From an uncultured Alphaproteobacteria bacterium (GTDB lineage Bacteria > Pseudomonadota > Alphaproteobacteria > UBA11222), in contig CAMTWQ010000025.1 in the NCBI GenBank assembly GCA_947085465.1, forward strand, positions 7,691-71,690: a DNA stretch of 64,000 nt. The letters run 5' to 3'. A model generated the notes under the pieces. It saw only the letters and a program-made list of their open reading frames with translations. It did not search any database and was not told where the DNA came from. How positions within the stretch are numbered: position 1 is the first letter of the stretch; the number at the start of each line of letters is the position of its first letter. Shown here piece after piece: positions 1 to 64,000 of this stretch. The translations under genes were made by a program, and so were the position numbers.

Positions 1-586
1 TGGCCTTTTCCGACGAGTGCACAAGATTACGCCGCTTGCGCGCCAATTCAAACGCCACTTCCGCCACCCGGATGATTTCCGAAGTCGTATAAACTTGCGT
101 GTTGACGCCGCGCCGCTGCCCATCAGGCAGGGTTTCGATGCCGCGCGGCTCGCCGAAATACACGCCACCGGTCAGTTCGCGCACAATCAGAATATCCAGC
201 CCCGTCACCAGTTCCGGCTTCAGCGACGAGGCGCCCGCAAGCGCTGGAAAACAAATCGCCGGGCGCAGATTGGCGAACAAATCAAGCTCTTTGCGAAGCC
301 GCAGCAGGCCGCCTTCGGGCCGCATGTCAAAGCCAAGATTGTCCCATTTCGGGCCGCCGACCGAGCCGAACATCACCGCGTCCACGTTCATGGCCTTTTC
401 CAGCGCCTTGTCCGTCAGCGGCGTACGGTGTTTGTCGATGGATGCGCCGCCGACAATATCTTCGCTGACATCAAAGCTGATGGCGCGGCGTTTACCCAGC
501 CAATTGATCACGCGGCGCACTTCGCCCATGACCTCGGGTCCGATGCCATCACCCGGCAGAATTAAAATCGATCTGTTGCTGGGCAT
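1..586 (-). CDS. leuB: 3-isopropylmalate dehydrogenase, N-terminal part (gene continues beyond window start)
   Basis: Absent from the ORF track because it leaves the window. My minus-strand translation from the ATG at 586-584 gives [30 protein letters not shown]..., the [10 protein letters not shown]-terminus typical of IPMDH. It lies directly downstream of leuD. Confidence 0.85.
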
Positions 587-602
587 AAATGTTATCTTCT
601 TC

Positions 603-1208
603 TTATAGCCAGGGCTGCGCGGCGGCGCGTTTTTGCTCGTACTGATCGATCTTCTGGTTCTGCTGCATGGTCAGGCCGATATCATCCAGCCCCTCGATCA
701 GGCATTGCTTTCTATACGGATCAATTTCGAATTTCACCACGCCGCCATCGGGGCCGCGAATTTCCTGCGCGGCCAGATCGATACTGACCACCGCATTGGC
801 GCCGCGTTCGGCGTCGGCCATCAATTTGTCCACATCGGCCTGCGGCAATCTGATGGGCAGAATGCCGTTCTTGAAACAGTTATTATAAAAAATATCGGCA
901 AAGCTGGTGGCGATGAGGCAGCGCACGCCAAAATCCAGCAGCGCCCACGGCGCATGTTCGCGGCTCGACCCGCAACCGAAATTTTCGCCCGTCACCAGAA
1001 TTTGCGCCTTGCGGTAGGCCGGTTTGTTCAGCACGAAATCCGGCTTTTCCTTGCCATCGGCCGTATAACGCATTTCATCAAACAGGTTCTTACCCAGCCC
1101 CGACCGCTTGATGGTCTTCAGAAACTGTTTTGGAATGATCATATCGGTATCGACATTGATCTGCGGCAGCGGCGCCGCCACGCCGGTTAACTTGTCAAAT
1201 TTCTGCAT
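603..1208 (-). CDS. leuD: 3-isopropylmalate dehydratase small subunit
   Basis: 201-aa [20 protein letters not shown] motif and overall LeuD-like sequence. Synteny with leuC and leuB. Confidence 0.95.
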
Positions 1209-1292
1209 TGTTGTTTGTCCTCAATATTAACTCCACTCCTATCCCCTGCCCACAAGGGAGAGGCGAAGAGTTTCCCTACTACGAACCTGACT

Positions 1293-1329
1293 CCCCTCCC
1301 CTTGATGGGGAGGGGTTGGGGGTGGGGTG
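1293..1329. repeat. Left terminal inverted repeat of the DUF559 cassette (hairpin cccctcccc-ttgat-ggggagggg followed by ttgggggtggggtg)
   Basis: Its reverse-complement partner lies at 1682-1718. The two 37-nt units are near identical when one is reverse-complemented. A degenerate extra hairpin copy lies at 1241-1262. Confidence 0.85.
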
Positions 1330-1341
1330 CCTAAACATGAC

Positions 1342-1680
1342 TCATTCAAGTCCAATTTCCAGTCTGATCATCTGCATGACGCCCTCAACATTCCCCAACA
1401 CATCATTATTCCAGAACCGCAACATCCTATACCCCTGACTTTCGAGCCAAGCTGTTCGTTCCACATCCTTTATCAAAACCTTACCATCTGCGTGCTGTCC
1501 GCCATCACATTCAATCACAAGATTTGCGGAATGACATGCGAAGTCAGCTATATAAATTCCTATGGGCGCTTGCCGTCTGAAATGAAATCCTTCAGTTCTC
1601 AGCTCTCTTAATTTGCTCCAAAGCCTCTGCTCAGCATCTGTCTGGTTCAAACGAAGTTGCCGCGCCCTTTCATTTACCAT
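1342..1680 (-). CDS. DUF559 (Vsr-like endonuclease fold) domain protein
   Basis: MVNERARQLRLNQTDAEQRLWSKLR...FRRQAPIGIYIADFACHSANLVIECDGGQH...LRFWNNDV matches my memory of DUF559 proteins. I moved the start to the internal Met (codon 21 of the track ORF) because the upstream 20 codons translate the G-rich inverted repeat. Confidence 0.75.
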   Translation of the reverse strand: MVNERARQLRLNQTDAEQRLWSKLRELRTEGFHFRRQAPIGIYIADFACHSANLVIECDGGQHADGKVLIKDVERTAWLESQGYRMLRFWNNDVLGNVEGVMQMIRLEIGLE

Positions 1681-1681
1681 T

Positions 1682-1718
1682 ACCCCCACCCCTAACCCCT
1701 CCCCACAAGGGGGAGGGG
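1682..1718. repeat. Right terminal inverted repeat of the DUF559 cassette
   Basis: acccccacccctaacccctcccc-acaa-gggggagggg. Its reverse complement aligns with 1293-1329. Confidence 0.85.
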
Positions 1719-1758
1719 AAGAATGTAAAATCAAATACAACCATTCTAACCGAAAAAT

Positions 1759-2418
1759 TTATCTATTTACCTTTTTGGCGCCACTTACGTAAGGAGAGCT
1801 TCTTGGCTTATCCACTTTACCTCTTCCGCTATGAGTGACAAAACCTTCGGGGAGCGCTCGTAATTCATCATCGGACATTTTCTCTACCTGAAGTGTAACA
1901 AGCGCTTTCAACTCCTCAATGCGAGGCTTAACAAATTTAACTATGATATTCTCTATGCGTTGTGCAAGTTGACGAACATCATCAAAGCCGAACTCCATTC
2001 CATAAATTGAAGAAGACCCCAGTCCTCCACGAGCCAGTGAACCATTGACAATATCTTCCGCTATATGAATTGTCATATTGGCGCGCTCATATCCATTCAC
2101 AGAATGAGCTAAATGCTTGTCCACAAGACCGAGACAAAATTCGTGGTGCTCATGGTCTTCGGCTGACAGAAAGTTGCACTCATCAATTTTAATAGACACC
2201 CTGCAGCCGGTATTGAAACACCGGCGATAGTTAATCAATGCTGAGGTGCAAAGCGCCCTAGCAACGTGGTGAAATGGTGTTATAAATTCGCCTCGACTGA
2301 GAAGTTCATTGCAGCAAGCGACAATATGTTCCAAGTCAAACAAAACACACTCGAAGCCCGCAGCGTCGCGGGCCTCCACGCTGGATATCAATTTTGGCTT
2401 AAATGTTTTTCCTGCCAT
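1759..2418 (-). CDS. Hypothetical protein (219 aa), AT-richer than its neighbours, inserted between leuC and leuD
   Basis: Uninterrupted ORF that starts 19 nt after the leuC stop on the same strand. I recognise no family motif. It has a His/Cys-rich stretch (SAEDHEHHEFC, DKHLAHS). Confidence 0.55.
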   Translation of the reverse strand: MAGKTFKPKLISSVEARDAAGFECVLFDLEHIVACCNELLSRGEFITPFHHVARALCTSALINYRRCFNTGCRVSIKIDECNFLSAEDHEHHEFCLGLVDKHLAHSVNGYERANMTIHIAEDIVNGSLARGGLGSSSIYGMEFGFDDVRQLAQRIENIIVKFVKPRIEELKALVTLQVEKMSDDELRALPEGFVTHSGRGKVDKPRSSPYVSGAKKVNR

Positions 2419-2436
2419 AATTTGTAACTACTTCCA

Positions 2437-3843
2437 CTACTCCAAATCCCTTACATCCATCAGATGGCCGGTTACGGCCGCCGCCACCGCCATGGCGGGG
2501 CTTACCAGATGGGTGCGACCGCCACGGCCCTGACGGCCCTCGAAATTGCGGTTGGAGGTGGAGGCGCAACGCTCTCCGGGTTCCAGCTTGTCGGCATTCA
2601 TCGCCAGACACATGGAGCAGCCCGGCTCGCGCCACTCAAAGCCCGCCGCGATAAAAATTTTATCCAGGCCTTCCCGTTCGGCTTGCTCTTTCACCAGACC
2701 CGAACCCGGCACCACCATGGCGCCCACATGCGCTGCGACCTTGCGGCCCTTTGCGAGCTTGGCGGCGGCGCGCAAATCCTCGATGCGGCCATTGGTGCAG
2801 GAACCGATAAATACCCGGTCGATTTTAACCTCGGTCAACGGCGTCCCCGCCGTCAGGCCCATATAATCAAGCGCGCGCAACATGGATGCCCGGCGCGCAG
2901 CGTCAGGTTCGGCCGCCGGATCGGGCACCTTGCCGGTAATCGGCAGCACGTCTTCGGGGCTGGTGCCCCAGGTCACCTGCGGCGCAATATCGGCGGCGTT
3001 CAATATTACTTCGCGGTCGAAATGCGCGCCCGCATCGCTGGCCAGGGTGCGCCAAGCGTTGAGCGCCAGTTCCCATTGCCCGCCCTTTGGCGCGCGGGGC
3101 TTGCCCATCACGTAGGCGAAGGTGGTTTCATCGGGCGCAATCAGGCCGGCGCGTGCGCCCGCCTCTATGGTCATGTTGCAGACCGTCATGCGGCCTTCCA
3201 TGCTCAGTGCACGGATGGCTTCGCCCGCAAATTCGATGACATGGCCGGTGCCGCCTGCGGTGCCGATCTTGCCGATAATCGCCAGCACAATGTCCTTGGC
3301 GGTGCAGCCCGCGGTCAATTTTCCATCCACCGTGACGCGCATGTTTTTTGCGGGCGCCTGAATGAGCGTCTGCGTCGCCAGCACATGTTCGACCTCCGAG
3401 GTGCCAATGCCGAACGCCAGCGCCCCAAACGCGCCATGGGTGGCGGTGTGGCTGTCGCCGCAGACAATGGTCATGCCGGGTTGCGTGAGGCCCTGTTCCG
3501 GCCCGACAATATGCACGATGCCCTGGCGGATATCGCTCATCGGCAGATATTCAACGCCGAACTCCGCGCAGTTTTCTTCCAGGGTTTCGATCTGGATGCG
3601 CGATTCTTCGTCTTCAATGCCTTTGCTGCGGTCCGTAGTTGGAACATTGTGATCGGCAACTGCAAGGGTTGCACCGGCGCGGCGCACCTTGCGGCCCGTC
3701 ATGCGCAAGCCTTCAAAAGCCTGCGGGCTGGTGACTTCGTGCACCAGATGCCGGTCGATATAGATCAGGCAGGTTCCGTCGCTCTGGACATTGACCAGAT
3801 GCGACTGCCAGATTTTGTCATACAGCGTGCTCGGGCCAGCCAT
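2437..3843 (-). CDS. leuC: 3-isopropylmalate dehydratase large subunit
   Basis: 468 aa. Aconitase-family motifs ([27 protein letters not shown]). Confidence 0.95.
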
Positions 3844-3863
3844 CGAACCACCTCCAGCAGCGA

Positions 3864-4244
3864 TTAATCGCGAACGGTTTTCTTTTCCTGGATGCGGGCC
3901 GACTTGCCGGTCAGGCCGCGCAGATAATACAGCTTGGCGCGGCGCACGCGGCCCCGGCGCACGGTGATGATTTCATCGACCAGCGGGCTATACAGCGGGA
4001 ATACGCGCTCCACACCCTCGCCATAGGAAATCTTGCGGATGGTGAAATTCGCGTTCAGCGTCATGCCGCCGGAACGGCCGATGCACACGCCTTCAAACGG
4101 TTGCAGCCGTTCGCGGGTTCCTTCAACAACACGCACCATGACGCGCACCGTATCGCCCGGGCTAAAATCAGGAATTGTTTTGGCCTGAGTTTTCGCGGCG
4201 CGACTGGCAATCTGGTCTTGTTCAAACTGTTGTAGCAGGTTCAT
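3864..4244 (-). CDS. rplS: 50S ribosomal protein L19
   Basis: 126 aa. FSPGDTVRV...[11 protein letters not shown]...[11 protein letters not shown]. Position after trmD. Confidence 0.95.
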
Positions 4245-4936
4245 TGCTCACTCTCCTTAAACTTGGCATGTGACCGCCACAAATCTGGCCGCCGCGTGCG
4301 CGTAATATCTTCGGCTGCCTGTTGCCGCCATTTGCGAATGGCGGCGTGATTGCCGGACAGCAGCACCGGCGGTATCTCATGCCCCTCCCAAACTGCGGGG
4401 CGGGTATAGTGGGGATACTCCAGCAATCCCTTCTCGAAACTTTCTTCCATCAATGCGGTTGCATCACCAACCACTCCAGGCAACAACCGCACCACCGCAT
4501 CAAGCAAGGCGATTGCGGCAGGCTCACCCCCCGACAGCACAAAATCGCCGAGCGAGACCTGCTCCGCCGCGCGCGCCATTAGCACCCGCTCGTCAACCCC
4601 CTCAAACCGGCCACACACCACGACCACGCCAGAACCCGCCGCCAATTCGCGCACCCGATCTTGAGTAAGCGGCGCACCACGCGGCGTCAGATAAAGTAAT
4701 GGCCTCGGCCCAGCTTCGCGCGCCCGAACATCATCAATAGCGGCTGCCAAGACATCTGGCCGCATCACCATGCCAGGGCCGCCACCTGCGGGGGTGTCGT
4801 CCACGGAGCGGTGTTTATCGCCCGCAAATGCGCGAATGTCCACCGTTTCCAGGCGCCAAAGCCCTGCTTGCAGCGCTTTTCCCGCCAAACTATAGCCTAG
4901 CGGCCCTGGAAACATCTCCGTAAACAGGGTCAGCAC
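4241..4936 (-). CDS. trmD: tRNA (guanine37-N1)-methyltransferase
   Basis: 231 aa. [11 protein letters not shown]...[17 protein letters not shown] motifs. 4-nt overlap with rplS. Confidence 0.92.
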
Positions 4937-4974
4937 TGTGGCGGTCCAGGTATTTGAGGACTTTTGCAGCGTGG

Positions 4975-5526
4975 CTACTCCTCTGGCATTAGCCCAGGCG
5001 GCGGGTTTACCCGGACGAACCCCTTGGCGTCACCCTTTCCCATTCTCACTTCAATTACCACTTCAAGATTAAACGGCAACATTACGTTTTGCGGCTTTCG
5101 CCCGGGTTCCGGCGTCAGCGCCACTTCGATCAAATCCCCCGCACCAAAATTATACACCCCGACGATTTCCCCATCGGGGCGCGGCCCGTCTTGCCACTGA
5201 ACTGCCAAGCCAATTAAATCAGCGTGATAGAATTCCTCATCTGCTGCCAATTCCGGCAAGGCGGATCGTGGGACGTGTAGGCTTACGCCCTTTAGCGCCT
5301 CTGCTGCGTCCCGATCCGTAATCCCGGAAAGCTTTGCGGCCACGCCATCCTTCAGCACCTGTGTTACTTTCAGGCTAAAGCGGCGCGCCCCATCTCCGGT
5401 TTCGACCGGACCAAACGCCCCAACATCTTCGGGGCGATCCGTAAAGCACTTGACCCGCACCAGACCCTGCACCCCATGAGCGCCGAGTATCGCGCCAATA
5501 CAGACCCGGTCTTGCAGGGGTTGCAA
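4975..5526 (-). CDS. rimM: Ribosome maturation factor RimM
   Basis: 183 aa. Starts [16 protein letters not shown]. Canonical position between rpsP and trmD. Confidence 0.88.
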
Positions 5527-5532
5527 GACTGC

Positions 5533-5967
5533 CTAACCTTCGGCTGACTCTGCCGCCTCTGGGGCCGCCTCTGGGGCCACTTCTGGGGCGGGCGCTGCGG
5601 CGGCTGCAGCGACTGCGGCGGCGGCCTTCGCGTCAGCCTCGGCCTTTTGCGCCACACGTTCCAGCGCCTTGGCCTTTGGCTTGCCTTGCTGCGGATTATT
5701 GCCGGCGTCTGGTTTTGCCATCAATCCCGCATCGCCCAGCATGCGCGCAACCCGATCCGTAGGGCATGCGCCAACACCAAGCCAATGAGTGATGCGCTCG
5801 TTCACCAGCTTCATGCGCTGCGCATGGTCCTTGGGCAGCAGCGGATTGAAAAAGCCGAGCTGCTCAATAAAGCGGCCATCACGCGGCGCGCGGGCATCTG
5901 CCACAACGATACGGTAAAATGGGCGTTTTTTTGCGCCGTGCCGGGCAAGGCGAATTTTAAGTGACAT
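5533..5967 (-). CDS. rpsP: 30S ribosomal protein S16 (with Ala/Pro-rich C-terminal tail)
   Basis: [27 protein letters not shown]-terminus. 144 aa. Confidence 0.95.
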
Positions 5968-6005
5968 TGTGATTCCCTGGTTGTGTTTTGAGTTGCGTTA
6001 GTTCG

Positions 6006-7460
6006 TTAGCGTTTGAAGCCGGGAAAGCCAGGCGGCAGCGGCGGCATGCCGGCATTCGGCCCGCCAAGGCCCGGCAATGCGCCAGGTTTGAAACCCGGCG
6101 GCAATGCGGGCATTCCACCGCCGCCCATTCCGGTTAACCCGCCCAGCATGCTTTTCATGCCTTGCTTGCCGACCTTCTTCATCATATCGGCCATTTGCCG
6201 GTGCATTTTCAGCAGCCGGTTCACGTCCTGCACGCTGGTTCCGGAACCAGCGGCAATGCGTTTTTTTCGCGAGCCGCCAAGGATCTTTGGTTTGCGCCGT
6301 TCTAGTTGGGTCATGGAATGCACGATGGCCTCCTGACGCTTGAGCATTTTGTCATCCAAGCCTGCTGCGGACAATTGACTTTTCACCTTGCCGACCCCCG
6401 GCAACATGCCAAGCACCCCCTGCATCCCACCCATTCTACGCATTTGCGCCAATTGCTCCGCCAGGTCGTCGAGATCAAACTCGCCCTTTTGCATTTTTTT
6501 GGCGAGTTTTTCGGCCTTTTCGGCCTCGAAGCTCTCAGCGGCGCGCTCGACGAGGCCAACCACATCGCCCATGCCAAGAATCCGCCCAGCGATCCGCTCT
6601 GGATGAAAATCCTCCAGTTCTTCAAGCTTTTCGCCAACGCCAATGGCCTTGATCGGGCAACCGGTGATAGCGCGCATGGAAAGCGCCGCGCCGCCGCGCC
6701 CATCGCCATCCACGCGGGTCAGAATAATGCCGGTAAGCGGCGTGCGCGCATGAAAGCTTTGCGCCACATTCACAGCGTCCTGGCCGGTCAAGCTGTCGGC
6801 GACCAGCAAGCATTCATGGGGGTTGACGGCGGCGCGCACCGCCGCCACCTCGGCCATCAGCGCTTCGTCTATATGGGTGCGCCCGGCGGTATCGAGCATC
6901 ACCACGTCAAAGCCGCCCAGCCTGCCAGCCTCCATGGCGCGCTTGGCGATATCCACCGGCATTTGCCCAGCGACGATGGGCAGGGTGGCGACACCCGCCT
7001 GCACGCCCAGCACCTTCAATTGTTCCTGGGCGGCAGGCCGCTGCACATCCAGCGACGCCATCAGCACTTTTTTGCGGTCGCGCTTTTGCAGCCGCATAGC
7101 GAGTTTTGCGGTGGTTGTGGTTTTACCCGAACCTTGCAGGCCAACTATCAGCACCGGCACCGGCGCGGGCGCGTTAAGATCAATGCCCTGGGCCGTATCG
7201 CCCAGCATCGCCACAAGACTGTCGTGCACAATCTTGATCACCATCTGGCCCGGCGTGACCGATTTGACGACTTCGGCCCCAATGGCGCGCTCACGCACCC
7301 TGGCGATGAAATCGCGCGCCACCGGCAGCGCCACGTCGGCTTCCAGCAGCGCGCGGCGCACTTCGCGCATGGCGGCGTCCACATCCGCCTCACTCAGCGA
7401 CGCCTGTTTGCGCAGCGCATCGAAAATGCCGGATAGGCGCTCGGAAAGACTTTCAAACAT
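6006..7460 (-). CDS. ffh: Signal recognition particle protein Ffh
   Basis: 484 aa. GLQGSGKTTT P-loop, DTAGR, Met-rich M domain and Gly/Pro-rich tail. Confidence 0.95.
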   Translation of the reverse strand: MFESLSERLSGIFDALRKQASLSEADVDAAMREVRRALLEADVALPVARDFIARVRERAIGAEVVKSVTPGQMVIKIVHDSLVAMLGDTAQGIDLNAPAPVPVLIVGLQGSGKTTTTAKLAMRLQKRDRKKVLMASLDVQRPAAQEQLKVLGVQAGVATLPIVAGQMPVDIAKRAMEAGRLGGFDVVMLDTAGRTHIDEALMAEVAAVRAAVNPHECLLVADSLTGQDAVNVAQSFHARTPLTGIILTRVDGDGRGGAALSMRAITGCPIKAIGVGEKLEELEDFHPERIAGRILGMGDVVGLVERAAESFEAEKAEKLAKKMQKGEFDLDDLAEQLAQMRRMGGMQGVLGMLPGVGKVKSQLSAAGLDDKMLKRQEAIVHSMTQLERRKPKILGGSRKKRIAAGSGTSVQDVNRLLKMHRQMADMMKKVGKQGMKSMLGGLTGMGGGGMPALPPGFKPGALPGLGGPNAGMPPLPPGFPGFKR

Positions 7461-7620
7461 CGCGTGTTAGCCTGTAATACAATACAAAATGCGCCAGTGG
7501 GCGAAACCTCGCTGACTGGCGGGACGTGTTTTCCGATCATCGCTATGATGGATCGGAGCGGAAGTTAGGCTCGCGCCAGGCTAGAGTCAAGTTTTAGCGG
7601 CTAAATTAGAAGGAAACACC

Positions 7621-8133
7621 ATGTTCCCACCGAGCCTGATGGCGCTTGCTGGCCCAGTGGCGGCTATGCTGATTGCCCGCAACCAAACCGTTTCGGTAGC
7701 AGAATCGTCCTGTGGCGGGCTGATTTCAGCGGCGCTGGTGGCTGTTCCTGGCGCCTCTGCCTATTATATTGGCGGCGGGATTGTGTACACGGCCCAGGGC
7801 GGCAGGGCGTTGCTGCCAGAACGGCCAAAAGGGATGAAATCCGCCACCCAGGATTTCGCCCTGTTCGAAGCGCGCAGCATCCGTGAAAAGATGGGTAGCA
7901 CCTGGGGCATCGGCGAAACAGGCGCCAGCGGGCCAAGCGGCAATCCCTATGGCAACCCGCCGGGCCATGCCTGTATCGCCATTAGCGGGCCACCCTCGGC
8001 GCTAGCGCCGGCACAGAGAATCGAGCGGGTGATCACCCTGGCCACGGGAAATTCTGACCGGGAAGCCAATATGTGGGTGTTTAGCGCCGCCGCCCTTGAT
8101 CTGCTGGTCAAGGCGCTCAGTGAGACGCCGTAG
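7621..8133 (+). CDS. CinA-family / PncC-like nicotinamide-nucleotide amidohydrolase domain protein
   Basis: 170 aa. TVSVAESSCGGLISAAL...YYIGGGIVYT resembles the CinA C-terminal domain signature. Confidence 0.7.
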   Translation: MFPPSLMALAGPVAAMLIARNQTVSVAESSCGGLISAALVAVPGASAYYIGGGIVYTAQGGRALLPERPKGMKSATQDFALFEARSIREKMGSTWGIGETGASGPSGNPYGNPPGHACIAISGPPSALAPAQRIERVITLATGNSDREANMWVFSAAALDLLVKALSETP

Positions 8134-8139
8134 GCGCCG

Positions 8140-9288
8140 ATGCGGGTGTTACATATCATTACCGGGCTTGGGGTTGGCGGCGCGGAAACCATGCTGCGCA
8201 AGCTGCTCGCCACACAAGCGCGCGAGCAAGTTGCAAGCCATGTCATAGCGCTGCGCGATGGGCCAATAGCAGCAGAAATTAGAGCGCTTGGCGTTGCGGT
8301 GGAGATCATAGAATTTACGGGCGCCCGCCACGCGCCGGCCGCGATGTTACGCCTCATACGCGCGATCCGCGCCATTGCGCCGGATCTGGTGCAGACCTGG
8401 ATGTATCACGGCGATCTGATTGGCGGGCTGGCGGCGAAGCTGGCCCGGCCAAGAACACCCGTTATATGGAATATACGATTGAGCGAGATCGATCCGGCCT
8501 ATGTGGGAAAGGCGACCCGCGCCGTGATACGCGCCTCTGCGTTGCTCTCGCATGTCATTCCAGAGGCGATTATTGTCAATGCGGATAAGGCGCGTCACAG
8601 CCACAGTGCGCTTGGCTATGCGGCGAAGAAATTCGTTCTTATCCCGAACGGCTTTGACACAGAAAAATTCCGCCCTGACAACGGTGCGCGCACGGCGTTT
8701 CGCGACATGCTTGGCATTCGCCAGGAAGCATTGGTGATCGGTATCGCCGGGCGGTTTGATCCACAGAAAGACTATGCGAATTTCTTCGCCGCAGGCCGTG
8801 AGGTTTGCGCGGCGCGCCCCGATGCGGTGCTGCTCGCCTGCGGCGAGGGGGTAAGCGCCAGCAATCCGCAACTGCTGCAAATGACTGACGGGTTCACCAC
8901 GGCGCAACTGCGTTTGCTGGGCCGGCGCAGCGATATGCCGCAGTTCTGGGCGGCGCTCGACATAGCCGTCTCAAGTTCGATAGGCGAGGGTTTTTCCAAC
9001 GCTATCGGCGAAGCCATGTGCGCAGGCGTCCCCTGTGTGGTGACGGATGTGGGCGATTCGGCGCGGATCGTCAGCGATACGGGCCGCGCCGTGCCGGCAA
9101 GGGATAGCCAAGCGCTCGCCCAGGCGATTTTGGCGCTGGCGGATATGCCGGCAACGGAGCGCCAGACGCTGGGCGCACTCGCCAGGGCGCATATGGTTGA
9201 GCACTATGGTTTACCCGCCGCCGCAGAGGGATTTTTCCATTTGTGGCAAGACGTGCTATCAGACAGATCGCGCGGCGGTAAGGATTGA
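8140..9288 (+). CDS. Glycosyltransferase, GT4-like (GT-B fold)
   Basis: 382 aa. MRVLHIITGLGVGGAE N-terminus and the EGFSNAIGEAMCAGVPCVVTDVG C-terminal motif. Confidence 0.85.
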   Translation: MRVLHIITGLGVGGAETMLRKLLATQAREQVASHVIALRDGPIAAEIRALGVAVEIIEFTGARHAPAAMLRLIRAIRAIAPDLVQTWMYHGDLIGGLAAKLARPRTPVIWNIRLSEIDPAYVGKATRAVIRASALLSHVIPEAIIVNADKARHSHSALGYAAKKFVLIPNGFDTEKFRPDNGARTAFRDMLGIRQEALVIGIAGRFDPQKDYANFFAAGREVCAARPDAVLLACGEGVSASNPQLLQMTDGFTTAQLRLLGRRSDMPQFWAALDIAVSSSIGEGFSNAIGEAMCAGVPCVVTDVGDSARIVSDTGRAVPARDSQALAQAILALADMPATERQTLGALARAHMVEHYGLPAAAEGFFHLWQDVLSDRSRGGKD

Positions 9289-9291
9289 AAG

Positions 9292-10275
9292 ATGCAGGTA
9301 CTGATTACAGGGGCGGCGGGGTTTATCGGCTCGCATGTGGCGCACAGATTACTGGCGCGCGGCGAGCAGGTGATTGGCCTCGACAATCTGAATGATTATT
9401 ACACCGTGCAGTTAAAGCGCGACCGGCTGGCGCGGTTGCAGGCATCGCCCAATTTTCAGTTTGTGCAGGCCGACATATCGGATCGCGAGGCGTTCAATGC
9501 GGCGCTGCGCGGCGTAAAAATCAACCGGATCGTTCATCTGGCGGCGCAGCCGGGGGTGCGCCATTCCATTGAGCATCCGTTTGCCTATACACAGGCCAAT
9601 GTGACCGGGCATCTGGTTGTTCTGGAATATTGCCGTCATCTGGCTGGCCTTGAACACCTGGTCTATGCCTCGTCCAGTTCTGTTTATGGCGGCAATGCAA
9701 AACTGCCGTTTTCCGAGACCGATAGTGTTGACCATCCAGTTTCGCTGTACGCCGCCACTAAAAAAGCCGGCGAACTGATGAGCCATACCTATGCGCATCT
9801 TTACCGCGTGCCGCAGACCGGCCTGCGGTTTTTTACCGTGTACGGGCCATGGGGCCGTCCGGATATGGCGATGTGGATATTTACTGAAGCGATTCTCAAC
9901 GGCAAACCAATCAGTGTCAATAATCATGGGGACATGAAACGCGACTTTACCTATGTGGATGATATTGTTACAGGCGTCGTTGCCTGTCTTGACGGGCCGC
10001 CTAAAGACGATGGAAAAACCGAGCCGCACCGGATTTATAATATCGGCAACCACCGTTCGGAAAAACTAACCTATATGATTGAGGTGCTGGAAAAGGCCTT
10101 GGGCCGCAAGGCGGAAAAAATCCTGGCGCCGATGCAACCGGGCGATGTGCCCGAAACCTATGCGGACATTACGGCTATTCAACGCGATCACGGGTTTTCA
10201 CCCACCACCAGCATTGATGAGGGCATTCCGCGTTTTGTGGAATGGTATAAAGCCTATCACGGCGTCAACGACTAG
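9292..10275 (+). CDS. NAD-dependent epimerase/dehydratase (UDP-glucuronate 4-epimerase-like)
   Basis: 327 aa. VLITGAAGFIGSH Rossmann motif, YAATKKAGE catalytic YxxxK, RFFTVYGPWGRPDMA. Confidence 0.85.
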   Translation: MQVLITGAAGFIGSHVAHRLLARGEQVIGLDNLNDYYTVQLKRDRLARLQASPNFQFVQADISDREAFNAALRGVKINRIVHLAAQPGVRHSIEHPFAYTQANVTGHLVVLEYCRHLAGLEHLVYASSSSVYGGNAKLPFSETDSVDHPVSLYAATKKAGELMSHTYAHLYRVPQTGLRFFTVYGPWGRPDMAMWIFTEAILNGKPISVNNHGDMKRDFTYVDDIVTGVVACLDGPPKDDGKTEPHRIYNIGNHRSEKLTYMIEVLEKALGRKAEKILAPMQPGDVPETYADITAIQRDHGFSPTTSIDEGIPRFVEWYKAYHGVND

Positions 10276-10278
10276 CCT

Positions 10279-11034
10279 GTGGATATCGATTATTTACATG
10301 CCCTGCGGATGTGCGAACTTGCGGCGTGGCTAGCCCGCATACACGCGGATAAAAATCATTCCCTGCTGGAGATCGGCGCCGGTACAGGCGCGCAGGCGGC
10401 CCGACTCAGCCGGCATTTCAGCACCGTTGCAGCGGTTGACCTGGCCGCTTCACCCTATGCCAAGGCGCGAGAGTTTCCCGTGCAGGATTATGACGGCCAG
10501 CGGCTGCCGTTTGCGGATGCAAGCTTTGATGTGATCTACACCAGCCATGTGCTGGAGCATGTGGCTGATTTTGCGGCGTTAAGCGATGAAATGCGCCGGG
10601 TGCTGAAGCCAGGTGGGATAGCGGTGCATGTGCTGCCCACCCCCGCGTGGCGGATCGCCAGTTGCTTCACCCATTATCTCGCACTGCCGAAAATCCTGTT
10701 GTCGCGCGCCGCACCGCAAACTGGCGCCACCGCGCCGGGCGCTGGAAAATCGCTGACCGCGAATTTATTGTCGCTATTGTTCGCCGCCCGGCATGGCGAA
10801 AACGGCAACCGTTTTACCGAAGCCTTTTATTACCGCAGCGCCTGGTGGCGGCGGCGGTTTATTGATGCCGGCTGGCAGGTGACGGATGAATTTCCACTTG
10901 GGCTGTTTTATACCGGATATATGATTTTTGGCACGCGCTTGGGGGTCGCGTTGCGTGGCCGGCTTGCAAATATTCTGGGCAGTTCATCCTATTGTTTTGT
11001 CATGCGCAATGCAGGCGCACTTCCGCAAAGGTGA
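10279..11034 (+). CDS. Class I SAM-dependent methyltransferase
   Basis: 251 aa. LLEIGAGTGAQA motif I and FDVIYTSHVLEHV. GTG start. Confidence 0.75.
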   Translation: MDIDYLHALRMCELAAWLARIHADKNHSLLEIGAGTGAQAARLSRHFSTVAAVDLAASPYAKAREFPVQDYDGQRLPFADASFDVIYTSHVLEHVADFAALSDEMRRVLKPGGIAVHVLPTPAWRIASCFTHYLALPKILLSRAAPQTGATAPGAGKSLTANLLSLLFAARHGENGNRFTEAFYYRSAWWRRRFIDAGWQVTDEFPLGLFYTGYMIFGTRLGVALRGRLANILGSSSYCFVMRNAGALPQR

Positions 11035-11371
11035 GTTCCTCCCGCCCGCCGGGCGACACATAGACAAAACGCAGTTCTGAGGTCTGATCAATCATCACGC
11101 CGGGAAGCGGATGATACACCATGCCGCGCCCGCCAAAGCCGGGGCTGGCCGAACCCACGCTAAAGCAATCGCTGAACACCACCTGCATCAGTTTCAAGGC
11201 CACCCCATCCCTGGTGATCTCCTGGGGGATGCGCGTCAGTTCAAGAAAGGCGCGTTTATCGCTGGCGGCGCGGAATCCCTCGGCGAACGCCAGCCCCGCC
11301 AGCCGGTCCGCCTCGTCATCCTGGCGATGGGGATGGGAATGGCCGTGAAGATGATCATGCGGCGCGCTCAC
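11000..11371 (-). CDS. His-rich small protein (123 aa), last gene of the riboswitch operon; candidate metal-handling accessory protein
   Basis: N-terminus MSAPHDHLHGHSHPHRQDDE. Its GTG start overlaps the TGA stop of the upstream hydrolase (GTGA), which implies translational coupling. No P-loop and no CxxC pairs. Family not recognised. Confidence 0.6.
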   Translation of the reverse strand: MSAPHDHLHGHSHPHRQDDEADRLAGLAFAEGFRAASDKRAFLELTRIPQEITRDGVALKLMQVVFSDCFSVGSASPGFGGRGMVYHPLPGVMIDQTSELRFVYVSPGGREELTFAEVRLHCA

Positions 11372-12543
11372 GAGAAACTCACCGGCTTGTCGATCATGTG
11401 CTTGTGCTTGCCCATCATGCCGTTGGCCACCATGGCGCCAAGCACATCGACAATAACACGCACGCCAAACAACGCGGTGATTTCCGATTGGTCATAGGGT
11501 GGCGACACCTCGACCACCTCAAGGCCGCAAAGCCCCTGCGACGCCACCTTGCCAACCAGCGACAGCACCTCACGCGGCAAGAAACCGCCTGGCTCGGGCC
11601 AGCCCGTGCCAGGCACAAAGCCGCAGTCCACACAGTCAACGTCAAAGCTCAGATACACCGCATCCGCGCCCTTCCAGGCAAGCTCCAGCGCAATCTCGGC
11701 GGTCTTGTCGATGCCCAGTTCCTCGACATCGCGCATCGTGAGAATATTGGTGTTGCGCGCGCGGATCTGCGCCACCGCCTCGCGCGGCACCTGCCAGCCG
11801 CCGATGCCAATCTGCACCAGATTGGTGGCCGGCACATTTGGCAGATTCGTCGCATGAAACCAGGGCGTGGTGTGCATGCGCTCGTCCAGATCGCGCTCCT
11901 GAATATCCGCATGGCGGTCAAAATGAATGATGCCGATTTTTTTTGATGTGCATTGGGCAATGCCGCGCACGGTGGCGAAGCCAATGGAATGATCGCCGCC
12001 CAAAATAACCGGCATGGCGCCCGATGAAAACACATGCGCCACCGCGCGGCTGATCTGGTCAAAGGTTTTTTCGATATTGGCCGGAATAGTGAACACATCG
12101 CCGCTATCGCACAGGCTCATCTGTTCACGCAGGTCAACGCCCAGCTCATAATTATACGGCGTATACAGGGCCGAGATTTTACGCATGCCCTGCGGGCCAA
12201 ACCGCGCGCCGGGGCGGTAGGTGGTTCCGCCGTCAAACGGCACGCCGATGACGGCGGCGTCATAGTTGCCGGTGGCCCGTACGTCTTCCGCATAAGGCGC
12301 CTTGAGAAAGGTGTTGATGCCCGCGAAATGCGGCAATTCACCGCGCGCAAATGTTGGGATGCTGCGGTCCTGAATGCTATCCGCGCCGCTCAGGCCGAGT
12401 TTGAGGCTGCGCGCCTGCTCTTCTTTCCAGCGCTTGTCAGGAAGACCGGCTTCGGCAAGCGCGGCCTTCCAGCCGCGCGCCTGCATCTTATCGAAATCCG
12501 GGTGGTGACGCCGTAGGGAGGCTGGAAGCAATTTCATGCGCAT
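11368..12543 (-). CDS. Arginase/ureohydrolase-family hydrolase (agmatinase-like; candidate guanidine hydrolase)
   Basis: 391 aa. Ureohydrolase metal-ligand blocks are intact: ILGGDHSIG, HFDRHADI, LSFDVDCVDCGF, EVVEVSPPYD. It sits in an operon behind a guanidine-I-like riboswitch. Confidence 0.85.
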   Translation of the reverse strand: MRMKLLPASLRRHHPDFDKMQARGWKAALAEAGLPDKRWKEEQARSLKLGLSGADSIQDRSIPTFARGELPHFAGINTFLKAPYAEDVRATGNYDAAVIGVPFDGGTTYRPGARFGPQGMRKISALYTPYNYELGVDLREQMSLCDSGDVFTIPANIEKTFDQISRAVAHVFSSGAMPVILGGDHSIGFATVRGIAQCTSKKIGIIHFDRHADIQERDLDERMHTTPWFHATNLPNVPATNLVQIGIGGWQVPREAVAQIRARNTNILTMRDVEELGIDKTAEIALELAWKGADAVYLSFDVDCVDCGFVPGTGWPEPGGFLPREVLSLVGKVASQGLCGLEVVEVSPPYDQSEITALFGVRVIVDVLGAMVANGMMGKHKHMIDKPVSFS

Positions 12544-12545
12544 TG

Positions 12546-13271
12546 TTATCTCCGGTGTGTCAAGGGAATGTCATAGGTAATCGTTGCGCCTTGTTTGGCG
12601 TTTTGGGCCTTCAGGGATGGGATTTTATCGAACACCATGACCCGGGTTCCAAGCAAGAATCCTTCCTGTAAATCATGGGTAACCATAAAAATCATCATTT
12701 CATTTTCACGCCACAGGCGCAGGATCAATTCGTGCATGTCCTTGCGGGTTCCTGGATCAAGCGCGCCAAATGGCTCATCCAGCAGCAGCACCTTTGGCTG
12801 CATGATAAGCGCCTGGGCAATGGCGAGGCGCTGCTGCATGCCGCCGGACAGCGCCGCCGGGTAAAGATCGCGGGCCTGCGCCAGGCCAACGGATTCAAGA
12901 TACTGCATGGCGGTTTCCCGCGCCTTCCTGCGCGCCGCGCCGAACAAGCGGCCAAGCAGGGGCGAACCGGAAAAGCTTGGGCCGAGCATGACGTTTTCCA
13001 GCACGCTCAAATGCGGAAACACCGAATAGCGCTGATAGACAACGCCGCGGCCGGGTCCGGGCTCGCGCGCGATAGGCGCGCCATCGATTAATATCTCGCC
13101 GCCCGATGGCGTGACTTCGCTCAACAGCATTCGTAAAAATGTGCTCTTGCCGCAGCCGGACGCGCCGACAATAACGCAAAATTCCTGCCCCGCAATTTCT
13201 ATGTTGATGTCGCGCAGCACCGGCTGGTGGTTATATTCCTTGGACAGATTTTTAATGGAAATCGCTGTCAT
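12546..13271 (-). CDS. ABC transporter ATP-binding protein (NitT/TauT family)
   Basis: GASGCGKST Walker A, LSGGMQQRLAIA signature, LLLDEPFGALD Walker B. I moved the start to the MTAISIKNL Met, which forms an ATGA overlap with the permease stop. Confidence 0.9.
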   Translation of the reverse strand: MTAISIKNLSKEYNHQPVLRDINIEIAGQEFCVIVGASGCGKSTFLRMLLSEVTPSGGEILIDGAPIAREPGPGRGVVYQRYSVFPHLSVLENVMLGPSFSGSPLLGRLFGAARRKARETAMQYLESVGLAQARDLYPAALSGGMQQRLAIAQALIMQPKVLLLDEPFGALDPGTRKDMHELILRLWRENEMMIFMVTHDLQEGFLLGTRVMVFDKIPSLKAQNAKQGATITYDIPLTHRR

Positions 13272-14092
13272 GGCTCGTTCCCGGCCGGTTGAAACCAGAC
13301 GAACCTCGTGCGCTGAATTTTCCGCAGCAGATAATCCGATAAAAAAGCCAGCAAGGTAATCCACGCCACATAGGGCAGGATGACATCCATCGCCAGATAC
13401 CGGCGCACCAGAAAAATCCGGTAGCCAAGCCCCTCTGTCGCCGCAATGGCCTCGGCGGCGATCAAGAACAGCCAGGCCGGGCCAAGCGATAATCGCACCG
13501 CATCAATAAGGCGTGGCATTATCTGGGGCGCCACAATCCGCACTATGATTTGCCAGGTGGATGCGCCAAGGGTCTGCGCCTTGATCAATTGTTCGGCCGG
13601 CAGTTCGGCCACGCGCATGGACATGTCGCGCATCATAAAGGGCGCGACACCTATAATGATGAGAATAATTTTCGACAGCTCGCCCAGCCCAAACACAATG
13701 AACAATATCGGCAATAACGCCATCGGCGGCACCATGGAGAGCACGGCGATCAATGGTGAAAATGTCCGCCCCGCATAGGGCAGCAGGCCCGTTGCAATGC
13801 CAAATGCAAGGCCCATCGCCGTGGCCGATAGAAGACCAATGATCAGACGCCGAAGGCTCGCCACTGTATCCGCCCACAACAAAATATCGCCGCTGCGCGG
13901 ATCTGTTTGCAGCGCCATGCGGTCAATGGCGTCTGCAAACGCCATCAGCGGCGGCAGTAATTTATCATTCGGGTTTGCCTCCTGCCGCACATCGGAGGCG
14001 GCCAGATATACGCCCAGCAGCAGCAAAAAGGGCAACGCGCCCAGCAGCCAGCCACCGAACGCTGACGGGCGCCAGTTGATCATGCGGCGCAT
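13268..14092 (-). CDS. ABC transporter permease (NitT/TauT family)
   Basis: 274 aa, polytopic hydrophobic protein, with a binding-protein-dependent transport signature region (EQLIKAQTLGASTWQIIVRIVAPQIMP). Confidence 0.88.
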   Translation of the reverse strand: MRRMINWRPSAFGGWLLGALPFLLLLGVYLAASDVRQEANPNDKLLPPLMAFADAIDRMALQTDPRSGDILLWADTVASLRRLIIGLLSATAMGLAFGIATGLLPYAGRTFSPLIAVLSMVPPMALLPILFIVFGLGELSKIILIIIGVAPFMMRDMSMRVAELPAEQLIKAQTLGASTWQIIVRIVAPQIMPRLIDAVRLSLGPAWLFLIAAEAIAATEGLGYRIFLVRRYLAMDVILPYVAWITLLAFLSDYLLRKIQRTRFVWFQPAGNEP

Positions 14093-14124
14093 GGGGGTTG
14101 CTGCTTATTTACCGTTGGCCTGCT

Positions 14125-15192
14125 TCACAACTTGCCGTCCGCCGCCATCTGCATGTAGGTCGAATCAAAGCGCAGCTTGATGTTGGCGGTGTCGCCAAGC
14201 ACGCCGCCGCCCGGAAACTGAATGCCGATTTTGTCCACGGACGCGCCGCTTTCGCCAAACAGGCCATGCGCCGCCGAAAATTTCCGCACCGCATCCATGG
14301 TGTTTTTCACAGCGGCGCTATTGGTGAACGCCACCCCTTCGCTGGCGAGATACATCATTTTTGTCGTCGCAAGCTGCGCCTCATATCCGGCAACATCGGT
14401 TCCTGACGCCTTGGCAAGCCCGGCGCGCATCGCTGTGTCTTTTTGCATCAGCGCCATCGCCTCATACCATGCGCCGGTCAACGCCTTGCCGAAGGCGGGA
14501 TTATCCTTAAGGGTGGCGGTGTTGACCACCATCAGATCGATGATCTCACCCGGGATTTGCGAGGAGTCAAATACCTTGCTGGCGCCGGGAACGGCCGCCA
14601 CTTCGGATAATTGCGGATTCCAGGTCACGACAGCGCTCACGTCAGCCGAGCCGCTGAACGCCGCGACGATGTCGGCGTCCGATGTATTGACCACCGTCAG
14701 GTCTTTTTCCGAAAGCTTGTTTTTCTCCAGCGCGCGGGCCAGCAGATAATGCGATACGGAAAGCTCGACCAGATTGACCTTCCGCCCCTTTAGATCAGCG
14801 ACGCTTGCGCCATTTTTCACGACAATGCCGTCATTGCCGTTGGAAAAATCGCCAGTGATCAGCGCCGTGCTGTCCACGCCGCCAACCGCTGGAATGGTCA
14901 GCGCGTCCATATTGGTCATGCTGCACCCATCAAAGCCGCCTGCGGTGTATTGATTGATGGATTCGACATAATCGTTGATCTGCACGATCTCGACATCAAT
15001 GCCGTATTTCTTCGCCCATTTTTTCATGATCCCTGAATCTTGCAGATAACCCCACGGCATCCAGCCCACATAGATCGACCAGCAGACTTTGAAGCTGGAT
15101 TTCTGTGCGGCCGATGCGGGCTGCGTACTTGCCGCGACCAGCATTAATACGGCGCCTAGCATCACGGTGATGTTTTTGAAAAATTTGCTCAT
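14125..15192 (-). CDS. ABC transporter periplasmic substrate-binding protein (NMT1/TauA-like)
   Basis: True start taken at MSKFFKNITVMLGAVLMLVAASTQPASA (signal peptide, GGAGGG RBS 8 nt upstream). The 106 upstream codons of the track ORF cover a repeat element and the riboswitch and are not coding. Confidence 0.88.
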   Translation of the reverse strand: MSKFFKNITVMLGAVLMLVAASTQPASAAQKSSFKVCWSIYVGWMPWGYLQDSGIMKKWAKKYGIDVEIVQINDYVESINQYTAGGFDGCSMTNMDALTIPAVGGVDSTALITGDFSNGNDGIVVKNGASVADLKGRKVNLVELSVSHYLLARALEKNKLSEKDLTVVNTSDADIVAAFSGSADVSAVVTWNPQLSEVAAVPGASKVFDSSQIPGEIIDLMVVNTATLKDNPAFGKALTGAWYEAMALMQKDTAMRAGLAKASGTDVAGYEAQLATTKMMYLASEGVAFTNSAAVKNTMDAVRKFSAAHGLFGESGASVDKIGIQFPGGGVLGDTANIKLRFDSTYMQMAADGKL

Positions 15193-15239
15193 TGCACGAC
15201 CCTCCATAAATGACGCGTTTATCAGCACGGGCGCCGGGC

Positions 15240-15352
15240 CTAGACCATTTCCTGATCGGATTGAATCAATCCGATCAGGAAATGGTCTAACGCATTCAAT
15301 CAGAGCCTTTCTTATCCGGTCAGGTTGGTTCAACCTGACCGGGAAAGGCTCT
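15240..15352 (+). repeat. Double-hairpin intergenic repeat, copy 1 (in the 5' leader of the riboswitch operon)
   Basis: Hairpin 1 is gaccatttcctgatcggattgaatcaatccgatcaggaaatggtc, a perfect 21-bp stem. Hairpin 2 is agagcctttcttatccggtcaggttggttcaacctgaccgggaaaggctct. Near-identical copies lie at 23772-23890 and 30000-30118. Confidence 0.9.
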
Positions 15353-15433
15353 GGGGGTCTGGTTTCGCAGCGGGCGAGAGGGCCATTCCCATGGCATCCC
15401 GAGCGACGGGCAGGCGCCCATTGCCGCACGAAA

Positions 15434-15532
15434 CCTCCCGGGTTTTTGTCCCGCCGTGTGTCCGGCCGGTCAACCGGCTGGATCGCATCTCTCGGACCAG
15501 CACGCCTCATGGAAAAGGCGCCGGAACCCTAG
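15434..15532 (-). promoter_or_regulatory. ykkC / guanidine-I riboswitch aptamer
   Basis: The minus strand reads CTAGGGTTCCGGCGCCTTTTCCATGAGGCGTGCTGGTCCGAGAGATGCGATCCAGCCGGTTGACCGGCCGGACACACGGCGGGACAAAAACCCGGGAGG. The blocks CUAGGGUUCCG, GGUCCGAGAG and ACACGGCGGGA-AAAA-CCCGGGAG match the remembered guanidine-I consensus. Confidence 0.8.
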
Positions 15533-15692
15533 ACGCGTATTAAGCTTCTGTTAAGCAATTGTTATGCCATTAATAAGGGCGCGGCGGCAGGGCGGGGTAT
15601 CGCATCACGGCCGCCATATTTGCCTGAATTTAGGGCTAATCCTGACGGTCTGCCTATTTATCCAGCAATTTAATTCTATCCGCCTCAGAAAC

Positions 15693-15722
15693 GATAACGG
15701 CGGCCCGAAAGCCGCCGTTATC
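15693..15722 (-). terminator. Stem-loop downstream of the PEP-CTERM gene (probable terminator)
   Basis: gataacggcggc-ccgaaa-gccgccgttatc is a perfect 12-bp stem starting 21 nt after the stop at 15743. On the minus strand it is followed by GTTTCT. Confidence 0.55.
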
Positions 15723-15742
15723 AATTGGTGCGTGGGGTGGGA

Positions 15743-16987
15743 CTAAGCCCGCCGCCGCCGCGCCATCCCAATGCCGGCCAGACCCGCGCCGAGCAGGCTC
15801 AAGGTCATCGGTTCGGGAACCCCTGTTGGGCCGGGATTAACGGCGTCCGTATCGAAGGTAACCGGGATCATGCTCATATCCACGGTGCCTGCGCTGACAA
15901 AGGTCAGGCCGGTGACAAACGCCACCGGATTAAGCGGATCGAGCAGCGCCGCCTGATCGATGCCCAGTACGCGGAAGCGGTCAACGCCGTCAACGTCGAA
16001 AGCGTACTCAACACCGGCGAAGGCATTGTCCAGAAAGATGTCAAAGCCATCGCCGTCCCACAGAAAGATTTCATAGGCCCCATCATCTCCCGCTATGGTT
16101 GGCAGAAGCACGCTGGCGATATTCGGGCCGCTATTGATGATATAATCATAACCGACGGCGATGATCGGATCGATGAATACCCGTTCATCCGCCCGCGCAT
16201 CGAATAAAAAATCGAATGAAAAATCTTCCGGATCAATGACAGGCAGCAGTGGCGCTTCTGAACTGGATCCGGGACACACAGTGGCACCGCCGAAGCGGCA
16301 TTCCAGGTCCACTTTGATTGTATCTAACGCCCAGGATTCGTCATCCCCGCCTTGCCATCCTGCGCCGGCAGCGTACAGATCAATGGTGAGGGTGCTGGCC
16401 GTGTGCGCGTAAGCCACTGGGCTAAGGTCATAATAAGCGCTATCTGGAAAACTATTATTGAAACCAAGATTGACGCCAAAAGATATCGGAGACACTGTAT
16501 TTGTGTCGCCATTGACATCGAAGTTGTTAAACGTGGCGCCAAAAGGGGCCCCGCCGTCGATACGGGCTACAAAGAAGTCTGGACCATAAGTGGCGTGATT
16601 ACCGTCCCATGAATCAATGGCTGCAAACAGAAAATCCACACTAAAATGCGTATGCGCCGCCAATCCGGTCAAGCGCAGTGTTGATGCTGTTGCCAGTCCT
16701 CCCACGGAAGAGTTACGCAGGAAAAGATTCCCGAAACCGGGGAGGGAGCCATTACTCACCCCACTGTAACCCTGAGTGCCCTGAATTGTGCCACCGCCAG
16801 TCCATTCGGGCGCTGAATTATCCTCAAAGTCCTCATAATACACGACCAAGGCTTGCGCCTCAGTCGCCCCGATACTTAAAAGTGCAATGCAGGCCATCAG
16901 TACGGCAGCGGCGACCATGGCCGCCGGTAAAAGACTATTTCTGAAACGATTCCGGTATCCGCGATGCGGTTTCCTATTGGGTGTCAT
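15743..16987 (-). CDS. Secreted PEP-CTERM sorting-domain protein
   Basis: 414 aa. N-terminal signal/TM segment (AAMVAAAVLMACIALLSIGA). The C-terminus VPEPMTLSLLGAGLAGIGMARRRRA has the PEP motif, a TM helix and an Arg cluster. Confidence 0.8.
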   Translation of the reverse strand: MTPNRKPHRGYRNRFRNSLLPAAMVAAAVLMACIALLSIGATEAQALVVYYEDFEDNSAPEWTGGGTIQGTQGYSGVSNGSLPGFGNLFLRNSSVGGLATASTLRLTGLAAHTHFSVDFLFAAIDSWDGNHATYGPDFFVARIDGGAPFGATFNNFDVNGDTNTVSPISFGVNLGFNNSFPDSAYYDLSPVAYAHTASTLTIDLYAAGAGWQGGDDESWALDTIKVDLECRFGGATVCPGSSSEAPLLPVIDPEDFSFDFLFDARADERVFIDPIIAVGYDYIINSGPNIASVLLPTIAGDDGAYEIFLWDGDGFDIFLDNAFAGVEYAFDVDGVDRFRVLGIDQAALLDPLNPVAFVTGLTFVSAGTVDMSMIPVTFDTDAVNPGPTGVPEPMTLSLLGAGLAGIGMARRRRA

Positions 16988-17170
16988 TGTATTTTCTCCA
17001 TGTGAATGCTGTTGAATTGATTACCGTCTGCGTAAAGGTGCTATCCAGGGTGCCAACCTAACTTACCCCCCCCCCTGATGAGTCAACTGCATTTTAAGGA
17101 TTTTAAGGATTTATCAGGAATTGGCGCGTGATCGCTCGCAACTGCGGCGGTGAGGCGCCCATCGGGCCGC

Positions 17171-18103
17171 CTATTTATCCAGCAGCTGGATGAGCTCAGA
17201 CGCCCTGACAAAAGGGGATGCATCAGGGGTTGCGGATATCTTACTGCTTACCCGCGCCAGTCCGCGCAGGCCAAACTGTTCCCGCACCATTTCGCCAAGC
17301 CAATGCCGGGCTTGCAGGTTTCGCGTGCGCGGCCCGGCGCCGGTTTGCGCCAACCAGCTTTGATGCCGGTCCAGTTGCAGGAGCAGCGCGTCAATCCCCT
17401 GGCTTTGCGCCGCCGACAGGCTGAGCACCGGGGCCAGCCATTCGCCCTCGCCGATTTCAGAAAGCCCGAGCGCCCCCTCCACATCGGCCTTGGCGCGCCG
17501 TGCCGCCGCCGTCATATCGGCTTTCGTCACCACGGCGATATGCGGGACTTCCATAATGCCCGCCTTCATGAATTGCAGGCTATCACCGGAGCCGGGCTGA
17601 ATACAAAAAACTACCGTGTCCGCCACATTAGCCACGTCGGTTTCCGACTGGCCGATGCCAACGGTCTCGATCAGCACCACGTCATAGATCGCCCGCATCA
17701 ATACCATCGCCGGCAGGGTGAGTGCGGCAAGACCGCCAAGCCGGTCGCGCGCCGCCATGGAGCGGATAAACACGCCCGCATCTTCCGGGTCTGTTGACAG
17801 CCGTGTGCGATCGCCAAGCAACGCGCCGCCGGTTTTGCGCGAGGTAGGATCGACCGCGATCACGGCCACGGTGCGCGCCTGTTTGCGCCACGCTTGCAAG
17901 AGCGCATTGATCAAGGTTGATTTGCCAACGCCGGGCGGTCCGGTCAAGCCAATCACATGGGCGCGCGCGCTGTTCCAGGCGTCATCCAGCAAGCTTGTAA
18001 CGGCCGGATCATCCGTGAACTGTTCAACTGCCGCCAAGGCGCGCGCCATTGCAGACTTGCCGCCGCTACGCAGTTCCGCAAGGGTTGGAATGTCCGGCTT
18101 CAC
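17171..18103 (-). CDS. meaB: MeaB/ArgK-type G3E-family GTPase (methylmalonyl-CoA mutase-associated)
   Basis: 310 aa. GPPGVGKSTLINAL P-loop, ETVGIGQSE, VTKADM. Confidence 0.8.
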   Translation of the reverse strand: MKPDIPTLAELRSGGKSAMARALAAVEQFTDDPAVTSLLDDAWNSARAHVIGLTGPPGVGKSTLINALLQAWRKQARTVAVIAVDPTSRKTGGALLGDRTRLSTDPEDAGVFIRSMAARDRLGGLAALTLPAMVLMRAIYDVVLIETVGIGQSETDVANVADTVVFCIQPGSGDSLQFMKAGIMEVPHIAVVTKADMTAAARRAKADVEGALGLSEIGEGEWLAPVLSLSAAQSQGIDALLLQLDRHQSWLAQTGAGPRTRNLQARHWLGEMVREQFGLRGLARVSSKISATPDASPFVRASELIQLLDK

Positions 18104-18109
18104 CGCGTC

Positions 18110-20806
18110 TCAGCCTTGCTCCGATTTTTCAGCAAGCGCTGCGTGCGCCGCCGCCAGCCGCGCAATAGGAACCCGGAACGGCGAGCAGGAAACGTAATCA
18201 AGCCCGGCGCGATGACAGAAATTCACCGAAGCCGGGTCGCCGCCATGCTCCCCACAAATGCCAAGCTTGAGATCGGGGCGCGTGGCGCGGCCACGTTCAA
18301 AGGCGATGTGGATTAGTTCGCCCACGCCTTCCTGATCCAGGGTGACAAACGGATCCTGCTCGAAGATTCCGGCCTTTAGATAGTCCTTCAGGAAGATCGC
18401 TGAATCATCACGGCTGATGCCAAACGTGGTCTGAGTCAGATCATTGGTGCCAAAGCTGAAAAACTCCGCTTCCTGCGCGATCTCGCCGGCTCGTAATGCG
18501 GCGCGCGGCAATTCGATCATGGTGCCGATCTGATAGTTTAACGCCGCGCCGGTTTCCTTGCTCACTGCTTCGGCGATGGCGATGATGCGCGCCCTGAGTA
18601 TCGCCAGCTCCTTGCGGGTGGCGATTAGCGGCACCATGATTTCCGGGCGCACCGGCGCGCCAGAGGATTTCGCAGCGGCAATCGCCGCCTCAAAAATCGC
18701 CCGCGCCTGCATTTCATAAATTTCCGGATAGGAAATGCCGAGCCGCGCGCCGCGATGCCCGAGCATCGGATTGGATTCGGCCAGCGCCGCCGCCTGGTTG
18801 CGCAGCCGGGCGATGTCCACGCCGGCGGCTGCGGCCACCTGGGTGAACTCCGCATCGGATTTTGGAAGGAATTCATGCAATGGCGGATCTAGCAAACGGA
18901 TCGTCACCGGCAAACCCGCCATGATTTCAAACAGGGCGGTAAAATCCGCCCGTTGCATTGGCAGGATTTTAGCCAGCGCCGAGCGCCTGCCCGCTTCGTC
19001 CGCCGCAAGGATCATTTCGCGCATGGCGACCAGGCGCTCCGCATCGAAAAACATATGTTCGGTGCGGCACAGACCGATGCCCTCCGCGCCAAACCGGCGC
19101 GCGGTGCGCGCGTCTTCGGGGGTTTCCGCATTGGCGCGCACGCCCAGGCGGCGGTGCTTGTCCGCCCAAGCCATCAGTTCGCCGAAATCGCCGCTCATGG
19201 CGGGCTGCACCACGCGAACGCCTCCAAGAATGACTTCGCCCGATGCGCCGTCAATGGTGATGATCTCGCCCTCATGGATTTTTTGTGCATCGACGGAAAA
19301 GAAGCCGCCCGCATAATCGACACGAATTGCGCCAGCGCCCGAAACACAGGGCCGCCCCATGCCGCGTGCAACCACTGCGGCGTGACTGGTCATGCCGCCA
19401 CGGCTGGTTAAAATACCGGCGGCCACATGCATGCCGTGAATGTCTTCGGGGCTGGTTTCCGTACGCACCAGAATCACCTTGCGCCCGTTTGCCGCCCATT
19501 GCTCCGCCTTGTCAGGGGTGAACACAACTTCGCCAGTTGCGGCCCCCGGCGATGCGGGCAGGCCCCTGGTCAGCACATTGCGGGGGGCCTTTGGATCAAG
19601 GCTTGGATGCAGCAATTGATCGAGCGACATGGGATCAATGCGTAAAACCGCTTGCGCCTCGGTGATCAGGCCCTCACGCGCCATATCGACGGCAATCTTC
19701 AGCGCCGCGGCCGTGGTGCGCTTGCCGTTACGGGTTTGCAGCATCCACAGCTTGCCCTTTTCCACCGTGAACTCAATATCCTGCATATCGCGGTAATGCG
19801 CTTCCAGCCGCTGATAGATGGTGGTCAGTTCGGCGAATACGGCGGGCATGTTTTCTTCCAGGGATTTGTGGGTCTCGCCCGCAAGTTCGCGCGCCTGGCG
19901 GGTCAGATATTGCGGGGTGCGGATGCCCGCCACCACGTCCTCGCCCTGCGCGTTAATCAGATATTCGCCGTAAAATTCCTTGGCGCCGTTTGAGGGATTA
20001 CGGGTAAAGGCGACGCCGGTGGCGCTATCCTCGCCCATATTGCCAAACACCATGGCCTGCACGTTAACAGCCGTGCCCCAATTATCAGGAATGCCATGAA
20101 TGCGGCGATAGGTGCGCGCGCGCGCCGATTCCCATGAGCTGAACACCGCGCCGATCGCGCCCCATAATTGCGCGTTCACGTCCTGCGGGAATGGCGTATC
20201 GGTTTCATTGCCAACAATTTCCTTATAGTCATCGATCACTTCGCGCCAGTCATCGGCGCTTAGCTCCGTATCCTGGTTGACGCCGATGCCGTTCTTATGC
20301 CGCTCCAGCGCATCCTCGAACAGGTGATGCTCAACGCCCAGCACCACATCGGAATACATGTGAATGAAGCGGCGGTAGCTGTCATAGGCAAAACGCAGAT
20401 CACCGGATTCCACCGCAAGCCCTGCAACGGTTTCATCATTCAGTCCCAGATTAAGCACCGTATCCATCATCCCCGGCATCGAGGCGCGCGCGCCGGAACG
20501 GATGGATAGCAACAGCGGTTTTTTAGCGTCCCCCAACCGCCGCGCGGTCAATGCGCTCACCCGATCCAGCGCCGCCGCGACCTGTTGTTGCAGATTGTCT
20601 GGATAGGATTTTTGATTGGCGTAAAACGCAGTGCAAACTTCCGTGCTGAGGGTAAAACCTGGCGGCACGGGTATGCCAAGGCTGCTCATCTCGGCCAAAT
20701 TGGCGCCCTTGCCGCCGAGAAGATCGCGCATGGCGCTTGATCCCTCGGCCGCGCCCGCGCCGAATGTGTAGACCCATTTGGTTTGCTGAGATGTATTCCC
20801 GGACAT
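18110..20806 (-). CDS. ppdK: Pyruvate, phosphate dikinase
   Basis: 898 aa. GGKGANLAEM, TSRGGMTSHAAVVARG phospho-His region, FFSFGTNDLTQ PEP-utilising C-terminal domain. Confidence 0.95.
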   Translation of the reverse strand: MSGNTSQQTKWVYTFGAGAAEGSSAMRDLLGGKGANLAEMSSLGIPVPPGFTLSTEVCTAFYANQKSYPDNLQQQVAAALDRVSALTARRLGDAKKPLLLSIRSGARASMPGMMDTVLNLGLNDETVAGLAVESGDLRFAYDSYRRFIHMYSDVVLGVEHHLFEDALERHKNGIGVNQDTELSADDWREVIDDYKEIVGNETDTPFPQDVNAQLWGAIGAVFSSWESARARTYRRIHGIPDNWGTAVNVQAMVFGNMGEDSATGVAFTRNPSNGAKEFYGEYLINAQGEDVVAGIRTPQYLTRQARELAGETHKSLEENMPAVFAELTTIYQRLEAHYRDMQDIEFTVEKGKLWMLQTRNGKRTTAAALKIAVDMAREGLITEAQAVLRIDPMSLDQLLHPSLDPKAPRNVLTRGLPASPGAATGEVVFTPDKAEQWAANGRKVILVRTETSPEDIHGMHVAAGILTSRGGMTSHAAVVARGMGRPCVSGAGAIRVDYAGGFFSVDAQKIHEGEIITIDGASGEVILGGVRVVQPAMSGDFGELMAWADKHRRLGVRANAETPEDARTARRFGAEGIGLCRTEHMFFDAERLVAMREMILAADEAGRRSALAKILPMQRADFTALFEIMAGLPVTIRLLDPPLHEFLPKSDAEFTQVAAAAGVDIARLRNQAAALAESNPMLGHRGARLGISYPEIYEMQARAIFEAAIAAAKSSGAPVRPEIMVPLIATRKELAILRARIIAIAEAVSKETGAALNYQIGTMIELPRAALRAGEIAQEAEFFSFGTNDLTQTTFGISRDDSAIFLKDYLKAGIFEQDPFVTLDQEGVGELIHIAFERGRATRPDLKLGICGEHGGDPASVNFCHRAGLDYVSCSPFRVPIARLAAAHAALAEKSEQG

Positions 20807-20808
20807 GA

Positions 20809-22845
20809 TTACCCTTCGATTTTTCCAAAATCCGCAACCAGTTCCAGCGCCGCGCGGATTTGCGACAGCAACCGCAGCCGGTTAACGCGCAGAGCCGGAT
20901 CGATGGCGTTTACGGTTACCTTATCAAAAAATCCGTCAACCGGCGCGCGTAATTGCGCCAGCGCCGACATGGCGGCGGAAAAATCCTCGCGTGTAACCGC
21001 TGCCTCCGCCTCGGTCGCCGCAATGGAGATCGCCTCGAACAATGCGCGTTCCTCTGCTTCCCGGAACAATGCCGGGTCGGCAAGGCCGTCATACTTTGCA
21101 CTGTCGCGTTTTTCCTCGATGCGCAGAATATTAACGCCGCGCTTGTATGCGGCAAGCAGATTGGCGCCATCATCGGAGCGCACGAATGTATCCAGCGCAT
21201 CGGCGCGCGCGATCAGCAGCACCAGATCGTCCTGGCCGCCCAGCGCGAACACCGCATCGATCAAATCATGCCGTACAGGGTTCCTGGGGCGCTCCCGCAA
21301 ATGCACCTTTAGCCGGTCGGCGAAAAAGTTGAGCAGATCATCCGCCTGCGCTGCAAATATTGGCGCTAGCCGCAGCCGCAGCTTGTTTTCCAGAATAATA
21401 CGGATGACGCCAAGTGCTGCGCGGCGCAGCGCAAACGGGTCTTTCGATCCAGTCGGTTTTTCATCGATCCGCCAAAAGCTGATCAGCGTGTCGATCTTGT
21501 CGGCCAGCGCCAGCGTCACGGATAGGGGCGCGGCTGGACATGCATCGGATGGCCCGGCTGGCGAATAATGTTCCCGGATCGCATCCGCCACCGCCGGGTT
21601 TTCCCCATCGGCCAGGGCGTAATACCGGCCCATGACGCCCTGCAATTCTGGAAACTCTCCCACCATTCCCGTCACCAAGTCGCTCTTGGCGAGCAATGCC
21701 GCGCGCGCTGCAAGTATTTTATCCGTCCCCGGAATAGTTCCGGCAAGGCTTTCAGCCAGCTTTATATTGCGCGCAACCTTTTCCCGCACACTGCCAAGCC
21801 TGGCGTGAAAAACCATGCCGTTCAGGCCATCAAGGCGGCTTTCCAGGGTGAGCTTGCGGTCCTGGTCCCAAAAGAATTTCGCGTCCGACAGGCGCGCGGC
21901 AAGCACGCGCTGATTGCCATCGATGATCATCTTGCCGCCGTCCGCCGCAATGATATTGGCGACAGTGATAAAACGCGGCGCAAGCCTACCGCTATTGGAA
22001 TCGCGTAAAGAAAAGTACTTCTGATGGCTGCGCATGGCGGTGGTTAGCACTTCTGGAGGAACCGCGAGAAAGGCCGCGTCAAACCGCCCCATCAAAACTA
22101 CGGGCCACTCATTGAGGCCTGTCACCTCATCAAGCAATCCCTTATCTTCAATCAGCTCCAGCCCATTATCCCTTGCCAGTGCTTGCGCGTCATGCAGGAT
22201 GCGCGTCTTGCGCGTGATCGGATCAAGACAGACAAACGCCTTTTCCAGCGCGCCGGAATATTCCGAAAAATCCTGTACACGGAGTATATCCGGCGCCATG
22301 AACCGGTGCCCGCGCGTGATATCCCCCGCTTGAACACCATCAATTTCAAATGACACCGGCGCGCCGTCAAAACAGCACAGGATTGAATGCAGCGGCCGCA
22401 CCCAGCGCAAACCGCCATCACCCCAGCGCATGCTTTTGGGCCACGGAAACTCACGCACCGTCTGCGTGACAAGCTCTGTGATCACCTGGGTTGACGGGCG
22501 GCCCTCGCGTTTGGTCACGGCGAAATAAAATTCCGCCTTGCCCACTGTGCGTATTTCGGCCTGCGCCAGGCTAATGCCGGTGGAATTTAAAAACCCCGCC
22601 ACCGCATTTTCTGGCGCGCCAACCCGTGGCCCCTTGCGTTCTTCATCGCGGTCCGGCTGCGCGGCGGGAACGCCTTTAGCCACCAGGCATAAACGGCGCG
22701 GTGTGACATAGCTATGCAAAGCATCAAACGCCAGATCCGCGGCGCGCAAGCCATCGCCGATCAGGCGGCGCAAATCATCGGCCGCCCGCGCCTGCATGCG
22801 GGCGGGAATTTCTTCGGAAAAAAGTTCGAGTAAAAGCTCCGGCAC
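20809..22845 (-). CDS. glyS: Glycine--tRNA ligase beta subunit
   Basis: 678 aa. MPELLLELFSEEIPARMQ N-terminus. Directly follows glyQ. Confidence 0.93.
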   Translation of the reverse strand: MPELLLELFSEEIPARMQARAADDLRRLIGDGLRAADLAFDALHSYVTPRRLCLVAKGVPAAQPDRDEERKGPRVGAPENAVAGFLNSTGISLAQAEIRTVGKAEFYFAVTKREGRPSTQVITELVTQTVREFPWPKSMRWGDGGLRWVRPLHSILCCFDGAPVSFEIDGVQAGDITRGHRFMAPDILRVQDFSEYSGALEKAFVCLDPITRKTRILHDAQALARDNGLELIEDKGLLDEVTGLNEWPVVLMGRFDAAFLAVPPEVLTTAMRSHQKYFSLRDSNSGRLAPRFITVANIIAADGGKMIIDGNQRVLAARLSDAKFFWDQDRKLTLESRLDGLNGMVFHARLGSVREKVARNIKLAESLAGTIPGTDKILAARAALLAKSDLVTGMVGEFPELQGVMGRYYALADGENPAVADAIREHYSPAGPSDACPAAPLSVTLALADKIDTLISFWRIDEKPTGSKDPFALRRAALGVIRIILENKLRLRLAPIFAAQADDLLNFFADRLKVHLRERPRNPVRHDLIDAVFALGGQDDLVLLIARADALDTFVRSDDGANLLAAYKRGVNILRIEEKRDSAKYDGLADPALFREAEERALFEAISIAATEAEAAVTREDFSAAMSALAQLRAPVDGFFDKVTVNAIDPALRVNRLRLLSQIRAALELVADFGKIEG

Positions 22846-22846
22846 C

Positions 22847-23746
22847 TTATTCCTCCACCGCCTCGCCCTGGCTTTTCAGCCAGGCGCCCGCGCACCCCTT
22901 GGACAGGGCGCGGACGCGGCCAATATAGGCGGCGCGCTCGGTGACGCTGATCACGCCGCGCGCATCAAGCAAGTTGAACATGTGGCTGGTTTTCAGCATC
23001 TGGTCATAAGCTGGCAGGGCCAGGCCATGAGCTAAAAGCGCGGCGCATTCTTTTTCAGCATCGGCAAAATGCCGCAGCAATAATTCCGTATCCGCATGTT
23101 CAAAATTATAGGCGGAAAATTCGCGCTCCGCCTGCAAGAACACGTCGCCATACAGAACGCCACGGCCATTATATTCCAGCTCATAGACACTATCCTTACC
23201 CTGAACATATTGCGTCAGCCGTTCCAGGCCGTAGGTCAATTCACCCGACGCGGGCCTGCAATCAAACCCGCCGACTTGTTGAAAATACGTGAACTGGCTG
23301 ACCTCCATGCCATCGCACCAAACTTCCCAGCCCAGCCCCCAGGCGCCCAGGGTGGGGTTTTCCCAATCATCCTCGACAAACCGTATATCGTGCAGGTTGG
23401 GATCAATACCGATTGCATACAGGCTTTGCAGGTACAGTTCCTGAATGTCGAGCGGCGAGGGTTTCAGGATCACCTGAAACTGATAATAATGCTGCAAGCG
23501 GTTGGGGTTCTCGCCATAGCGTCCGTCTTTGGGGCGGCGCGAGGGCTGCACATAGGCGGCGTTCCATGGCTTTGGCCCAAGGGCGCGCAATGTGGTTGCG
23601 GGGTGCGAGGTGCCCGCGCCAACCTCCATATCATAAGGTTGCAGGATGACGCAGCCCTGCGCGCTCCAATACCGCTGCAAGGTGAAGATCACATCCTGAA
23701 ACGATAGAGTTGCCTGGGCGGCGGTGTTCGACATGCGTGATCCCAC
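22847..23746 (-). CDS. glyQ: Glycine--tRNA ligase alpha subunit
   Basis: 299 aa. [24 protein letters not shown]...[23 protein letters not shown]. Confidence 0.95.
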
Positions 23747-23771
23747 TGATCAAGTAACGTTGGGTGATATT

Positions 23772-23890
23772 CTAGACCATTTCCTGATCGGATTGAATCA
23801 ATCCGATCAGGATAAAAATGGTCTAGCACATTCAATCAGAGCCTTTCTTATCCGGTCAGGTTGCTTCAACCTGACCGGGAAAGGCTCTAG
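23772..23890 (+). repeat. Double-hairpin intergenic repeat, copy 2 (between sppA and glyQ)
   Basis: Same two-hairpin unit as 15240-15352, with a 4-nt bulge (ataa) in hairpin 1. Bounded by ctaga...tctag. Confidence 0.9.
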
Positions 23891-23924
23891 CTATAAATCT
23901 ATTAACTAAACGGTCAAGCCCGCT

Positions 23925-24815
23925 TCAAAGACCAAGCCGGCTCCACCACAGGCGCGCCTCGATGGCGCCAAGCAGATCATCCGCCCATCCAGTGCTAAGG
24001 TTGTATCCCCTGCCGGCGCCAGCGCCCGCCCCGCGCCGCCACCATGGGCGCGACGCAGAAATGGGGCGCAGCACCACATCCTCGCCATAACGCGCGCGCA
24101 GTATCGTGCGCACATCGCCGACGCCATCAATCAGGCCAAGCTCAAGCGCGCGTCCGGCGGTCCAGAATTCACCTGAAAACAGCCGCGCATCGTCACCCCG
24201 CAAGCGCTCGCCCCGGCGCTCGCGCACCAAGCGCTTGAAGCCCTCGTGAATATCCTTCTGCAAGGCCAGCAGGCGCTCCACGTCCCCGGGATTTTCCGGC
24301 TGAAACGGATCGAGCATGGCCTTGTTCTCGCCCGCCGTATGCATGCGGCGTTCTATGCCCAGCTTATCAATCAGTCCGGTAAAACCAAATCCCGCCGAGA
24401 TCACGCCGATCGAACCGATAATAGAGTATGGATCAGCAAAGATTTCATCGGCGGCGATGGCCAGCATATAGCCGCCGCTTGCCGCTGCATCCTCTGTAAA
24501 GGCGAACACCGGCACGTCTTTTTCATACGCAAAGGCGCGAATGCGTTTATGGATCAGGCTTGATTGCGCAGGCGAGCCGCCTGGTGAATTTATCACCAGG
24601 GCCACAGCCTTTAAGCAGGGCAAGGAAAACGCCGCCTCAATCAGCTTTGACGTGCCCGCAATATTCAGGCCCCCACCAAATGGCCCAGTAACGCCGCCTG
24701 CGCTGATCATGCCGCTTAGCCGCAGCACAGCGACAATTGGCGGCGGCGTCAATCCTGGAAAATTCGGAAACCGTGCGCTGATCATGTTCATAAGCCTGGA
24801 CAACATTACGCTCAA
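23925..24815 (-). CDS. sppA: S49-family signal peptide peptidase (SppA, 36K type)
   Basis: 296 aa. VINSPGGSPAQS and AASGGYMLA motifs. Confidence 0.8.
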   Translation of the reverse strand: MSVMLSRLMNMISARFPNFPGLTPPPIVAVLRLSGMISAGGVTGPFGGGLNIAGTSKLIEAAFSLPCLKAVALVINSPGGSPAQSSLIHKRIRAFAYEKDVPVFAFTEDAAASGGYMLAIAADEIFADPYSIIGSIGVISAGFGFTGLIDKLGIERRMHTAGENKAMLDPFQPENPGDVERLLALQKDIHEGFKRLVRERRGERLRGDDARLFSGEFWTAGRALELGLIDGVGDVRTILRARYGEDVVLRPISASRPWWRRGAGAGAGRGYNLSTGWADDLLGAIEARLWWSRLGL

Positions 24816-24821
24816 CTACCC

Positions 24822-25631
24822 TCACTCCTGATGTGAAAATTCCAAAGGCTTGGCGTGGCGCAAAACCGCCTCCGCCGCAGCGCTATATTTCGCGGTCCCG
24901 TCATGCAGAACAAGGCCGGGCAGCAACCGCAACGGCGCATCGTTTGCTTTATAGGCGCGCACGATCACCCGCTTGGCCGCCTTGCCCATCCCCGGCCACA
25001 ACGGAAAAACCTCGCATCCCCCTGCGCGGCCCTTCAGCGCCGCCAGCACATCATCCAGCCGGTCCGCCCGGTGGATCAGCGTGATGCACCCAGCGGGCCG
25101 CGCCATGGTGACGGCAAACTTGATCCAGTCGCGCAGATTGGCGCTGGTTTCCTGATGCGCCAGCGCGCGCGCGCTGTTTGGTGACGCTGTTGCCGAGCGC
25201 TGCTCCAGAAAGGGCGGGTTCATAAAAACCTGATGATAGGTGTTGGCGGTGATCCGGTAGGGCGGGGCGGTAATATCGCCGCAATAGATTTCGATATTGT
25301 CCCGAAATCCGTTTCTGATCATATTCTGCCGCGCCAATTCGGCAAGTTCCGGATCGATTTCAATGGCGTCAATGCGAACCCCTGCAACCCGCTTGGCCAG
25401 GCACAGGCTGGCCGCGCCTACACCGCTGCCCCCCTCCAGCGCCAGTTGACCCGCAATGGCTGGCACAGCGGCCGCCAGCAACACCGCATCAACGCCAACC
25501 CGGTGGCCTTTGGTCGGCTGTATAATCTCAAGCCGGCCGCCAAGCAGCTTATCGTCGCTCAGGCTGTCATCCATTTGATTTGACCATGTTTTAAGTATAC
25601 TTCTATGCTCGCCTTGTTCGTGCTCCGTCAA
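24822..25631 (-). CDS. SAM-dependent N6-adenine methyltransferase (TrmN6/YfiC-like)
   Basis: 269 aa. LEGGSGVGAASL motif I and the FMNPPF catalytic motif. The start may be the internal MDDSLSDDKLL. Confidence 0.7.
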   Translation of the reverse strand: MTEHEQGEHRSILKTWSNQMDDSLSDDKLLGGRLEIIQPTKGHRVGVDAVLLAAAVPAIAGQLALEGGSGVGAASLCLAKRVAGVRIDAIEIDPELAELARQNMIRNGFRDNIEIYCGDITAPPYRITANTYHQVFMNPPFLEQRSATASPNSARALAHQETSANLRDWIKFAVTMARPAGCITLIHRADRLDDVLAALKGRAGGCEVFPLWPGMGKAAKRVIVRAYKANDAPLRLLPGLVLHDGTAKYSAAAEAVLRHAKPLEFSHQE

Positions 25632-25648
25632 GCGGGGCGCCTCATATA

Positions 25649-26680
25649 ATGGAGAGTTTCGTGGGAGTAGTTGTACCGCTGAATGGTGAAGAAGCGGGCG
25701 AAAATGGCGCTTTTGAGGCGTTACGCGATCTGGTGGCGGGCGAAATGGTCCGCACCAATGAATTTATCCTCACCCGTATGCATAGCCATGTGCGCATGAT
25801 TCCGGATCTGGCCGGGCATTTGATTGCGTCGGGCGGCAAACGGCTGCGCCCGATGATCACCCTGGCGGTCATGCGCATGTGCGGCTATTCGGGCGACGCG
25901 GATATCAAGCTTGCCGCCAGCGTTGAATTTCTGCACACCGCTACCCTGTTGCATGATGACGTGGTCGATGAAAGCGGCCTTAGGCGCGGTATAGCCACCG
26001 CCAACGTCATTTGGGGCAATCAGGCCAGCGTGCTGGTCGGCGACTTTCTGCTTAGCCGGTCGTTTCAGCTTATGGTTGAGATTGGCTCGCTGCCTATTCT
26101 TGGCGTGTTATCACACGCCGCCAGCACGATTGTGGAGGGCGAAGTGCTGCAAATGGAGCGCGCCAGCGATACGGCCACCACCGAAGACACGTATTTGCGG
26201 ATTATCACCGCCAAGACCGCCACCCTGTTTGCTGCTGCCTGTCAATCGGCGGCGATTATTTCGGGCCAATCGAAAGCCGAAGAAGAGGCGCTTGAATCCT
26301 ACGGCAAAAATCTCGGCATCGCCTTTCAACTGGTTGATGATGTGCTGGACTATTCCGCCAAGCAAGCGGCATTTGGCAAGTCCATTGGCGATGATTTCCG
26401 CGAGGGCAAGATCACCCTGCCAGTGGTGCTGTCATTCCGGCGCGGCAGTGACCCCGAGCGCGCATTTTGGCGCCGGGTGATGGAAGACAAACAACAAGAC
26501 AGCAGCGATATGGCGACGGCGGTGCAGCTAATGCAGCGGCATGGGGCGCTGGCGGACACGGTGGAGCGCGCCCGGCATTATGGCGACATGGCGCGTGATG
26601 CGCTGGCGATCTTTCCAGCATCGAGGGAAAAAACCTGCCTGTCCGGGATTGTCGATTTCTGTATCAACCGCGCCTATTGA
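25649..26680 (+). CDS. ispB: Polyprenyl diphosphate synthase (octaprenyl-diphosphate synthase-like)
   Basis: 343 aa. Two Asp-rich motifs, LLHDDVVDES and FQLVDDVLD. Confidence 0.85.
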   Translation: MESFVGVVVPLNGEEAGENGAFEALRDLVAGEMVRTNEFILTRMHSHVRMIPDLAGHLIASGGKRLRPMITLAVMRMCGYSGDADIKLAASVEFLHTATLLHDDVVDESGLRRGIATANVIWGNQASVLVGDFLLSRSFQLMVEIGSLPILGVLSHAASTIVEGEVLQMERASDTATTEDTYLRIITAKTATLFAAACQSAAIISGQSKAEEEALESYGKNLGIAFQLVDDVLDYSAKQAAFGKSIGDDFREGKITLPVVLSFRRGSDPERAFWRRVMEDKQQDSSDMATAVQLMQRHGALADTVERARHYGDMARDALAIFPASREKTCLSGIVDFCINRAY

Positions 26681-26774
26681 GGGTTTTGGCGGAGCAGGGT
26701 TGCGGACAGGGGCGCCAGCCGTTATAACCCGCCCCTTGCATCCTCCTTCGTTTTTTGCGCTATGGAGGACCAAT

Positions 26775-26851
26775 CGGAGTGTAGCTCAGCCTGGTAGAGC
26801 ACTGCCTTCGGGAGGCAGGGGCCGCAGGTTCAATTCCTGCCACTCCGACCA
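26775..26851 (+). tRNA. tRNA-Pro (anticodon CGG)
   Basis: CGGAGTGTAGCTCAGCCTGGTAGAGCACTGCCTTCGGGAGGCAGGGGCCGCAGGTTCAATTCCTGCCACTCCGACCA. The acceptor CGGAGTG pairs with CACTCCG. Anticodon loop is CUUCGGGAG. It has a GGTTCAATTCC T-arm and an encoded CCA. Confidence 0.9.
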
Positions 26852-26936
26852 CCCTTCGCCCTGCGGGCTTCGGGTGGCTTACGCCGCTTGGCGTAAGACG
26901 CACGGAACCGCACCTTGGGCGTAGGAGGGCTGGAGA
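26845..26936 (+). repeat. 92-bp direct repeat A (starts in the tRNA-Pro 3' acceptor end)
   Basis: ccgaccacccttcgccctgcgggcttcgggtggcttacgccgcttggcgtaagacgcacggaaccgcaccttgggcg... is repeated at 29181-29272 with only 3 mismatches, all near the 3' end. Confidence 0.92.
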
Positions 26937-26940
26937 AAAT

Positions 26941-27183
26941 ATGTTCTACGCTTACTTACTGAGAAGCATCAATTTTCCAGATCAGACGTATATCGGCTTC
27001 ACAGAAGATTTGAAAGCACGCATGAGAGCGCACAATGCCGGTGAATCAAAACACACCTCTAAATTTGCGCCGTGGCGAATTGTCTCTTACCACGCCTTTT
27101 CTGACAAAAGAAAGGCTCAGGAATTCGAGTATTACCTCAAGACCGGTTCTGGAAAGGCGTTTGCGAGCAAGCGATTTTGGTAG
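26941..27183 (+). CDS. GIY-YIG nuclease domain protein (80 aa)
   Basis: MFYAYLLRS...TYIGFTEDLKARMRAHN...FEYYLKTGSG has GIY-YIG-like YAY / YIG blocks plus the conserved R and E. Visibly AT-rich. Confidence 0.75.
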   Translation: MFYAYLLRSINFPDQTYIGFTEDLKARMRAHNAGESKHTSKFAPWRIVSYHAFSDKRKAQEFEYYLKTGSGKAFASKRFW

Positions 27184-27220
27184 TGAAAATTTCAAGGCGT
27201 TGTATTTATTATAATTCAAA

Positions 27221-27276
27221 GGTTCAAATCCTCTGAGGTCGACCACCCTACGCCTTCGGCTTCGGGTTACTGGCTT
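27221..27276 (+). repeat. tRNA 3'-end-like stub plus a degenerate copy of the att-like repeat
   Basis: ggttcaaatcctctgaggtcgacca looks like a T-loop, 3' acceptor strand and CCA. It is followed by ccctacgccttcggcttcgggttactggctt, which is related to the start of repeats A and B. Confidence 0.6.
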
Positions 27277-27284
27277 TAAGCTGA

Positions 27285-27767
27285 TTAATCGCACCACGTA
27301 CGGCGGTAACCGGGGCTATTTATCAGATACATATAATTCATGCTTTCTTTGTGGTCGGTTGGGCCGCTTTGTTTTATAAACGCGCGCTGTTCTTCTCCTG
27401 TATATTCCACGTCCGCAGGGTCGCCAATTTTGTAAAGGAAAGGAAAATAGCCTTCTCCGGAAATCCAGCGCCAGCCCGATACATACTGATCGTTCCACAC
27501 AACCCCATCAATATCCGGCTGCACCACAATATCGCCCTGACTGTTTTTAAGCGCTATCTTCTTTTCAAACCATTGCGTCGCGACAAGACGTGTACCATTG
27601 GGCAGTTGCACACAGCGATATTGGTCATAAAAAATACCGTACGGCACGTACAAGACGGCAAGCGTAAAAAAAGCCGTGCAGACGGTCATATACCATCGCA
27701 ACAGACGGCGAAGCGTATTTCGCGCCATGCGCAGCATCAGGCTCATTATACCAGCTTTCATTTTCAT
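27285..27767 (-). CDS. Membrane-anchored small protein (160 aa); candidate immunity partner of the MuF-domain protein
   Basis: N-terminal basic stretch and one TM helix (MTVCTAFFTLAVLYVPYGIFY), then about 110 soluble residues. It lies downstream and co-directional with 27943-28968. Its ATG directly abuts a remnant of a toxin-like 3' end. Confidence 0.55.
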   Translation of the reverse strand: MKMKAGIMSLMLRMARNTLRRLLRWYMTVCTAFFTLAVLYVPYGIFYDQYRCVQLPNGTRLVATQWFEKKIALKNSQGDIVVQPDIDGVVWNDQYVSGWRWISGEGYFPFLYKIGDPADVEYTGEEQRAFIKQSGPTDHKESMNYMYLINSPGYRRTWCD

Positions 27768-27836
27768 TCAGCCTGCCTCCACATGCAATTCTATCCGCCC
27801 CTGGCCAGCGCCATTCGGCAATTACACAAAATGACG

Positions 27837-27983
27837 TTAGAGCAAAAAATTAAGGTACAGCAGGTACAGAGCGGCAAGCGTACAAAAAGCCGTGCAAACG
27901 ATCCTGTACCATCGCCACATCCAGCGAAGCGCAGCCCGCAGCTTACCTGGAAACAGGCTTTTTATACCGGCTCTCATTTTCAT
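27837..27983 (-). pseudogene. Truncated 48-codon paralog of the N-terminus of the 160-aa protein
   Basis: Hand translation gives MKMRAGIKSLFPGKLRAALRWMWRWYRIVCTAFCTLAALYLLYLNFLL*, compared with MKMKAGIMSLMLRMARNTLRRLLRWYMTVCTAFFTLAVLYVPYG. It overlaps the last 41 nt of the MuF-domain gene in another frame. It is below the size cut-off of the ORF track. Confidence 0.5.
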
Positions 27984-28968
27984 TCAGTTTTGCCTCCGCA
28001 TGCAGTTCTGTCTGCCACTGACCGGTGATGGCGTACACCTTGCCGCCGCCATCGGTGATGAACCGCAAAATCTCTGAAACCGCTTCCACGCTGGGCGTGT
28101 CTGGCAAATATTGAGCGATAATTGCCGTAATGCGCCGCAGAATTTCTGGAACCGAATCCGCGTCGGATATCTCGCGCAAATATCGCCTTATATCTTCCGT
28201 GATGCGCCGCAAAATTTCTGCGGCTTTTGCAGGATCGGACGTGCCAAAAATTAATCTATCCCTGATACGTGCCGGGTCGGTATAGGCATCATCAAAGAAA
28301 TATGCGACCGCCCCGTCAATCTTCATCAAGCCATTTTTCTCTGAAACATATCCCTTAAATATACCAGACACAGTGGACCCACCGTGCGGGTATGCGACGG
28401 CTGTAAAATCGTAGCTTATGGAAAATTCGTAGGGAAAATAGCCATTGCCCACCGCTCGCGCCGCATGAATAACTTGTCTGTTGACCTCTTCAAATATTCC
28501 GGCGTCTCCCAGATGATAGGCATAGTGGTTGATGATATCCTGCAAATGGCCAATCCCGGACAACGTCACATCGCCCCCACCCTTAAACGCATGCTCTACG
28601 AAATCCTGTTTTTTCCATTTCGGGCTTGAATCATTCACTTCGCTGGTAAGCGTCTGATTGGCGAATTCGCTCTCGTTACGCACATAGGGTTCTGCTGTGC
28701 ACCGGCAACCATAATCCTCGCCGGGATGCCGCGTCGGCGGTGGGTTATCCCATGCGAACACTTTTCCATTATTTGCCGCATGCGAGGCGCGCACTTTGTT
28801 ATCGCCCCGCGTGCGCCAAATGTAGTGCGTAGTTGGATGTTCCTGCGCTGATGCCTTCTGTTCTTGTGCCGCCGCCTTCAACGACAGTTCAATGGGTACG
28901 CCTTTCCTGAGATACAGATTGAATGCCTTTTTATAGGCTGGGGTATGGATGATATCCGGGAGAGACAT
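27943..28968 (-). CDS. MuF / SPP1 gp7 head-morphogenesis-domain protein with an unrecognised C-terminal region (candidate polymorphic toxin)
   Basis: Residues about 48-95, YIWRTRGDNKVRASHAANNGKVFAWDNPPPTRHPGEDYGCRCTAEP, match the remembered Phage_Mu_F core (W.T..D.rVR.sH..l.G......p...PG....CRC). Residues 100-341 match no family I know and contain three EILR(R/F)IT repeats. Confidence 0.7.
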   Translation of the reverse strand: MSLPDIIHTPAYKKAFNLYLRKGVPIELSLKAAAQEQKASAQEHPTTHYIWRTRGDNKVRASHAANNGKVFAWDNPPPTRHPGEDYGCRCTAEPYVRNESEFANQTLTSEVNDSSPKWKKQDFVEHAFKGGGDVTLSGIGHLQDIINHYAYHLGDAGIFEEVNRQVIHAARAVGNGYFPYEFSISYDFTAVAYPHGGSTVSGIFKGYVSEKNGLMKIDGAVAYFFDDAYTDPARIRDRLIFGTSDPAKAAEILRRITEDIRRYLREISDADSVPEILRRITAIIAQYLPDTPSVEAVSEILRFITDGGGKVYAITGQWQTELHAEAKLNENESRYKKPVSR

Positions 28969-29180
28969 GGCAACTCCTAAAAGGGCGTAAAGCGAATTTG
29001 CTTTATATCAAAACCCAACCCTTTTGTAAAGAACAAAAAGAGAACATGATAAACCATAGGACTATTGGCATGGTCCTGCCCCCCCCATCCACCAGGCGGC
29101 TCTTTTTATCAACCCATTGTATGACATGGATAAAACGATTAGCCGTATATCGGGGCGGGTTCTGAACCCGTCCACCAGGG

Positions 29181-29272
29181 CCGACCACCCTTCGCCCTGC
29201 GGGCTTCGGGTGGCTTACGCCGCTTGGCGTAAGACGCACGGAACCGCACCTTGGGCGAAGGAGTGCTGGAGA
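29181..29272 (+). repeat. 92-bp direct repeat B (partner of 26845-26936)
   Basis: Preceded at 29155-29180 by a T-arm-like stub (gcgggttctgaacccgtccaccagg). Identical to repeat A over the first 77 nt. Confidence 0.92.
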
Positions 29273-29415
29273 GACCGCCTACGGGCTTCGGGTGGCGACG
29301 CCGTAGCGTGCGAAGCCAGAGCGTATCAGAGGCGAATAGTGCAATCCGCAAAATTTTAATAAGTGATAGGATAAACTCCCGCTGATTCGGTTCCGCTGAA
29401 CGAGTGGTGTTTGTG

Positions 29416-29931
29416 ATGCCGTTTCCACACATCGTAGAATCTGTTTATGACCCAGATTTGCTATTCCAGCGCCCGGAACTGATCATGTTCCTTGCCTACT
29501 GGAACGCCAAGCGGGGCGGGCGGCCATTCCCCTGCCGTGACGATTTCGTTCCGCGTGAACTGTTAAGCGTGCTGCCCTCGGTGCACATGTATGACGTTTT
29601 GGATCCGCCCGGCGGCGCGACTGACAAAGGCAAACAATTCCGAGTTCGTCTTATCGGCACCGCATTGAGTAACTTTTTTCCTAAAATGGACATGCGCGGC
29701 ATATACATCGTCGATTGGCCGCGCCCGATGTTTGAGCGGGTGCAACAGCATCTCCTCACTGTGTTGAAGCGCCGGTCGCCTGTGCGCGTCAGTAATCAGT
29801 CAACCAGCATTCCCGGACAAGAGTTTCAGGGATCTGAAGCCTGCTATGCGCCGCTGTCCAGCAATGGCGATGACATCGACATCATTATCGCTGTTTCAAT
29901 ATTATTATTAGAGCAGCCCGCGATTAAGTGA
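29416..29931 (+). CDS. Small PAS-like domain protein (PAS_5 / DUF1457-like)
   Basis: FLAYWNAKRGGRPFPCRDDFVPRELLSVLP...FRVRLIGTAL resembles the alphaproteobacterial PAS_5 family from memory. The start is taken at the ATG four codons into the track ORF. Confidence 0.55.
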   Translation: MPFPHIVESVYDPDLLFQRPELIMFLAYWNAKRGGRPFPCRDDFVPRELLSVLPSVHMYDVLDPPGGATDKGKQFRVRLIGTALSNFFPKMDMRGIYIVDWPRPMFERVQQHLLTVLKRRSPVRVSNQSTSIPGQEFQGSEACYAPLSSNGDDIDIIIAVSILLLEQPAIK

Positions 29932-29999
29932 AGCCACTTCGTGACCCCACTTAATCGCGGAAAGCTGCTCTAACACATTAAAATCTAGAGCAGATTGCT

Positions 30000-30118
30000 C
30001 TAGACCATTTCCTGATCGGATTGAATCAATCCGATCAGGATAAAAATGGTCTAACACATTCACTTAGAGCCTTTCTTGTCCGGTCAGGTTGGTTCAACCT
30101 GACCGGGAAAGGCTCTAG
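30000..30118 (+). repeat. Double-hairpin intergenic repeat, copy 3 (between the PAS-like gene and the DUF4170 gene)
   Basis: Same unit as copies 1 and 2. Preceded by the palindrome ctagagcagattgctctag (29985-30003). Confidence 0.9.
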
Positions 30119-30135
30119 AGATGAGGGAATAGCTT

Positions 30136-30381
30136 CTATTCTGCGGCTTGCTGTTTATCGTGTCCCATATGCGGATCCATCATGCGGTGCAGATGCACGA
30201 TGAAATAACGCATATGCGCATCATCGACCGTGCGCTGCGCCGCCGCCTTCCAAGCCTGTAGCGCCGGTTCATAGCTTGGGAATATCCCGACAATGTCCAG
30301 ATCATCGGTATTCTTGAATTCAACGCTCTGGGGATCAACAAGCCTGCCGCCAAACACCAGATGCAATAATTGTTCGGACAT
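30136..30381 (-). CDS. DUF4170 domain protein
   Basis: MSEQLLHLVFGGRLVDPQSVEFKNTDDLDIVGIFPSYEPALQAWKAAAQRTVDDAHMRYFIVHLHR matches my memory of DUF4170. The start is moved to the internal Met. Confidence 0.6.
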   Translation of the reverse strand: MSEQLLHLVFGGRLVDPQSVEFKNTDDLDIVGIFPSYEPALQAWKAAAQRTVDDAHMRYFIVHLHRMMDPHMGHDKQQAAE

Positions 30382-30516
30382 GACGAACTCCAATTTGCTG
30401 AACCCAAAGCTTAACTGGATTATGTTAAGCATTCATGATCACCATATAGGCCCTGCATTCGCTTGGCGAAAGGCCACGAAATGGGGCAAACTGAGAATTA
30501 TTGTAGGGAGCCCGCC

Positions 30517-31707
30517 ATGGAGCTGTCGTTCAGCCAGGAAGAAATCGCGTTTCGGGATGAAGTGCGGGCATTCCTGAAGCAAAACCTCAGCCTGGAACTG
30601 ATCGCCAGGACGCGGGAAAGCGCCCTGCCACGGCGTGAAGATGTCGCCCCCTGGCACAGAAAACTGTTCGAAAAGGGCTGGGCCGCGCCGAAATGGCCGG
30701 CTGAGCATGGCGGCCCCGGCTGGACGGTAATGCAGCGCTTTATTTTCGATGCGGAAATGACACTCGCCTCGGCGCCGCCTCTATCCGCCTTTGGCATGAC
30801 CATGCTGGCCCCGGTTATCATGCACTATGGCAGCCCCGCGCAGAAACAACGCTTCCTGCCCAAAATCCTGTCAGGCGAGGAATATTGGTGTCAGGGCTAT
30901 TCCGAGCCGGGGGCGGGATCTGATCTCGCCTCGCTGAAAACCCGCGCCGAGGATAAGGGGGATCATTATCTGGTTAACGGGCAAAAAATCTGGACCAGCA
31001 ACGCCCAGGATGCGGATTGGATTTTCTGCCTGGTGCGCACCAACCCGAGCGCCAAAGCGCAGGAGGGCATCAGCTTCCTTCTGATTGACATGAAAACGCC
31101 CGGTGTGCTGCTAAAACCTATCATATCGATCAATGGCAAGCATAGTTTGAACGAGGTGTTTTTCACCGATGTGAAAGTTCCCAAGGAAAATCTTGTCGGC
31201 AAGGAAAACATGGGCTGGACCTACGCCAAATTCCTGCTCGGCAATGAACGCACGGGAATTGCCGGCGTCTCGCGCGCCAATGGGGCGCTTGAGCGTTTGC
31301 GCGAAATGGCTGTTCTTACGCGCGGTGATGCTGGCGGCCAGTTAAGTGATGATGCGGATTTCTGCCGCCGCTTTGCCGAAATTGAAGTGGACCTGATGGC
31401 GCTGTCGCATACGGATTTGCGTGTGGCGTCCGCTGCGGCGCAAGGCGGGCAGATCGGGCCGGAAGCTTCGATCCTGAAAGTAAAGGGAACCGAGATTCAG
31501 CAGGCGATCAGTGATCTGGCGGTTGATGCGCTGGCCCATTACGCCGCGCCATTCGATAGGCCGCATGGGGATAATCTTGGCGATATCGGCCCCTTGCACC
31601 GCAAAGGCGTTGTGCCCGCGATGCTGTTTGGCCGCGCCGCTTCGATCTATGGCGGCACCAACGAAGTTCAGCGCAACATCGTCGCCAAGGCCGTGCTGGG
31701 ATTGTAG
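30517..31707 (+). CDS. Acyl-CoA dehydrogenase family protein
   Basis: WCQGYSEPGAGSDLASL and QKIWTSNAQDADW motifs. AGGGAG RBS before MELSFSQEE. Confidence 0.9.
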   Translation: MELSFSQEEIAFRDEVRAFLKQNLSLELIARTRESALPRREDVAPWHRKLFEKGWAAPKWPAEHGGPGWTVMQRFIFDAEMTLASAPPLSAFGMTMLAPVIMHYGSPAQKQRFLPKILSGEEYWCQGYSEPGAGSDLASLKTRAEDKGDHYLVNGQKIWTSNAQDADWIFCLVRTNPSAKAQEGISFLLIDMKTPGVLLKPIISINGKHSLNEVFFTDVKVPKENLVGKENMGWTYAKFLLGNERTGIAGVSRANGALERLREMAVLTRGDAGGQLSDDADFCRRFAEIEVDLMALSHTDLRVASAAAQGGQIGPEASILKVKGTEIQQAISDLAVDALAHYAAPFDRPHGDNLGDIGPLHRKGVVPAMLFGRAASIYGGTNEVQRNIVAKAVLGL

Positions 31708-31789
31708 GCAGGCTTACGTTTCTCGCCCCGCCAAGCGCTCGCGCCAATCTGAATACGCCAAAACCCCAGCCGCGCTATATAGTGCCGTG

Positions 31790-34558
31790 ATGAGCAAATC
31801 CAGCGCCCCCATGACGGTGATTCCCGCCGCCTTTATTCCCGGCCGCCAATCCGGCGTGCTGGTCACGGCCGATGGCGAGGTGGAGACGCTGAGCCTGGGT
31901 GACGCCAAGCGGCGCTGGGAGGGCGCGCCGCTGCTGATCTGCCATCGGATCAATGGGGCGAGAAGGCTTGGCGCCAATCTCACCTGGCGGCATTTTGATC
32001 TGCTGGAGTTGTTCGCCTTTGTGTTGCCGGCAAGGTTCTGCCTGCCGACCCCTGCCGGTCTTGCGCAGGCGCTAGGCTTACAGATCAAGGACGGGGCCGA
32101 GGCTGCGGCGATAAGCCTGCATAACGTACGCGCGGCGCTGCTAAAACTGCTGGCAAAGCCTGATTTTCCTGACAAGCCGGATGCGACGCGCGCCGCAGAA
32201 ACCATGGCGCGCACGGGCTGGGCCTGGGGGCCGACGGTGCTGGAGGCCCTGGGTGGCGCGTCCGGAAAAACCGCCGGGCCGATGGGCGGGCTGGATGTGT
32301 GGAACCGGCTGAGTGAATGGGAGGATTTTGCAGCCCCGCCGCCGCCCTCCGATGCGCCTGTTGCTGCCGCCGAGGCGCGGAAATTCCTGGCGCACATGCT
32401 GGCGGGCGCAGGGATTCCCGAAATCCGCCCGGCGCAGGTTCAATATGCCGAAACGGCGACGCGCGCCTTTGCCCCGCGCGCCGCCCCTGGCCAACCCAAT
32501 CTGGTGCTGGCCGAGGCGGGCACCGGCATCGGCAAGACAGCGGCCTATATTGCGCCAGCCGTTTTGTGGGCGCGCGCCAACAAAGGCGCCGTGTGGATTT
32601 CCACCTACACCAAAAACCTGCAACGCCAGATCGATCAGGAAATCACCCGCGCCTATCCCGATCCGGCGGAGAAGGCGGCAAAGGTGGTAATCCGCAAGGG
32701 GCGCGAGAATTATCTTTGCCTGCTGAACCTGCAAGAGGCCAAGGGCGGCGCGCGGCTAGGCAATCCGGCGGCGATTGGGCTGATCGCGCGCTGGGCGCGG
32801 GTCAGCCGCGACGGCGATCTGAGGGGCGGCGATTTTCCCGCCTGGCTTGGCGGGTTGCTTGGCGCGCAATTAATCAGTACACTGAGCGATCATCGCGGCG
32901 AGTGCATTTATTCCGCCTGCATGCATTTCCGCAAATGTTTCATCGAAAAAGTGGTGCGCAAATCGCGGCGCGCCGAAATCGTCATCGCCAATCATGCGCT
33001 GGTGATGACGCATGCGGCTTCGGGGGCCGCGTTAGGCGCCCTATCACAGGGCAACGGCGCCGCGCCGGTGCGCTATGTTTTCGATGAGGGGCATCATCTG
33101 TTCCACGCCGCCGATGGCGCGTTTTCCGCGCATCTAAGCGGCGTCGAGATGGCCGAACTGCGGCGCTGGGTGCGCGGGGCGGAAGCCGGGCGCGGCAAAC
33201 GCGGGCGCGGCCTGTCCGAGCGCATTGGCGATCTGGTTTCGGACAGCGACTCCGATATGGAAATGCTGCAACAGGCGGTGCGCGCCGCCAACGCGCTGCC
33301 GCATGACGGCTGGTGGACGCGGCTTAACGATGAACGGCCGCAGGGCGCGGCGGAAAAATTTCTGGCGCAGGCGCTGCATACAGTGCGGGCGCGGGCCAGC
33401 GATCCAAGATCGCCATTCGATCTGGAGCTAGAGGTGAACGATCCATCGCCCTTGCTGCTTGAATCCGCCGATGGGCTGGCGGCGGCGCTTGATGCGCTGG
33501 CGCAACCTTTGCGCAAGCTGAGTACGCGGCTGAGCGCGCGGCTGAGCGATGAAACGGCGCAACTGGACACCGCGACCCGCAGCCGCATTGAAGCGATGGC
33601 CAGGGGATTGCAGCGGCGCGGCGTGCTAAGCCTGCCTGCCTGGGTGCGGATGTTGAATGACTTGCGCGGCAAAACCCCCGAGGGATTTGTCGATTGGTTT
33701 GCGCTTAACCGCTTGGATGGGCGCGATTTCGACATTGGCCTTAACCGGCACTGGATTGATCCAACGATCCCGTTCGCTGAAAATGTTCTGGCCGAGGCGC
33801 ATGGGGCGCTGATCACCTCGGCCACCTTGCGCGACCGGGCTGCGGAATTGCCCGGTGACTGGAGCGAGGGCGAGGTTCACACCGGCGCCAATCACTTGCC
33901 GCTGCCACCGCACCGGGCGGGTTTTGAATCGCCATTTGATTATGCCGGGCGCACACGGGTGATCATTGTCACCGATGTGCGCAAGACCGAAATTAATCAG
34001 GTGGCCGCCGCCTATCGTGAATTGCTGCTGGCGGCGGGCGGCGGCGGGCTGGGGATTTTTACCGCCATTGGCCGCCTGCGTGCGGTGGCGGCGCGCATTG
34101 CGCCCGAACTTGAGAGGGCGGGCCTGCCACTCTATGCCCAGCATGTAGACGGCATGGATACAGCGACACTGGTGGATATTTTCCGCGCCGAGGAAAATAG
34201 CTGCTTGCTTGGCACAGACGCGGTGCGCGACGGGGTGGATGTGCCAGGCCGGGCGTTGCGCCTGATCGTGTTCGAGCGGGTGCCGTGGGCGCAGCCCGAT
34301 GTGCTGCACCGGGCGCGCAAGTCGGCGTTTGGGGCGCAATATGATGATTTCACCGCCCGCATGCGGCTCAAACAGGCCTATGGGCGGCTGCTGCGCAAGG
34401 CCGCTGATCGCGGCGTGTTTGTGCTGCTGGATGCGCAGACGCCAACCCGCCTGCTGAGCGCGTTTCCGCCGGGTGTGCGTATCGAGCGGCTGGGCATCGC
34501 CGAGGCGGTGCGCCAGGTTGCGGAATTTTTGCAAATGGATGATTCGGTCGCCAATTGA
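31790..34558 (+). CDS. DinG/Rad3-family ATP-dependent DNA helicase
   Basis: AEAGTGIGKTAAY Walker A, VFDEGHHL (DEAH-like box), a Cys cluster near CIYSACMHFRKC and C-terminal helicase motifs. The start is moved to MSKSSAP because the upstream part of the track ORF overlaps the acyl-CoA dehydrogenase gene. Confidence 0.8.
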   Translation: MSKSSAPMTVIPAAFIPGRQSGVLVTADGEVETLSLGDAKRRWEGAPLLICHRINGARRLGANLTWRHFDLLELFAFVLPARFCLPTPAGLAQALGLQIKDGAEAAAISLHNVRAALLKLLAKPDFPDKPDATRAAETMARTGWAWGPTVLEALGGASGKTAGPMGGLDVWNRLSEWEDFAAPPPPSDAPVAAAEARKFLAHMLAGAGIPEIRPAQVQYAETATRAFAPRAAPGQPNLVLAEAGTGIGKTAAYIAPAVLWARANKGAVWISTYTKNLQRQIDQEITRAYPDPAEKAAKVVIRKGRENYLCLLNLQEAKGGARLGNPAAIGLIARWARVSRDGDLRGGDFPAWLGGLLGAQLISTLSDHRGECIYSACMHFRKCFIEKVVRKSRRAEIVIANHALVMTHAASGAALGALSQGNGAAPVRYVFDEGHHLFHAADGAFSAHLSGVEMAELRRWVRGAEAGRGKRGRGLSERIGDLVSDSDSDMEMLQQAVRAANALPHDGWWTRLNDERPQGAAEKFLAQALHTVRARASDPRSPFDLELEVNDPSPLLLESADGLAAALDALAQPLRKLSTRLSARLSDETAQLDTATRSRIEAMARGLQRRGVLSLPAWVRMLNDLRGKTPEGFVDWFALNRLDGRDFDIGLNRHWIDPTIPFAENVLAEAHGALITSATLRDRAAELPGDWSEGEVHTGANHLPLPPHRAGFESPFDYAGRTRVIIVTDVRKTEINQVAAAYRELLLAAGGGGLGIFTAIGRLRAVAARIAPELERAGLPLYAQHVDGMDTATLVDIFRAEENSCLLGTDAVRDGVDVPGRALRLIVFERVPWAQPDVLHRARKSAFGAQYDDFTARMRLKQAYGRLLRKAADRGVFVLLDAQTPTRLLSAFPPGVRIERLGIAEAVRQVAEFLQMDDSVAN

Positions 34559-34599
34559 GGTTGCGGGATCAGGGCCAATCCAATAGGTTCGCCCGTAGT

Positions 34600-35034
34600 A
34601 TGGCAACCAGCGAGACCCGCATGACCTCTACCCTCAACCGGCAAAGCGCGCTTATTTTCATCATGGTCACCATGTCGGCTAGCGATAGCGGTATTGGGGA
34701 TGAGGAGCTGCGCACCATCGGCCGCATCGTCGAAACCCTGCCGGTGTTCAACGGCGTTAACCGCGACGCCATGGTCGCCGCCGCACAGAATTGCGTCAGC
34801 ATGCTGGAGCCAGAAGACGGGCTGGATGCGGTGCTGGGCCTGGTTAAACAGGCGCTGACCCCTGCGTTATGCGAAACCGCCTATGCGCTGGCGTGCGAGG
34901 TGGCGGTGGCCGATGGCAAGCTGGAACAAGAAGAATTGCGGCTGCTGGAAATGATCCGGGATGAGCTTGAGGTTGACCGGCTGGCGGCGGCGGGTATCGA
35001 GCGTGGCGTGCGCGCGCGCTATACCAAAGGATAA
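34600..35034 (+). CDS. TerB-like (tellurite-resistance TerB family) protein
   Basis: Two DG.i...E-type repeats (ASDSGIGDEELRTI; VADGKLEQEELRLL) typical of the TerB fold. Confidence 0.6.
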   Translation: MATSETRMTSTLNRQSALIFIMVTMSASDSGIGDEELRTIGRIVETLPVFNGVNRDAMVAAAQNCVSMLEPEDGLDAVLGLVKQALTPALCETAYALACEVAVADGKLEQEELRLLEMIRDELEVDRLAAAGIERGVRARYTKG

Positions 35035-35043
35035 GCAGGCGGG

Positions 35044-36312
35044 GTGAACGCACCGCCTTCACGCGCGCGCATTGTGTTGCTGGTCGGCGTGTTGTGCGCC
35101 GCCTATATGATCAGCCAGTTTTTGCGCTCCAGCACCGGGGTTATCGCGCCCGATCTGGCGCGTGAACTAAGTCTTGCGCCGGAATCCTTGGGGGCGCTCA
35201 GCGGCGCGTTTTTCTTTTCCTTCGCGCTGGCGCAAATTCCGGTCGGGCTGCTGCTGGACCGCATTGGCGCGCGCGCGACGATGACGATGTTGATGGGCTT
35301 CGCCATTGCCGGATGCCTGCTGTTCGCCACGGCGCAATCGCTCGCTTGGCTCACGGTTGCGCGCAGCCTAATGGGCGTTGGCTGTTCGTGTTTGCTGATG
35401 GGGCCGCTGATGATTTACACGCGCTGGTTCGCGCTGGCGCGCTTCGCCACCATGTCAGGCATACACATCGCCACCGGCACGATTGGCGCCATTATCGCGA
35501 CGGCGCCCCTCGCCTGGATGGCGGAATGGTTTGGCTGGCGCGGCGTGTTCACCGGAACAGCAGTGATCACCCTCCTGATGAGCGCGCTGGTGTGGATGCT
35601 TGTGCGAGACACGCCCCCCGGCGCAAGCGGCGCAGCGCCACAGCATGGGCGGGCGCGCGAGTCATTATGGCAAAGCCTGATGGGGCTTGGCGCGGTTATC
35701 CGCAATCCCAGTTTGCCGCATCTGCTGATTTTGCAATTTGTCGGGCTTGGCAGCATGGCCAGCATTTTTGGCCTGTGGGCCAGTCCGTACTTACATGACA
35801 TTCACGGGCTGGATGGGCCGGCGCGCGGGCAAATATTGCTGGGGATGTCGGTGGCGTCGGCGCTGGGCATGCTGTTCTGGGGGCCGATGGATATCCGCTT
35901 TGACAGCCGCAAGAAGCCTGTGCTGGCCGGCGCTTTGAGTGGCGTGCTTGCCCTGGTCCTGCTGACGGCGCTGGGCGCGCCAAATCTTTGGGTCGTCAGT
36001 GGGCTGCTGGCGCTGATCGGATTTAGCAATGGCTATACGGCGATCGCCGTCGCCCATGGGCGGGCGATTTTCCCTGACCATCTGACGGGGCGCGGCATTA
36101 CGCTGCTCAATATGGGCGGCATGATGGGGGCCGCCGTGTTTCAATATATTTGTGGCGTTATCGTTGGCCTGTTTGCCGCGCCCGGAACACCTGCCCCGCT
36201 GATCGCCTATCGCTACGTGTTTGGGTTTTTGGTCCTGTGCCTGATTGGCGCAATCGCGCTTTATGCGCGGGTCAAGGACGCGCCACCCAGCAGCGATGGG
36301 CATGCATCGTAG
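35044..36312 (+). CDS. MFS transporter
   Basis: 422 aa, about 12 hydrophobic segments, with the loop motif GLLLDRIGAR. Confidence 0.8.
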   Translation: MNAPPSRARIVLLVGVLCAAYMISQFLRSSTGVIAPDLARELSLAPESLGALSGAFFFSFALAQIPVGLLLDRIGARATMTMLMGFAIAGCLLFATAQSLAWLTVARSLMGVGCSCLLMGPLMIYTRWFALARFATMSGIHIATGTIGAIIATAPLAWMAEWFGWRGVFTGTAVITLLMSALVWMLVRDTPPGASGAAPQHGRARESLWQSLMGLGAVIRNPSLPHLLILQFVGLGSMASIFGLWASPYLHDIHGLDGPARGQILLGMSVASALGMLFWGPMDIRFDSRKKPVLAGALSGVLALVLLTALGAPNLWVVSGLLALIGFSNGYTAIAVAHGRAIFPDHLTGRGITLLNMGGMMGAAVFQYICGVIVGLFAAPGTPAPLIAYRYVFGFLVLCLIGAIALYARVKDAPPSSDGHAS

Positions 36313-36322
36313 GTCAGCGGGT

Positions 36323-36949
36323 TCACGCTGAAGTGTCGAGCAAGCCGCCGGTGGCGGGCGCGTCACGACCCTTCGGCGCCGGCGCATTTTTGGCGACGCC
36401 GACCATGGCCGGGCGCAATAGCCGCTCGCCAATCACATAGCCGGTTTGCAAAAGCTGAATCACAACACCATCGGGCGCGCCGCTGTCTGGAACCTCGAAC
36501 ACTGCCTGATGGAAATTGGGATCGAATTTTTCGCCTAGCGGATTGATGGGTGTAATGCCGTGCCGCTCGAAAATACCCAGCAATTGCCGTTCGGTGATTT
36601 CCATCCCTTCAGCCAGGGCTTTTATTGCCTCGCCTCCGGTGGCCCGGGTTTCCTCGCTGACACTGCCAATGGCGCGCGCCAAGGTATCGGTGACAGCCAG
36701 CAGATCGCGCGCCATATTGGCGATGGCGTATTTACTGGCGTCCTGCTTTTCCCTGGCGGCGCGGCGGCGCACATTTTCGGCCTCGGCCACAGCGCGCAAG
36801 GTTTGATCCTTTAGCTCCGATATCTGAGCTTCAAGACCGGCGATAATCTGCTCCGGCTCAAGCTCCGGCGCGGTCGCAGCGGCTTGCGCCTCTGCGTCTG
36901 CGATGATTTTTGACGCAGCCGCTTCAAGTTCGTTTTCTGTATCGCTCAT
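36323..36949 (-). CDS. grpE: Nucleotide exchange factor GrpE
   Basis: LKDQTLRAVAEAENVRRRAAREK...HQAVFEVP...VVIQLLQTGY. The start is taken at MSDTENE. Confidence 0.92.
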   Translation of the reverse strand: MSDTENELEAAASKIIADAEAQAAATAPELEPEQIIAGLEAQISELKDQTLRAVAEAENVRRRAAREKQDASKYAIANMARDLLAVTDTLARAIGSVSEETRATGGEAIKALAEGMEITERQLLGIFERHGITPINPLGEKFDPNFHQAVFEVPDSGAPDGVVIQLLQTGYVIGERLLRPAMVGVAKNAPAPKGRDAPATGGLLDTSA

Positions 36950-36995
36950 TTTCCAACCACTGATAAATGTTATCCCGCTATATAGCAGAGACGGC

Positions 36996-38036
36996 TCAGG
37001 ACAGCAATTTCCCGACCATCTTGGCGGTATAATCCACCATCGGGATGATGCGCGCATAATTCATCCGGGTCGGGCCGATGACGCCAATTACGCCCACCAC
37101 CTTTTCGCTTTCATTGCGATAGGGCGAAATGATCAGCGACGAGCCGGACAGGCTGAACAGCTTGTTTTCCGAGCCAATAAAAATCCGCACCCCTTCGCCG
37201 CCCCGCGCCAATTCCAGCAAGTGCGCCAGATCATTCTTGTTTTCCAGGTCTTCAAACAATGTCCGGATACGCTCCAGATCCGCCAGCGCATGCACGTCTT
37301 CAAGCAAATTCGCCTGGCCGCGCACAATCAGCACGCCGCTGCTTGGGCGGTTGGCGCCGGACCAGCTCGCCAGGCCCGCCTCCACCACTTTGCTGGTCAA
37401 GGCGTCCAGTTCCGTGCGTTTAGCCTCAAGCTCAGCGAGAATTCCGGCGCGCGCTTCTTCCAGGGTGCGCCCGAAAAGCCTGGCGTTGAGATAATTGGTA
37501 GCCTGATTGAGGGCGGAGGGCGTCATGCCCAGCGGCACGGTGATGATGCGGTTTTCGATCATGCCGTCATCGCTGACAATCACCACCAGCGCCTGGCCGG
37601 GGCCCAGATGCACGAACTCAATATGTTTAAGTGGCGCTTCGCTTTTCGGGGAAAGCACCAGGCCTGCGCAATGCGCCAAGCCGGACAGTTTGACGGTTGC
37701 CTCGTTCAGCACGTCCTCGAGATTGGCGGGGCCGCCGCCCATCATGTTTTCAATTTCGCGCCGTTCGGTGAGCGTCAGGTTGCCGATTTCCAGGAACGCA
37801 TCGACAAACATCCGCAACCCGGCCTGGGTTGGCGCCCGCCCGGCGCTGGTGTGCGGCGCATACAACAGGCCCAGTTGCTCCAGATCCTTCATCACATTGC
37901 GGATCGAGGCGGCGCTAAGATTAAGCGGCAACTGCCCGGCCACAGTTTTCGAGCCAACCGGCCCGCCCCCGGTCAAATAAGCCTCGACCAGGGTGCGGAA
38001 AATCTGCCGCGAGCGTTCGTTCAGTTCAGCGATCAT
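36996..38036 (-). CDS. hrcA: Heat-inducible transcription repressor HrcA
   Basis: 346 aa. MIAELNERSRQIFRTLVEAYLTGGGPVGSKT N-terminus. Upstream of grpE. Confidence 0.93.
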   Translation of the reverse strand: MIAELNERSRQIFRTLVEAYLTGGGPVGSKTVAGQLPLNLSAASIRNVMKDLEQLGLLYAPHTSAGRAPTQAGLRMFVDAFLEIGNLTLTERREIENMMGGGPANLEDVLNEATVKLSGLAHCAGLVLSPKSEAPLKHIEFVHLGPGQALVVIVSDDGMIENRIITVPLGMTPSALNQATNYLNARLFGRTLEEARAGILAELEAKRTELDALTSKVVEAGLASWSGANRPSSGVLIVRGQANLLEDVHALADLERIRTLFEDLENKNDLAHLLELARGGEGVRIFIGSENKLFSLSGSSLIISPYRNESEKVVGVIGVIGPTRMNYARIIPMVDYTAKMVGKLLS

Positions 38037-38113
38037 GTGGGGGTAGTATAGCGCATAACTGTATCTGTCACCCTATCCGCTGACGCGAGGCCAGGGCGCG
38101 AGAAAGAAATAGG

Positions 38114-38203
38114 AGAAAGAAATAGGGTCAGACTCGATTTAATTATTATAACCAAGGCGTATCCTTGCATAATCGTAAATCGAGTCTGACCCTATTTCTT
38201 TCT
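38114..38203. repeat. Perfect 28-bp inverted repeat with a 34-nt AT-rich loop
   Basis: agaaagaaatagggtcagactcgattta (38114-38141) is the exact reverse complement of 38176-38203. The 13-mer agaaagaaatagg is also tandemly duplicated at 38101-38113. Confidence 0.9.
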
Positions 38204-38963
38204 AGGGGGCCAGATAGCCGCCCTTTGGTGCCGTGCCGAGGGTTCCGCCTGCGGCCTTGACGGCGCGTTTGTAGGCGGCCTCTGACTTGTAGACGCCAAC
38301 CGGCTTGAATTCCGCCAATTTGGCCACCCTCACCTCGCCCGTATAGGGCATCACCTTGAACAGCCCCGCCCCGGTATCCGGGCGGCCAAGCAGCGGAATG
38401 ATCGCCTGGCGGCGTGAAAACACCCGGCGCATATTGGCCGAATGCTCTTTCATGACATCATATTCTTCCGGGTCGGTTTCGAACGACAGCAGCATCGCCG
38501 CCGTCATTTGCCGCAAAAATTCGCGCTCGACAATGCCGAGATTCGAGATCACCCAGCAGCGGTCCTCGAAATCCCAGTAAAACGAAAAGCCGATAAATTC
38601 CCCCTCACGGGTAATATAGGGAAAAAACGGAAATGTGCGGCAGGCGATGGTGCGGTTGTCGCGCTCGCAAAATGCCGCGCCCTTGCATTCGATGGCGCGG
38701 CAATGGCTGCTCAACTCATCGACAATCTTGCGCGAGGCCGCATCATTCGGCGTATAAGGCCCCCACAAATCCGTGCGGCTTCGCAGCAATTTATATTCCG
38801 CCTTGTCAACCACCGGAATGGCGTTATCGGTGGTGCAGCATACCGGCTGGCCGCCATTCAGCGGCGCGCATTTGCGCCCACAATCGAACTTCGACACCGG
38901 CGCATCGAACATGGCGTAGAGCTGTTTGAAATGTTCAGGAGTGATTCGCGCGGGTTTTACCAT
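38202..38963 (-). CDS. Cys-rich protein, YkgJ/CxxCxxCC-like putative zinc/iron-chelating domain
   Basis: 253 aa. [16 protein letters not shown] ... [24 protein letters not shown] resembles the UPF0153 pattern (C..C..CC ... C.....RP..CR.FP). Confidence 0.45.
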
Positions 38964-39042
38964 AACACCGGTTAATAAGGCTTGCGCGCGCCGCTGCCAA
39001 GCGCGATTGTCCGCTTTTACATCTCTAATTTTAGGAACTCAC

Positions 39043-39762
39043 ATGCGGCCTTCTGGACGAGCGCTTGATGAAATGCGCCAGGTGAGCTTTGAGCCAGGCT
39101 ACGCGCGCCAGGCGGAAGGCTCGTGCCTGATCCGCTTTGGCAATACCCATGTGCTGTGCGCCGCCACCCTGGAGCAAACCGTGCCGCCTTTTTTACGCGG
39201 CGGCGGCGCCGGCTGGGTGACGGCGGAATATGGCATGTTGCCGCGTTCAACCAATGAACGGATGCGGCGCGAGGCAGCGGCCGGCAAACAGGGCGGCCGC
39301 ACGCTGGAGATTCAGCGCCTGATCGGTCGCGCATTGCGCGGGGTGGTGCAATTCGAAGGCATGGGCGAGCGCCAAATCATCATCGACTGCGATGTGATCC
39401 AGGCCGATGGCGGCACCCGCACCGCTTCAATCACCGGCGGCTATGTGGCGCTGTATCAATGTTTTTTGCGGATGCAGAAATCCGGCATGATCAAAACCAT
39501 TCCGTTTATCGATTCGGTGGCGGCTGTGTCGTGCGGCATGTATCAGGGCAAGCCGGTGCTTGATCTGGATTATCCCGAAGACAGCAGCGCCGAGGTGGAC
39601 GCGAATTTCGTCATCACCGGCAAGGGCGGCCTGATTGAAATTCAGGGTACCGCCGAGCGCACGCCGTTTTCCGAGGAGAATTATGTGGCGCTCATGCGGC
39701 TGGCGAAAAAGGGCATCGCGGAATTGACCTTGATGCAACAGGCCGCCATCGCAGGGCTTTGA
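39043..39762 (+). CDS. rph: Ribonuclease PH
   Basis: [20 protein letters not shown]...[14 protein letters not shown]...[12 protein letters not shown]. Confidence 0.95.
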
Positions 39763-39765
39763 GCA

Positions 39766-40365
39766 GTGGGTTCGCTGCGTGGCGTAACAAAGCTGGTAGC
39801 CGCAAGTCACAATGCGGGCAAGGTGCGCGAAATCGAAGATTTGCTGCGCCCGCATCGCATTACAGTGATAAGTGCGGCGGAACTTGGCCTGGATGAGCCA
39901 GAGGAAACCGCGGCGACTTTTACCGGTAATGCTGAATTAAAAGCGCGCGCCGCCGCCGCCGTCAGCGGCATGCCCGCGCTGGCCGATGATTCAGGGCTGT
40001 GCGTGGCAGGGCTTGACGGACAGCCTGGCGTATATTCGGCGCGCTGGGCCGGGCCGGAGAAAGATTTCCGCAAGGCGATGGCGGTGCTAGAGGACAGAAT
40101 ACAGAATACAGAGGACAGACGCGCGCATTTTGTCTGCGCACTCTCATTGTGCTGGCCCGATGGGCAATGCGAAACCTTCCTGGGCGAAGCGCATGGGCTT
40201 TTGGTGTTTCCACCGCGTGGAAGCAAAGGCTTTGGCTATGACCCGATTTTTTTGCCGGATGGGCATGATATGACATTTGGTGAAATGGACCCGGTTGCTA
40301 AACACGCCATCAGCCACCGGGCGGTGGCGTTTAAGAAGCTGATCGATGCCTGTTTTGCAGACTGA
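39766..40365 (+). CDS. rdgB: dITP/XTP pyrophosphatase (RdgB/HAM1)
   Basis: [14 protein letters not shown]...[10 protein letters not shown]...GFGYDPIF...ISHRA. Confidence 0.92.
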
Positions 40366-41512
40366 ACCAACCGAACCCGGATTTGCGCTGTATGTGCATT
40401 GGCCATTCTGCCTGTCAAAATGCCCGTATTGCGATTTCAACAGCCATGTGCGCGCGGGTGTGGATCAAGATCGCTGGCGCGGGGCGCTGCTTAGGGAGCT
40501 GGATCAGACGGCAGACGCCGTCGGGCCGCGCGCGGTGCGCAGTATTTTTTTTGGCGGCGGCACCCCATCGCTGATGCCGCCAGCGACCGTCGAGGCGCTG
40601 ATCAATCGGGCCGCCTCGCGCTGGAGTTTGGACATAGACGCCGAGATCACCCTTGAAGCCAATCCCACCAGCGTTGAGGCGTTGCGTCTGCGGGATTTTC
40701 ACGCCGCTGGCGTAAACCGGGTGTCGCTGGGCGTGCAGGCGTTGAATGACCGCGATCTGAAATTTCTTGGCCGCGGCCATACTGCGAATGAGGCCATTGC
40801 GGCGGTTGAACTGGCGCGCAAAATCTTCCCCAGAATATCATTCGATTTGATTTATGCACGGCCGGATCAGGCGGCTGACGCATGGGCGGCGGAATTGCGC
40901 CAGGCCATCGCCATGGCGGCGGATCATCTGTCGCTATATCAGCTCACCATCGAACCCGGCACCGGGTTTGCGGGCGCGGTGCAGCGCGGCGCGTTCACGC
41001 CAATGGATGGGGACGCCAGCGCTGATCTTTATGAATTAACGCAAGCGCTATGCGAGGCGGCGGGCCTGCCGGCCTATGAAATTTCCAATCACGCGGCGAA
41101 GGGCGCGCAGTCGCGGCACAATCTGGTGTATTGGCGCTATGGCGAATATGCGGGCATTGGCCCCGGCGCGCATGGGCGCTTGCACCGGGCCGGGCAAATA
41201 TCCGCCACCGCCAATCTGCGCAAACCCGAGGCCTGGCTGGCGGCGGTTGACGCGCGTGGCCTTGGCCGCGAAATCACCGAGGCGCTTTTGCCTAGGGATC
41301 AAGCCGTGGAAATGACGATGATGGGATTGCGGCTGCACGAGGGAATCTCGCTGGCGCGTTTTGCGGCGCTGCATGGGGCGCCGCTATCCGGCGAAAATGT
41401 TGATGCGCTGTGTGCAGAGGGTTTTTTGCAGCGTGACGGCGATAGGATAAGCGCCAGTTTGACTGGCCGCCTGTTGCTCAACACAGTGCTGGCCAGGCTG
41501 CTTAATTCGTGA
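40346..41512 (+). CDS. hemW: Radical SAM heme chaperone HemW (coproporphyrinogen III oxidase-like)
   Basis: [19 protein letters not shown] radical-SAM CxxxCxxC motif. 388 aa. Follows rdgB. Confidence 0.88.
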
Positions 41513-42896
41513 TCTCGGTGAATTGGCCGGGCGCCGGATCAATCATTTTTGCCCCGCCCGGGGTGATTTCCAGCACCGCCAGGCCGCGTTCGGAATATCC
41601 GTCCGGGCGCAGGCGGAAGATGCCCTGAATGCCGGTAAATCCATTCGGATTGGTAATCGCTGCTTGCGAGAAGCGGGCGTCATCGCCGCCGGCCTGCTGC
41701 GCCGCCAGGACGGCAGCGAGCGCCACGCCTTCATAGGCAAGCCCCGCCAGCGGCTCTGGCGCGTGGCCATACAGCGCCGTCATGCGCGCAATGAATTCAG
41801 GCGCCGCATCAGGCGGCGGCGCGGGAAACCATGCGCCCGTCAGCACTGATTCTTTGAGTATGTCCGGCGCAACCCAAAGGCCGGTGCCAAGAAATCGCAC
41901 CTTACTGGGATCAATGTCATAAAAAGCCAGCAGCGGCGCAAGGGCGCGCAAATTGGCGCCGCCCTCGGCAATCAATAGCGCATCGAAATCCACCTCGCCA
42001 AACGTATCGCGGGTTTTCAGATCTGCTAGCGCGGCTGGCGCAAATGCGTCATCGCTCGCTTCTAGCCGTGTGATTTCCTCGCGTAACTTTTGCCGCCGCG
42101 CATCATAATTGGCTAGCTGCTTGACCGGCTCATGCATGCCGGCGGCATTTGGCGGGAAATAAACCAATTTCAAACTTGCCGCCGGGTTTTCCGCAAGCAT
42201 GGCGGTTCGATACGCCTCGGCCACCGCTTCGCCATAGGGGGTGCGCGGGACAAGGGCGGCTATGCGGGTTAATCCGCGGCCCTGTGCGTAAGTAATGACG
42301 CGGAAAATTTCCTGTTTGAGCGGGAAGCTCAATAAAAAAACCCCATTCCCAGCAACTTTTGGGTCGCTGGAAAAAGCGATCATATTGCGTCCAGCGGCGC
42401 GTGCAATGGGTGCGGCCCCCGTGACCTCTTCAGCGAATACCGGGCCTAAAAGCAATTGCGCGCCGTCCGCCAGCGCCTCACTCACCGCCGCCGCCGCTCC
42501 TTGCGCTGTGCCTTTGGTGTCGCGTGGCAGCAATAAAAGGCGCGGATCATTGAAATCAAATAGCGCCAGTTGCGCCGCATCGAGAAAAATCTGACCTATG
42601 CCGGCGCGCGGCCCGCTGAACGGCAACAACAATCCGATGCGAATCTCACTACCGCTTGGCGGCGCGGGGATAACGGGCTCAGGCTGATATGCCGGTGATG
42701 ACTGTGTTGCGGGCCTGACAAGCTGTATGACGCCTCCCCCGCCCGGTTCGGATTCGGGCGCGGCTTCTTTTGACGGAGCGCCCATGCAAGCCGCTAGCGC
42801 CAGCAACAAAAGCAGCACCGCCGGGGAGAAAATCCTGATAGGTTGAAACACTGGACAAACCCGCAAAGCAAAATATCGTGCCGCAAGACAACTCAA
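41502..42896 (-). CDS. Periplasmic type-1 ligand-binding-fold lipoprotein (LpoA-like penicillin-binding protein activator)
   Basis: Lipobox LLLLALAAC. Leu/Ile/Val-binding-protein-like body. Divergent from rsmI-yraN as lpoA is in E. coli. The start is uncertain because the ORF overlaps the rsmI ORF 5' end. Confidence 0.5.
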   Translation of the reverse strand: MSCLAARYFALRVCPVFQPIRIFSPAVLLLLLALAACMGAPSKEAAPESEPGGGGVIQLVRPATQSSPAYQPEPVIPAPPSGSEIRIGLLLPFSGPRAGIGQIFLDAAQLALFDFNDPRLLLLPRDTKGTAQGAAAAVSEALADGAQLLLGPVFAEEVTGAAPIARAAGRNMIAFSSDPKVAGNGVFLLSFPLKQEIFRVITYAQGRGLTRIAALVPRTPYGEAVAEAYRTAMLAENPAASLKLVYFPPNAAGMHEPVKQLANYDARRQKLREEITRLEASDDAFAPAALADLKTRDTFGEVDFDALLIAEGGANLRALAPLLAFYDIDPSKVRFLGTGLWVAPDILKESVLTGAWFPAPPPDAAPEFIARMTALYGHAPEPLAGLAYEGVALAAVLAAQQAGGDDARFSQAAITNPNGFTGIQGIFRLRPDGYSERGLAVLEITPGGAKMIDPAPGQFTEITN

Positions 42897-43831
42897 AAAC
42901 CACAGCCGGTAAAGCTAACGCCACTATGAACCCTGAGCCGCCGGGGCAGGCTGCGCAACCTAATCGGGCAACCGACACAAGTAAACTGCCGCCTAAACTA
43001 CAGCCGGGACTCTATGTCGTGGCGACCCCCATCGGCAATCTGGGGGATATTACCTTGCGTGCCCTGGAAGTCCTGAAGGGCTGCGATCAGATCGCCTGCG
43101 AAGACAAAAACGCCAGCGCCAAACTATTGTCACGGTATGGCGTTCGCGTTCCGCTGATAGCGTATCATGAGCACACTACGCAAAAGGCGCGGACAGAGAT
43201 AGTGGCGCGGCTGGCGGCGGGCGCGCGCATAGCGCTGATCAGCGATGCGGGAACCCCGCTGATCTCTGATCCTGGATACCGGCTAGTGCGCGAAGCCATC
43301 GCTGCTGGGCTTAGCGTCACCGGGCTTCCTGGTCCATCCGCCCCACTGCTGGCGCTGACCCTGTCCGGCCTGCCGTGCGACAGGTTTCTATTCGCAGGCT
43401 TTTTGCCGCCACGCGCCGCCGCCCGGCGCGCCGCTCTTGGCCAGTTGGCGCCGCTTGAGGCCAGCCTGATATTTCTGGAGTCGCCCCGCCGGCTGCCCCA
43501 GGCACTGGCCGACATGGCGCAGATGCTGGGTAACCGCCACGCCGCGGTGGCGCGCGAATTGACCAAATTGTTCGAGGAGGTGCGGCGCGCCCCATTGTTC
43601 GAGTTGCGCGATCATTACGCCCAGGCCGGCCCGCCAAAGGGCGAGGTGGTGGTGGTGGTGGCGCCGCCTGCGGCTGAAAATGCGCAAGAGCCGGCGCAGC
43701 TCGAGCTAAGGCTGGCTGCGGCCCTCGGTAACATGCGTGTGAAGGAAGCGGTGGCCGAGGTGGCGGCGCAAACCGGCCTGCCGCGCAAGTTGGTTTACGC
43801 CGCCGCGCTAAAGCTTACCCGCACACAATGA
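42878..43831 (+). CDS. rsmI: 16S rRNA (cytidine1402-2'-O)-methyltransferase
   Basis: LYVVATPIGNLGDITLRALEVL...ISDAGTPLISDPG. The true start may be the MNPEP Met at 42926. Confidence 0.88.
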   Translation: MPQDNSKTTAGKANATMNPEPPGQAAQPNRATDTSKLPPKLQPGLYVVATPIGNLGDITLRALEVLKGCDQIACEDKNASAKLLSRYGVRVPLIAYHEHTTQKARTEIVARLAAGARIALISDAGTPLISDPGYRLVREAIAAGLSVTGLPGPSAPLLALTLSGLPCDRFLFAGFLPPRAAARRAALGQLAPLEASLIFLESPRRLPQALADMAQMLGNRHAAVARELTKLFEEVRRAPLFELRDHYAQAGPPKGEVVVVVAPPAAENAQEPAQLELRLAAALGNMRVKEAVAEVAAQTGLPRKLVYAAALKLTRTQ

Positions 43832-44199
43832 AGCCGCCCGCCGATCCAGGCCGTATACGAGCCTATACACGGGGGCTAAGTGCTGAATTTCTCTGCGTGT
43901 TGCTATTACGCCTCAAAGGCTACCGGATTGTGGCGCGCCGCTTCCGTTGCCCGCTTGGCGAAATTGATATTGTGGCGCGGCGCATGCGGCAGATCGCGGT
44001 GATTGAAGTAAAAGCGCGCCCAAGTGAGCGCGAGGCGCTGGAGGCGGTAAGCCCGCGCCAGCGGCAGCGCATCATCCGCGCAACGGCGGTGTTTTTGGGG
44101 CGCCATCCAGCCCTTAGTGGACATGATTGCCGGTTTGATCTGTTCTGGGTTGGTCCTGGCCTGCGGCACAAACATATCATGGATGCCTGGCGCAGCTAA
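43828..44199 (+). CDS. yraN: YraN-family (UPF0102) endonuclease-like protein
   Basis: 123 aa. GEIDIVARR...IAVIEVKAR core. Follows rsmI. Confidence 0.8.
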   Translation: MKPPADPGRIRAYTRGLSAEFLCVLLLRLKGYRIVARRFRCPLGEIDIVARRMRQIAVIEVKARPSEREALEAVSPRQRQRIIRATAVFLGRHPALSGHDCRFDLFWVGPGLRHKHIMDAWRS

Positions 44200-44250
44200 G
44201 CTTATATAGGTGAGTGATTCGTGAGTGATTTGGAAGTTTCGGGAGCTTGC

Positions 44251-44955
44251 ATGCGTAAATTATTTTCCATGGACATCCTGCTTGCCGTTGGCGTGTGCGC
44301 CGGCGCAGCGTATCTGAGCGGCTGCGTGCCGGTGGTGGTGGGCGCTGCGACGACAACGGGCGTTGCGGTTGTGCAAGAGCGGTCCGTTGGTTCAGCCCTC
44401 GACGACACGGCGATAGATGCGAACATTAACGCTTTGATGCTGGATGAAAGCGGGCGTCTGTTCCGAAAAGTTGGTGTTGAGGTGCTAGAAGGACGGGTGC
44501 TGCTTACCGGCTCTGTGCAAAATCCTGATGACCGGATCAAGGCGACCATGGTTGCGTGGCGGGCGCCTGGCGTGAAGGAAGTGATTAACGAACTCCAGGT
44601 CAGCGACAAGAAAGGCATCTTGAATTACACCAAGGACGCCTGGATCACCACCCAGTTGCGCACCAAGATTTTGACGGACTCTAAAATACTGGACATCAAT
44701 TATTCTGTTGAGACGGTGAACGGCGTGATTTACCTGCTCGGCATCGCCCAGAGTCAGGCCGAGTTGGATAAGGTGACGGGATATGCAAGGAATATTTCAG
44801 GTGTCGAACGGGTGGTAAGCTATGTGCGGACGCCTGGCGCATCAGCCACCCAAGCGCCTATATCCCAGCCGCCCGCCCAGCCATATGGCGGCGCCACGCC
44901 CGCTCAGAGTAATGATCCAAACAGCGACCTGGTCACGCAAGAGCCGGTTAAATAA
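44251..44955 (+). CDS. BON-domain lipoprotein (DolP/OsmY-like)
   Basis: Lipobox AAYLSGC. Two BON-like segments (VEVLEGRVLLTGSV; VETVNGVIYLLGIA). Position after yraN, as for E. coli dolP. Confidence 0.75.
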   Translation: MRKLFSMDILLAVGVCAGAAYLSGCVPVVVGAATTTGVAVVQERSVGSALDDTAIDANINALMLDESGRLFRKVGVEVLEGRVLLTGSVQNPDDRIKATMVAWRAPGVKEVINELQVSDKKGILNYTKDAWITTQLRTKILTDSKILDINYSVETVNGVIYLLGIAQSQAELDKVTGYARNISGVERVVSYVRTPGASATQAPISQPPAQPYGGATPAQSNDPNSDLVTQEPVK

Positions 44956-44994
44956 GGGCTAATACCAACGGCCTGATGAACTTGCTCATTGTCA

Positions 44995-45166
44995 TCTAGA
45001 GCATTTTCAGCCTTTACGGAGTCACTTGACTCCGCAAAGGCGCCCGAAAATGCGGTTGAAATAAAGCCAGAGCGTTTTGAAATGCGCTGAAAATGCCCTG
45101 GTTTTCATATCTGGCCGCGTTTTTGATCGGAAAACCCGGTCCGGGTTTTCCTAAAAACGCTCTAGC
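44995..45166. repeat. About 172-nt nested-palindrome intergenic element bounded by tctagagc...gctctag
   Basis: Internal hairpins are cctttacggagtca/cttgactccgcaaagg, gcattttcagc...gctgaaaatgc and gaaaacccgg/tccgggttttc. The ends are inverted (ctagagc / gctctag). Confidence 0.8.
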
Positions 45167-45327
45167 GCGGCGAGAGGCTGGTGGATTCCGGATCGTAAGG
45201 CTCGCGGCGGTGGAAGTGTGTCCGAGCAAGAATTGGCCCAATGGATCGCCACCAATATGCAAAAAATCTGATTTATTGCGCCGCTCAGGTGTATGCTGGC
45301 GCCGACTCGCAATTAGATTAAAGCCTC

Positions 45328-46587
45328 GTGCCCCCAGATAGTCCCATAAGCAAAGCCGCCGAAGCCACAGCGGCCCCGCAGGCGTTCCATGTGCCGCCCT
45401 GGGCGCCGTGGCTGCTGTTTGGCGGCTTGCTGTCGGTTGGCATTGGCCGTTCCATCACATTGGCGGTGCTGGCCCCTATCGGGCGCGAGTTGGGGCTGAT
45501 GGAGGTTCAGGTTGGGCTGATTTCCGCGCTTACCGCCACCATGTTCTTCTTTGGCGGGCCGTTCTGGGGCCGCCGCAGTGAGGTCATGGGGCGCCGCCCG
45601 GTGATGATCATTGGGCTGACCGGCTATGCGATCACCACCATACTGTTTGCGCAGGTGGTTGAGGCGGGCCTGGCCGGGCTGCTGCCGATTATCGTTGTCT
45701 ATCCGTTGATGATCCTCACCCGGATGTCGTTTGCTGCGGTCGCCAGCGGGATGTTTCCGGCCTCGCAAGCCTTTGTCGCCACCACCACCACGCCCGAGGA
45801 GCGGACCTCGGGCATTGCGCTGCTGAACTCGTCATTCGGCCTGGGATCGATCCTTGGTCCGGCGCTGGGCAGCGCCCTGGTGGTTATCAGCCTGATTGCG
45901 CCGCTTTATGTGGCGGCGGCGGTGGCGGTGATCAGCGCGGTGCTGATCTGGCTGTTTTTGCCGGAGCCGCCCAAGCGCCCCGCGCCGCCGGACGGCGTGA
46001 AGTTACGCTATACTGACAAGCGTATCCGGCCCTATCTGATCATCAGCTTTTTCACCTCCTATATCATGGCCACCGTGCATCAGGTCGGGGCCTTTTATTT
46101 TCAGGACATGCTGCATCTGAATGCAGTGCAGACCGCGAACCGGATCGGCATTGCACTTACCCTGATGGCGATCGTCACCATGGGGGCGCAGTTTTTGATC
46201 ATCCGCCCGTTCCGGCTGACGCCGAAGGTGTTGTTGCGCTATGGAACGCCATTGGTGTTGACGGGGGTATGTGTGCTGGTGTTTTCCAGCAGCCTGCCGC
46301 CGCTGCTGACCGGCATGGTGCTGGTGGGGCTTGGATTGGGTTTCTGCCAGCCAGGGAATTCCGCCGCCAGCAGCCTTATGGTCGCAACCTATGAGCAGGG
46401 CAGCCTGGCGGGCATCTCCATGGCGGCGGGATCGCTTGGGTTTGGCCTGGGGCCTTTGCTTGGCACGGCGATGTACCAGATCAAGCCGGAGCTTCCCTTT
46501 GTGGTCGCGCTGGTAATGTACACATTCATTACTGCCTATGTGTTTTGGCTGAAAATCCCGGATCCACGCGACTATACGCGCGGATAG
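45328..46587 (+). CDS. MFS transporter
   Basis: 419 aa, multi-pass hydrophobic, with the loop motif [13 protein letters not shown]. Confidence 0.8.
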
Positions 46588-46694
46588 GGCCGATAAGATT
46601 TGACAGTTTCGGCCTGGTGCGATACACCCGCCCATCCTCAAGGCGGCCCTATTTGGGTGCTGCCCGGGCATGTCATTATATCTGGGACCAGTTA

Positions 46695-47312
46695 ATGTCT
46701 AAACGGCAACCTTCGAAGTACAAGATCGACCGTCGGTTAGGTGAAAACCTGTGGGGCCGGCCCAAAAGCCCACTTAACAAGCGCGAATACGGCCCCGGCC
46801 AGCATGGGCAGCGCCGCAAAACCAAACTTTCGGATTTTGGCGTTCAGTTGCGCGCCAAGCAAAAACTCAAGGGCTATTACGGCAATATCAGCGAAAAGCA
46901 ATTTCGCGGTATTTACGATGAGGCCGTCCGCCGGCGTGGCGATTCGGGCGAAAATCTGGTTGGCCTGCTGGAGCGCCGGGTGGATGCGATTATCTATCGC
47001 GCCAAATTCGTGCCAACCGTATTCGCAGCGCGCCAGTTCGTCAGCCACGGCCACGTCATGGTCAACGGGTCGCGGGTGACAATTCCCAGCTACCGGGTGC
47101 GCGAAGGCGATGTGATCGAGGTGCGCGAGCGTTCACGCCAGCTTGGCATGGTGCTCGAAGCCATCGAATCGGGCGAGCGAAATGTGCCGGATTATCTCGA
47201 TGTGGATCATCGCGCCTTGAAGGCGGTGTTTACGCGCACCCCCGCGCTGTCGGATATTCCTTATCCGGTGATGATGGAGCCAAACCTGGTGGTCGAGTTT
47301 TATTCCCGCTGA
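46695..47312 (+). CDS. rpsD: 30S ribosomal protein S4
   Basis: [26 protein letters not shown]...[14 protein letters not shown]...HGHVMVNG. Confidence 0.95.
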
Positions 47313-47352
47313 ACCTATCGCATAAAAACAAAAACCAGTTGCGTAATGACTT

Positions 47353-47386
47353 GGCGGCCCGGATCATGGGCCGCCTTTATCTTTTT
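47353..47386 (+). terminator. Rho-independent terminator after rpsD
   Basis: ggcggccc-ggatcat-gggccgcc stem followed by tttatcttttt. Confidence 0.75.
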
Positions 47387-47403
47387 GGCTTATGGAATGA
47401 CGC

Positions 47404-47877
47404 ATGAATGAGCGGGATTATCCCACGCGCCCCTTTGTGGGCGTCGGCGTTGTGGTGTGGCGAGGCGATGAGGTGCTGCTGATTCAGCGGGGAAAGGGGC
47501 CGCGCAAGGGTCAATGGAGCATCCCAGGCGGCATGCAGGAAGTGGGCGAAACCGCGCGCGAGGCGGGCGTCCGCGAAGTGCGTGAGGAGACCGGCGCCAA
47601 TATCGAGATTGACGCCCTGGTCGATGTGGTGGACACGATCATCCGCGATAAGGATGGGGCGGTGAGAACCCACTATACGCTGGTGGATTATGTTGGCCGG
47701 TGGATCGGCGGCAGCCTGATGGCGGGCGATGACGCCCAGGCCGCCGTCTGGGCGCCCTATACAGAACTGCTGCAATATGGTTTGTGGGCTGAAACCCTGC
47801 GCATCATTGAAGCGGCCAGGAAACTGCGCAACGGTGCTTATTTACAGAATAATCCAGGAGGCGAACATGGCGTATAA
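47404..47877 (+). CDS. NUDIX hydrolase
   Basis: Nudix box GGMQEVGETAREAGVREVREETG. Confidence 0.88.
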   Translation: MNERDYPTRPFVGVGVVVWRGDEVLLIQRGKGPRKGQWSIPGGMQEVGETAREAGVREVREETGANIEIDALVDVVDTIIRDKDGAVRTHYTLVDYVGRWIGGSLMAGDDAQAAVWAPYTELLQYGLWAETLRIIEAARKLRNGAYLQNNPGGEHGV

Positions 47878-48637
47878 GGGGATGGATCTGACCGGCAAGG
47901 TGGCGCTGGTCACCGGCGGCAACGGCGGCATCGGGCTTGGCATGGCCGACGCCATGGCGCAGGCGGGCGCGAATGTCGTGGTCTGGGGCACCAACGCGGA
48001 CAAGAATGCAGCGGCGCACGCACAACTGGCGGCGCATGGCGCAAAAGCGCTGGCGCAAAAAATAGACGTGTCACAAGAGCAGCAGGTCATCGATGGCTTT
48101 GCCGAGGCGGTAAAGCAAATGGGCCGCGTCGATACGGTGATCGCCAATGCGGGAATTGGCTTTGGCGCGCCGTCGTTCATGCAATTAAAAACCGAAACTT
48201 TCCGCAAGGTGATGGCGGTGAACCTTGAAGGCGCGTTCTTTACCCTGCGCGAGGCGGCGCGGCATATGACCAGCCGCGAGGGCGGCGGCTCGATTGTCGG
48301 CGTGGCGAGCCTCGCCGCCGTCGAGGGGGCGGCGCGTAATCAGGCCTATGCGGCAAGCAAGGGCGCGCTGATCTCGATGATCAATGGCATAGCGGTGGAG
48401 CTGGCGCGCTATAATATCCGCTCCAATGTGATCTTGCCAGGATGGATCGCTACCGAGATGACGATGGCGTCACAGGAATCGAAAGTATTCAATGACAAGG
48501 TGATTGGACGTGTGCCGATCCGCCGCTGGGGCGAGCCGGAAGATTTCGGCGGCGTCGCGGTCTATCTGGCCAGCGATGCGTCACGGTTTCACACCGGGGC
48601 AAAATTCGTCATCGATGGCGGCTATGCGATTTTCTAA
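47867..48637 (+). CDS. SDR-family oxidoreductase
   Basis: VTGGNGGIGLG and YAASKGAL motifs. The start is taken at MAYKGMDLTGK, an 11-nt overlap with the NUDIX gene. Confidence 0.88.
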   Translation: MAYKGMDLTGKVALVTGGNGGIGLGMADAMAQAGANVVVWGTNADKNAAAHAQLAAHGAKALAQKIDVSQEQQVIDGFAEAVKQMGRVDTVIANAGIGFGAPSFMQLKTETFRKVMAVNLEGAFFTLREAARHMTSREGGGSIVGVASLAAVEGAARNQAYAASKGALISMINGIAVELARYNIRSNVILPGWIATEMTMASQESKVFNDKVIGRVPIRRWGEPEDFGGVAVYLASDASRFHTGAKFVIDGGYAIF

Positions 48638-48663
48638 ACGCTAGGCCATGTTCAATTCATGTT

Positions 48664-49173
48664 TTGTTAAGACATATCATGCATGATGCGTTTCCGGAGA
48701 AATCCGGAAACCTCGAAACGGCATACCGCTGGAAACAGCGGGACGCAAAGTCACCGGCCTTCACCTTGCATGTTTTGTCGCATGCAAAGAAAGGCGGCGG
48801 GACCACCGAAAGGAGCATTAGAATGGCGCTTCCATTGCCGTCGCGCGCAACACACTCATCGCCGATCAGCCGGCTGATTGAGCCATTTGGCTCATTCATT
48901 GACACCTGTCCGTCACCCGAACCAGCTGTCAAGGCCGTGCGCAGTCCGGTTACTTATCGCAGTTCTCCTGATGGCACGGTTACCATGGGAACGGATTCAC
49001 TCTCCGGTCTGGTGGTGCTGATCGTGCAAAAAACGGAAGGGCGCTGGGATATGGCGCTTCCCGGGCAGGTCGAAAATAACACGCAATGCCAACAGCAGCC
49101 CAGCCTGGAAGCGGCCAAGCAGGCGGCGAATGCGGCGTTTGCGGCGTTTCATGCGCGCGCTGGCGCATCCTAG
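48664..49173 (+). CDS. Hypothetical protein (start uncertain)
   Basis: An ORF only, with no recognised motif. It is followed by the hairpin attaagttcga...tcgaacttaat at about 49187-49217. Confidence 0.3.
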   Translation: MLRHIMHDAFPEKSGNLETAYRWKQRDAKSPAFTLHVLSHAKKGGGTTERSIRMALPLPSRATHSSPISRLIEPFGSFIDTCPSPEPAVKAVRSPVTYRSSPDGTVTMGTDSLSGLVVLIVQKTEGRWDMALPGQVENNTQCQQQPSLEAAKQAANAAFAAFHARAGAS

Positions 49174-49323
49174 AGCAATCTGCATTAAGTTCGAACCATG
49201 AGGCTCGAACTTAATAAAGAAAATTGCTTGCCTGTAACCCGGATGTGAAACGGATCGAATAGCTGTTGGATGCGGCGGTAAGCGCCCTTCCTTAACAGAC
49301 ATAACTCACAAGAGGATCCGCTC

Positions 49324-49593
49324 ATGACACTCCGCACCAATATTGTACTGGCCGCAACGGCGTTGGCTCTGTCTCTGTCAAGCGCAGCCTTCGCGCAATT
49401 CAATGAAGACCTAGGCAAGCGCGTCATGGAGAAATGCTCCATGATGATGAAGGGCGACATGCCGAAAATGGACGATATGATGAAAAAATGCGACATGATG
49501 ATGAAAGGCGAAAAGATGGATGACGCCGGCATGATGAAGATGGATGAGATGATGAAGACAGACGGCATGATGAAAGACGATATGAAGAAGTAA
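49324..49593 (+). CDS. Secreted Met/Lys/Asp-rich small protein (MXKDX pentapeptide-repeat-like)
   Basis: Signal peptide MTLRTNIVLAATALALSLSSAAFA. The 65-aa mature part contains 20 Met by hand count, in MMMKGD / MMKK / MMKTD units, plus 2 Cys. Confidence 0.7.
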   Translation: MTLRTNIVLAATALALSLSSAAFAQFNEDLGKRVMEKCSMMMKGDMPKMDDMMKKCDMMMKGEKMDDAGMMKMDEMMKTDGMMKDDMKK

Positions 49594-49663
49594 TATCCTG
49601 GCTTGGCCATCCGCTCGATTAGGTTGGCTTTAGCCAAACCTGTGCGCGGATGGCCGCGCTTTA

Positions 49664-50074
49664 TTATGGGCTGGCTGGTGTTCCGCCCGCTCTGGCGCGA
49701 TAGGACGCCGCCGCATCAGCCAGTTTGGAAAAATTATCCCGGATATGCGCATAAATTTGATGGGCTAATGCGGCGTTATATGTGTGCGAGGTGTTATTGC
49801 GGTCACTCAGCATTTGCAGCCATGCCGCCTCATCATCTATCCACTGCGCTTTGAACGCCTCGCGGATAACAGCGCGCGGGGTGGCGGCGGCAATGCCTTC
49901 CGCTTCCAGCATGTGCATGAGTGTTTTCCAGTTCAGTTCGAAGGCGAACTCGAAGCGCTGAATCGTGCCATCCACGGCCAGCGGATTGGTTTGCGGTTCT
50001 TCCAGCGCTTCCTTTAGCCGCAGCACCGCCTGCTCCAGATTACTCAGCGATTGTTCAATTTTATCCGCGCTCAT
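49664..50074 (-). CDS. HEPN-domain toxin, HI0074/HepT family (nucleotidyltransferase substrate-binding subunit)
   Basis: The Rx4HxY motif is present (RNNTSHTY). 136 aa from MSADKIEQ. The 5' end overlaps the upstream MNT gene by 14 nt. Confidence 0.75.
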   Translation of the reverse strand: MSADKIEQSLSNLEQAVLRLKEALEEPQTNPLAVDGTIQRFEFAFELNWKTLMHMLEAEGIAAATPRAVIREAFKAQWIDDEAAWLQMLSDRNNTSHTYNAALAHQIYAHIRDNFSKLADAAASYRARAGGTPASP

Positions 50075-50363
50075 ACAGCAAGCGTCCTTCCGCCATGATC
50101 CGTTGCGCGAATTCGGGCGCCGCCTCCTCAAGGCGGATGGCGTCGATCTTCAACAAAGTATCCGCCACGTCAATGGCCTCACATATGTCGGCCCAAACCC
50201 GCGCATCCGCCAGCGGGCAGGCAATCGCCAGATCGATGTCCGAGCGCGGGCCAGCATCGCCGCGCGCCCGCGAGCCAAACAGATAGACCCGTTCCACCTG
50301 CGCAAAGCGCTGTAATTGACGCACGACAATCTGCGCCGGGGCAATCTGGTCCGCTAATTCCAT
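50061..50363 (-). CDS. Minimal nucleotidyltransferase (MNT/MntA-type antitoxin)
   Basis: The GSRARGDAGPRSDIDL motif fits GSxxxGxxxxxSDxD. 100 aa from MELADQ. Confidence 0.75.
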   Translation of the reverse strand: MELADQIAPAQIVVRQLQRFAQVERVYLFGSRARGDAGPRSDIDLAIACPLADARVWADICEAIDVADTLLKIDAIRLEEAAPEFAQRIMAEGRLLYERG

Positions 50364-50429
50364 GTGGTGCCGCCGCCTGGTTACCGGTACACTATATGGC
50401 GAACTTACTGGGAATGAGGGGAGATTGCC

Positions 50430-50729
50430 ATGCTGGTTATATCGGGTGAAATCCGGGTCGCACCGGAAAGCCGCGGCAAAATGATCGAACAGGCCATCAT
50501 TATGGCGCAAGCGACGCGCACCGAGGCTGGCTGCCACGCCTACTCTTTTTACACGGACATTGAAGATCCGAATGTATTGCGGATTTTTGAGGAGTGGGAA
50601 TCCGATGCGGCCCTGGCGGCGCATTTCAAGGCCCCACATATGGCGGCCTACCGGGCAGCGACTAAAGGCCTGACAGTGATATCACGCGCCCTCAAAAAGT
50701 ATGAGATAGCAAGCGCCAGCCCGCTTTAG
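50430..50729 (+). CDS. ABM-domain (antibiotic biosynthesis monooxygenase-like / quinol monooxygenase) protein
   Basis: 99 aa. ...TRTEAGCHAYSFYTDIEDPNVLRIFEEWESDAALAAHFKAPH is typical of ABM domains. Confidence 0.6.
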   Translation: MLVISGEIRVAPESRGKMIEQAIIMAQATRTEAGCHAYSFYTDIEDPNVLRIFEEWESDAALAAHFKAPHMAAYRAATKGLTVISRALKKYEIASASPL

Positions 50730-50831
50730 CCCCCTGATGATGTGTCAATGCGCCGGGTTAATACGGGTATATTGACCCGCCGCCCCGGCTGACATATACA
50801 GCGGCTTCCTTTCCGCAAAGCGAATATACAA

Positions 50832-51152
50832 ATGGCAAAAATTACCTACATAGAACATAGCGGCGTCGAGCATGTGATTGACGTGGCTGATGGCCTGTCC
50901 GTTATGGAAGGGGCGGTGCAAAACCTGGTGCCTGGGATTGATGGGGATTGCGGCGGCGCCTGCGCCTGCGCAACGTGCCATGTCTATGTGGATCCGGCCT
51001 GGCTGGAGAAAACCGGCAAGCGTGAGCAGATGGAGCAAAGCATGCTCGATTTTGCATCCGAGGTGAAGGAGAACAGCCGCCTAAGCTGTCAGATCAAGGT
51101 TGCCAAGGCGCTGGATGGCCTTATCGTGCGGATGCCTGAGCATCAATATTGA
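50832..51152 (+). CDS. 2Fe-2S ferredoxin (adrenodoxin/putidaredoxin type)
   Basis: [11 protein letters not shown] ... C cluster motif. 106 aa. Confidence 0.88.
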
Positions 51153-52376
51153 TCAGGCCGCAACCGCCGTCATCGGCACGTTCACATCGGCAAGCTTTTC
51201 CAGATTGATGGGCGTTTTGTTGGCGGCCAATTGTTTAGACGCCATGAATTCTGCGGGACTGTTCACCGCATCGACGGCGATGATCACATTGCCCTTCAGG
51301 TAGAAGGCGGCGAAGGCGCGTTTTTCCATGCTGCCGCGAATGATGACTTTGTCGTGCGCGCCGGACAGGCCAACGATCTGTAATTTCAGATCATATTGAT
51401 CCGACCAGAACCACGGCACTTGAGCATATTCAACCAGCTTGCCGCACATGGCCGCAGCAGCACTCTTTCCTTGTTCCAGGGCGTTATGCACCGACTCAAG
51501 CCGCAACCTGCGCCCCAGCAGCCGGTTGGGATGGTTGGCGCAGTCACCCGCTGCAAAAATATCGGTATCTTGCGTGCGGCCATATTCATCGACCACGATC
51601 CCGTTGTCGCAAGCAAGGCCAGCGGCTTGCGCCAGTTCTACATTGGGGACGATGCCCGCGCCGATAATGGCTACATCTGCCGGGAATTCGCGGCCATCGG
51701 CGGTGAGCACGCGCTCAATCCGGTTACTACCGGAAAATCCCTGGACGGCGGCGCCATTTTCAATTTTCACCCCGGCGCTGCGATGCACGCCTGCGAAAAA
51801 CTCCGCGACCTGAGGATCCATAACCCGCGCCAGAACGGTTGGCGCCATTTCCACCACCGTCACATCAAACCCGCGCGACACCATGACGGCGGCGACCTCA
51901 AGCCCGATATATCCGCCACCTGCAATGACTAGCTTGCCACCAGGTTTCAGATAGGCGCGGATGGCTTCAACATCCTTGATCGTGCGCAGATAAAAGACTC
52001 CGGGCAAATCAACGCCGGGCAAGTTTAAGGTCCGCACACGCGAGCCAGTGGTGATTATCAGTCTGTCATAAGCAATGGCGCGGCCATCGCTGAGCGTCAC
52101 CTGTTTCGCCTTGCGATCAATGGACGCAGCCCTGGTGTTCAGCATCAGCTCAATAGCGGATTTTTCGTAAAACGCAGGCGGTTTAAAATAGACGCGCTCA
52201 ATGTCCAACTCGCCCGCCAAAAACTTTTTCGACAGTGGCGGGCGCTGATAGGGAATGTAAGGCTCCTCGCCAATCATCACAATGCGGCCGGTAAAGCCAC
52301 AGGCGGAACTGCGCAGGCTTTGCGCTACCTGGCCAGCGGCCTGGCCAGCCCCAAGAATTACAAATGTTTCTATCAT
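51153..52376 (-). CDS. FAD-dependent NAD(P)H:ferredoxin reductase (putidaredoxin-reductase-like)
   Basis: ILGAGQAAGQ and IAGGGYIGLE dinucleotide-binding motifs. 407 aa. Its stop abuts the ferredoxin stop (convergent). Confidence 0.85.
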   Translation of the reverse strand: MIETFVILGAGQAAGQVAQSLRSSACGFTGRIVMIGEEPYIPYQRPPLSKKFLAGELDIERVYFKPPAFYEKSAIELMLNTRAASIDRKAKQVTLSDGRAIAYDRLIITTGSRVRTLNLPGVDLPGVFYLRTIKDVEAIRAYLKPGGKLVIAGGGYIGLEVAAVMVSRGFDVTVVEMAPTVLARVMDPQVAEFFAGVHRSAGVKIENGAAVQGFSGSNRIERVLTADGREFPADVAIIGAGIVPNVELAQAAGLACDNGIVVDEYGRTQDTDIFAAGDCANHPNRLLGRRLRLESVHNALEQGKSAAAAMCGKLVEYAQVPWFWSDQYDLKLQIVGLSGAHDKVIIRGSMEKRAFAAFYLKGNVIIAVDAVNSPAEFMASKQLAANKTPINLEKLADVNVPMTAVAA

Positions 52377-52537
52377 TTCAATATCTTAAAAAGTTGATCG
52401 GGCAGAGGCGTTAGGGGGCGCATTTTTCAACTCTATAAACACACTCAGTATACGAGAGCGCGTAAACACTAACCGTAACTTAACTTATTTTATCCATACA
52501 TAACCGGCAACACTCGTTTTCATATTATTCAAATGAG

Positions 52538-52888
52538 ATGGTGGGTGAGTGGCTTTTGCTGTTGTCGGCGCGCGCCGTCGATTCGCCGGAAAGCCGGGCG
52601 GCTTTGTTTAACGAAATCAACTCCACTGCATTCGATTTGATGGAAAATGGCGGCGTATTTGGATATCCGCTGGTCTCAACCTTCGCCGGACAGCTTTATA
52701 AACTCACCGGCAAGGACAGCGGCATGGATGATCCCCATGTGGAGATCATCAGGGCGCATATTGACGCCCTTCGCGCCGTCATCAAGGGGCGCGTAAAAGG
52801 CGTCAGCGGCGATGTTGCCGGAAAATTGATAGCCGATCTTGAAAGCGCTGTAAAAAAGCACGCGCCAGCCATTCAGCTTGCCTCCTAA
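52538..52888 (+). CDS. HPt-like protein with the phospho-accepting His replaced by Phe (shorter paralog of 53588-54127)
   Basis: It aligns by eye over about 100 aa with the C-terminal half of the downstream HPt protein. TAFDLMENGGVFGY aligns with IAHDMKGQGGTFGY. Codon F32 lies at 52631-52633. Confidence 0.55.
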   Translation: MVGEWLLLLSARAVDSPESRAALFNEINSTAFDLMENGGVFGYPLVSTFAGQLYKLTGKDSGMDDPHVEIIRAHIDALRAVIKGRVKGVSGDVAGKLIADLESAVKKHAPAIQLAS

Positions 52889-53016
52889 TCTGTTTTTTGC
52901 TTTCGTGAGGCGCGGATAGTTTTTATCTGAAACCAATGTATTAGATACTATTCCGCAGGTGAGCATACAGAAAGCGTTAAGGATTTTTCCTTAATATTTA
53001 ATACTATTTCTTAGGC

Positions 53017-53595
53017 ATGAGTGCGCCAGAGGCGGCAAAAATGGCTGATTACAATTTTGAACGCCTCAACGTACTTCTGGTCGAGGACAGCCCGTTCCTG
53101 ACATCCTTGATGATGACCTGCCTGCGAGAACTCGGCGTAGTAAATATCAAAACCGCAACACACGGCGGTGACGCTATTGATCTCATAAAACTGATGACTG
53201 TGGATCCGAGCCGCGCCGGGATCATGAGTGTGGATGTGATTATTTCTAATTGGCAGATGTCGCCGGTGGATGGGACGATTTTGCTGCGCTGGGTCCGGCG
53301 GCATAAGGAAAGCCCCAACCGGTTCATGCCATTCATCATGATTTCAGGACATTCCGAAACCCACCTTGTCAATCAAGTTCGCGATTTAGGCGTAACGGAA
53401 TTTCTGGCCAAACCGTTCTCTGTCTTATCGTTTGCCCAGCGCATAGTGCAGGTCGTTGAAAGACCACGCCAGTTTATTCAGTCAGAACAATATTTCGGCC
53501 CGGACCGGAGGCGCAAACCCATCCCGCTTGATAACAGGCCCGACCGCCGCTCGCTTACAGACAGCAGCCCTGAAGTCGAGGTGATTCATGCCTAA
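53017..53595 (+). CDS. CheY-like receiver-domain protein with Asn at the phospho-acceptor position and an Arg-rich C-terminal tail
   Basis: VLLVEDSP..., IISNWQMSPVDG aligns without gaps to CheY VISDWNMPNMDG (D57 equivalent is N78, codon 53248-53250). MISGHS and LAKPF are conserved. The tail is YFGPDRRRKPIPLDNRPDRR. Confidence 0.8.
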   Translation: MSAPEAAKMADYNFERLNVLLVEDSPFLTSLMMTCLRELGVVNIKTATHGGDAIDLIKLMTVDPSRAGIMSVDVIISNWQMSPVDGTILLRWVRRHKESPNRFMPFIMISGHSETHLVNQVRDLGVTEFLAKPFSVLSFAQRIVQVVERPRQFIQSEQYFGPDRRRKPIPLDNRPDRRSLTDSSPEVEVIHA

Positions 53596-54127
53596 CGTGG
53601 ATACAAAACCTAAACCCAATATCAAGGTGCGCATTTTCCGGCTGGAAAACCGCTTGCGGGATAAGGTGGGCGGGCTTGGCGTCGGGCGTGAGAAATTGAG
53701 TATTTCAATTGTGGCTTTGGAAAAGGCTCAGGCGGCGCTTGAGACGCTCTCGGAAGATTATCCTGACTGGGTTTCCAAGCATATCGATCAATTAACGGCA
53801 TTAGTTGTAAACGCTGCGGAGAAGCCTGAAAATCGAAGTGATATTTTCGCCGAAATCAATCACATTGCCCACGATATGAAGGGGCAGGGCGGCACGTTCG
53901 GCTATGTTCTGGTGACCATCTTTGCTGACTCCCTGCACAAGTTCACCACCAAGACCGCAGGCCGCACGGATCAGCACCTTGAAATCGTTAAGGCCCATAT
54001 TGACGTGATGCGCGCGGTGATAAAGGGGCGCGTTCAGGGCAAGGGGGGCGAAACCGGCAAGCAATTGATCGACTCATTGCAAATGGCCATTAAAAAATAT
54101 TCGCCTAAGAATCAGCTAATACATTAG
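53588..54127 (+). CDS. HPt (histidine phosphotransfer) domain protein
   Basis: HDMKGQGGTFG fits the HxxKGxxxxxG HPt signature (H95, codon 53870-53872). Its ATG overlaps the receiver gene by 8 nt. Confidence 0.7.
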   Translation: MPNVDTKPKPNIKVRIFRLENRLRDKVGGLGVGREKLSISIVALEKAQAALETLSEDYPDWVSKHIDQLTALVVNAAEKPENRSDIFAEINHIAHDMKGQGGTFGYVLVTIFADSLHKFTTKTAGRTDQHLEIVKAHIDVMRAVIKGRVQGKGGETGKQLIDSLQMAIKKYSPKNQLIH

Positions 54128-54404
54128 TTTTTGGGAGGCATTGCGCGCCCTGCCTGCGGCCGGTAAAATCTTTCCTTTGCGTCCGTTGGCGTCCCGGAAT
54201 AAACACCGGGGCAGAGTCGCCAGGCTAGGAATACATCCAGAATTTCTGAATTAGCGCGCGCGGCTTCTCTAATTAGTTGAAATATAGAGAAATTTCATTC
54301 ATTTAGTCTGGTAGTCTGGCGCGGAAAATTCCCGTCCCTTTGGATTATCTCCTAAATACGAGATATCGAAAAAGTATAAAAACAGCGGCGCTAATCGGCA
54401 TATA

Positions 54405-55295
54405 GTGACGGATATGACAATAGAAACTGACCCCCTCGCTGAGTTTAGAGATGAAATCGACCAAATCGATGATGCTCTGCATGATCTCATTATGCGGCGC
54501 GCCGGGGTTGTGCAGCACATAGCCGCGGTTAAAGCGAAAGAATCAAAGCACACGGAAGCGCCGGTCTTTGCCATGCGCCCGGGCCGTGAGGCAAAGATTA
54601 TCAGGCGCTTGCTGGCGCGGCATTCGGGTCCGCTTCCAGCGGCGGTCGTTGCCCGTGTGTGGCGCGAACTGATCTCGGCGCTGACTGGTATGCAGGGGCC
54701 TTTAGAGGTGGTGGTGTTTGGGTCATCCGAGCCTGTTGCTTACTGGGATTTGGCGCGCTCGCATTTTGGCTCGGTCACACAGGCAAGCCTCTATACCTCA
54801 ACAGCGCAAGTGATGGGCCGTGTGGCGGAAGGCCTGGGCACGGTTGGAATTTTACCGGCGCCAGGCGGCGGTGATCCGGCTGGCGACTGGTGGCCGGCGC
54901 TGGCGCATGCTTTGCCGGGCCGGGGAGCTGATGGCGGCGTCCGAATCGTCGCGCGACTGCCATTTGTTCGGATGGCTGGCCGGCAGGAGCCGGACGCCGT
55001 CGCCGTGGCGCGCAATGATCGCGAAGAAACCGGTAATGACCGCAGTTACTTGCTGTTATTTTGCCGTAACGAAATGAGCCGTGCGGCGGTCCGGCGGTTA
55101 TTGCTTGGTTGCGGGATTGAAGCAGAACCAGTTGACACCGGCAAGTCGGATAAGCGGCTTATGCTATTCGATGCGGCTGGTTATATCGCTGACGATGATC
55201 CGCGCTTGATAAGCGCCGTGGAGTCTCCAGAAAAATTGCTTGAGCGTATTCTAGTTGCGGGCGGATATGCGGTTCCCTTGCAATTAACGCTATAA
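54405..55295 (+). CDS. Chorismate mutase family protein
   Basis: LAEFRDEIDQIDDALHDLIMRRAGVV is an AroQ-type CM helix 1. Conserved position before hisC-tyrC. Confidence 0.75.
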   Translation: MTDMTIETDPLAEFRDEIDQIDDALHDLIMRRAGVVQHIAAVKAKESKHTEAPVFAMRPGREAKIIRRLLARHSGPLPAAVVARVWRELISALTGMQGPLEVVVFGSSEPVAYWDLARSHFGSVTQASLYTSTAQVMGRVAEGLGTVGILPAPGGGDPAGDWWPALAHALPGRGADGGVRIVARLPFVRMAGRQEPDAVAVARNDREETGNDRSYLLLFCRNEMSRAAVRRLLLGCGIEAEPVDTGKSDKRLMLFDAAGYIADDDPRLISAVESPEKLLERILVAGGYAVPLQLTL

Positions 55296-55310
55296 ATCCG
55301 GAGCGACCCA

Positions 55311-56414
55311 GTGAGCCCCATTAAACCGAGACCCGGCGTGCTCGATGTCAAACCGTATGAAGCCGGCGTGTCAAAGCTTGACGGCATCAAACATGCTGTA
55401 AAATTATCGTCAAACGAGTCTGCATTAGGGGCAAGCCCGAAGGCGGTGGTGGCCTATCAGGCGGCGGCAGCGATATTGCATCGCTATCCTGATGGCGCGT
55501 CGAGCGATTTGCGCGCAGCGATTGCTGCGCATTTTGGACTGGCCGCCGACCGGATCGTGTGCGGCAATGGCTCGGATGAATTAATTCACTTGCTGGCCCA
55601 GGCTTACCTCGGGCCGGGAGATGAGATGCTGTATAGCGCGCATGGCTTTTCGATCTATCCGATAGCCGCAACTGCGGCGGGCGCAAAACCAGTGGCGGCG
55701 CCCGAACGGGACCGCACTGCGGATGTGGATGCGCTGTTGGCGCATGTCACGCCTGCGACCCGGATTCTGTTTCTCGCTAATCCGAATAATCCGACCGGCA
55801 CCTATATCCCAGCGGGGGAGTTGCGGCGTTTGCGCGCCGGGTTGCGGCCGGATGTGTTGCTTGTGGTTGACGCGGCCTATGCCGAATTCGTGCGGCGCAA
55901 TGATTACGAGGCTGGCATCGAACTGGTGGCGACCAGCGATAATGTTGTGATGACGCGGACATTTTCAAAAATATATGGGCTAGCGTCATTGCGTTTGGGC
56001 TGGGCCTATTGCCCGGCGCATGTGGTTGATGTGCTTAACCGCGTACGCGGGCCGTTCAATGTTTCCTTGCCAGCCCAGGCGGCGGGCGTGGCCGCGTTGC
56101 AAGACACGGCCTTTACCGAGGCCGCTGCCGCGCACAATGCGAAATGGCTCGATTGGCTGGAAACTGAGCTTACCCATATCGGCCTGGCGTTTGATAAAAG
56201 CGCCGCCAATTTCGTGCTGATCTCGTTTCCGCCTCAACCGGCGTGTGACGCGCCCGCCGCCGATGCGTATTTGCGCCAGCAAGGGCTGATCCTGCGCCGC
56301 ATGGAAGGCTATGGCTTGCCGCATTGCCTGCGGCTTACCGTAGGCACAGAGGCGGAGAACCGGGAAGTCATCCGCCGGCTGACAGAATTTATGCAAGGCT
56401 GCAAAAATGCCTGA
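55311..56414 (+). CDS. hisC: Histidinol-phosphate / aromatic aminotransferase
   Basis: 367 aa. LSSNESALG, NPNNPTG, RTFSKIYGLASLRLGW (PLP lysine). Confidence 0.88.
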   Translation: MSPIKPRPGVLDVKPYEAGVSKLDGIKHAVKLSSNESALGASPKAVVAYQAAAAILHRYPDGASSDLRAAIAAHFGLAADRIVCGNGSDELIHLLAQAYLGPGDEMLYSAHGFSIYPIAATAAGAKPVAAPERDRTADVDALLAHVTPATRILFLANPNNPTGTYIPAGELRRLRAGLRPDVLLVVDAAYAEFVRRNDYEAGIELVATSDNVVMTRTFSKIYGLASLRLGWAYCPAHVVDVLNRVRGPFNVSLPAQAAGVAALQDTAFTEAAAAHNAKWLDWLETELTHIGLAFDKSAANFVLISFPPQPACDAPAADAYLRQQGLILRRMEGYGLPHCLRLTVGTEAENREVIRRLTEFMQGCKNA

Positions 56415-57357
56415 TCGTGACGGCGCGTTTGAGCGTATTGCGCTTATTGGTCTTGGGCTGATTGGCTCGTCCATTGCCTGGGCGGCCAAGCGCGCCGGTC
56501 TTGCGGGGCATATTACGGGCTTCGCCCAGAGCAGCCGGACGCGGCGCAAAGCACTGGAATTGGGTTTTATTGACAGCATCGCAGAAACGGCGGCGGATGC
56601 GGCGCGCGGCGCGGACCTGGTGATCCTGTGTACGCCGGTTGGAACCTATGCAGGATTGGCGCAGGAAATTCAGTCCGCCTTGAAGCTGGGCGCCATACTT
56701 TCTGACGCTGGCTCGGTGAAGACCGCAGTGGTGCGCGATATAAGCCCGTTTGTGCCCGATGGCGTGCATTTTGTGCCCGCCCATCCGGTTGCGGGCACCG
56801 AATATTCAGGCCCGGAATCCGGCTTTGCCGAACTGTTCGATAACCGCTGGTGCATCTTGACGCCGCCACCTGGCGCTGATCGCGCCGCAGTTGGGCAATT
56901 AACCCGGTTTTGGCAGCGCTGCGGCAGCAATGTGGATTTCATGACGCCAGAGCATCATGATCTGGTGCTCGCCGTCACCAGCCATCTGCCGCATCTGATC
57001 GCCTATAACATGGTGGGCACGGCGGCCGATCTGGAGGAAGTGACCCAAACCGAGGTTATCAAATATTCCGCCAGTGGATTTCGTGATTCCACCCGGATTG
57101 CCGCATCCGATCCCACAATGTGGCGGGATATTTTCCTGAATAATCGTGAAGCGGTGCTGGAGATGCTCGGCCGTTTTTCGGAAAATATCAGCGCCTTGCA
57201 GCGGGCGATCCGATGGGGGGATGGCGATGCGCTGTTCGATTCTTTTTCCCGCACCAGGGCCATCCGTAAACAGATCATTGAGGCCGGGCAGGATACGGCG
57301 GAACCGGATTTTGGCCGCATTTCTAAAAAGTCAAAGCCTGGAAACGAGGCTTCTTAA
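56407..57357 (+). CDS. tyrC: Prephenate/arogenate dehydrogenase
   Basis: IALIGLGLIGSS Rossmann motif, FVPAHPVAGTE, SHLPHL. Confidence 0.85.
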   Translation: MPDRDGAFERIALIGLGLIGSSIAWAAKRAGLAGHITGFAQSSRTRRKALELGFIDSIAETAADAARGADLVILCTPVGTYAGLAQEIQSALKLGAILSDAGSVKTAVVRDISPFVPDGVHFVPAHPVAGTEYSGPESGFAELFDNRWCILTPPPGADRAAVGQLTRFWQRCGSNVDFMTPEHHDLVLAVTSHLPHLIAYNMVGTAADLEEVTQTEVIKYSASGFRDSTRIAASDPTMWRDIFLNNREAVLEMLGRFSENISALQRAIRWGDGDALFDSFSRTRAIRKQIIEAGQDTAEPDFGRISKKSKPGNEAS

Positions 57358-58379
57358 AATAGCGGTTGCAACCGCGCTATCCGGACCGGGCCCAGATACA
57401 CTTCGCCGTCCTGCAAAACCAGCGGCAACGCCAGATCGCCTTTTGCGCCACCCGCAGCATTGGCAATAATCTCAAGCGCCAGGCTGGCGGCGTTTTTCTC
57501 ATCCTCGCTCAATTGGCCCGCCGCATGTAAAGCGCTGATCACGCCATCATATTTCAGCAGCCGTGCCGTCAGTGATCCCATCAGCCGGTTCCGGGCGTCA
57601 AGCGCAGTAGTGCCAGCAGCACTGAGTTGCAGCGGTCCCCAGTCAAGCCTGAATTCAAGTATTTGCACAATGCCGCCCGCATCGCGCCATTCGCGAATGC
57701 CTGCTGTGCCTGTTTGCGCGGGCGGAACGCCTTCTACGCCTGCATTTAGTGAGAGCCGCGTCAATTTCTCGCCAAGCGCCGATCCGGAGAACCCAGGATA
57801 AGTGGAATTTTCAATTTCAATAGCGATTTCAAGCAATGGGGGCTTTTCAATTCTTTGATTGCCCTGGCGCGCATTTAATTGCGCCCGGCCAAGCGATACC
57901 GCGCCCTTAAACCCATCGCCATGAATCTCGCCGCCGGTCAGATCCAGCGCCAACTGCATCAGCTTGCCACCTTCCAATCCCAGTTTCGCCGTCGCCATGT
58001 CCGGCGCGAGCCAGTACTTTTTAACGGCGCCCGTCACAGTGTTGCTATGGGCAATTTCTTGCGGCTCAAGCGCGCTAAGAACAAATTGATTTGGCATATA
58101 GGGCAGGACATGCCCGGCGAGCACTGGCGCGCGCCATTCCCATAGCGCGTCCCCTTGCCGCATGGAAAGCCGGACTTCGGCGGCCTGTAGCTGAATACGC
58201 AACGGATATCCGGATGTCTGTAATCCAGAATATTCGACCACATATCCTTCTGCGCGGCGCTGCTCCGCCCAATTGGCGATGCCCTGCGCAATCTCTCCCG
58301 CCAAGATGAGCCAGTAGATTGTATAAGCCGCGCCAGCCAGTAGTGACGCGCCCGCGAGGACGGCATAACGTAATCGCAT
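57354..58379 (-). CDS. DUF2125-like membrane-anchored protein
   Basis: N-terminal TM segment (AVLAGASLLAGAAYTIYWLIL) followed by ...GYPLRIQL.... It resembles the alphaproteobacterial DUF2125 family from memory. The start is taken at MRLRYAV. Confidence 0.5.
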   Translation of the reverse strand: MRLRYAVLAGASLLAGAAYTIYWLILAGEIAQGIANWAEQRRAEGYVVEYSGLQTSGYPLRIQLQAAEVRLSMRQGDALWEWRAPVLAGHVLPYMPNQFVLSALEPQEIAHSNTVTGAVKKYWLAPDMATAKLGLEGGKLMQLALDLTGGEIHGDGFKGAVSLGRAQLNARQGNQRIEKPPLLEIAIEIENSTYPGFSGSALGEKLTRLSLNAGVEGVPPAQTGTAGIREWRDAGGIVQILEFRLDWGPLQLSAAGTTALDARNRLMGSLTARLLKYDGVISALHAAGQLSEDEKNAASLALEIIANAAGGAKGDLALPLVLQDGEVYLGPVRIARLQPLF

Positions 58380-58389
58380 CACCCCCAAA

Positions 58390-58809
58390 TCACCAATGCC
58401 CGGTATTCTGCATGGATGCCCATGGTTCTGTGGCGGGCAGGGCCTTGCCGGCCTGCAACAGCTCGATGGAAATATTATCGGGCGAGCGCACAAAAGCCAT
58501 GCGCCCATCTCGGGGTGGCCGGTTGATCACAACGCCTTTATCCAGCAGCCGCTGGCAGACAGCATAAATATCTTCAACCTCATACGCCAGGTGGCCAAAA
58601 TTGCGCGCCTCGCCAAATGCCTCAAAGTCCCAATTATGGGTTAGTTCCACTTGCGCAGTCTCGTTCCCTGGCGCAGCCAGAAAAACCAGGGTAAAGCGCC
58701 CCTCCCTGGAGTCGAACCGGCCAAGCTCTGTTAGCCCAAGCTTGTTACAATAGAAATCCAGTGATCCTTCCAGATCGTTCACCCGGACCATGGTGTGCAA
58801 ATATTTCAT
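58390..58809 (-). CDS. gloA: Lactoylglutathione lyase (glyoxalase I)
   Basis: MKYLHTMVRVNDLEGSLDFYCNKLGL ... GHLAYEVEDIY ... ISIELLQ. Confidence 0.85.
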   Translation of the reverse strand: MKYLHTMVRVNDLEGSLDFYCNKLGLTELGRFDSREGRFTLVFLAAPGNETAQVELTHNWDFEAFGEARNFGHLAYEVEDIYAVCQRLLDKGVVINRPPRDGRMAFVRSPDNISIELLQAGKALPATEPWASMQNTGHW

Positions 58810-58903
58810 CGGCGTGTCTCCCCTGAGGTGTGGCATAAGATTGCATATTCCAGGCCGATGCAAAAGCAGGCATGGCTTGGGTGCGCAAACGGCAGGAGGC
58901 CGC

Positions 58904-59350
58904 ATGACAAATGACGCCAATGCGGAAAAACTGGGCTACCGGCTGATTTTAGGTGGCGCCGATGCGTTCATGCGCTTGATCGGGCCGTTCCTTTCCAGGC
59001 AGGAGCGAGAAGGTGATTTTACCTATGCTTTCCGGGTGCGCGAGGCGCATGCTAATGCCAGCGGCGCCGCGCATGGGGGCATGGTGATGAGCTTCGCCGA
59101 AATGGCCATCGCCAATGCCGTGGCCGCCAATGGCGGCAATGCTTCCGGGGCGCTTTCATGGAACGCGGCGTTTCTGGCGCCTGCAAATCCCGGGGATCTG
59201 GTTGAGTGCCGCCCCAAGCTGATTCGCAGTACGGGGGAGATTATCTTTGCCGGCGGGCATTGTTATGTAGGCGAATCACTTGTTTTGTCGGTTAAAGGCC
59301 TGTGGCCTACGCTCGGTTCACGGTCTAAATCTTTCGTTTATCCTGATTAA
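58904..59350 (+). CDS. PaaI-family hotdog-fold thioesterase
   Basis: NASGAAHGGMVMSFAEMA core motif. 148 aa from MTNDANA. Confidence 0.65.
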   Translation: MTNDANAEKLGYRLILGGADAFMRLIGPFLSRQEREGDFTYAFRVREAHANASGAAHGGMVMSFAEMAIANAVAANGGNASGALSWNAAFLAPANPGDLVECRPKLIRSTGEIIFAGGHCYVGESLVLSVKGLWPTLGSRSKSFVYPD

Positions 59351-59467
59351 TCCCCATATTTCTTCTGGTGTCATGAAGGATTCATCGCTTCGTGACTTAA
59401 CCTGAACATCCCTTGCTCATATCTGCACCCGGCTTCACAGCAACAACAGTGGAGAAGGGATAACCAG

Positions 59468-60256
59468 ATGCTTATTCAGACCCGCAGTAATGACTACCGG
59501 TTCGCTGTTCGTCTTGCCCGCGATGAGGGCGAAATCCAATCCGCCCAGCGGCTGCGATATCAGGTCTTTTATGAAGAGATGGGCGCGCGGCCAACCCCCT
59601 GGATGGCGCTAGAACACCGGGATGCAGATTGTTTTGACCATCTCAGCGATCATCTTCTGGTGATTGACACCCAGACCAGGGATAAGTGGGGCGATCCGCA
59701 GATCGCTGGCGCCTATCGCTTAACCCGCCGCGATGCGCTTGGGCGGCAGCAGAAATTTTATACCGAATCGGAGTTTGATCTGAGAGCCCTTAAGGGGTTC
59801 CCCGGAGAAATTCTGGAACTTAGCCGGTCCTGTGTGCACCCTTGCTACCGCAACAGGGCTGTGCTGGACATGCTCTGGATGGGCTTGGGCGAGTATGTCA
59901 CCACCCGCAATATTGACATCATGTTCGGCTGCGCGAGTTTTCCTGGCGCCGATCCCGAGCAGGCGGCGGATGCGCTGACGTTTTTACACACTTATCATAT
60001 GGCGAGTGAGGAGCTGCGGCCGCATGCGCATCCAGATCAATATGTGAGTATGCAGCGCCGTTACGTGGGTGAGATCGACAAGCGCCAGGTGATGCGGCAA
60101 ATGCCTCCCTTGATTCGCGGCTATGTTGGCGCTGGGGCCATGGTCGGCGACGGCGCGGTGATTGATACAGTATTTAACACTGTTGATATCTGCGTCGTGG
60201 TGATGACTAATCAACTGAGCCGCAATTATGCGCGCCGCTACCGGGGCGCGGCATGA
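59468..60256 (+). CDS. olsB: GNAT-family N-acyltransferase, ornithine-lipid synthase OlsB-like
   Basis: EIQSAQRLRYQVFYEEMGA...FDHLSDHLLV...AGAYRL...ELSRSCVHPCYR...FGCASFPG. Followed by an OlsA-like acyltransferase. Confidence 0.8.
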   Translation: MLIQTRSNDYRFAVRLARDEGEIQSAQRLRYQVFYEEMGARPTPWMALEHRDADCFDHLSDHLLVIDTQTRDKWGDPQIAGAYRLTRRDALGRQQKFYTESEFDLRALKGFPGEILELSRSCVHPCYRNRAVLDMLWMGLGEYVTTRNIDIMFGCASFPGADPEQAADALTFLHTYHMASEELRPHAHPDQYVSMQRRYVGEIDKRQVMRQMPPLIRGYVGAGAMVGDGAVIDTVFNTVDICVVVMTNQLSRNYARRYRGAA

Positions 60257-61113
60257 TCATGACGGCCCGGCAGGTCCGGGCGGGCATCCGGCTGATGTGT
60301 TTTCTGATAATGACGCTGGTATGTATTCCGTTATACCGCATCAGCGGAAAACTGGGCGCGCAGCGGAGCGTGGCGGGCCTGTGGTTCCGGGTGACAAACC
60401 GGATCATCGGTTTGCGGCTTCGCGTCTCGGGGCAGGCACAGCAACACGGACCAGTTTTGTACGTGGCCAATCACGTATCCTATCTTGATATCGTGATTTT
60501 AGGGGTGCTGTTAGACGCGGTGTTTGTCGCCAAACAGGACGTGGCGGGTTGGCCCCTGTTTGGACGTATCGCCAGCCTGGGACAATGCATCTTTGTCACG
60601 CGCAAGGCGGCGCATGTAAAAACTGAAGCCGCCTGTATCCGGTCGCATCTGGCGTCCGGGCGGAATGTCATTTTGTTTCCGGAAGGCACAACCGGGGATG
60701 GGGGTAAACTGCTGCCATTCAAATCCGCGCTGCTTGGCGCTTTAGACGGGGTGCGACAGGCAACCGTGCAACCGGTTACCATTGCCTATCCGGATTTGCA
60801 GCGCGGCGGCCGCGATACATCTCTTGCCTGGTATGGTGATATGGCCATGCTTCCGCACCTGTGGCTGGTGTTAATGCGCGCGTTCGCTCCGGCGCGGGTG
60901 CATTTTCACCCTGCATTGGCGGTTGAGGATTATCTGGATCGTAAAGCGCTGGCGTCCGCATGTAGCGCGCAGGTGGCTGGCGGTTTGGCCAGCCTGCTCA
61001 TGCCATCACCTGAGGAAATGTCTGGCGGCGATACCGGCATGTCCTTCTTGGATACAAGGCAATGGCGATTGCCCGCTGCGTCACAAAACGCCTATAAATT
61101 AGGCATAAAATAA
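60253..61113 (+). CDS. olsA: Lysophospholipid (lyso-ornithine lipid) O-acyltransferase, OlsA-like
   Basis: NHVSYLD (HX4D) and FPEGTTGDG motifs. 4-nt overlap with olsB. Confidence 0.8.
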   Translation: MIMTARQVRAGIRLMCFLIMTLVCIPLYRISGKLGAQRSVAGLWFRVTNRIIGLRLRVSGQAQQHGPVLYVANHVSYLDIVILGVLLDAVFVAKQDVAGWPLFGRIASLGQCIFVTRKAAHVKTEAACIRSHLASGRNVILFPEGTTGDGGKLLPFKSALLGALDGVRQATVQPVTIAYPDLQRGGRDTSLAWYGDMAMLPHLWLVLMRAFAPARVHFHPALAVEDYLDRKALASACSAQVAGGLASLLMPSPEEMSGGDTGMSFLDTRQWRLPAASQNAYKLGIK

Positions 61114-61279
61114 ACAGATGCTTAAGTTATCGCCATTTATAGCCGCGGTAACGGCATGTTATCTAACTCCCCTGTTAGCCGGTATTACCCGGCCTAAGGC
61201 ATCCCCCCAAAGCACTCATGGCATGTGTTTTGCTTAACCATATTTTAAGACTTCCGGCAAAAACAAAGGGGAACGGGGT

Positions 61280-62560
61280 ATGCAAAAATTTCTACGTAAG
61301 GCGGCGATGGTTGCCACCATCGCTGGATGGGGTGTAGGCGCTGCGGTGGCGGCGGACGACACCATCAAGGTGGGTGTTCTGCATTCATTGTCAGGCACCA
61401 TGGCGATCAGCGAAACGACTTTGAAAGACACTATTCTGATGATGATCGACGATCAGAATAAGAAGGGCGGCCTGCTTGGCAAGAAGCTCGAAGCAGTAGT
61501 GGTCGATCCGGCCTCCAACTGGCCGCTGTTCGCCGAAAAAGCCCGCGAGCTGATCCAGGTGAAAAAAACCGATGTAGTGTTTGGCTGCTGGACCTCGGTG
61601 TCGCGCAAATCGGTGCTGCCGGTGTTCGAGGAATTGAACGGTTTGCTATTCTATCCGGTGCAGTATGAAGGCGAGGAATCCTCGCGCAATGTGTTCTATA
61701 CCGGCGCCGCGCCAAACCAGCAGGCGATCCCGGCGGTGGAATATCTGATGAGCAAAGATGGCGGCGACGCCAAGCGTTGGGTGCTTTTGGGCACCGACTA
61801 TGTGTATCCGCGCACCACCAACAAAATCCTGCGCGCGTTCCTGCACGCCAAGGGCGTGGCGGATGCGGACATCATGGAGGAATATACGCCGTTCGGCCAT
61901 TCCGATTGGCAAACCATTGTGGCTAGCGTGAAGAAATTCGCGTCCGAGGGCAAAAAGACCGCCGTGGTGTCAACTATCAATGGCGACGCCAACGTGCCGT
62001 TCTATAAAGAACTGGGCAACCAGGGCATCAAGGCGGAAGACATTCCGGTTGTCGCCTTCTCGGTCGGTGAAGAAGAGCTGGCCGGTCTTGACGCAACGCC
62101 GCTGGTTGGGCATCTGGCGGCATGGAACTATTTCATGTCGGTCGACTCGCCAAAGAACGCCGAGTTCATCAAGCAATGGCAGACCTTCATCAAAAACCCC
62201 AAGCGCGTGACCAACGATCCGATGGAAGCCCATTATATCGGCTTCAAAATGTGGGTGCAGGCGGTTCAACAGGCCGGCACCACCGATGTGGACGCCGTGC
62301 GCCAGGCCATGTATGGCCAGAAGGTCAAAGCCCCCGGCGGTTTTGACAGCGTCATGAACGTCAACCATCACCTGTCCAAGCCGGTGATGATCGGCGAAAT
62401 TCAGGCGAATGGCCAGTTCGATATCGTATGGCGCACCGAAGGCCCGATCGTCGGCGACGCCTGGTCCGATTTCATTCCCGAAAGCAAGAAGCTGACGGCG
62501 GATTGGACCTTCCCATGGGTGTGCGGCAACTGCGAAAAGCCGAAATACACCGCGAACTAG
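61280..62560 (+). CDS. urtA: Urea ABC transporter substrate-binding protein
   Basis: 426 aa. Signal peptide, then IKVGVLHSLSGTMAISE...FGCWTSVSRK...PWVCGNCE, typical of UrtA. Confidence 0.88.
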   Translation: MQKFLRKAAMVATIAGWGVGAAVAADDTIKVGVLHSLSGTMAISETTLKDTILMMIDDQNKKGGLLGKKLEAVVVDPASNWPLFAEKARELIQVKKTDVVFGCWTSVSRKSVLPVFEELNGLLFYPVQYEGEESSRNVFYTGAAPNQQAIPAVEYLMSKDGGDAKRWVLLGTDYVYPRTTNKILRAFLHAKGVADADIMEEYTPFGHSDWQTIVASVKKFASEGKKTAVVSTINGDANVPFYKELGNQGIKAEDIPVVAFSVGEEELAGLDATPLVGHLAAWNYFMSVDSPKNAEFIKQWQTFIKNPKRVTNDPMEAHYIGFKMWVQAVQQAGTTDVDAVRQAMYGQKVKAPGGFDSVMNVNHHLSKPVMIGEIQANGQFDIVWRTEGPIVGDAWSDFIPESKKLTADWTFPWVCGNCEKPKYTAN

Positions 62561-62586
62561 TTTCCTTCCTGAACACGTCTATACTG

Positions 62587-62629
62587 GGGCCGGAATCTTG
62601 CCATACGGCAGGATCCGGCCCGTATTTCT
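62587..62629 (+). terminator. Imperfect stem-loop after urtA (possible terminator/attenuator)
   Basis: gggccggaatcttgcc-atac-ggcaggatccggccc followed by gtatttct. Confidence 0.45.
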
Positions 62630-62677
62630 GGATGCTGGCTTTTGGCGGAATGTTCCCTAATGTTACGTCTTTCAAAA

Positions 62678-62757
62678 GCCCCCTTGCCCTCGTGGGGAGG
62701 GGTTGCCTGCCTGCGCGAAGCCGGGGCTTCGCTCCGGCGTAGGCAGGGGGTGGGGGT
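62678..62757. repeat. Solo copy of the G-rich DUF559-type repeat, split by a 41-nt hairpin
   Basis: cccccttgccctcgtggggaggggtt | tgcctgcctgcgcgaagccggggcttcgctccggcgtaggca | gggggtgggggtc. The outer halves match the 1293-1329 unit. Confidence 0.7.
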
Positions 62758-62794
62758 CGACACATAATCCGATCTAACTGGATAGCGCGCTGGT

Positions 62795-64000
62795 ATGTTA
62801 AATTTTTTTTCACTTCTCCTCTGCCTGCTGTTCGCGCCACTGCATGCATTTGCGCAAGCGCAAGCGGACCTTCCAGCACTTATCCAGAAGCTGGCGGATA
62901 AAAGCCGCAGCATACAGAGCGAAGCTATTGACGCATTAACCGCCACCGGCAATCCCAATGTCATTGCGCCGCTTGACGCGCTGTTGAATGGTAATCTTTA
63001 TGCGCGCAAATCTGACGGCAGCATTTGGATCACGACCGAAACCCCAACAGGCTTTGGGCTAAAACATCCGCTGACCGGCGCAGCGGGCGGCAGCGCCGCA
63101 CCGGAAGAATTGACCAAGGCCAATATCACCAACGCCATCCGCACACGTTTGCGCGGCGCGCTGGGCGGCATGTCGCTGCTTGGCCCCGATCCCAAATTAC
63201 GCAAACAGGCGGCCGACGCGATTTTCAAAAACGCTGCGCCGGAAAGCATACCGTTATTGGAAACGGCGATCGCCAAGGAAACCGACGCCGCCGTTCTGCG
63301 CCGTATGCAGCGCGCCCTGGCGGGCATTCACTTCAATCTCTCAGACGATGCCCAAACCCGGCTTAAAGCGATTGAAACCCTAGGCGGCTTTACCGATCAG
63401 GAGGTGCGCGCGCTGCTCAATAACGTTGTTGCGCGCGGCAGTGCGGGCGCGGGCGGCGATGAGGTTCTTGCCGCTGCTGAAAAAGCTTTGCAGGGTGTTG
63501 AAAGCCGCCTCGAATTTTGGGGCATGGCGGAAGCCCTGTTTCATGGCGTAAGCCTTGGTTCGGTGTTGCTTCTGGCGGCGATCGGGCTGGCGATCACCTT
63601 TGGTGTGATGGGCGTCATCAATATGGCGCATGGCGAAATGGTGATGCTTGGCGCCTATACGACCTATATGGTGCAGGAGGTTATCCGCACCGCCTATCCC
63701 GGCCTGTTTGACGTATCGTTGTTTATCGCTATTCCTGCGGCGTTCATGGTGGCGGGCCTGGTCGGCGTCGCCATTGAGCGCGGCATTATCCGGTTTCTCT
63801 ATGGGCGGCCTCTGGAAACCCTGCTGGCCACCTGGGGCGTCAGCCTGATTCTGCAACAAACCGTGCGTTCGATCTTTGGCCCGACAAATAAAGAGGTGGG
63901 CACGCCAAGCTGGATGAGCGGCGCAATGGAATTCGAGAGTGGTCTGGCGCTGACCTATAACCGTGTGGCGATCATCATTTTTTCGCTGATGGTGTTGGGT
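62795..64000 (+). CDS. urtB: Urea ABC transporter permease UrtB with a long periplasmic N-terminal extension (runs off window end)
   Basis: Not in the ORF track because there is no stop in the window. Hand translation gives MLNFFSLLLCLLFAPLHAFA... then ...LGSVLLLAAIGLAITFGVMGVINMAHGEMVMLGAY..., typical of the LivH/UrtB family. Confidence 0.85.
   Translation, partial: MLNFFSLLLCLLFAPLHAFAQAQADLPALIQKLADKSRSIQSEAIDALTATGNPNVIAPLDALLNGNLYARKSDGSIWITTETPTGFGLKHPLTGAAGGSAAPEELTKANITNAIRTRLRGALGGMSLLGPDPKLRKQAADAIFKNAAPESIPLLETAIAKETDAAVLRRMQRALAGIHFNLSDDAQTRLKAIETLGGFTDQEVRALLNNVVARGSAGAGGDEVLAAAEKALQGVESRLEFWGMAEALFHGVSLGSVLLLAAIGLAITFGVMGVINMAHGEMVMLGAYTTYMVQEVIRTAYPGLFDVSLFIAIPAAFMVAGLVGVAIERGIIRFLYGRPLETLLATWGVSLILQQTVRSIFGPTNKEVGTPSWMSGAMEFESGLALTYNRVAIIIFSLMVLG

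Follow-up and report, generated by a model that had tools for sequence, protein, structure and literature searches.

A tightly packed operon of five genes lies behind a guanidine-I aptamer on the minus strand of the 64-kb stretch of DNA analysed here (the window), encoding in order a binding protein, a permease, an ATPase, the hydrolase GdmH and a histidine-rich protein that we call X. On balance we favour the reading that the operon serves nitrogen scavenging from free guanidine, with X docking on GdmH and handing over nickel. An earlier sequence-only reading had proposed guanidine sensing followed by uptake and direct hydrolysis, which is well supported by the aptamer, TIGR03427 and GdmH matches and is not new. 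The same reading had taken a dedicated importer within the riboswitch-controlled operon, with a different accessory gene, for what looked like an uncharacterised variant. As a novelty the importer does not stand, because a riboswitch, GdmH and an ABC importer (GimABC) have already been described and tested in Synechocystis (PMC12704784, PMC12186494). The genuinely new part of the operon is the histidine-rich ORF encoding X, to which that reading gave too little weight; it also missed the sigma-54 promoter motif and the repeat inserted into the leader.

Operon organization

The binding-protein and permease genes were separated by a 32-nt gap, the permease and ATPase genes overlapped at an ATGA, the ATPase gene and gdmH were 2 nt apart, and gdmH and X overlapped at a GTGA (Table 1). 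The sequence-only reading had reported 2-nt gaps or 4-nt overlaps, which is correct for every junction except that between binding protein and permease, and the coupling of the histidine-rich ORF to the hydrolase that it described agrees with the GTGA overlap. An ORF at 14125-15510 that spans the aptamer was dismissed as an artefact rather than a real gene, because the leader is stop-free. A Pfam scan of 41 window ORFs (26 outside the operon; about 30 called ORFs were left out) detected no urea/guanidine carboxylase, carboxyguanidine deiminase, allophanate hydrolase, urease or HypA/HypB, in keeping with the initial statement that the first three activities are missing.

Table 1. Predicted features of the operon and its leader, in the direction of transcription.
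Feature	Position in window	Strand	Basis
Sigma-54 (-24/-12) promoter motif TGGCAT-N5-TTGCT	15554..15569	-	Motif match
Guanidine-I (ykkC subtype 1) riboswitch aptamer	15433..15543	-	RF00442 match and pocket nucleotides
Stem-loop directly 3' of aptamer, candidate part of expression platform	15400..15430	-	RNAalifold consensus
Dispersed repeat of ~114 nt, two long hairpins	15240..15353		Leader alignment, MFE fold
Periplasmic substrate-binding protein, GimA-like, NitT/TauT ABC importer, 355 aa	14125..15192	-	TIGR03427, NMT1
ABC permease, TauC/SsuC-like, 274 aa	13268..14092	-	PF00528, E 1.6e-20
ABC ATPase, 241 aa from ATG overlapping permease stop	12546..13271	-	PF00005, E 2e-31
GdmH-type guanidine hydrolase (guanidinase), 391 aa	11368..12543	-	PF00491, E 5e-77
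X, GdmH-associated histidine-rich protein, 123 aa, GTG start	11000..11371	-	No Pfam/NCBIfam match; homologue searches

Aptamer and promoter

The aptamer matched RF00442 in cmscan with 87.5 bits (gathering threshold 63; E 2.7e-14) over positions 1-107 of the 107-position model, and no other Rfam family overlapped it at E ≤ 10. All three conserved blocks previously placed on the minus strand at 15532-15434 were found within that span. Pocket nucleotides were matched to the D. dadantii structure by a mapping inferred from the numbering and contacts in PMC5340920: the stretch GGUCCGAGAG holds the equivalents of G37 and A38, and CACGGCGGGACAAAAACCCGGGAG those of C64, C66, G67, G68, G84, G85, A86 and G87 together with the A-loop. 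Subtype 2 ykkC RNAs carry pyrimidines at positions 67 and 38 (PMC5340920); here the G67 and A38 equivalents were purines, both 84 and 85 were G, and the loop consisted of A throughout. These nucleotides assign the RNA to the guanidine-I aptamers of subtype 1. The sequence-only reading had likewise called it guanidine-I, and had proposed the RF00442 covariance model as a check, which the score passes. Homologous aptamers occupied the same position in eight related loci.

The predicted transcription start (~15544-15543) coincides with the 5' end of the aptamer match. Of 32 unique riboswitch loci, 25 had the sigma-54 motif at -31 to -40 from CTAGGG (expected 0.06), and no sigma-70-like site was found in the promoter region of the operon. 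TGGCAYN5TTGCW had only two matches in the window; the second lies 46 nt 5' of a UrtA-like gene. The recurrence of the motif directly 5' of the aptamer in 25 of the 32 loci suggests dual control, by nitrogen status and guanidine, and a sigma-54 promoter motif in this position appears to be new. Transcription would probably start from this promoter, and an enhancer-binding activator would therefore be needed, most plausibly NtrC under nitrogen limitation. The transcript would open with the aptamer, and guanidinium binding would permit downstream expression if the ON logic of the family applies.

Leader between aptamer and first gene

When six leaders were folded jointly with RNAalifold, the stem-loop directly 3' of the aptamer was the only helix that the consensus retained, with compensatory change in two pairs, and no U-tract followed it. 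In the platform expected of this riboswitch class, the 3' strand of P3 pairs alternatively into an intrinsic terminator. No terminator-type hairpin with a U-tract was found anywhere in the leader, and aptamer-dependent sequestration of the Shine-Dalgarno sequence was not seen, the folding models giving an accessibility independent of aptamer state. As modelled, the expression platform is not a canonical terminator; with neither termination nor aptamer-dependent sequestration in the models, ON regulation is assumed.

The leader in the window measured 240 nt, compared with 77-127 nt in most relatives, and carried a 114-nt repeat inserted between a C-rich tract and the Shine-Dalgarno region. This repeat was missing from related leaders in the leader alignment, had three near-identical copies in the window, and formed both of its hairpins in the MFE fold. 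It could in principle disturb regulation. Although related leaders do not share the insertion, the leader is unusually long and no switching was obtained in the folding models, we consider it very improbable that the riboswitch is decoupled or impaired in this genome and the operon left under the sigma-54 promoter only: the aptamer is undamaged and has a full score, the repeat sits 3' of the conserved hairpin with its two self-contained hairpins drawing its ends together, and neither the start codon nor the Shine-Dalgarno sequence is damaged.

Importer and guanidine hydrolase

The binding protein, which has an ATG start preceded by GGAGG and a signal peptide, scored 543.5 bits against the NCBIfam equivalog TIGR03427 (cut-off 333.9) and also matched Pfam NMT1. 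The best NCBIfam matches of the permease were TauC, SsuC and NtrB, each under its own cut-off, and the translation of the ATPase past the overlap reads MTAISIKNL..., its relatives having 243-260 aa. A TIGR03427 protein with PF00528 and PF00005 neighbours supports a NitT/TauT-type system accompanying the guanidine genes, the same three components having been named from the letters alone. The first three genes would thus encode a high-affinity guanidine importer. The guanidine KD of Synechocystis GimA is ~97 nM, and its guanidinium-binding residues in Sll1080 are W59, W62, F205, D135 and D233 (PMC12704784).

The best PDB matches of the hydrolase were the N. inopinata guanidinase (9FEK; 67% identity, E 1e-166) and Synechocystis GdmH (7ESR; 64%, E 5e-162), with other ureohydrolases at ~1e-51 or worse (proclavaminate amidinohydrolase 8e-51, GpuA/GbuA 1e-46). 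Six metal ligands (H185, D209, H211, D213, D301, D303), equivalent to H182, D207, H209, D211, D299 and D301 of N. inopinata, were invariant with 9FEK and 7ESR (alignment A5), so that the metal-ligand motifs are complete, as first described. T108, W315, H224 and E345 also fell in invariant columns of this alignment; the corresponding specificity residues are Thr97/Trp305 in Synechocystis, equal to T105/W313 in N. inopinata, plus H222 and E344 (PMC11410670). By these comparisons the hydrolase is a GdmH orthologue, which would convert guanidine into urea and ammonium in a Ni-dependent reaction; direct guanidine hydrolysis is established in comammox Nitrospira (PMC11410670). Identity as an agmatinase or guanidino-acid hydrolase was rejected, the matches to 9FEK and 7ESR being far ahead and the Thr/Trp specificity pair present. 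Activity on a substituted guanidine (methylguanidine, dimethylguanidine, guanidino acid) or agmatine, with a riboswitch that loosely reports related compounds, is hardly credible. Databases still label the entire clade 'agmatinase', NCBIfam agmatinase models give matches below threshold, and Ni-ureohydrolases for dimethylguanidine and metformin are known, but the identity of 64-67% to two characterised guanidinases, the distance to any other enzyme and the specificity pair all oppose it, as does the aptamer pocket, which shuts out substituted guanidines (PMC5340920).

Protein X and its linkage to GdmH

X, whose N terminus is MSAPHDHLHGHSHPH, matched no Pfam or NCBIfam model, and neither its sequence nor its AF2 model (pLDDT 87, with a folded core of 85 residues above 90) found a match in the PDB. 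Searches returned 28 close homologues, and a profile search 187 clusters at 50% identity. X appears, on these searches, to be a new and undescribed family, and the initial view that the accessory gene is unlike the cyanobacterial one fits its lack of relationship to GhaA/GhaB. Membership of GhaA/GhaB (HypA/HypB-type), which would call for a HypA fold with two CxxC pairs and an MHE motif at the N terminus, or for a G3E GTPase domain of HypB, was rejected since X has no domain match, CxxC or P-loop, though it may serve the same purpose. A UreE-type chaperone was rejected as well, with no UreE_N/UreE_C by Pfam (E ≤ 0.01-0.1) and no PDB sequence or fold match.

In a gdmH-anchored census of metagenomic loci with at least ~400 nt downstream, X lay directly 3' of gdmH in 70 of 76, and all 14 X-anchored loci having upstream sequence, among them Azospirillum sp. 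ST 5-10 and Bradyrhizobium oligotrophicum S58, showed the same adjacency. In proteobacteria X is an almost constant downstream neighbour of the enzyme. Its start fell -11 to +30 nt from the stop codon of gdmH in 61 of the 66 loci compared, overlapping it in 29. All 70 X-linked GdmH proteins carried an I(D/N)(K/Q)P C-terminal tail, in loci that are phylogenetically non-independent, and the IDKPVS(F/Y) form occurred only in X-linked enzymes. In the five X-less loci with ample flank, GdmH had no such tail and the neighbours were urease, UreE or nickel-transporter genes. A HupE/UreJ nickel permease gene followed X in three loci (L010, from Azospirillum, L012 and L023), and a motif-based search of ±6-7 kb around 89 loci detected no HypA- or HypB/UreG-like motifs.

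At least four His were present in a terminal flank of 61 of the 66 X proteins (N-terminal in 55, C-terminal in 5, both in 1), reaching ~30 in Bradyrhizobium; the remaining five had few. The tract swaps terminus between clades and its length is highly variable; in the core, no His or Cys is shared by all subfamilies. Retention of the tracts despite moving termini argues for selection on metal binding.

Role of X

We regard a nickel-delivery or maturation factor as the most likely identity of X. Translationally coupled to gdmH, X would bind Ni2+ through its disordered His-rich tail, dock on GdmH by its core of ~85 residues, perhaps via the ...IDKPVS(F/Y) tail of the enzyme, and pass the nickel to the active site, standing in for the HypA/HypB-type chaperones GhaA/GhaB of cyanobacteria. 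Known Ni-ureohydrolases require chaperones (PMC11399263, PMC10927577). The N. inopinata guanidinase was partly Ni-loaded in E. coli without one (PMC11410670), and X may therefore not be essential. Against a nickel factor stand the lack of detectable homology or fold likeness between X and any known metallochaperone, the core without an invariant His or Cys and the five His-poor members. The nickel could in fact be inserted by HypAB, UreG or SlyD from genes elsewhere.

As a general buffer or store for nickel (Hpn or HypB-tail like), X would be co-expressed to raise local nickel supply or guard against toxicity, without GdmH docking or specific insertion, a reading that suits the variable length and position of the His tract, the core without an invariant metal ligand and the occasional HupE neighbour. 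We think this improbable, given that a storage protein has no need for a conserved folded core and that neither near-obligate, translationally coupled linkage to one enzyme nor co-variation with its C-terminal tail would be expected of it. That same strict adjacency and coupling, the co-occurrence with the tail and the five His-poor members are also what would be seen if X served the GdmH hexamer as a subunit with no catalytic role, as an assembly factor or as a regulator, perhaps stabilising the enzyme or gating its active site, with the His tail secondary or a nickel sensor; MefH alpha/beta, a heteromeric Ni-ureohydrolase with an inactive partner, is a precedent. This too seems unlikely, as 61 of 66 members have retained a His tract though the termini switch, and the guanidinases that have been crystallised form active homohexamers with no partner (PMC11410670).

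Returning to nickel delivery, a wider proposal, held with less confidence than the role in this operon, is that X founds a GTPase-independent class of small nickel-insertion proteins for ureohydrolase-type guanidinases, in which the core reads the C-terminal tail and the His arm delivers Ni2+, and which forms the main alphaproteobacterial maturation route (Bradyrhizobium, Azospirillum and other Rhodospirillales). If so, X would be a template for how HypAB-less guanidinases, such as that of comammox Nitrospira, get their nickel.

Comparison with known systems

The Synechocystis sp. PCC 6803 locus comprises the riboswitch, gdmH (sll1077), ghaA/ghaB (sll1078/79) and gimABC (sll1080-82) under NtcA control (Funck et al. 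2022; PMC12704784). Shared with it are a guanidine-I riboswitch, a Ni-type GdmH, a NitT/TauT importer in the cluster and an extra layer of nitrogen-status control, predicted here from the sigma-54 motif where Synechocystis uses NtcA. The gene order is reversed, with the importer first and directly after the riboswitch, and the genes apparently form one unit, whereas in Synechocystis gimABC is transcribed separately. The GhaA/GhaB pair is replaced by the single unrelated protein X, and the C-terminal tail of GdmH differs.

Comammox Nitrospira inopinata has a guanidine-I riboswitch, an APC permease and the guanidinase of PDB 9FEK, with no nickel-loading factor known and a mechanism that the authors call unclear (PMC11410670). 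Its guanidinase is the closest solved enzyme and likewise riboswitch-controlled, and both loci are without a HypA/HypB-type chaperone. Uptake there is by the proton-coupled APC permease in contrast to the ABC importer here, and the enzyme lacks the IDKPVS(F/Y) tail.

Guanidine carboxylase operons of Pseudomonas, Raoultella, Klebsiella and Dickeya contain a riboswitch, an ABC importer, CgdAB, guanidine carboxylase and allophanate hydrolase (PMC12186494, PMC5340920). They too have a guanidine-I riboswitch directly before a TIGR03427-type importer as first genes, but use ATP-dependent carboxylation, with no nickel requirement and no X, in place of the Ni-dependent hydrolysis predicted here. Metformin/dimethylguanidine hydrolase operons carry hypA, hypB, mefH-alpha/beta and hupE (PMC11399263, PMC10927577). 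In these a Ni-dependent ureohydrolase is accompanied by genes devoted to nickel handling, as is predicted for the present operon type, which includes HupE in the three loci noted above; their heteromeric enzymes depend on HypA/HypB, and they have neither riboswitch nor X.

His-rich nickel metallochaperones (UreE with its C-terminal tail, HypB with its N-terminal His stretch, SlyD, CooJ and Hpn) join a disordered, variable His tract to a folded domain and are encoded beside the nickel enzyme they serve. X differs from them in having no sequence or fold similarity and no GTPase, CxxC zinc site or GNRH-type core motif, but resembles them in its disordered, variable His-rich tract on a folded domain and in the position of its gene beside the enzyme.

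Organization of the operon

Five genes on the minus strand follow the riboswitch and form a unit that ends at a convergent methyltransferase gene. The substrate-binding protein passes the NCBIfam equivalog TIGR03427 (543.5 bits vs 333.9). The sequence-only reading had described the genes as spaced by 2-nt gaps or 4-nt overlaps, which applies to the last three junctions (permease/ATPase, ATGA overlap; ATPase/gdmH, 2-nt gap; gdmH/X, GTGA overlap) but not to the binding protein/permease junction, which has a 32-nt gap.

Features of the window discussed in the text
Feature	Position	Strand	Details
Sigma-54 -24/-12 consensus TGGCAT-N5-TTGCT	15569-15554	-	directly upstream of aptamer
Guanidine-I riboswitch	15543-15433	-	RF00442
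Two-hairpin repeat	15240-15353		114 nt; inserted inside riboswitch leader
Further repeat copies	~23772-23889, ~30000-30117
Substrate-binding protein	15192-14125	-	355 aa; signal peptide; GGAGG 8 nt before ATG
Permease	14092-13268	-	274 aa; PF00528
ATPase	13271-12546	-	241 aa; PF00005
Arginase-family protein (GdmH)	12543-11368	-	391 aa; PF00491, E 5e-77
X, His-rich ORF	11371-11000	-	123 aa; no Pfam or NCBIfam match
Terminator-like hairpin	~15715-15690		after 414-aa ORF
414-aa ORF	15743-16987	-	between meaB and riboswitch
MeaB-family G3E GTPase	17171-18103
Second sigma-54 consensus TGGCATGTGTTTTGCT	61219-61234	+	46 nt upstream of UrtA-like gene
UrtA-like gene	61280-62560	+	426 aa; Peripla_BP_5, PF13433, 560 bits; at window edge
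c-di-GMP-I riboswitch	48710-48810	+	RF01051, 60.7 bits vs 35
89-aa ORF	49324-49593	+	signal peptide; ~510 nt after c-di-GMP-I riboswitch
tRNA	26775-26848	+
Stretch of low coding density and GC3	27285-31300		follows tRNA
Phage Mu F-like gene	27943-28968		PF04233
'ffh sRNA' match	7486-7521	-	38.6 bits vs 35
484-aa ORF	6006-7460	-	immediately downstream of 'ffh sRNA' match

The MeaB-family GTPase was considered as an operon partner and rejected: it is part of a glyQS-ppdK-meaB synteny block observed only in close relatives, was not found upstream in Azospirillum and Bradyrhizobium, and in the window a PEP-CTERM gene and a terminator-like hairpin lie between it and the operon. This intervening 414-aa ORF has a lower GC3 (0.57), and its C-terminal PEP-CTERM match is weak and below the cut-off (19.7 bits vs 20.7, E 8.7e-4). 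It looks like an insertion, because the closest relatives (L001-L006 of the numbered related loci) have meaB immediately before the riboswitch.

Identity of the hydrolase

Among all PDB sequences, the best matches of the 391-aa protein were the N. inopinata guanidinase (9FEK; E 1e-166, 67% identity) and Synechocystis GdmH (7ESR/7OI1; E 5e-162, 64% identity with 7ESR), far ahead of all other ureohydrolases (E 8e-51 or worse). The intact metal-ligand motifs of an arginase-fold enzyme were likewise borne out, with six metal ligands invariant in a GdmH alignment including 9FEK and 7ESR. Residues T105, H222, W313 and E344 (window T108, H224, W315 and E345) are also invariant in this alignment, and together with the metal ligands they define an 'inferred guanidinase' in Palatinszky et al. 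(PMC11410670). The enzyme is, by sequence, a GdmH orthologue, a clade that public databases label 'agmatinase'.

A His-rich protein family linked to GdmH

X had been noted as an accessory gene different from the cyanobacterial one, and it does belong to an unrelated family without a Pfam or NCBIfam match. None of its 28 close homologues is annotated. Searching 1.84 billion representative proteins with a profile yielded 187 clusters at E<=1e-3, and for the Bradyrhizobium subfamily alone 1331 proteins matched at E<=0.001, each standing for a 90%-identity cluster and every named one being a 'hypothetical protein'. At least four His residues occur in a terminal flank in 61 of the 66 distinct X proteins. 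The His tract is mostly N-terminal (in the window MSAPHDHLHGHSHPH; in Bradyrhizobium with 30 or more His) and C-terminal in others (e.g., Azospirillum ...HDHHHDHDHDHHHHGHHHHHHGH). Short motifs recur in the His-rich region across L019-L098: M(x0-3)PHD(H) or MHRGHDH at the N terminus, GPGHN(H) internally (GHN in 53 of 76 proteins), and HLHSH. Once the initiator Met is removed, P-H-D would, speculatively, be similar to M-H-E, the nickel site at the N terminus of HypA. The AlphaFold2 model of the window protein (pLDDT 87) predicts approximately 20 disordered first residues, a long helix and a beta-sheet. Foldseek returned no PDB fold match of this model below E 0.5 (TM <=0.25) and a profile search for PDB sequence relatives returned only noise; neither linked X to a known chaperone.

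Related loci were scanned for X with a 14-sequence subset of the 28-homologue alignment, as the full alignment was too diverse. An arginase-family gene was directly upstream of X in every X-anchored locus with upstream sequence. Among their sources were MAGs of Alphaproteobacteria, Stellaceae, Acetobacteraceae and Rhodospirillales, and also Azospirillum sp. ST 5-10 and B. oligotrophicum S58; in eight of the loci the aptamer precedes the transporter genes. In a reciprocal census of 80 gdmH-anchored metagenomic loci searched with the X HMM, X was immediately downstream of gdmH in 70, with a further four having no usable downstream sequence. When X starts are placed beside the gdmH stop, 61 of the 66 distinct X proteins begin -11 to +30 nt from that stop, and 29 overlap it. 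All 70 X-linked GdmH proteins carry the C terminus ...I(D/N)(K/Q)P(V/I)x(F/Y), or an extension, and this tail is missing from both crystallised enzymes. L029 was the sole locus whose GdmH has an IDKPV tail with no X detectable in the 439 nt downstream (4330-4769); this segment reads as repeat-like filler and may represent a deletion or mis-assembly.

Five X-less loci belong to a GdmH subclade with the C terminus ...HRxIIRGWG. Behind gdmH they carry urease genes, UreE among them, or a putative nickel transporter, and the enzymes of this subclade may rely on the nickel machinery of urease. In three loci (L038, L039, L088) gdmH of this subclade is directly followed by ureD-ureABC. L038 (7155-7847 and 7849-12099) also encodes a His-rich membrane protein before ureD (DsbD_2, weak NicO match) and, downstream of ureC, a UreE with a His-rich tail.

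From its homologues and gene neighbourhood, X is assigned to a widespread family of GdmH-linked His-rich proteins that appears not to have been described before, and is the new element of the operon. Full-text literature searches gave no report of X or of sigma-54/NtrC control of guanidine genes; Funck et al. 2022 (Nature) may mention X.

A possible role of X in nickel loading

A HupE/UreJ nickel permease gene follows X in three loci (L010, L012, L023; PF04955, E 1.5e-54 and 5e-43). HypA/HypB/UreG-like motifs were not found in 89 loci by a heuristic motif search run without a positive control and of limited sensitivity. Guanidine hydrolysis by a nickel enzyme of the arginase fold was reportedly discovered only in 2022, and HypA/HypB-type helpers are, to our knowledge, the only understood means by which the guanidinase site receives nickel and not manganese. 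The known Ni-ureohydrolases GdmH, MefH and DmgH require such chaperones (PMC11399263, PMC10927577), and the nickel-loading mechanism of the comammox guanidinase has been called unclear (PMC11410670). On the simplest interpretation, X would be a GdmH-specific nickel-delivery or maturation factor, whose core would dock on GdmH while its His arm would carry nickel. The family is a concrete, directly testable candidate nickel helper across soil and plant-associated Alphaproteobacteria and offers direct experimental access to how guanidinases are loaded with nickel. If confirmed, X would be a new metallochaperone family, would improve the annotation of thousands of 'agmatinase' and 'hypothetical protein' genes, and would aid heterologous production of fully active guanidinase (ethylene or biofertiliser strains, guanidine bioremediation).

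Riboswitch and leader

Rfam cmscan of the whole window gave a single Guanidine-I match (87.5 bits vs gathering score 63; E 2.7e-14) covering the full model (1-107), and all three conserved blocks previously recognized were found. A permissive scan of 15150-15750 returned no second Rfam family over the aptamer at E<=10. Pocket contacts and numbering of the D. dadantii aptamer (Battaglia et al. 2017, PMC5340920) were mapped onto the window: the equivalents of G37/A38 are in GGUCCGAGAG, and CACGGCGGGACAAAAACCCGGGAG holds C64, C66, G67, G68, G84, G85, A86 and G87 together with the A-loop. The G67 and A38 positions are pyrimidines in subtype-2 RNAs (PMC5340920) and purines here, so by this mapping the RNA is of subtype 1.

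The leader between the aptamer and the first gene is 240 nt, against 77-127 nt in most relatives, due to the inserted two-hairpin repeat. This REP- or MITE-like element is present in three near-identical copies of 114-118 nt in the window, each with two long perfect hairpins, and is missing at the leader site in relatives. One conserved hairpin lies immediately 3' of the aptamer and was the sole helix kept by RNAalifold. A consensus terminator scan detected no terminator-like hairpin with a U-tract in the leader, and partition-function estimates for 15 leaders (aptamer locked vs free) gave no consistent change in Shine-Dalgarno accessibility. Visual inspection of the leaders pointed to candidate C-rich, rut-like tracts and to CU-rich tracts that could pair with the Shine-Dalgarno sequence. 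Rho-dependent or kinetic control is possible.

A probable sigma-54 promoter

The transcription start predicted from the sigma-54 motif coincides with the aptamer 5' end. This motif occurs at -31 to -40 from CTAGGG in 25 of 32 distinct riboswitch loci (0.06 expected), and TGGCAYN5TTGCW has only two matches in the whole window. These data suggest that nitrogen-status control by an enhancer-binding protein is joined to guanidine sensing, and that promoter and riboswitch act as a simple natural gate with two inputs, requiring both nitrogen starvation AND the presence of substrate.

The gene behind the second match encodes a protein that looks like UrtA, the urea-binding protein of a urea ABC transporter; GdmH releases urea. 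Locus L024 has two guanidine-I aptamers (3925-4014, 5584-5675), both with a separate sigma-54 motif; one aptamer is directly before gdmH and the other further upstream. An aptamer directly before gdmH was also observed in L039, L047 and L080.

Other features of the window

The 89-aa ORF is the first plus-strand ORF after the c-di-GMP-I riboswitch, and the body of its product is repetitive and very Met/Lys/Asp-rich (MMKGDMPKMDDMMKK...). The stretch of low coding density that includes the phage Mu F-like gene may be a prophage remnant or integrated island. The 'ffh sRNA' match is just above threshold.

Comparison with known systems

The guanidine-I riboswitch of Synechocystis governs gdmH-ghaA-ghaB (PMC12704784; review PMC12186494). 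Its adjacent gimABC genes encode an ABC importer with a guanidine-binding protein (~97 nM), and NtcA contributes a layer of nitrogen control (PMC12704784). In comammox Nitrospira, the riboswitch is followed by an APC permease and a guanidinase (PMC11410670). Given these two cases, the logic of sensing, import and hydrolysis, including a linked ABC importer, is already established. The sequence-only reading was right in its core interpretation of the operon, which is a known kind of system. The dedicated importer, part of what it took for an uncharacterised variant, has already been described in Synechocystis (PMC12704784). What appears new here is the widespread family of His-rich proteins linked to GdmH and the conserved putative sigma-54 promoter of the operon. 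The window operon is a proteobacterial counterpart of the Synechocystis system with another gene order, its putative sigma-54 promoter and riboswitch being analogous to the combination of NtcA and riboswitch in cyanobacteria.

Follow-up and report, generated by a model that had tools for sequence, protein, structure and literature searches.

Introduction

The guanidine hydrolase GdmH is a recent discovery that matters for nitrogen cycling in cyanobacteria and comammox Nitrospira, and for biotechnology in the context of ethylene-forming enzyme strains and guanidine-based fertiliser. The Synechocystis enzyme is Ni-dependent and needs accessory Ni-loading proteins (PMC12704784, PMC12186494), and cyanobacterial GdmH is matured by the HypA/HypB-like pair GhaA/GhaB (PMC12704784). 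Metformin hydrolase, which is related to GdmH, needs both HypA/HypB and a second, non-catalytic subunit (PMC11399263). The guanidinase of N. inopinata is partly active when expressed with Ni alone, and the Ni-loading route of comammox guanidinases that lack HypA/HypB has been stated as unclear (PMC11410670). GdmH activity in heterologous hosts depends on Ni loading, and the sole known helpers are HypA/HypB-like.

Ni enzymes of other kinds have helpers with His-rich segments. UreE, the urease metallochaperone, is a small operon-encoded protein that combines a folded domain with, in some species, a His-rich C-terminal tail; it has a conserved metal-binding His in its folded C-domain and works with the UreG GTPase. 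The CODH Ni chaperones CooJ and CooT, the His-stretch of HypB, SlyD and Hpn all present His-rich, largely disordered Ni-binding tracts on a small folded or oligomerising module, and CooJ and CooT are encoded with their client enzyme. HypA binds Ni at its N-terminal MHE site via the N-terminal amine and His2.

Here we describe ORF123, a small His-rich protein encoded directly after gdmH in a stretch of 64,000 nucleotides from an uncultured alphaproteobacterium, referred to below as the window. A first-pass annotation of this DNA had suggested that ORF123 is a possible dedicated metallochaperone for the neighbouring ureohydrolase. We compare the locus with gdmH loci in other genomes and metagenomes, and refer to members of the ORF123 family as the partner of GdmH.

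Results

ORF123 is the last gene of a guanidine-I riboswitch operon

The genes of interest lie on the minus strand of the window. At the operon head is a guanidine-I riboswitch aptamer (15433..15543; RF00442, 87.5 bits against a gathering score of 63, E 5e-15). It is followed by the genes for the periplasmic substrate-binding protein of a guanidine/urea-type ABC importer (14125..15192; TIGR03427, E 4e-163), the ABC transporter permease (13268..14092; PF00528, E 2e-20) and the ABC transporter ATPase (12546..13271; PF00005, E 2e-31), by gdmH (11368..12543, 391 aa; PF00491, E 5e-77) and finally by ORF123 (11000..11371 including the stop codon, 123 aa), which was taken from the ORF list and its translation. 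With the importer genes, gdmH and the riboswitch all upstream on the same strand, ORF123 is therefore the final gene of a guanidine-induced import-and-hydrolysis operon. Plus-strand bases 11368-11371 are tcac, which reads GTGA on the minus strand, so that the GTG start of ORF123 overlaps the TGA stop of the hydrolase ORF. A scan found no internal promoter at the gdmH/ORF123 junction and no clear terminator after ORF123, and is uninformative. No NTPase was found among the window operon genes in a Pfam scan.

Two of the mechanically listed ORFs are over-extended. The listed ATPase ORF (12546-13364) would overlap the permease by 97 nt; inferred from translation, its true start is likely the ATG at 13271, which gives an ATGA overlap with the permease stop. 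The listed binding-protein ORF (14125-15510) passes through the riboswitch, and its true start is at about 15192; the protein translated from this position aligns from residue 1 in loci L001 and L002, the closest relatives of the window locus.

The 3' end of ORF123 overlaps by 35 nt, judged from the ORF coordinates only, the ORF of a convergent class-I methyltransferase on the plus strand (10279..11034; PF08241, E 8e-21), which lies outside the system. This overlap had been remarked on as unusual. In L001 and L002 there is no methyltransferase match and a convergent epimerase gene directly follows the partner gene, and locus L030 likewise has an epimerase match and no methyltransferase match. 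The methyltransferase gene looks like a lineage-specific insertion, and because it is absent from the closest relatives we consider the overlap real but incidental and reject a functional meaning for it.

The upstream gene encodes a GdmH ortholog

In a profile search of the PDB the window hydrolase matched the N. inopinata guanidinase (9fek, E 1e-166) and Synechocystis GdmH (7esr/7oi1, E 5e-162) with scores far above those of guanidinobutyrase, agmatinase and metformin hydrolase. The motifs GGDHS, DRHAD and SFDVDCVD are visible in its translation. The protein satisfies the criteria that we set for GdmH membership: it closely resembles the guanidinases that have been characterised, it has the arginase fold and its metal-ligand motifs, and its operon is headed by a guanidine-I riboswitch. 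Judged by its sequence, this 391-aa arginase-fold protein is a clear GdmH ortholog, its substrate specificity being inferred.

ORF123 belongs to an undescribed protein family

A word-indexed search returned 28 homologs of ORF123, and among 1.84 billion proteins the family comprises 112 cluster representatives, 44 of them at E<1e-10. Nearly all of these are single-domain proteins of 90-230 aa. Pairwise dN/dS values are 0.10-0.44 (eleven of twelve pairs, with synonymous sites unsaturated), and third codon positions are the least conserved. ORF123 is a genuine gene and not a chance frame of a GC-rich genome. In their source records the members are named "hypothetical protein" in every case and, where a taxon is given, are assigned to Alphaproteobacteria or Rhodospirillales. 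A second subfamily, B, has the core motifs DPTSFLRLA and TPHLGG..FRYDPLP and is homologous at an hhalign probability of 99.9%.

Comparison of ORF123 with Pfam and NCBIfam gave only noise (E 0.15-0.18), and PDB sequence profiles gave no relevant match. We found no description of a His-rich guanidinase partner in the literature; a mention in the 2022 GdmH discovery paper is not excluded. Novelty lies in the family itself, with its fold, motifs and client; His-rich helpers encoded in the operon of a Ni enzyme are, as a kind, already known.

A search for natural GdmH-partner fusions found none. Two cluster representatives, P0058 and P0079, have the appearance of fusions and look like gene-calling read-throughs. 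Public calls for P0089, P0090, P0106, P0137, P0058 and P0079 either mis-frame the His/Asp-rich tract (MTIITT.., MITDMTTTII..) or fuse the GdmH C-terminus to the partner core. Mis-framing of this tract is frequent among public gene calls, and automated annotation therefore under-reports the His-rich tails of the family.

The partner gene is tightly linked to gdmH

Genome contigs were searched with an alignment of 10 homologs. In all 24 loci found through ORF123 a family member lies just downstream of gdmH; a homolog directly follows gdmH on the same strand in 19/19 species-representative genome loci and in 4/4 metagenome contigs of the distant subfamily. The GdmH orthologs in the loci found in this way are 70-94% identical to that of the window.

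We also assembled a blind sample of the 80 closest gdmH loci (73-89% identity to window GdmH), chosen without regard to ORF123, of which 76 had usable downstream DNA. This metagenome sample is biased to close relatives of the window GdmH. The partner was present in 71/76, with 70 detected by the family HMM and one, L039, recognised by eye at a contig end. Relative to the gdmH stop, the partner start falls at -11 to +28 nt in 62 of the 70, often in ATGA, GTGA or TTGA overlaps.

Among 401 genomes of the class, nine contain the family, and the same nine contain a GdmH of at least 72% identity encoded next to it; the family was not found without gdmH in these 401 genomes, and one further genome has neither, only GdmH paralogs of 56-58% identity. 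In a phylum-wide sample GdmH occurred only in genomes of the same class, with four new carriers, all four with an adjacent partner. Each of the 13 reference genomes with gdmH has the partner gene adjacent (13/13), and several of these carriers are complete genomes. The partner gene is thus strictly and tightly linked to gdmH. The first-pass annotation had named lack of conservation downstream of homologous hydrolases as grounds for refutation and had proposed that co-occurrence with riboswitch-linked hydrolases be analysed. The gene is conserved at that position, and a guanidine-I riboswitch is present wherever there is an ABC importer and the locus reaches far enough upstream (11/11 loci). 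Stellaceae loci have the arrangement formamidase-gdmH-partner without ABC importer or riboswitch; retention of the gdmH-partner pair despite this changed operon marks the pair as a conserved unit.

The five partner-less gdmH loci form one clade (SH-aLRT 99) that is nested among partner-bearing lineages, and a single loss therefore explains them. In three of them (L048, L049 and L096) the urease accessory gene ureD directly follows gdmH, and L049 also has ureA; in L057 and L070 a Gcw_chp porin-like gene follows gdmH. HypA and HypB were not found in the scanned flanks of the five loci.

Some loci merit separate mention. The alphaproteobacterial genome G084 has two GdmH paralogs of 56-58% identity (C29:1646-2815 and C121:11655-12752), and neither the partner family nor HypA; these paralogs may have a different substrate or form a heteromeric enzyme. 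A 537-kb contig binned as Flavobacteriaceae (L012, JBFWQA010000003.1) contains a gdmH-partner pair that is sister to the Rhodobiaceae locus L015, which reflects either mis-binning or recent transfer. In a Stellaceae MAG gdmH is split over two frames at about 7415 (L007:6813-7984), through a frameshift or an assembly error. In L039 (4331-4600) about 200 nt of extra, non-coding-looking DNA separates the gdmH stop from the partner start; this spacing is 1 nt in sister loci.

Partner-linked GdmHs share a C-terminal motif

Comparison of the C-termini of about 100 GdmHs revealed the motif H[KR]xxI[DN][KQR]P[VI]x[FY] at or near the end of all partner-linked enzymes. In the window it lies in the tail HMIDKPVSFS (11371..11400, minus strand), which contains the IDKPVxF/Y motif. 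The five partner-less GdmHs end in ..HRxIIRG(WG) and lack it. Neither 9fek nor 7esr aligns past residue ~381 of window GdmH, which leaves the motif stretch unaligned. In some lineages 10-25 further residues follow the motif, so that the ribosome-binding site of the downstream gene does not account for its conservation. As the partner-less loci all fall in one clade, the co-occurrence of motif and partner represents a single correlated event, not statistically independent observations, and is suggestive, nothing more.

A conserved core carries a mobile His-rich tail

Structure prediction, which had been suggested as a check, gave a confident AlphaFold2 model of ORF123 (83-sequence alignment; mean pLDDT 90.8, pTM 0.73). 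In the model, residues 1-13 form a flexible tail; a long helix at 14-35 and a short one at 39-45 follow, then six beta-strands and, at the C-terminus, a further helix. The conserved core, residues 21-123 (11003..11311, minus strand), takes in the two helices, the six strands and the C-terminal helix and contains the motifs AFxEGFRxAxDK and ASPGFGxxxxVYHPLPG. Residues 1-13 are without secondary structure, and the pLDDT of the tail is 64-70. A model of a subfamily-B member has the same core topology, with pLDDT above 90 over most of the core, and a 60-residue N-terminal region that is predicted to be disordered. A fold search with the ORF123 model returned no significant match to any solved structure.

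Conserved positions of the core are occupied by Asp, Lys, Pro, Gly, Tyr and Phe. The family alignments contain no invariant His or Cys in the core, which fits a docking module. Neither a CxxC pair nor a GxxxxGK[ST] P-loop occurs in ORF123 or in any of 94 family members, as had been noted for ORF123 itself.

The N-terminal tail of ORF123, MSAPHDHLHGHSHPH (residues 1-15; 11327..11371, minus strand), contains 6 His in 15 residues, a density with a binomial P of 7e-7 given the 2.35% His of six neighbouring proteins. Across the 94 locus-derived members, a tail with at least 4 His, N- or C-terminal, is found in 88. The N-terminal tail has at least 4 His in 79/94 (median 10 His, 21% of the tail), a C-terminal tract takes its place in 9/94, and the same alternation of N- and C-terminal tracts is seen among the cluster representatives. 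The remaining members with few His (6/94 in the full tally, nine by another count of ours) still start with MPHD or MHE. The longest tails reach 20-25 His.

Several short motifs recur in these tails: GHN is present in 64/94 members, HLHSH in 27/94 and QWQ(TPH) in 40/94. Although this region is predicted to be disordered in subfamily B, all members of that subfamily have the N of GHN and the W of QWQ, and conservation of the adjoining G, H and Q is 90% or higher. A His is predicted at mature position 2 (MH.., or PH../AH.. after Met removal) in 60/94 members. The window protein is short-tailed; it begins MSAPHDH, so that the first His is residue 5 (residue 4 if Met is removed), and its HDHLHGHSHPH stretch corresponds to a short version of the HLHSHxH motif of the family. 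Since the tract changes ends between lineages and contains conserved motifs, the His-rich tail is under selection and more than low-complexity sequence.

HypA and HypB are rare in partner-bearing genomes

Eight near-complete partner-bearing genomes were examined for known Ni helpers. HypA was detected in 2/8 and true HypB in 1/8. One HypA, beside the true HypB, lies 3.5 Mb from gdmH, and the second, at 18 kb, is only a partial match; no HypA or true HypB lies within about 18 kb of gdmH in the eight genomes. HypA was not found in the window's own MAG, which is 69% complete, so that its absence proves little. The remaining TIGR00073 matches fall below the family cut-off and look like UreG. UreG-like GTPases are encoded in all host genomes examined, and on the window contig a UreG-like gene lies about 60 kb from the gdmH-partner pair. 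In G398 a UreG-like gene (C2:116536-117096) is convergent with the partner gene at a distance of 65 nt, and in G112 one (C17:36648-37208) lies 3 kb upstream of gdmH.

Discussion

The best-supported reading of these data is that the ORF123 family is a dedicated accessory partner of GdmH in Alphaproteobacteria and related metagenomic lineages. More specifically, we propose, with no more than moderate confidence, that ORF123 is a previously undescribed dedicated metallochaperone for GdmH without an NTPase of its own, metal binding and activation both being inferred. The family fulfils two criteria for His-rich Ni metallochaperones in a functional sense, as proteins that work like UreE, CooJ or the HypB tail: a His-rich tract under selection, and linkage to a Ni enzyme (24/24, 71/76 and 13/13). 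The metallochaperone interpretation put forward in the first-pass annotation is supported, and metal binding and an effect on hydrolase activity are still inferences.

Since the partner start overlaps the gdmH stop or is no more than about 20 nt from it, we infer that translation of the two genes is coupled. In the mechanism we envisage, the structured core of the partner, of ~100 residues, would dock on GdmH, possibly on the C-terminal IDKPVxF/Y tail of the partner-linked enzymes. The flexible His-rich tail would capture Ni(II) via its near-N-terminal His, the GHN motif and HxHxH-type motifs, and would hand it to the binuclear active site of GdmH. In this way the partner, which has no NTPase of its own, may do the work that the HypA/HypB-like GhaA/GhaB do in cyanobacteria. 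Metal binding, metal identity, physical docking, the effect on activity and NTPase independence are each inferred for the partner. As UreG-like GTPases occur in all hosts, its NTPase independence is not shown, and the partial activity of the N. inopinata guanidinase with Ni alone indicates that a helper may not be strictly required.

Strict linkage and translational coupling are also what would be expected of a stoichiometric subunit. The partner could then be a non-catalytic structural or regulatory subunit of GdmH that stabilises the hexamer, gates the active-site tunnel or tunes activity, with the His tract in a secondary role, for example as a metal-sensing switch. A core without invariant metal ligands is compatible with such a role, as is the joint occurrence of the partner and the C-terminal GdmH motif, and the second, non-catalytic subunit of metformin hydrolase provides a precedent (PMC11399263). 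However, the two solved GdmHs are stable homohexamers (PMC11410670) that lack the C-terminal motif, and the partner family is not reported in their organisms. The partner also evolves much faster than GdmH (37-64% versus 73-94% identity). Retention of the His tract through its shifts from one terminus to the other suggests that metal handling is the trait under selection. We consider a purely structural or regulatory role rather unlikely.

His-rich tracts are also found in metal storage and buffering proteins and can be dispensable, which weighs against the metallochaperone reading. With tails that are extremely His-rich (up to 20-25 His), a tract whose length and position vary freely and an operon that encodes no NTPase, the partner might serve to store or buffer Ni in the manner of Hpn or the HypB tail. 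It would then be induced together with GdmH as a reserve of Ni, or as protection from Ni or other metals, and would neither dock specifically nor insert the metal. A pure buffer would, however, have no need of a conserved ~100-aa folded core under purifying selection. Short-tailed members such as the window protein, with its 15-residue tail, would store very little Ni, and the gene is never found away from gdmH, even though these genomes also have the Ni enzyme urease. Buffering or storage alone appears quite improbable to us.

A further suggestion, that the partner is an adapter from GdmH to the urease maturation machinery (UreE/UreG), or a channel of urea to urease, and does not itself handle Ni, draws on the genomic context. 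UreG-like GTPases are present in all host genomes, and near the pair in G398 (65 nt) and G112 (3 kb), and in the partner-less clade gdmH stands directly before ureD. The UreG-like gene of the window is nevertheless about 60 kb away, and an adapter would leave the His-rich tail and its conserved motifs unexplained. Pfam, NCBIfam, PDB profile and fold searches linked the partner to no urease accessory protein, and we regard this role as very unlikely. Lastly, the GTG start of ORF123, its lack of database annotation and its overlaps at both ends might be cited in favour of a decaying gene or of a frame that is open merely by chance in GC-rich DNA. The conservation data (112 cluster representatives, dN/dS 0.10-0.44 and synteny in about 100 loci, along with a confident AlphaFold2 model) exclude this reading.

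Encoded by a single small gene that is found with over 90% of the alphaproteobacterial-type gdmH genes in our sample, the partner is a directly testable candidate for the missing Ni-loading step. It could possibly serve as a compact tool for making active enzyme, and it offers a new fold and motif set for research on Ni trafficking. It also gives a functional annotation hypothesis for a family now named "hypothetical protein".

Membership of the known families of Ni-delivery proteins is not met. For HypA, there is no match to the PF01155 profile at E<=1, and CxxC, of which HypA has two pairs, occurs in 0/94 members. For the HypB/UreG/CobW G3E GTPases (PF02492, TIGR00073), there is no profile match, no P-loop in 94 members and no PDB fold match. 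For UreE, there is no UreE family among the Pfam matches at E<=1, no relevant PDB profile match and no invariant core His. The first-pass annotation had held that ORF123, if it is a metal-delivery factor, must be of a different kind, and this agrees with the absence of detectable similarity to HypA, HypB/UreG and UreE in Pfam, NCBIfam, PDB profile and fold searches.

The partner nonetheless resembles UreE in being a small operon-encoded helper of a Ni hydrolase with a His-rich tail that is variable in length and presence; it differs from UreE in having no invariant core His or Cys, and its fold search gave no match to any solved structure. With CooJ, CooT, the HypB stretch, SlyD and Hpn it shares a His-rich tract on a small module and, as with CooJ and CooT, it is encoded with its client. 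It has no detectable homology or fold match to these proteins, and its client is different. We know of no description of the GHN, HLHSHxH and QWQTPH motifs for CooJ, CooT, the HypB stretch, SlyD or Hpn. The His at mature position 2 in 60/94 members resembles the MHE Ni site of HypA, and is a lead only, as the rest of the protein is unrelated.

The closest functional parallels are the HypA2/HypB-like GhaA/GhaB of Synechocystis (Sll1078/Sll1079), which like the partner have a Ni-dependent ureohydrolase encoded next to them, in an operon that is substrate-specific or under a guanidine riboswitch, and presumably supply Ni to its binuclear site (PMC12704784), and the HypA/HypB of the metformin and dimethylguanidine hydrolase operons, which likewise adjoin a Ni-dependent ureohydrolase and are presumed to supply Ni (PMC11399263). 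The partner has no sequence or fold similarity to either pair and is a single small protein with neither a CxxC zinc site nor a P-loop GTPase. It accompanies the alphaproteobacterial-type GdmH and not the cyanobacterial one. It is possible, if doubtful at present, that non-cyanobacterial guanidinases have this family as their main Ni-insertion factor, with a fold unmatched among solved structures, no NTPase of its own, a core that sits on the IDKPVxF/Y peptide and a tail with M-H/P-H, GHN, and HLHSHxH or QWQTPH motifs; docking and delivery are inferred here, and Nitrospira was not sampled. If this were true, the problem of Ni loading would have been solved independently a third time, in addition to the systems of the HypA/HypB and UreDEFG types.

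What the first reader, a model, noticed from the sequence alone, without database searches (positions are those of the whole stretch)
26845..29272. Integrase-less 2.3-kb islet at tRNA-Pro, bounded by 92-bp direct repeats and subdivided by tRNA-3'-end-like stubs
The last 7 nt of tRNA-Pro plus the following 85 nt (26845-26936) recur at 29181-29272, with the first 77 nt identical. A degenerate third copy lies at 27239-27276. Both internal boundaries are preceded by sequences that look like a tRNA T-arm plus 3' acceptor strand (27221-27245 ggttcaaatcctctgaggtcgacca; 29155-29180). The architecture is tRNA | GIY-YIG module | stub+repeat | partner+MuF module | stub+repeat. This suggests serial accretion at a tRNA att site. 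The modules are visibly AT-richer than the flanks. No integrase or recombinase is present, so what mobilised them is unclear.
Basis: seen in the sequence. Interest (0 to 1): 0.6.

Follow-up and report, generated by a model that had tools for sequence, protein, structure and literature searches.

The report
Stacked selfish cassettes behind tRNA-Pro
Two small selfish DNA cassettes, a tiny nuclease gene with a folded leader and a toxin/immunity mini-island, sit stacked on the 3' end of a proline tRNA gene, and the "92-bp repeat" is the nuclease's leader, an apparently undescribed element that follows the CCA end of tRNA genes in many bacterial phyla.

Summary
Windows 26845-26936 and 29181-29272 match at 90 of 92 positions, a degenerate third copy and two tRNA-3'-like stubs are present, the segment is AT-richer than its flanks, and it encodes no recombinase.

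This is serial insertion at the tRNA-Pro 3' end: a sister genus has tRNA-Pro followed by the PAS gene after about 200 nt, with nothing between.

The 85 nt after the tRNA are not an island-specific att sequence. They are one copy of a dispersed, structured leader (4-22 model hits per genome in two genera, none in the third). This leader starts directly after the CCA of many different tRNA genes and often precedes a small GIY-YIG nuclease gene. Of 80 homologous nuclease loci from several phyla, 61 have a same-strand tRNA ending at most 400 nt upstream.

The toxin module is a separate, integrase-less mini-island. Its 222-nt right arm ends in CCGACCA. The arm recurs at tRNA-Pro(UGG) in this genome, in a clean filled/empty pair at tRNA-Pro(CGG) in relatives, and, as its roughly 100-nt inner part, at the edge of a prophage-like cluster of about 28 kb.

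I found neither an Rfam family nor a paper for the leader. The closest published system is Ssn. The mechanism of movement is inferred, not shown.

The parts
26775..26851 (+). tRNA-Pro(CGG). Its last 7 nt, CCGACCA, form the shared core of all junctions.
   Evidence: ARAGORN; Rfam tRNA, 67.8 bits.
26845..26936 (+). Left copy of the 92-bp repeat: the 7-nt tRNA end plus the 85-nt GIY-YIG leader.
   Evidence: reference copy of the 92-nt pair; 2 mismatches to the right copy. R1 leader model hit at G000:C25:34538-34633, 50.9 bits.
26849..26897 (+). Hairpin 1 (26849-26877: CCA+CCC ttc GCCC tgc GGGC ttc GGGTGG, which includes the tRNA's CCA) and hairpin 2 (26878-26897: CTTACGCC gctt GGCGTAAG).
   Evidence: Sequence. 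Covariation of the CCA-containing stem across 33 leaders. RNA fold z = -3.5.
26941..27183 (+). 80-aa stand-alone GIY-YIG nuclease gene.
   Evidence: PF01541, E = 2.7e-14. Best solved relatives are UPF0213 BH0048 (1zg2) and SLX1. Copies at 85-86% amino-acid identity follow stub3 on own contig C83 and tRNA-Pro(UGG) in G011.
27220..27245 (+). stub2: a T-arm plus acceptor-like fragment ending in CGACCA. It is the right end of the GIY-YIG cassette.
   Evidence: D3, 77%. Homologous stubs lie about 36 nt after the stop codon in related cassettes L057, L059, L063 and L090.
27243..27276 (+).
   Evidence: A 25/25 match to a stub-plus-hairpin on contig C86.
27285..27767 (-). 160-aa protein with a hydrophobic N-terminus and no family match. 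It is a putative immunity partner of the toxin.
   Evidence: The role is inferred from its position only.
27811..27987 (-). Decayed duplicate of the toxin-3'/partner-5' junction, including a 48-aa orphan ORF at 27837-27983.
   Evidence: D1 repeat: 27595-27771 against 27811-27987, 73%. tblastn 53% over 58 aa.
27943..28968 (-). 341-aa MuF-domain protein (residues 32-92) with an unrecognised C-terminal part. It is a candidate polymorphic toxin.
   Evidence: PF04233, E = 4.1e-14. TIGR01641. PHROG head-morphogenesis families. Paralogues on C83 and C101.
28969..29187 (+). Right arm of the MuF mini-island. It includes stub3 (29155-29187), the palindrome GGGTTCTGAACCC (29157-29169) and the core CCGACCA (29181-29187).
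   Evidence: 83% identical to C83:1656-1878. The inner roughly 100 nt also occur in L142, G009:C6 and G012:C197.
29181..29272 (+). Right copy of the 92-bp repeat: core plus a displaced leader with no ORF behind it.
   Evidence: 98% identical to the leader of G011 tRNA-Pro(UGG). R1 hit, 51.9 bits.
29273..29330 (+). A further partial leader: GACCg followed by a hairpin 1 with an internal deletion.
   Evidence: D5 repeat, 29278-29296; sequence comparison.
29404..29931 (+). PAS_5 gene, the chromosomal flank. It follows tRNA-Pro directly in genus g3.
   Evidence: PF07310; synteny.

Best explanation
The 2.3-kb segment is two independent small selfish cassettes stacked on the 3' end of tRNA-Pro(CGG).

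**Cassette 1 (26852-27245).** This is a tRNA-trailing GIY-YIG unit. It has a structured leader that starts at the nucleotide after CCA, an 80-aa stand-alone GIY-YIG nuclease gene, and a decayed tRNA-3' stub.
- I infer that it has no promoter of its own, is transcribed from the tRNA promoter, and is released by tRNA 3' processing.
- The full-length leader has two alternative folds. One pairs with the tRNA's CCA. The other is a long helix P1 plus a helix P3 that hides the Shine-Dalgarno sequence.
- I infer that it spreads by nuclease-triggered, homing-like copying into tRNA 3' ends. The tRNA on the left and the stub on the right would serve as homology arms.

**Cassette 2 (about 27246-29187).** This is an integrase-less mini-island carrying a MuF-domain toxin and a presumed immunity gene.
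- Its 222-nt right arm ends in CCGACCA and is of phage type.
- I infer that it inserts at the CCGACCA of tRNA-Pro genes using an integrase supplied in trans by a related prophage, or that it is what remains of such a prophage.

**Proposed order of events (inferred).**
1. tRNA-Pro was already followed by a leader.
2. The MuF island inserted at CCGACCA and pushed that leader downstream. That displaced leader is the right repeat.
3. A GIY-YIG cassette then re-occupied the tRNA end. Its leader is the left repeat.

The 92-bp 'direct repeat' is therefore the 7-nt core plus two copies of the leader.
For: **Insertion at this site.**
- Empty site in genus g3: tRNA-Pro is followed about 200 nt later by the PAS gene.

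**The repeat is a dispersed tRNA-trailing leader.**
- In this family the leader sits directly on the CCA of tRNA-Val, Leu, Ser, Gln, Met, Lys and Pro.
- Covariance model R1 finds 4-22 copies per genome in genera g1 and g2 and none in g3.
- 61 of 80 GIY-YIG homologue loci from several phyla have a same-strand tRNA ending at most 400 nt upstream, mostly about 105-150 nt. About ten of the remaining 19 show a tRNA-3' end or stub ending in CCA directly before the leader.

**The leader is structured.**
- P1 plus P3: 88.8% of cells paired, 64 cells changed on both sides, 0 of 500 shuffles as high, slid controls 40-51%.
- CCA hairpin: 95.1% paired, 35 cells changed on both sides.
- Full-length leaders fold with z = -6.1.

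**The GIY-YIG cassette moves.**
- tRNA identity is clustered on the GIY-YIG tree: 17 changes against 39.3 for shuffled labels.
- The ORF is present or absent at orthologous tRNA-Pro loci, and divergent GIY-YIG lineages (51-54% identity) occupy the same tRNA-Pro(CGG) site.
- Cognate tRNA-end duplications follow the ORF in L097 (17 nt exact), L113 and L127.

**The MuF island is a discrete insertion.**
- L142 has tRNA-Pro(CGG) | 1219-bp insert ending in stub3-CCGACCA | the exact sequence that follows the tRNA directly in G009 and G001.
- The same left and right ends flank the islet at tRNA-Pro(UGG) on own contig C83.
- The same arm bounds a cluster with terminase, portal, capsid, tail and lysozyme genes in G009:C6.

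**Direction of the two repeat copies.**
- The left copy's two variant bases match the native junction with the GIY-YIG ORF, as in L063. The right copy's variant bases match the P1 3' strand of a full-length leader, as in G011.
Against: - No cutting, excision or transfer has been observed.
- No integrase was found in the islet, next to any tRNA-Pro in this 69%-complete genome, or in the 42 kb of the G009 prophage-like contig.
- The two leader copies are identical over 77 nt and both lack P3. This fits a recent duplication or a single Campbell-type event at least as well as two separate arrivals.
- Cognate stubs are clear in only about 5 of 60 loci. Overall the cognate signal is weak (mean score 8.2 against 7.6 for non-cognate).
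- Leaders without an ORF outnumber leaders with one, so the leader may have a host function or may move independently.
- Covariation cannot tell RNA from single-stranded DNA.
Confidence: 0.6

Rival explanations
1. A single composite event. A circular molecule carrying GIY - stub2 - immunity - MuF - stub3 - leader arose from an arrangement like that of contig C83. It integrated once, by homologous (Campbell-type) recombination within the leader already present behind tRNA-Pro(CGG). That would create the 92-bp repeat in one step.
For: - C83 shows MuF - stub3 - leader - GIY as a contiguous block, which is a circular permutation of the window's order.
- The repeat ends exactly where homology between such a circle and a solo leader would end: at CCGACCA on the left and at ctggaga on the right.
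- The two mismatches lie at the right end and sort as donor-type in the left copy and recipient-type in the right copy.
Against: - It requires a resident solo leader already nearly identical to the incoming one, including the same P3 loss.
- No circle or junction has been observed.
- The C83 leader in this genome is only 78% identical, so the donor would have to be a different genome.
Confidence: 0.2
2. Intragenomic re-homing. The MuF island split a resident tRNA-leader-GIY unit. The nuclease then cut the now leader-less tRNA end and copied its own cassette back in from 2 kb downstream. The old downstream ORF was later deleted, leaving the right repeat.
For: - It explains the near identity of the two leaders without needing an outside donor.
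- C83 shows the proposed intermediate: tRNA | MuF island | stub3 | leader | GIY.
- The sequence after the right repeat (GACCg plus a hairpin-1 remnant, 29273-29300) looks like a stub tail plus hairpin. That is what would remain if the ORF and most of a stub had been deleted.
Against: - No remnant of the ORF is left in the right copy.
- It requires an extra deletion with a neat endpoint.
- The nuclease's activity and target are untested.
Confidence: 0.15
3. The repeat is only a REP-like hairpin family or a tRNA trailer/terminator with a host function. Under this view the GIY-YIG and MuF genes are ordinary resident genes in an old, fixed region.
For: - Hairpin 1 alone occurs at non-tRNA places. 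An inverted copy forms the tip of P12 in the RNase P RNA gene on C107, and another lies inside a different palindromic repeat on C95.
- Most leaders have no ORF behind them.
Against: - Empty sites exist in g3, and L142 against G009/G001 is a filled/empty pair.
- The modules occur at different tRNA-Pro genes in different orders.
- The segment is AT-richer than its flanks.
- The leader is absent from a whole sister genus.
- The leader abuts CCA to the exact nucleotide at more than 10 tRNA species across phyla.
Confidence: 0.05

Closest known systems
Ssn family: single-domain GIY-YIG site-specific ssDNA nucleases with cognate hairpin repeats (NTS/SRM); Chenal et al., Nat Commun 2025, PMC11893778
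   Same: - A stand-alone GIY-YIG protein of about 80-95 aa.
- The gene is flanked by a cognate hairpin repeat. Here hairpin 1 lies 5' (26849-26877) and a degenerate copy lies 3' (27243-27276).
- The repeat is also dispersed in the genome.
   Different: - The published SRM search pattern gives no match in the window.
- The copy number is about 10-20 per genome, not hundreds.
- The repeat is part of a leader of about 115 nt with long-range helices, and it starts exactly at the CCA of tRNA genes. The paper's main text does not mention tRNA.
- Membership of CDD family cd10448 was not tested. The best solved relative is a UPF0213 protein.
Phage T4 SegB, a free-standing GIY-YIG homing endonuclease in the tRNA gene cluster (PMC2330249)
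   Same: A GIY-YIG nuclease gene lodged among or behind tRNA genes, and inherited preferentially together with its tRNA flank.
   Different: - According to that paper's abstract, SegB is a phage-encoded site-specific endonuclease; from my own knowledge, it is also a larger protein with a DNA-binding part.
- The protein here is a bare 80-aa catalytic domain. It is chromosomal, has a conserved structured leader, and is placed precisely at the CCA.
tRNA-targeted integrative islands and prophages, and their integrase-less derivatives (cis-mobilisable elements, CIME, of Streptococcus thermophilus; tandem accretion). Cited from my own knowledge.
   Same: - Insertion at a tRNA 3' end.
- Direct repeats that include the tRNA end.
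- Tandem stacking of modules separated by att-like sites.
- No integrase inside the small element.
   Different: - The core identity attributable to the island is only about 7 nt (CCGACCA).
- The long part of the repeat comes from a second, unrelated element.
- No helper integrase has been identified.
MuF polymorphic toxins of temperate phages (Jamet et al. 2017). Cited from my own knowledge.
   Same: An N-terminal MuF/SPP1-gp7 domain, a variable C-terminal part, and a small downstream partner gene with a decayed duplicate (orphan) junction.
   Different: - The gene stands alone in a 1.9-kb islet, not beside a portal gene in a prophage.
- The C-terminal domain matches no known family.

Membership tests
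tRNA-targeted integrative island or prophage remnant (tyrosine-integrase type) | Insert lies at the 3' end of a tRNA gene and is flanked by direct repeats that include the tRNA end. | tested here: met
   CCGACCA plus 85 nt is repeated at 26845 and 29181. The sister islets in C83 and L142 are flanked by CCGACCA.
tRNA-targeted integrative island or prophage remnant (tyrosine-integrase type) | An empty site exists in relatives. | tested here: met
   Genus g3 has tRNA-Pro followed directly by the PAS gene. L142 (filled) pairs with G009 and G001 (empty) at the same junction.
tRNA-targeted integrative island or prophage remnant (tyrosine-integrase type) | An integrase gene lies within or next to the element. 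| tested here: not met
   There is no recombinase ORF in 26852-29187. The genome's five PF00589 genes lie on other contigs, two of them next to tRNA-Gly and tRNA-Phe.
tRNA-targeted integrative island or prophage remnant (tyrosine-integrase type) | The att arm is shared with a complete phage or island that encodes the cognate integrase. | tested here: inconclusive
   The arm bounds a phage structural cluster of about 28 kb in G009:C6, but no integrase was seen in 42 kb. The pattern is absent from viral contigs.
tRNA-targeted integrative island or prophage remnant (tyrosine-integrase type) | An excised circular form or an excision junction can be detected. | not testable with these tools
Ssn-type GIY-YIG ssDNA nuclease with cognate repeats | A single-domain GIY-YIG protein shorter than 150 aa. 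| tested here: met
   The protein is 80 aa, and PF01541 covers residues 2-71.
Ssn-type GIY-YIG ssDNA nuclease with cognate repeats | A cognate hairpin repeat flanks the gene and is dispersed in the genome. | tested here: met
   Hairpin 1 lies 5' and 3' of the ORF. Leader or hairpin copies occur elsewhere in the genome.
Ssn-type GIY-YIG ssDNA nuclease with cognate repeats | The repeat fits the published SRM consensus. | tested here: not met
   The SRM regular expression from PMC11893778 gives 0 matches in the window and matches only 7 of the 80 loci of about 6 kb.
Ssn-type GIY-YIG ssDNA nuclease with cognate repeats | The protein belongs to CDD family cd10448. | not tested
   No CDD is on hand. 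The best PDB match is UPF0213 BH0048. There is no NCBIfam hit.
Ssn-type GIY-YIG ssDNA nuclease with cognate repeats | The protein cleaves ssDNA specifically near the repeat. | not testable with these tools
   This needs a biochemical assay.
Free-standing GIY-YIG homing endonuclease (SegB-like) | A catalytic GIY-YIG domain with conserved residues. | tested here: met
   Y3, Y5, Y17, G19, R27, H31 and E63 are invariant in alignment A1.
Free-standing GIY-YIG homing endonuclease (SegB-like) | An additional DNA-binding domain gives site specificity. | tested here: not met
   The protein is 80 aa in total, so there is no room for a second domain.
Free-standing GIY-YIG homing endonuclease (SegB-like) | The gene is present or absent at the same site among relatives. 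| tested here: met
   The tRNA-Pro(UGG)..parE locus and the tRNA-Pro(CGG) locus both vary in occupancy.
MuF polymorphic toxin | An N-terminal MuF domain with a variable C-terminus and an adjacent small partner gene. | tested here: met
   PF04233 and TIGR01641 cover residues 30-94. Paralogues are 56-60% identical. The partner ORF and an orphan duplicate are present. Toxicity and immunity were not tested.
REP/MITE-like dispersed repeat unrelated to integration | Copies are scattered without a specific link to insertion junctions. | tested here: not met
   Nearly all copies abut the CCA of a tRNA or of a tRNA-like stub. The exceptions are the hairpin-1-only copies on C91, C95 and C107.

The most novel reading that the evidence does not exclude
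The leader plus the 80-aa GIY-YIG gene may be a minimal mobile element of about 0.35 kb, of a kind not yet described in the literature.
- It homes to the nucleotide after the CCA of tRNA genes in many bacterial phyla.
- It borrows the tRNA promoter and the tRNA's 3' processing for its own expression.
- It carries a two-state structured leader. One state pairs with the tRNA's own CCA. The other hides the ribosome-binding site.
- As single-stranded DNA or as RNA, the leader may also be the handle that gives the bare nuclease domain its target specificity, in an Ssn-like way.

If so, stacks of 'stub + leader' behind tRNA genes, as in this window, are fossil records of repeated homing and of competition with tRNA-targeting phages for the same site.
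Probability: 0.4. Interest if true: 0.8.

Novelty: new variant of a known kind. Interest (0 to 1): 0.62.

Why it matters
- It explains a class of puzzling tRNA-flank features as the work of a very small nuclease cassette competing with phage-type islands for tRNA 3' ends. These features are repeats starting at CCA, tRNA-3' stubs and tiny 'UvrC-like' genes.
- The leader is a well-supported structured element that matches no Rfam family. Its two mutually exclusive folds include the tRNA's CCA, which makes it a testable candidate for a new cis-regulatory RNA or nuclease recognition site.
- If the bare GIY-YIG domain takes its specificity from a nucleic-acid structure, it extends the recently found Ssn principle to tRNA genes. 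It may also be useful as a structure-directed nuclease.
- For annotation, 'direct repeats at a tRNA' should not automatically be read as the att sites of one island.

Tried and rejected
- **Rfam.** Scans of the window and of eleven full-length leaders returned only tRNA.
- **SRM pattern.** The published Ssn/SRM regular expression found no match in the window.
- **stub3 pattern in collections.** Viral contigs gave 0 hits. Metagenome contigs gave 2 hits, of which one (L142) was decisive.
- **Integrase search.** I looked in the G009:C6 prophage-like contig and found none. The own genome has integrases only near tRNA-Gly and tRNA-Phe and on C23.
- **Cognate stub test.** I asked whether the stubs after GIY-YIG genes are copies of the cognate tRNA end. 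Only about 5 of 60 are clearly above the non-cognate background. In the tRNA-Pro clade the stub is inherited with the cassette. I therefore dropped the idea that stub2 is simply this tRNA's displaced end.
- **tRNA status of the stubs.** ARAGORN calls none of them.
- **Promoter and terminator scan.** The number of sites is no greater than in shuffled sequence, and no promoter-like site lies between the tRNA and the GIY-YIG start. This is weak evidence.
- **Literature.** Searches found no paper on small GIY-YIG genes trailing bacterial tRNA genes.
- **Protein families.** NCBIfam and PHROGs gave nothing for the GIY-YIG protein or the 160-aa protein.

Full report
**1. The observation**

The repeat is real. 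Windows 26845-26936 and 29181-29272 match at 90 of 92 positions. The first 77 nt are identical. The repeat begins with the last 7 nt (CCGACCA) of tRNA-Pro(CGG), 26775-26851, which is the only tRNA ARAGORN finds in the window.

The degenerate third copy and the two stubs are also there, and none of them is called as a tRNA:
- Third copy: 27220-27254 is 77% identical to 26826-26860, and a hairpin remnant runs to 27276.
- stub2 lies at 27220-27245.
- stub3 lies at 29155-29187.

The segment has GC 0.44-0.49 over most of its length, against 0.58-0.62 in the flanks.

It encodes the following:
- an 80-aa GIY-YIG protein, 26941-27183 (+);
- a 160-aa protein with no family match, 27285-27767 (-);
- a decayed duplicate of the toxin-end/partner-start junction, 27811-27987;
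- a 341-aa MuF-domain protein, 27943-28968 (-).

No recombinase is present.

**2. It is inserted DNA**

The window is contig C25 of a 69%-complete, 124-contig genome from an uncultured alphaproteobacterial lineage.

In a sister genus (g3: G002, G004), ispB is followed by tRNA-Pro(CGG), and the PAS gene follows about 200 nt later. There is no repeat, no GIY-YIG gene and no MuF gene.

In the other genus (g2) the same neighbourhood is rearranged in several ways. In six genomes the tRNA is inverted between ispB and the PAS gene.

**3. What the 85 nt really are**

The sequence after the tRNA is not peculiar to this islet.

In this genome and its relatives, the same element starts at the nucleotide after CCA of tRNA-Val, Leu, Ser, Gln, Met, Lys and Pro. 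It also starts after tRNA-3'-like stubs.

A covariance model of the element finds 4-22 copies per genome in genera g1 and g2, and none in either g3 genome.

Some copies are followed by a small GIY-YIG gene:
- tRNA-Pro(UGG) in G011: 86% protein identity, and its leader is 98% identical to the window's right copy, although the whole tRNA-ORF region is only 77% identical.
- tRNA-Pro(CGG) in G003 and G006: different sublineages, 54% and 51% identity.
- tRNA-Ser(CGA) in G001: 42% identity.
- After stub3 on own contig C83: 85% identity.

**4. The link between this nuclease family and tRNA ends is general**

I scanned one genome per prokaryote species with an alignment of four of these proteins. This returned 80 loci, mostly alphaproteobacterial MAGs but also Verrucomicrobiota, Planctomycetota, Lentisphaerota, Patescibacteria and others.
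- In 61 of the 80 loci a same-strand tRNA ends at most 400 nt upstream of the start codon, mostly 105-150 nt. The tRNAs are Pro, Ser, Leu, Gln, Val, Ala, Arg, Met, Gly and Thr.
- About ten of the other 19 show a tRNA 3' end or a stub ending in CCA directly before the leader, and several others run off a contig edge.
- L086, L113 and L128 show the layout tRNA | insertion | cognate stub | leader | GIY. This is the same layout as the window's right copy and as C83.
- On a tree of the proteins, tRNA identity is strongly clustered: 17 changes against 39.3 for shuffled labels, 0 of 200 shuffles as low. Sublineages therefore keep to one tRNA species and switch only occasionally.

**5. The leader is structured**

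I aligned 33 leaders of 100-127 nt (A2). Two mutually exclusive folds both show compensatory changes.

- *Fold A.* A hairpin whose outer stem is the tRNA's CCA plus three bases, paired with GGNTGG. Examples are CCACCC/GGGTGG, CCAGCC/GGCTGG, CCATCC/GGATGG and CCACGC/GCGTGG. 95.1% of cells are paired, 35 cells change on both sides, and no shuffle reaches the covariation score.
- *Fold B.* The first 11 nt after CCA pair with a segment about 55 nt downstream (helix P1). A second helix, P3 (GCCCTCC...GGAGGGC), contains the Shine-Dalgarno sequence. 88.8% of cells are paired, 64 cells change on both sides, 11 pairs change on both sides, and slid controls give 40-51%.

Minimum-energy folds of full-length leaders give fold B with z = -6.1.

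G-U pairs occur on the sense strand. This fits RNA or sense-strand ssDNA, and the data cannot separate the two.

No Rfam 15 family matches the leader.

Both window copies lack P3. The loss lies between two imperfect 14-nt direct repeats that flank that hairpin. The two mismatches between the copies are exactly the two positions at which those repeats differ:
- The left copy keeps the version that is contiguous with the ORF, as in L063.
- The right copy keeps the version of the P1 3' strand, as in G011.

In the left copy the anti-Shine-Dalgarno strand is gone, so translation may be unrepressed. This is an inference.

**6. The MuF module is a separate mini-island**

Its 222-nt right arm (28969-29187) is 83% identical to C83:1656-1878 and occurs nowhere else in this genome.

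On C83 the order is tRNA-Pro(UGG) | membrane protein (-) | MuF (-) | arm with stub3 ending in CCGACCA | leader | GIY | parE.

A metagenome contig (L142) gives a clean filled/empty pair:
- Filled: ispB, tRNA-Pro(CGG), then a 1219-bp insert whose left end equals that of the C83 islet and whose right end is the arm with stub3-CCGACCA.
- After the insert comes atcttcgcc..., the sequence that follows the tRNA directly in G009 and G001.

So one integrase-less unit of 1.2-1.7 kb sits at two different tRNA-Pro genes in two genera.

The inner part of the arm also bounds a cluster in G009:C6. That cluster has Fic, ParB-like, large terminase, lambda-type portal, capsid, tail tube, tape measure, baseplate hub, holin and lysozyme genes, about 28 kb in all. 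I saw no integrase in the 42 kb of that contig.

The own genome has five tyrosine recombinases, none near a tRNA-Pro.

**7. Most likely history (inferred)**

1. tRNA-Pro(CGG) was already followed by a leader.
2. The MuF island inserted at CCGACCA and displaced that leader. The displaced leader is the right copy.
3. The tRNA end was then re-occupied by a GIY-YIG cassette made of leader, ORF and stub2. Its leader is the left copy.

Two variants fit nearly as well and are listed as rivals:
- one Campbell-type integration of a composite circle through the leader;
- re-homing of the resident, displaced cassette, followed by loss of the old ORF.

The near identity of the two leaders favours a recent common origin. 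The sorting of the two mismatches (donor-type on the left, recipient-type on the right) fits any of the three routes.

**8. Mechanism**

*Shown:*
- the precise placement at CCA;
- the conserved two-state structure;
- conserved catalytic residues;
- presence/absence polymorphism at orthologous sites;
- exact cognate tRNA-end duplications behind the ORF in a few loci: L097 17 nt, also L113 and L127.

*Inferred:*
- transcription from the tRNA promoter, since no promoter-like site lies between the tRNA and the ORF (weak evidence);
- release of the mRNA by tRNA 3' processing;
- nuclease-triggered copying, with the tRNA and the stub as homology arms;
- recognition of a folded nucleic acid by the bare catalytic domain.

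The closest published system is the Ssn family: single-domain GIY-YIG nucleases that cut ssDNA next to cognate hairpin repeats flanking their genes (PMC11893778). The published SRM pattern does not match here, and the paper's main text does not mention tRNA. I therefore say the cassette may work like Ssn, and I do not file it as a member.

T4 SegB (PMC2330249) is the nearest homing analogue.

**9. Novelty and score**

Stacking of integrase-less modules at a tRNA is a known kind of event. MuF toxins and small GIY-YIG nucleases with cognate hairpins are also known. What I could not find in Rfam or in the searchable literature is the tRNA-CCA-anchored, two-state leader with its nuclease gene.

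Other agents of this scan have noted the same element in other genomes. That is not independent evidence, but my own tests agree with theirs.

- Interest: 0.62.
- Novelty class: new variant of a known kind.
- Confidence in the composite explanation: about 0.6.

**10. Limits**

- The genome is an incomplete MAG with no close congeners in the collections.
- Nothing about cleavage, excision, transcription or toxicity has been tested.

Noticed in passing
window 29908-30118: A dispersed double-hairpin repeat lies between the PAS gene and the DUF4170 gene. Near-identical copies are on own contigs C11, C15 and C41 and in several relatives. It is unrelated to the tRNA-trailing leader.
   Followed up: partly
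own genome contig C107 (locus L051, 171-566): The tip of helix P12 of the RNase P RNA gene is an inverted, near-perfect copy of hairpin 1 (CCACCCGAAGCCCGCAAGGGCGUAGGGUGG). The hairpin seems to have entered a structural RNA gene without destroying the Rfam match of 302.7 bits.
   Followed up: partly
loci L016, L017, L018, L021, L022, L023 (relatives G010, G008, G011, G003, G012, G007): In six genomes of the sister genus g2, tRNA-Pro(CGG) lies inverted between ispB and the PAS gene. In G003 its GIY-YIG cassette is inverted with it. This small inversion is centred on the tRNA.
   Followed up: no
window 28052-28220: Three direct repeats with a 72-nt period lie inside the 3' part of the MuF gene (family D4). 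They encode the repeated EILRRIT...YL units near the C-terminus.
   Followed up: no
loci L082 and L107: The leaders are tandemly multiplied between the tRNA-Gln gene and the GIY-YIG start: three copies in L082 and about two and a half in L107.
   Followed up: no
loci L073, L096, L109, L135: These leaders have a permuted order of parts: the P3-like helix comes before the CTTCGGCTGGCTTACGCC segment. They were left out of the covariation alignment.
   Followed up: no
locus L054, 9656-19809 (G009:C6, about 29.6-39.8 kb): Directly after the phage lysozyme gene lies a block of defence-like genes: an HTH/peptidase M78 regulator, an AAA/ABC-type ATPase, a 1358-aa Eco57I-type methylase-nuclease, and a 1107-aa SNF2/PLD helicase.
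   Followed up: no
own genome contig C95, 3794-3932: A hairpin-1 copy is nested inside a different GC-rich palindromic repeat (ccccaccccaacccctccccacgagggggaggg...).
   Followed up: no
own genome contig C101, 11143-12875: Two further MuF-domain genes lie here: one at 60% identity and one fragment. They sit directly downstream of a large ORF. I did not check what that ORF or the surrounding gene cluster encodes.
   Followed up: no
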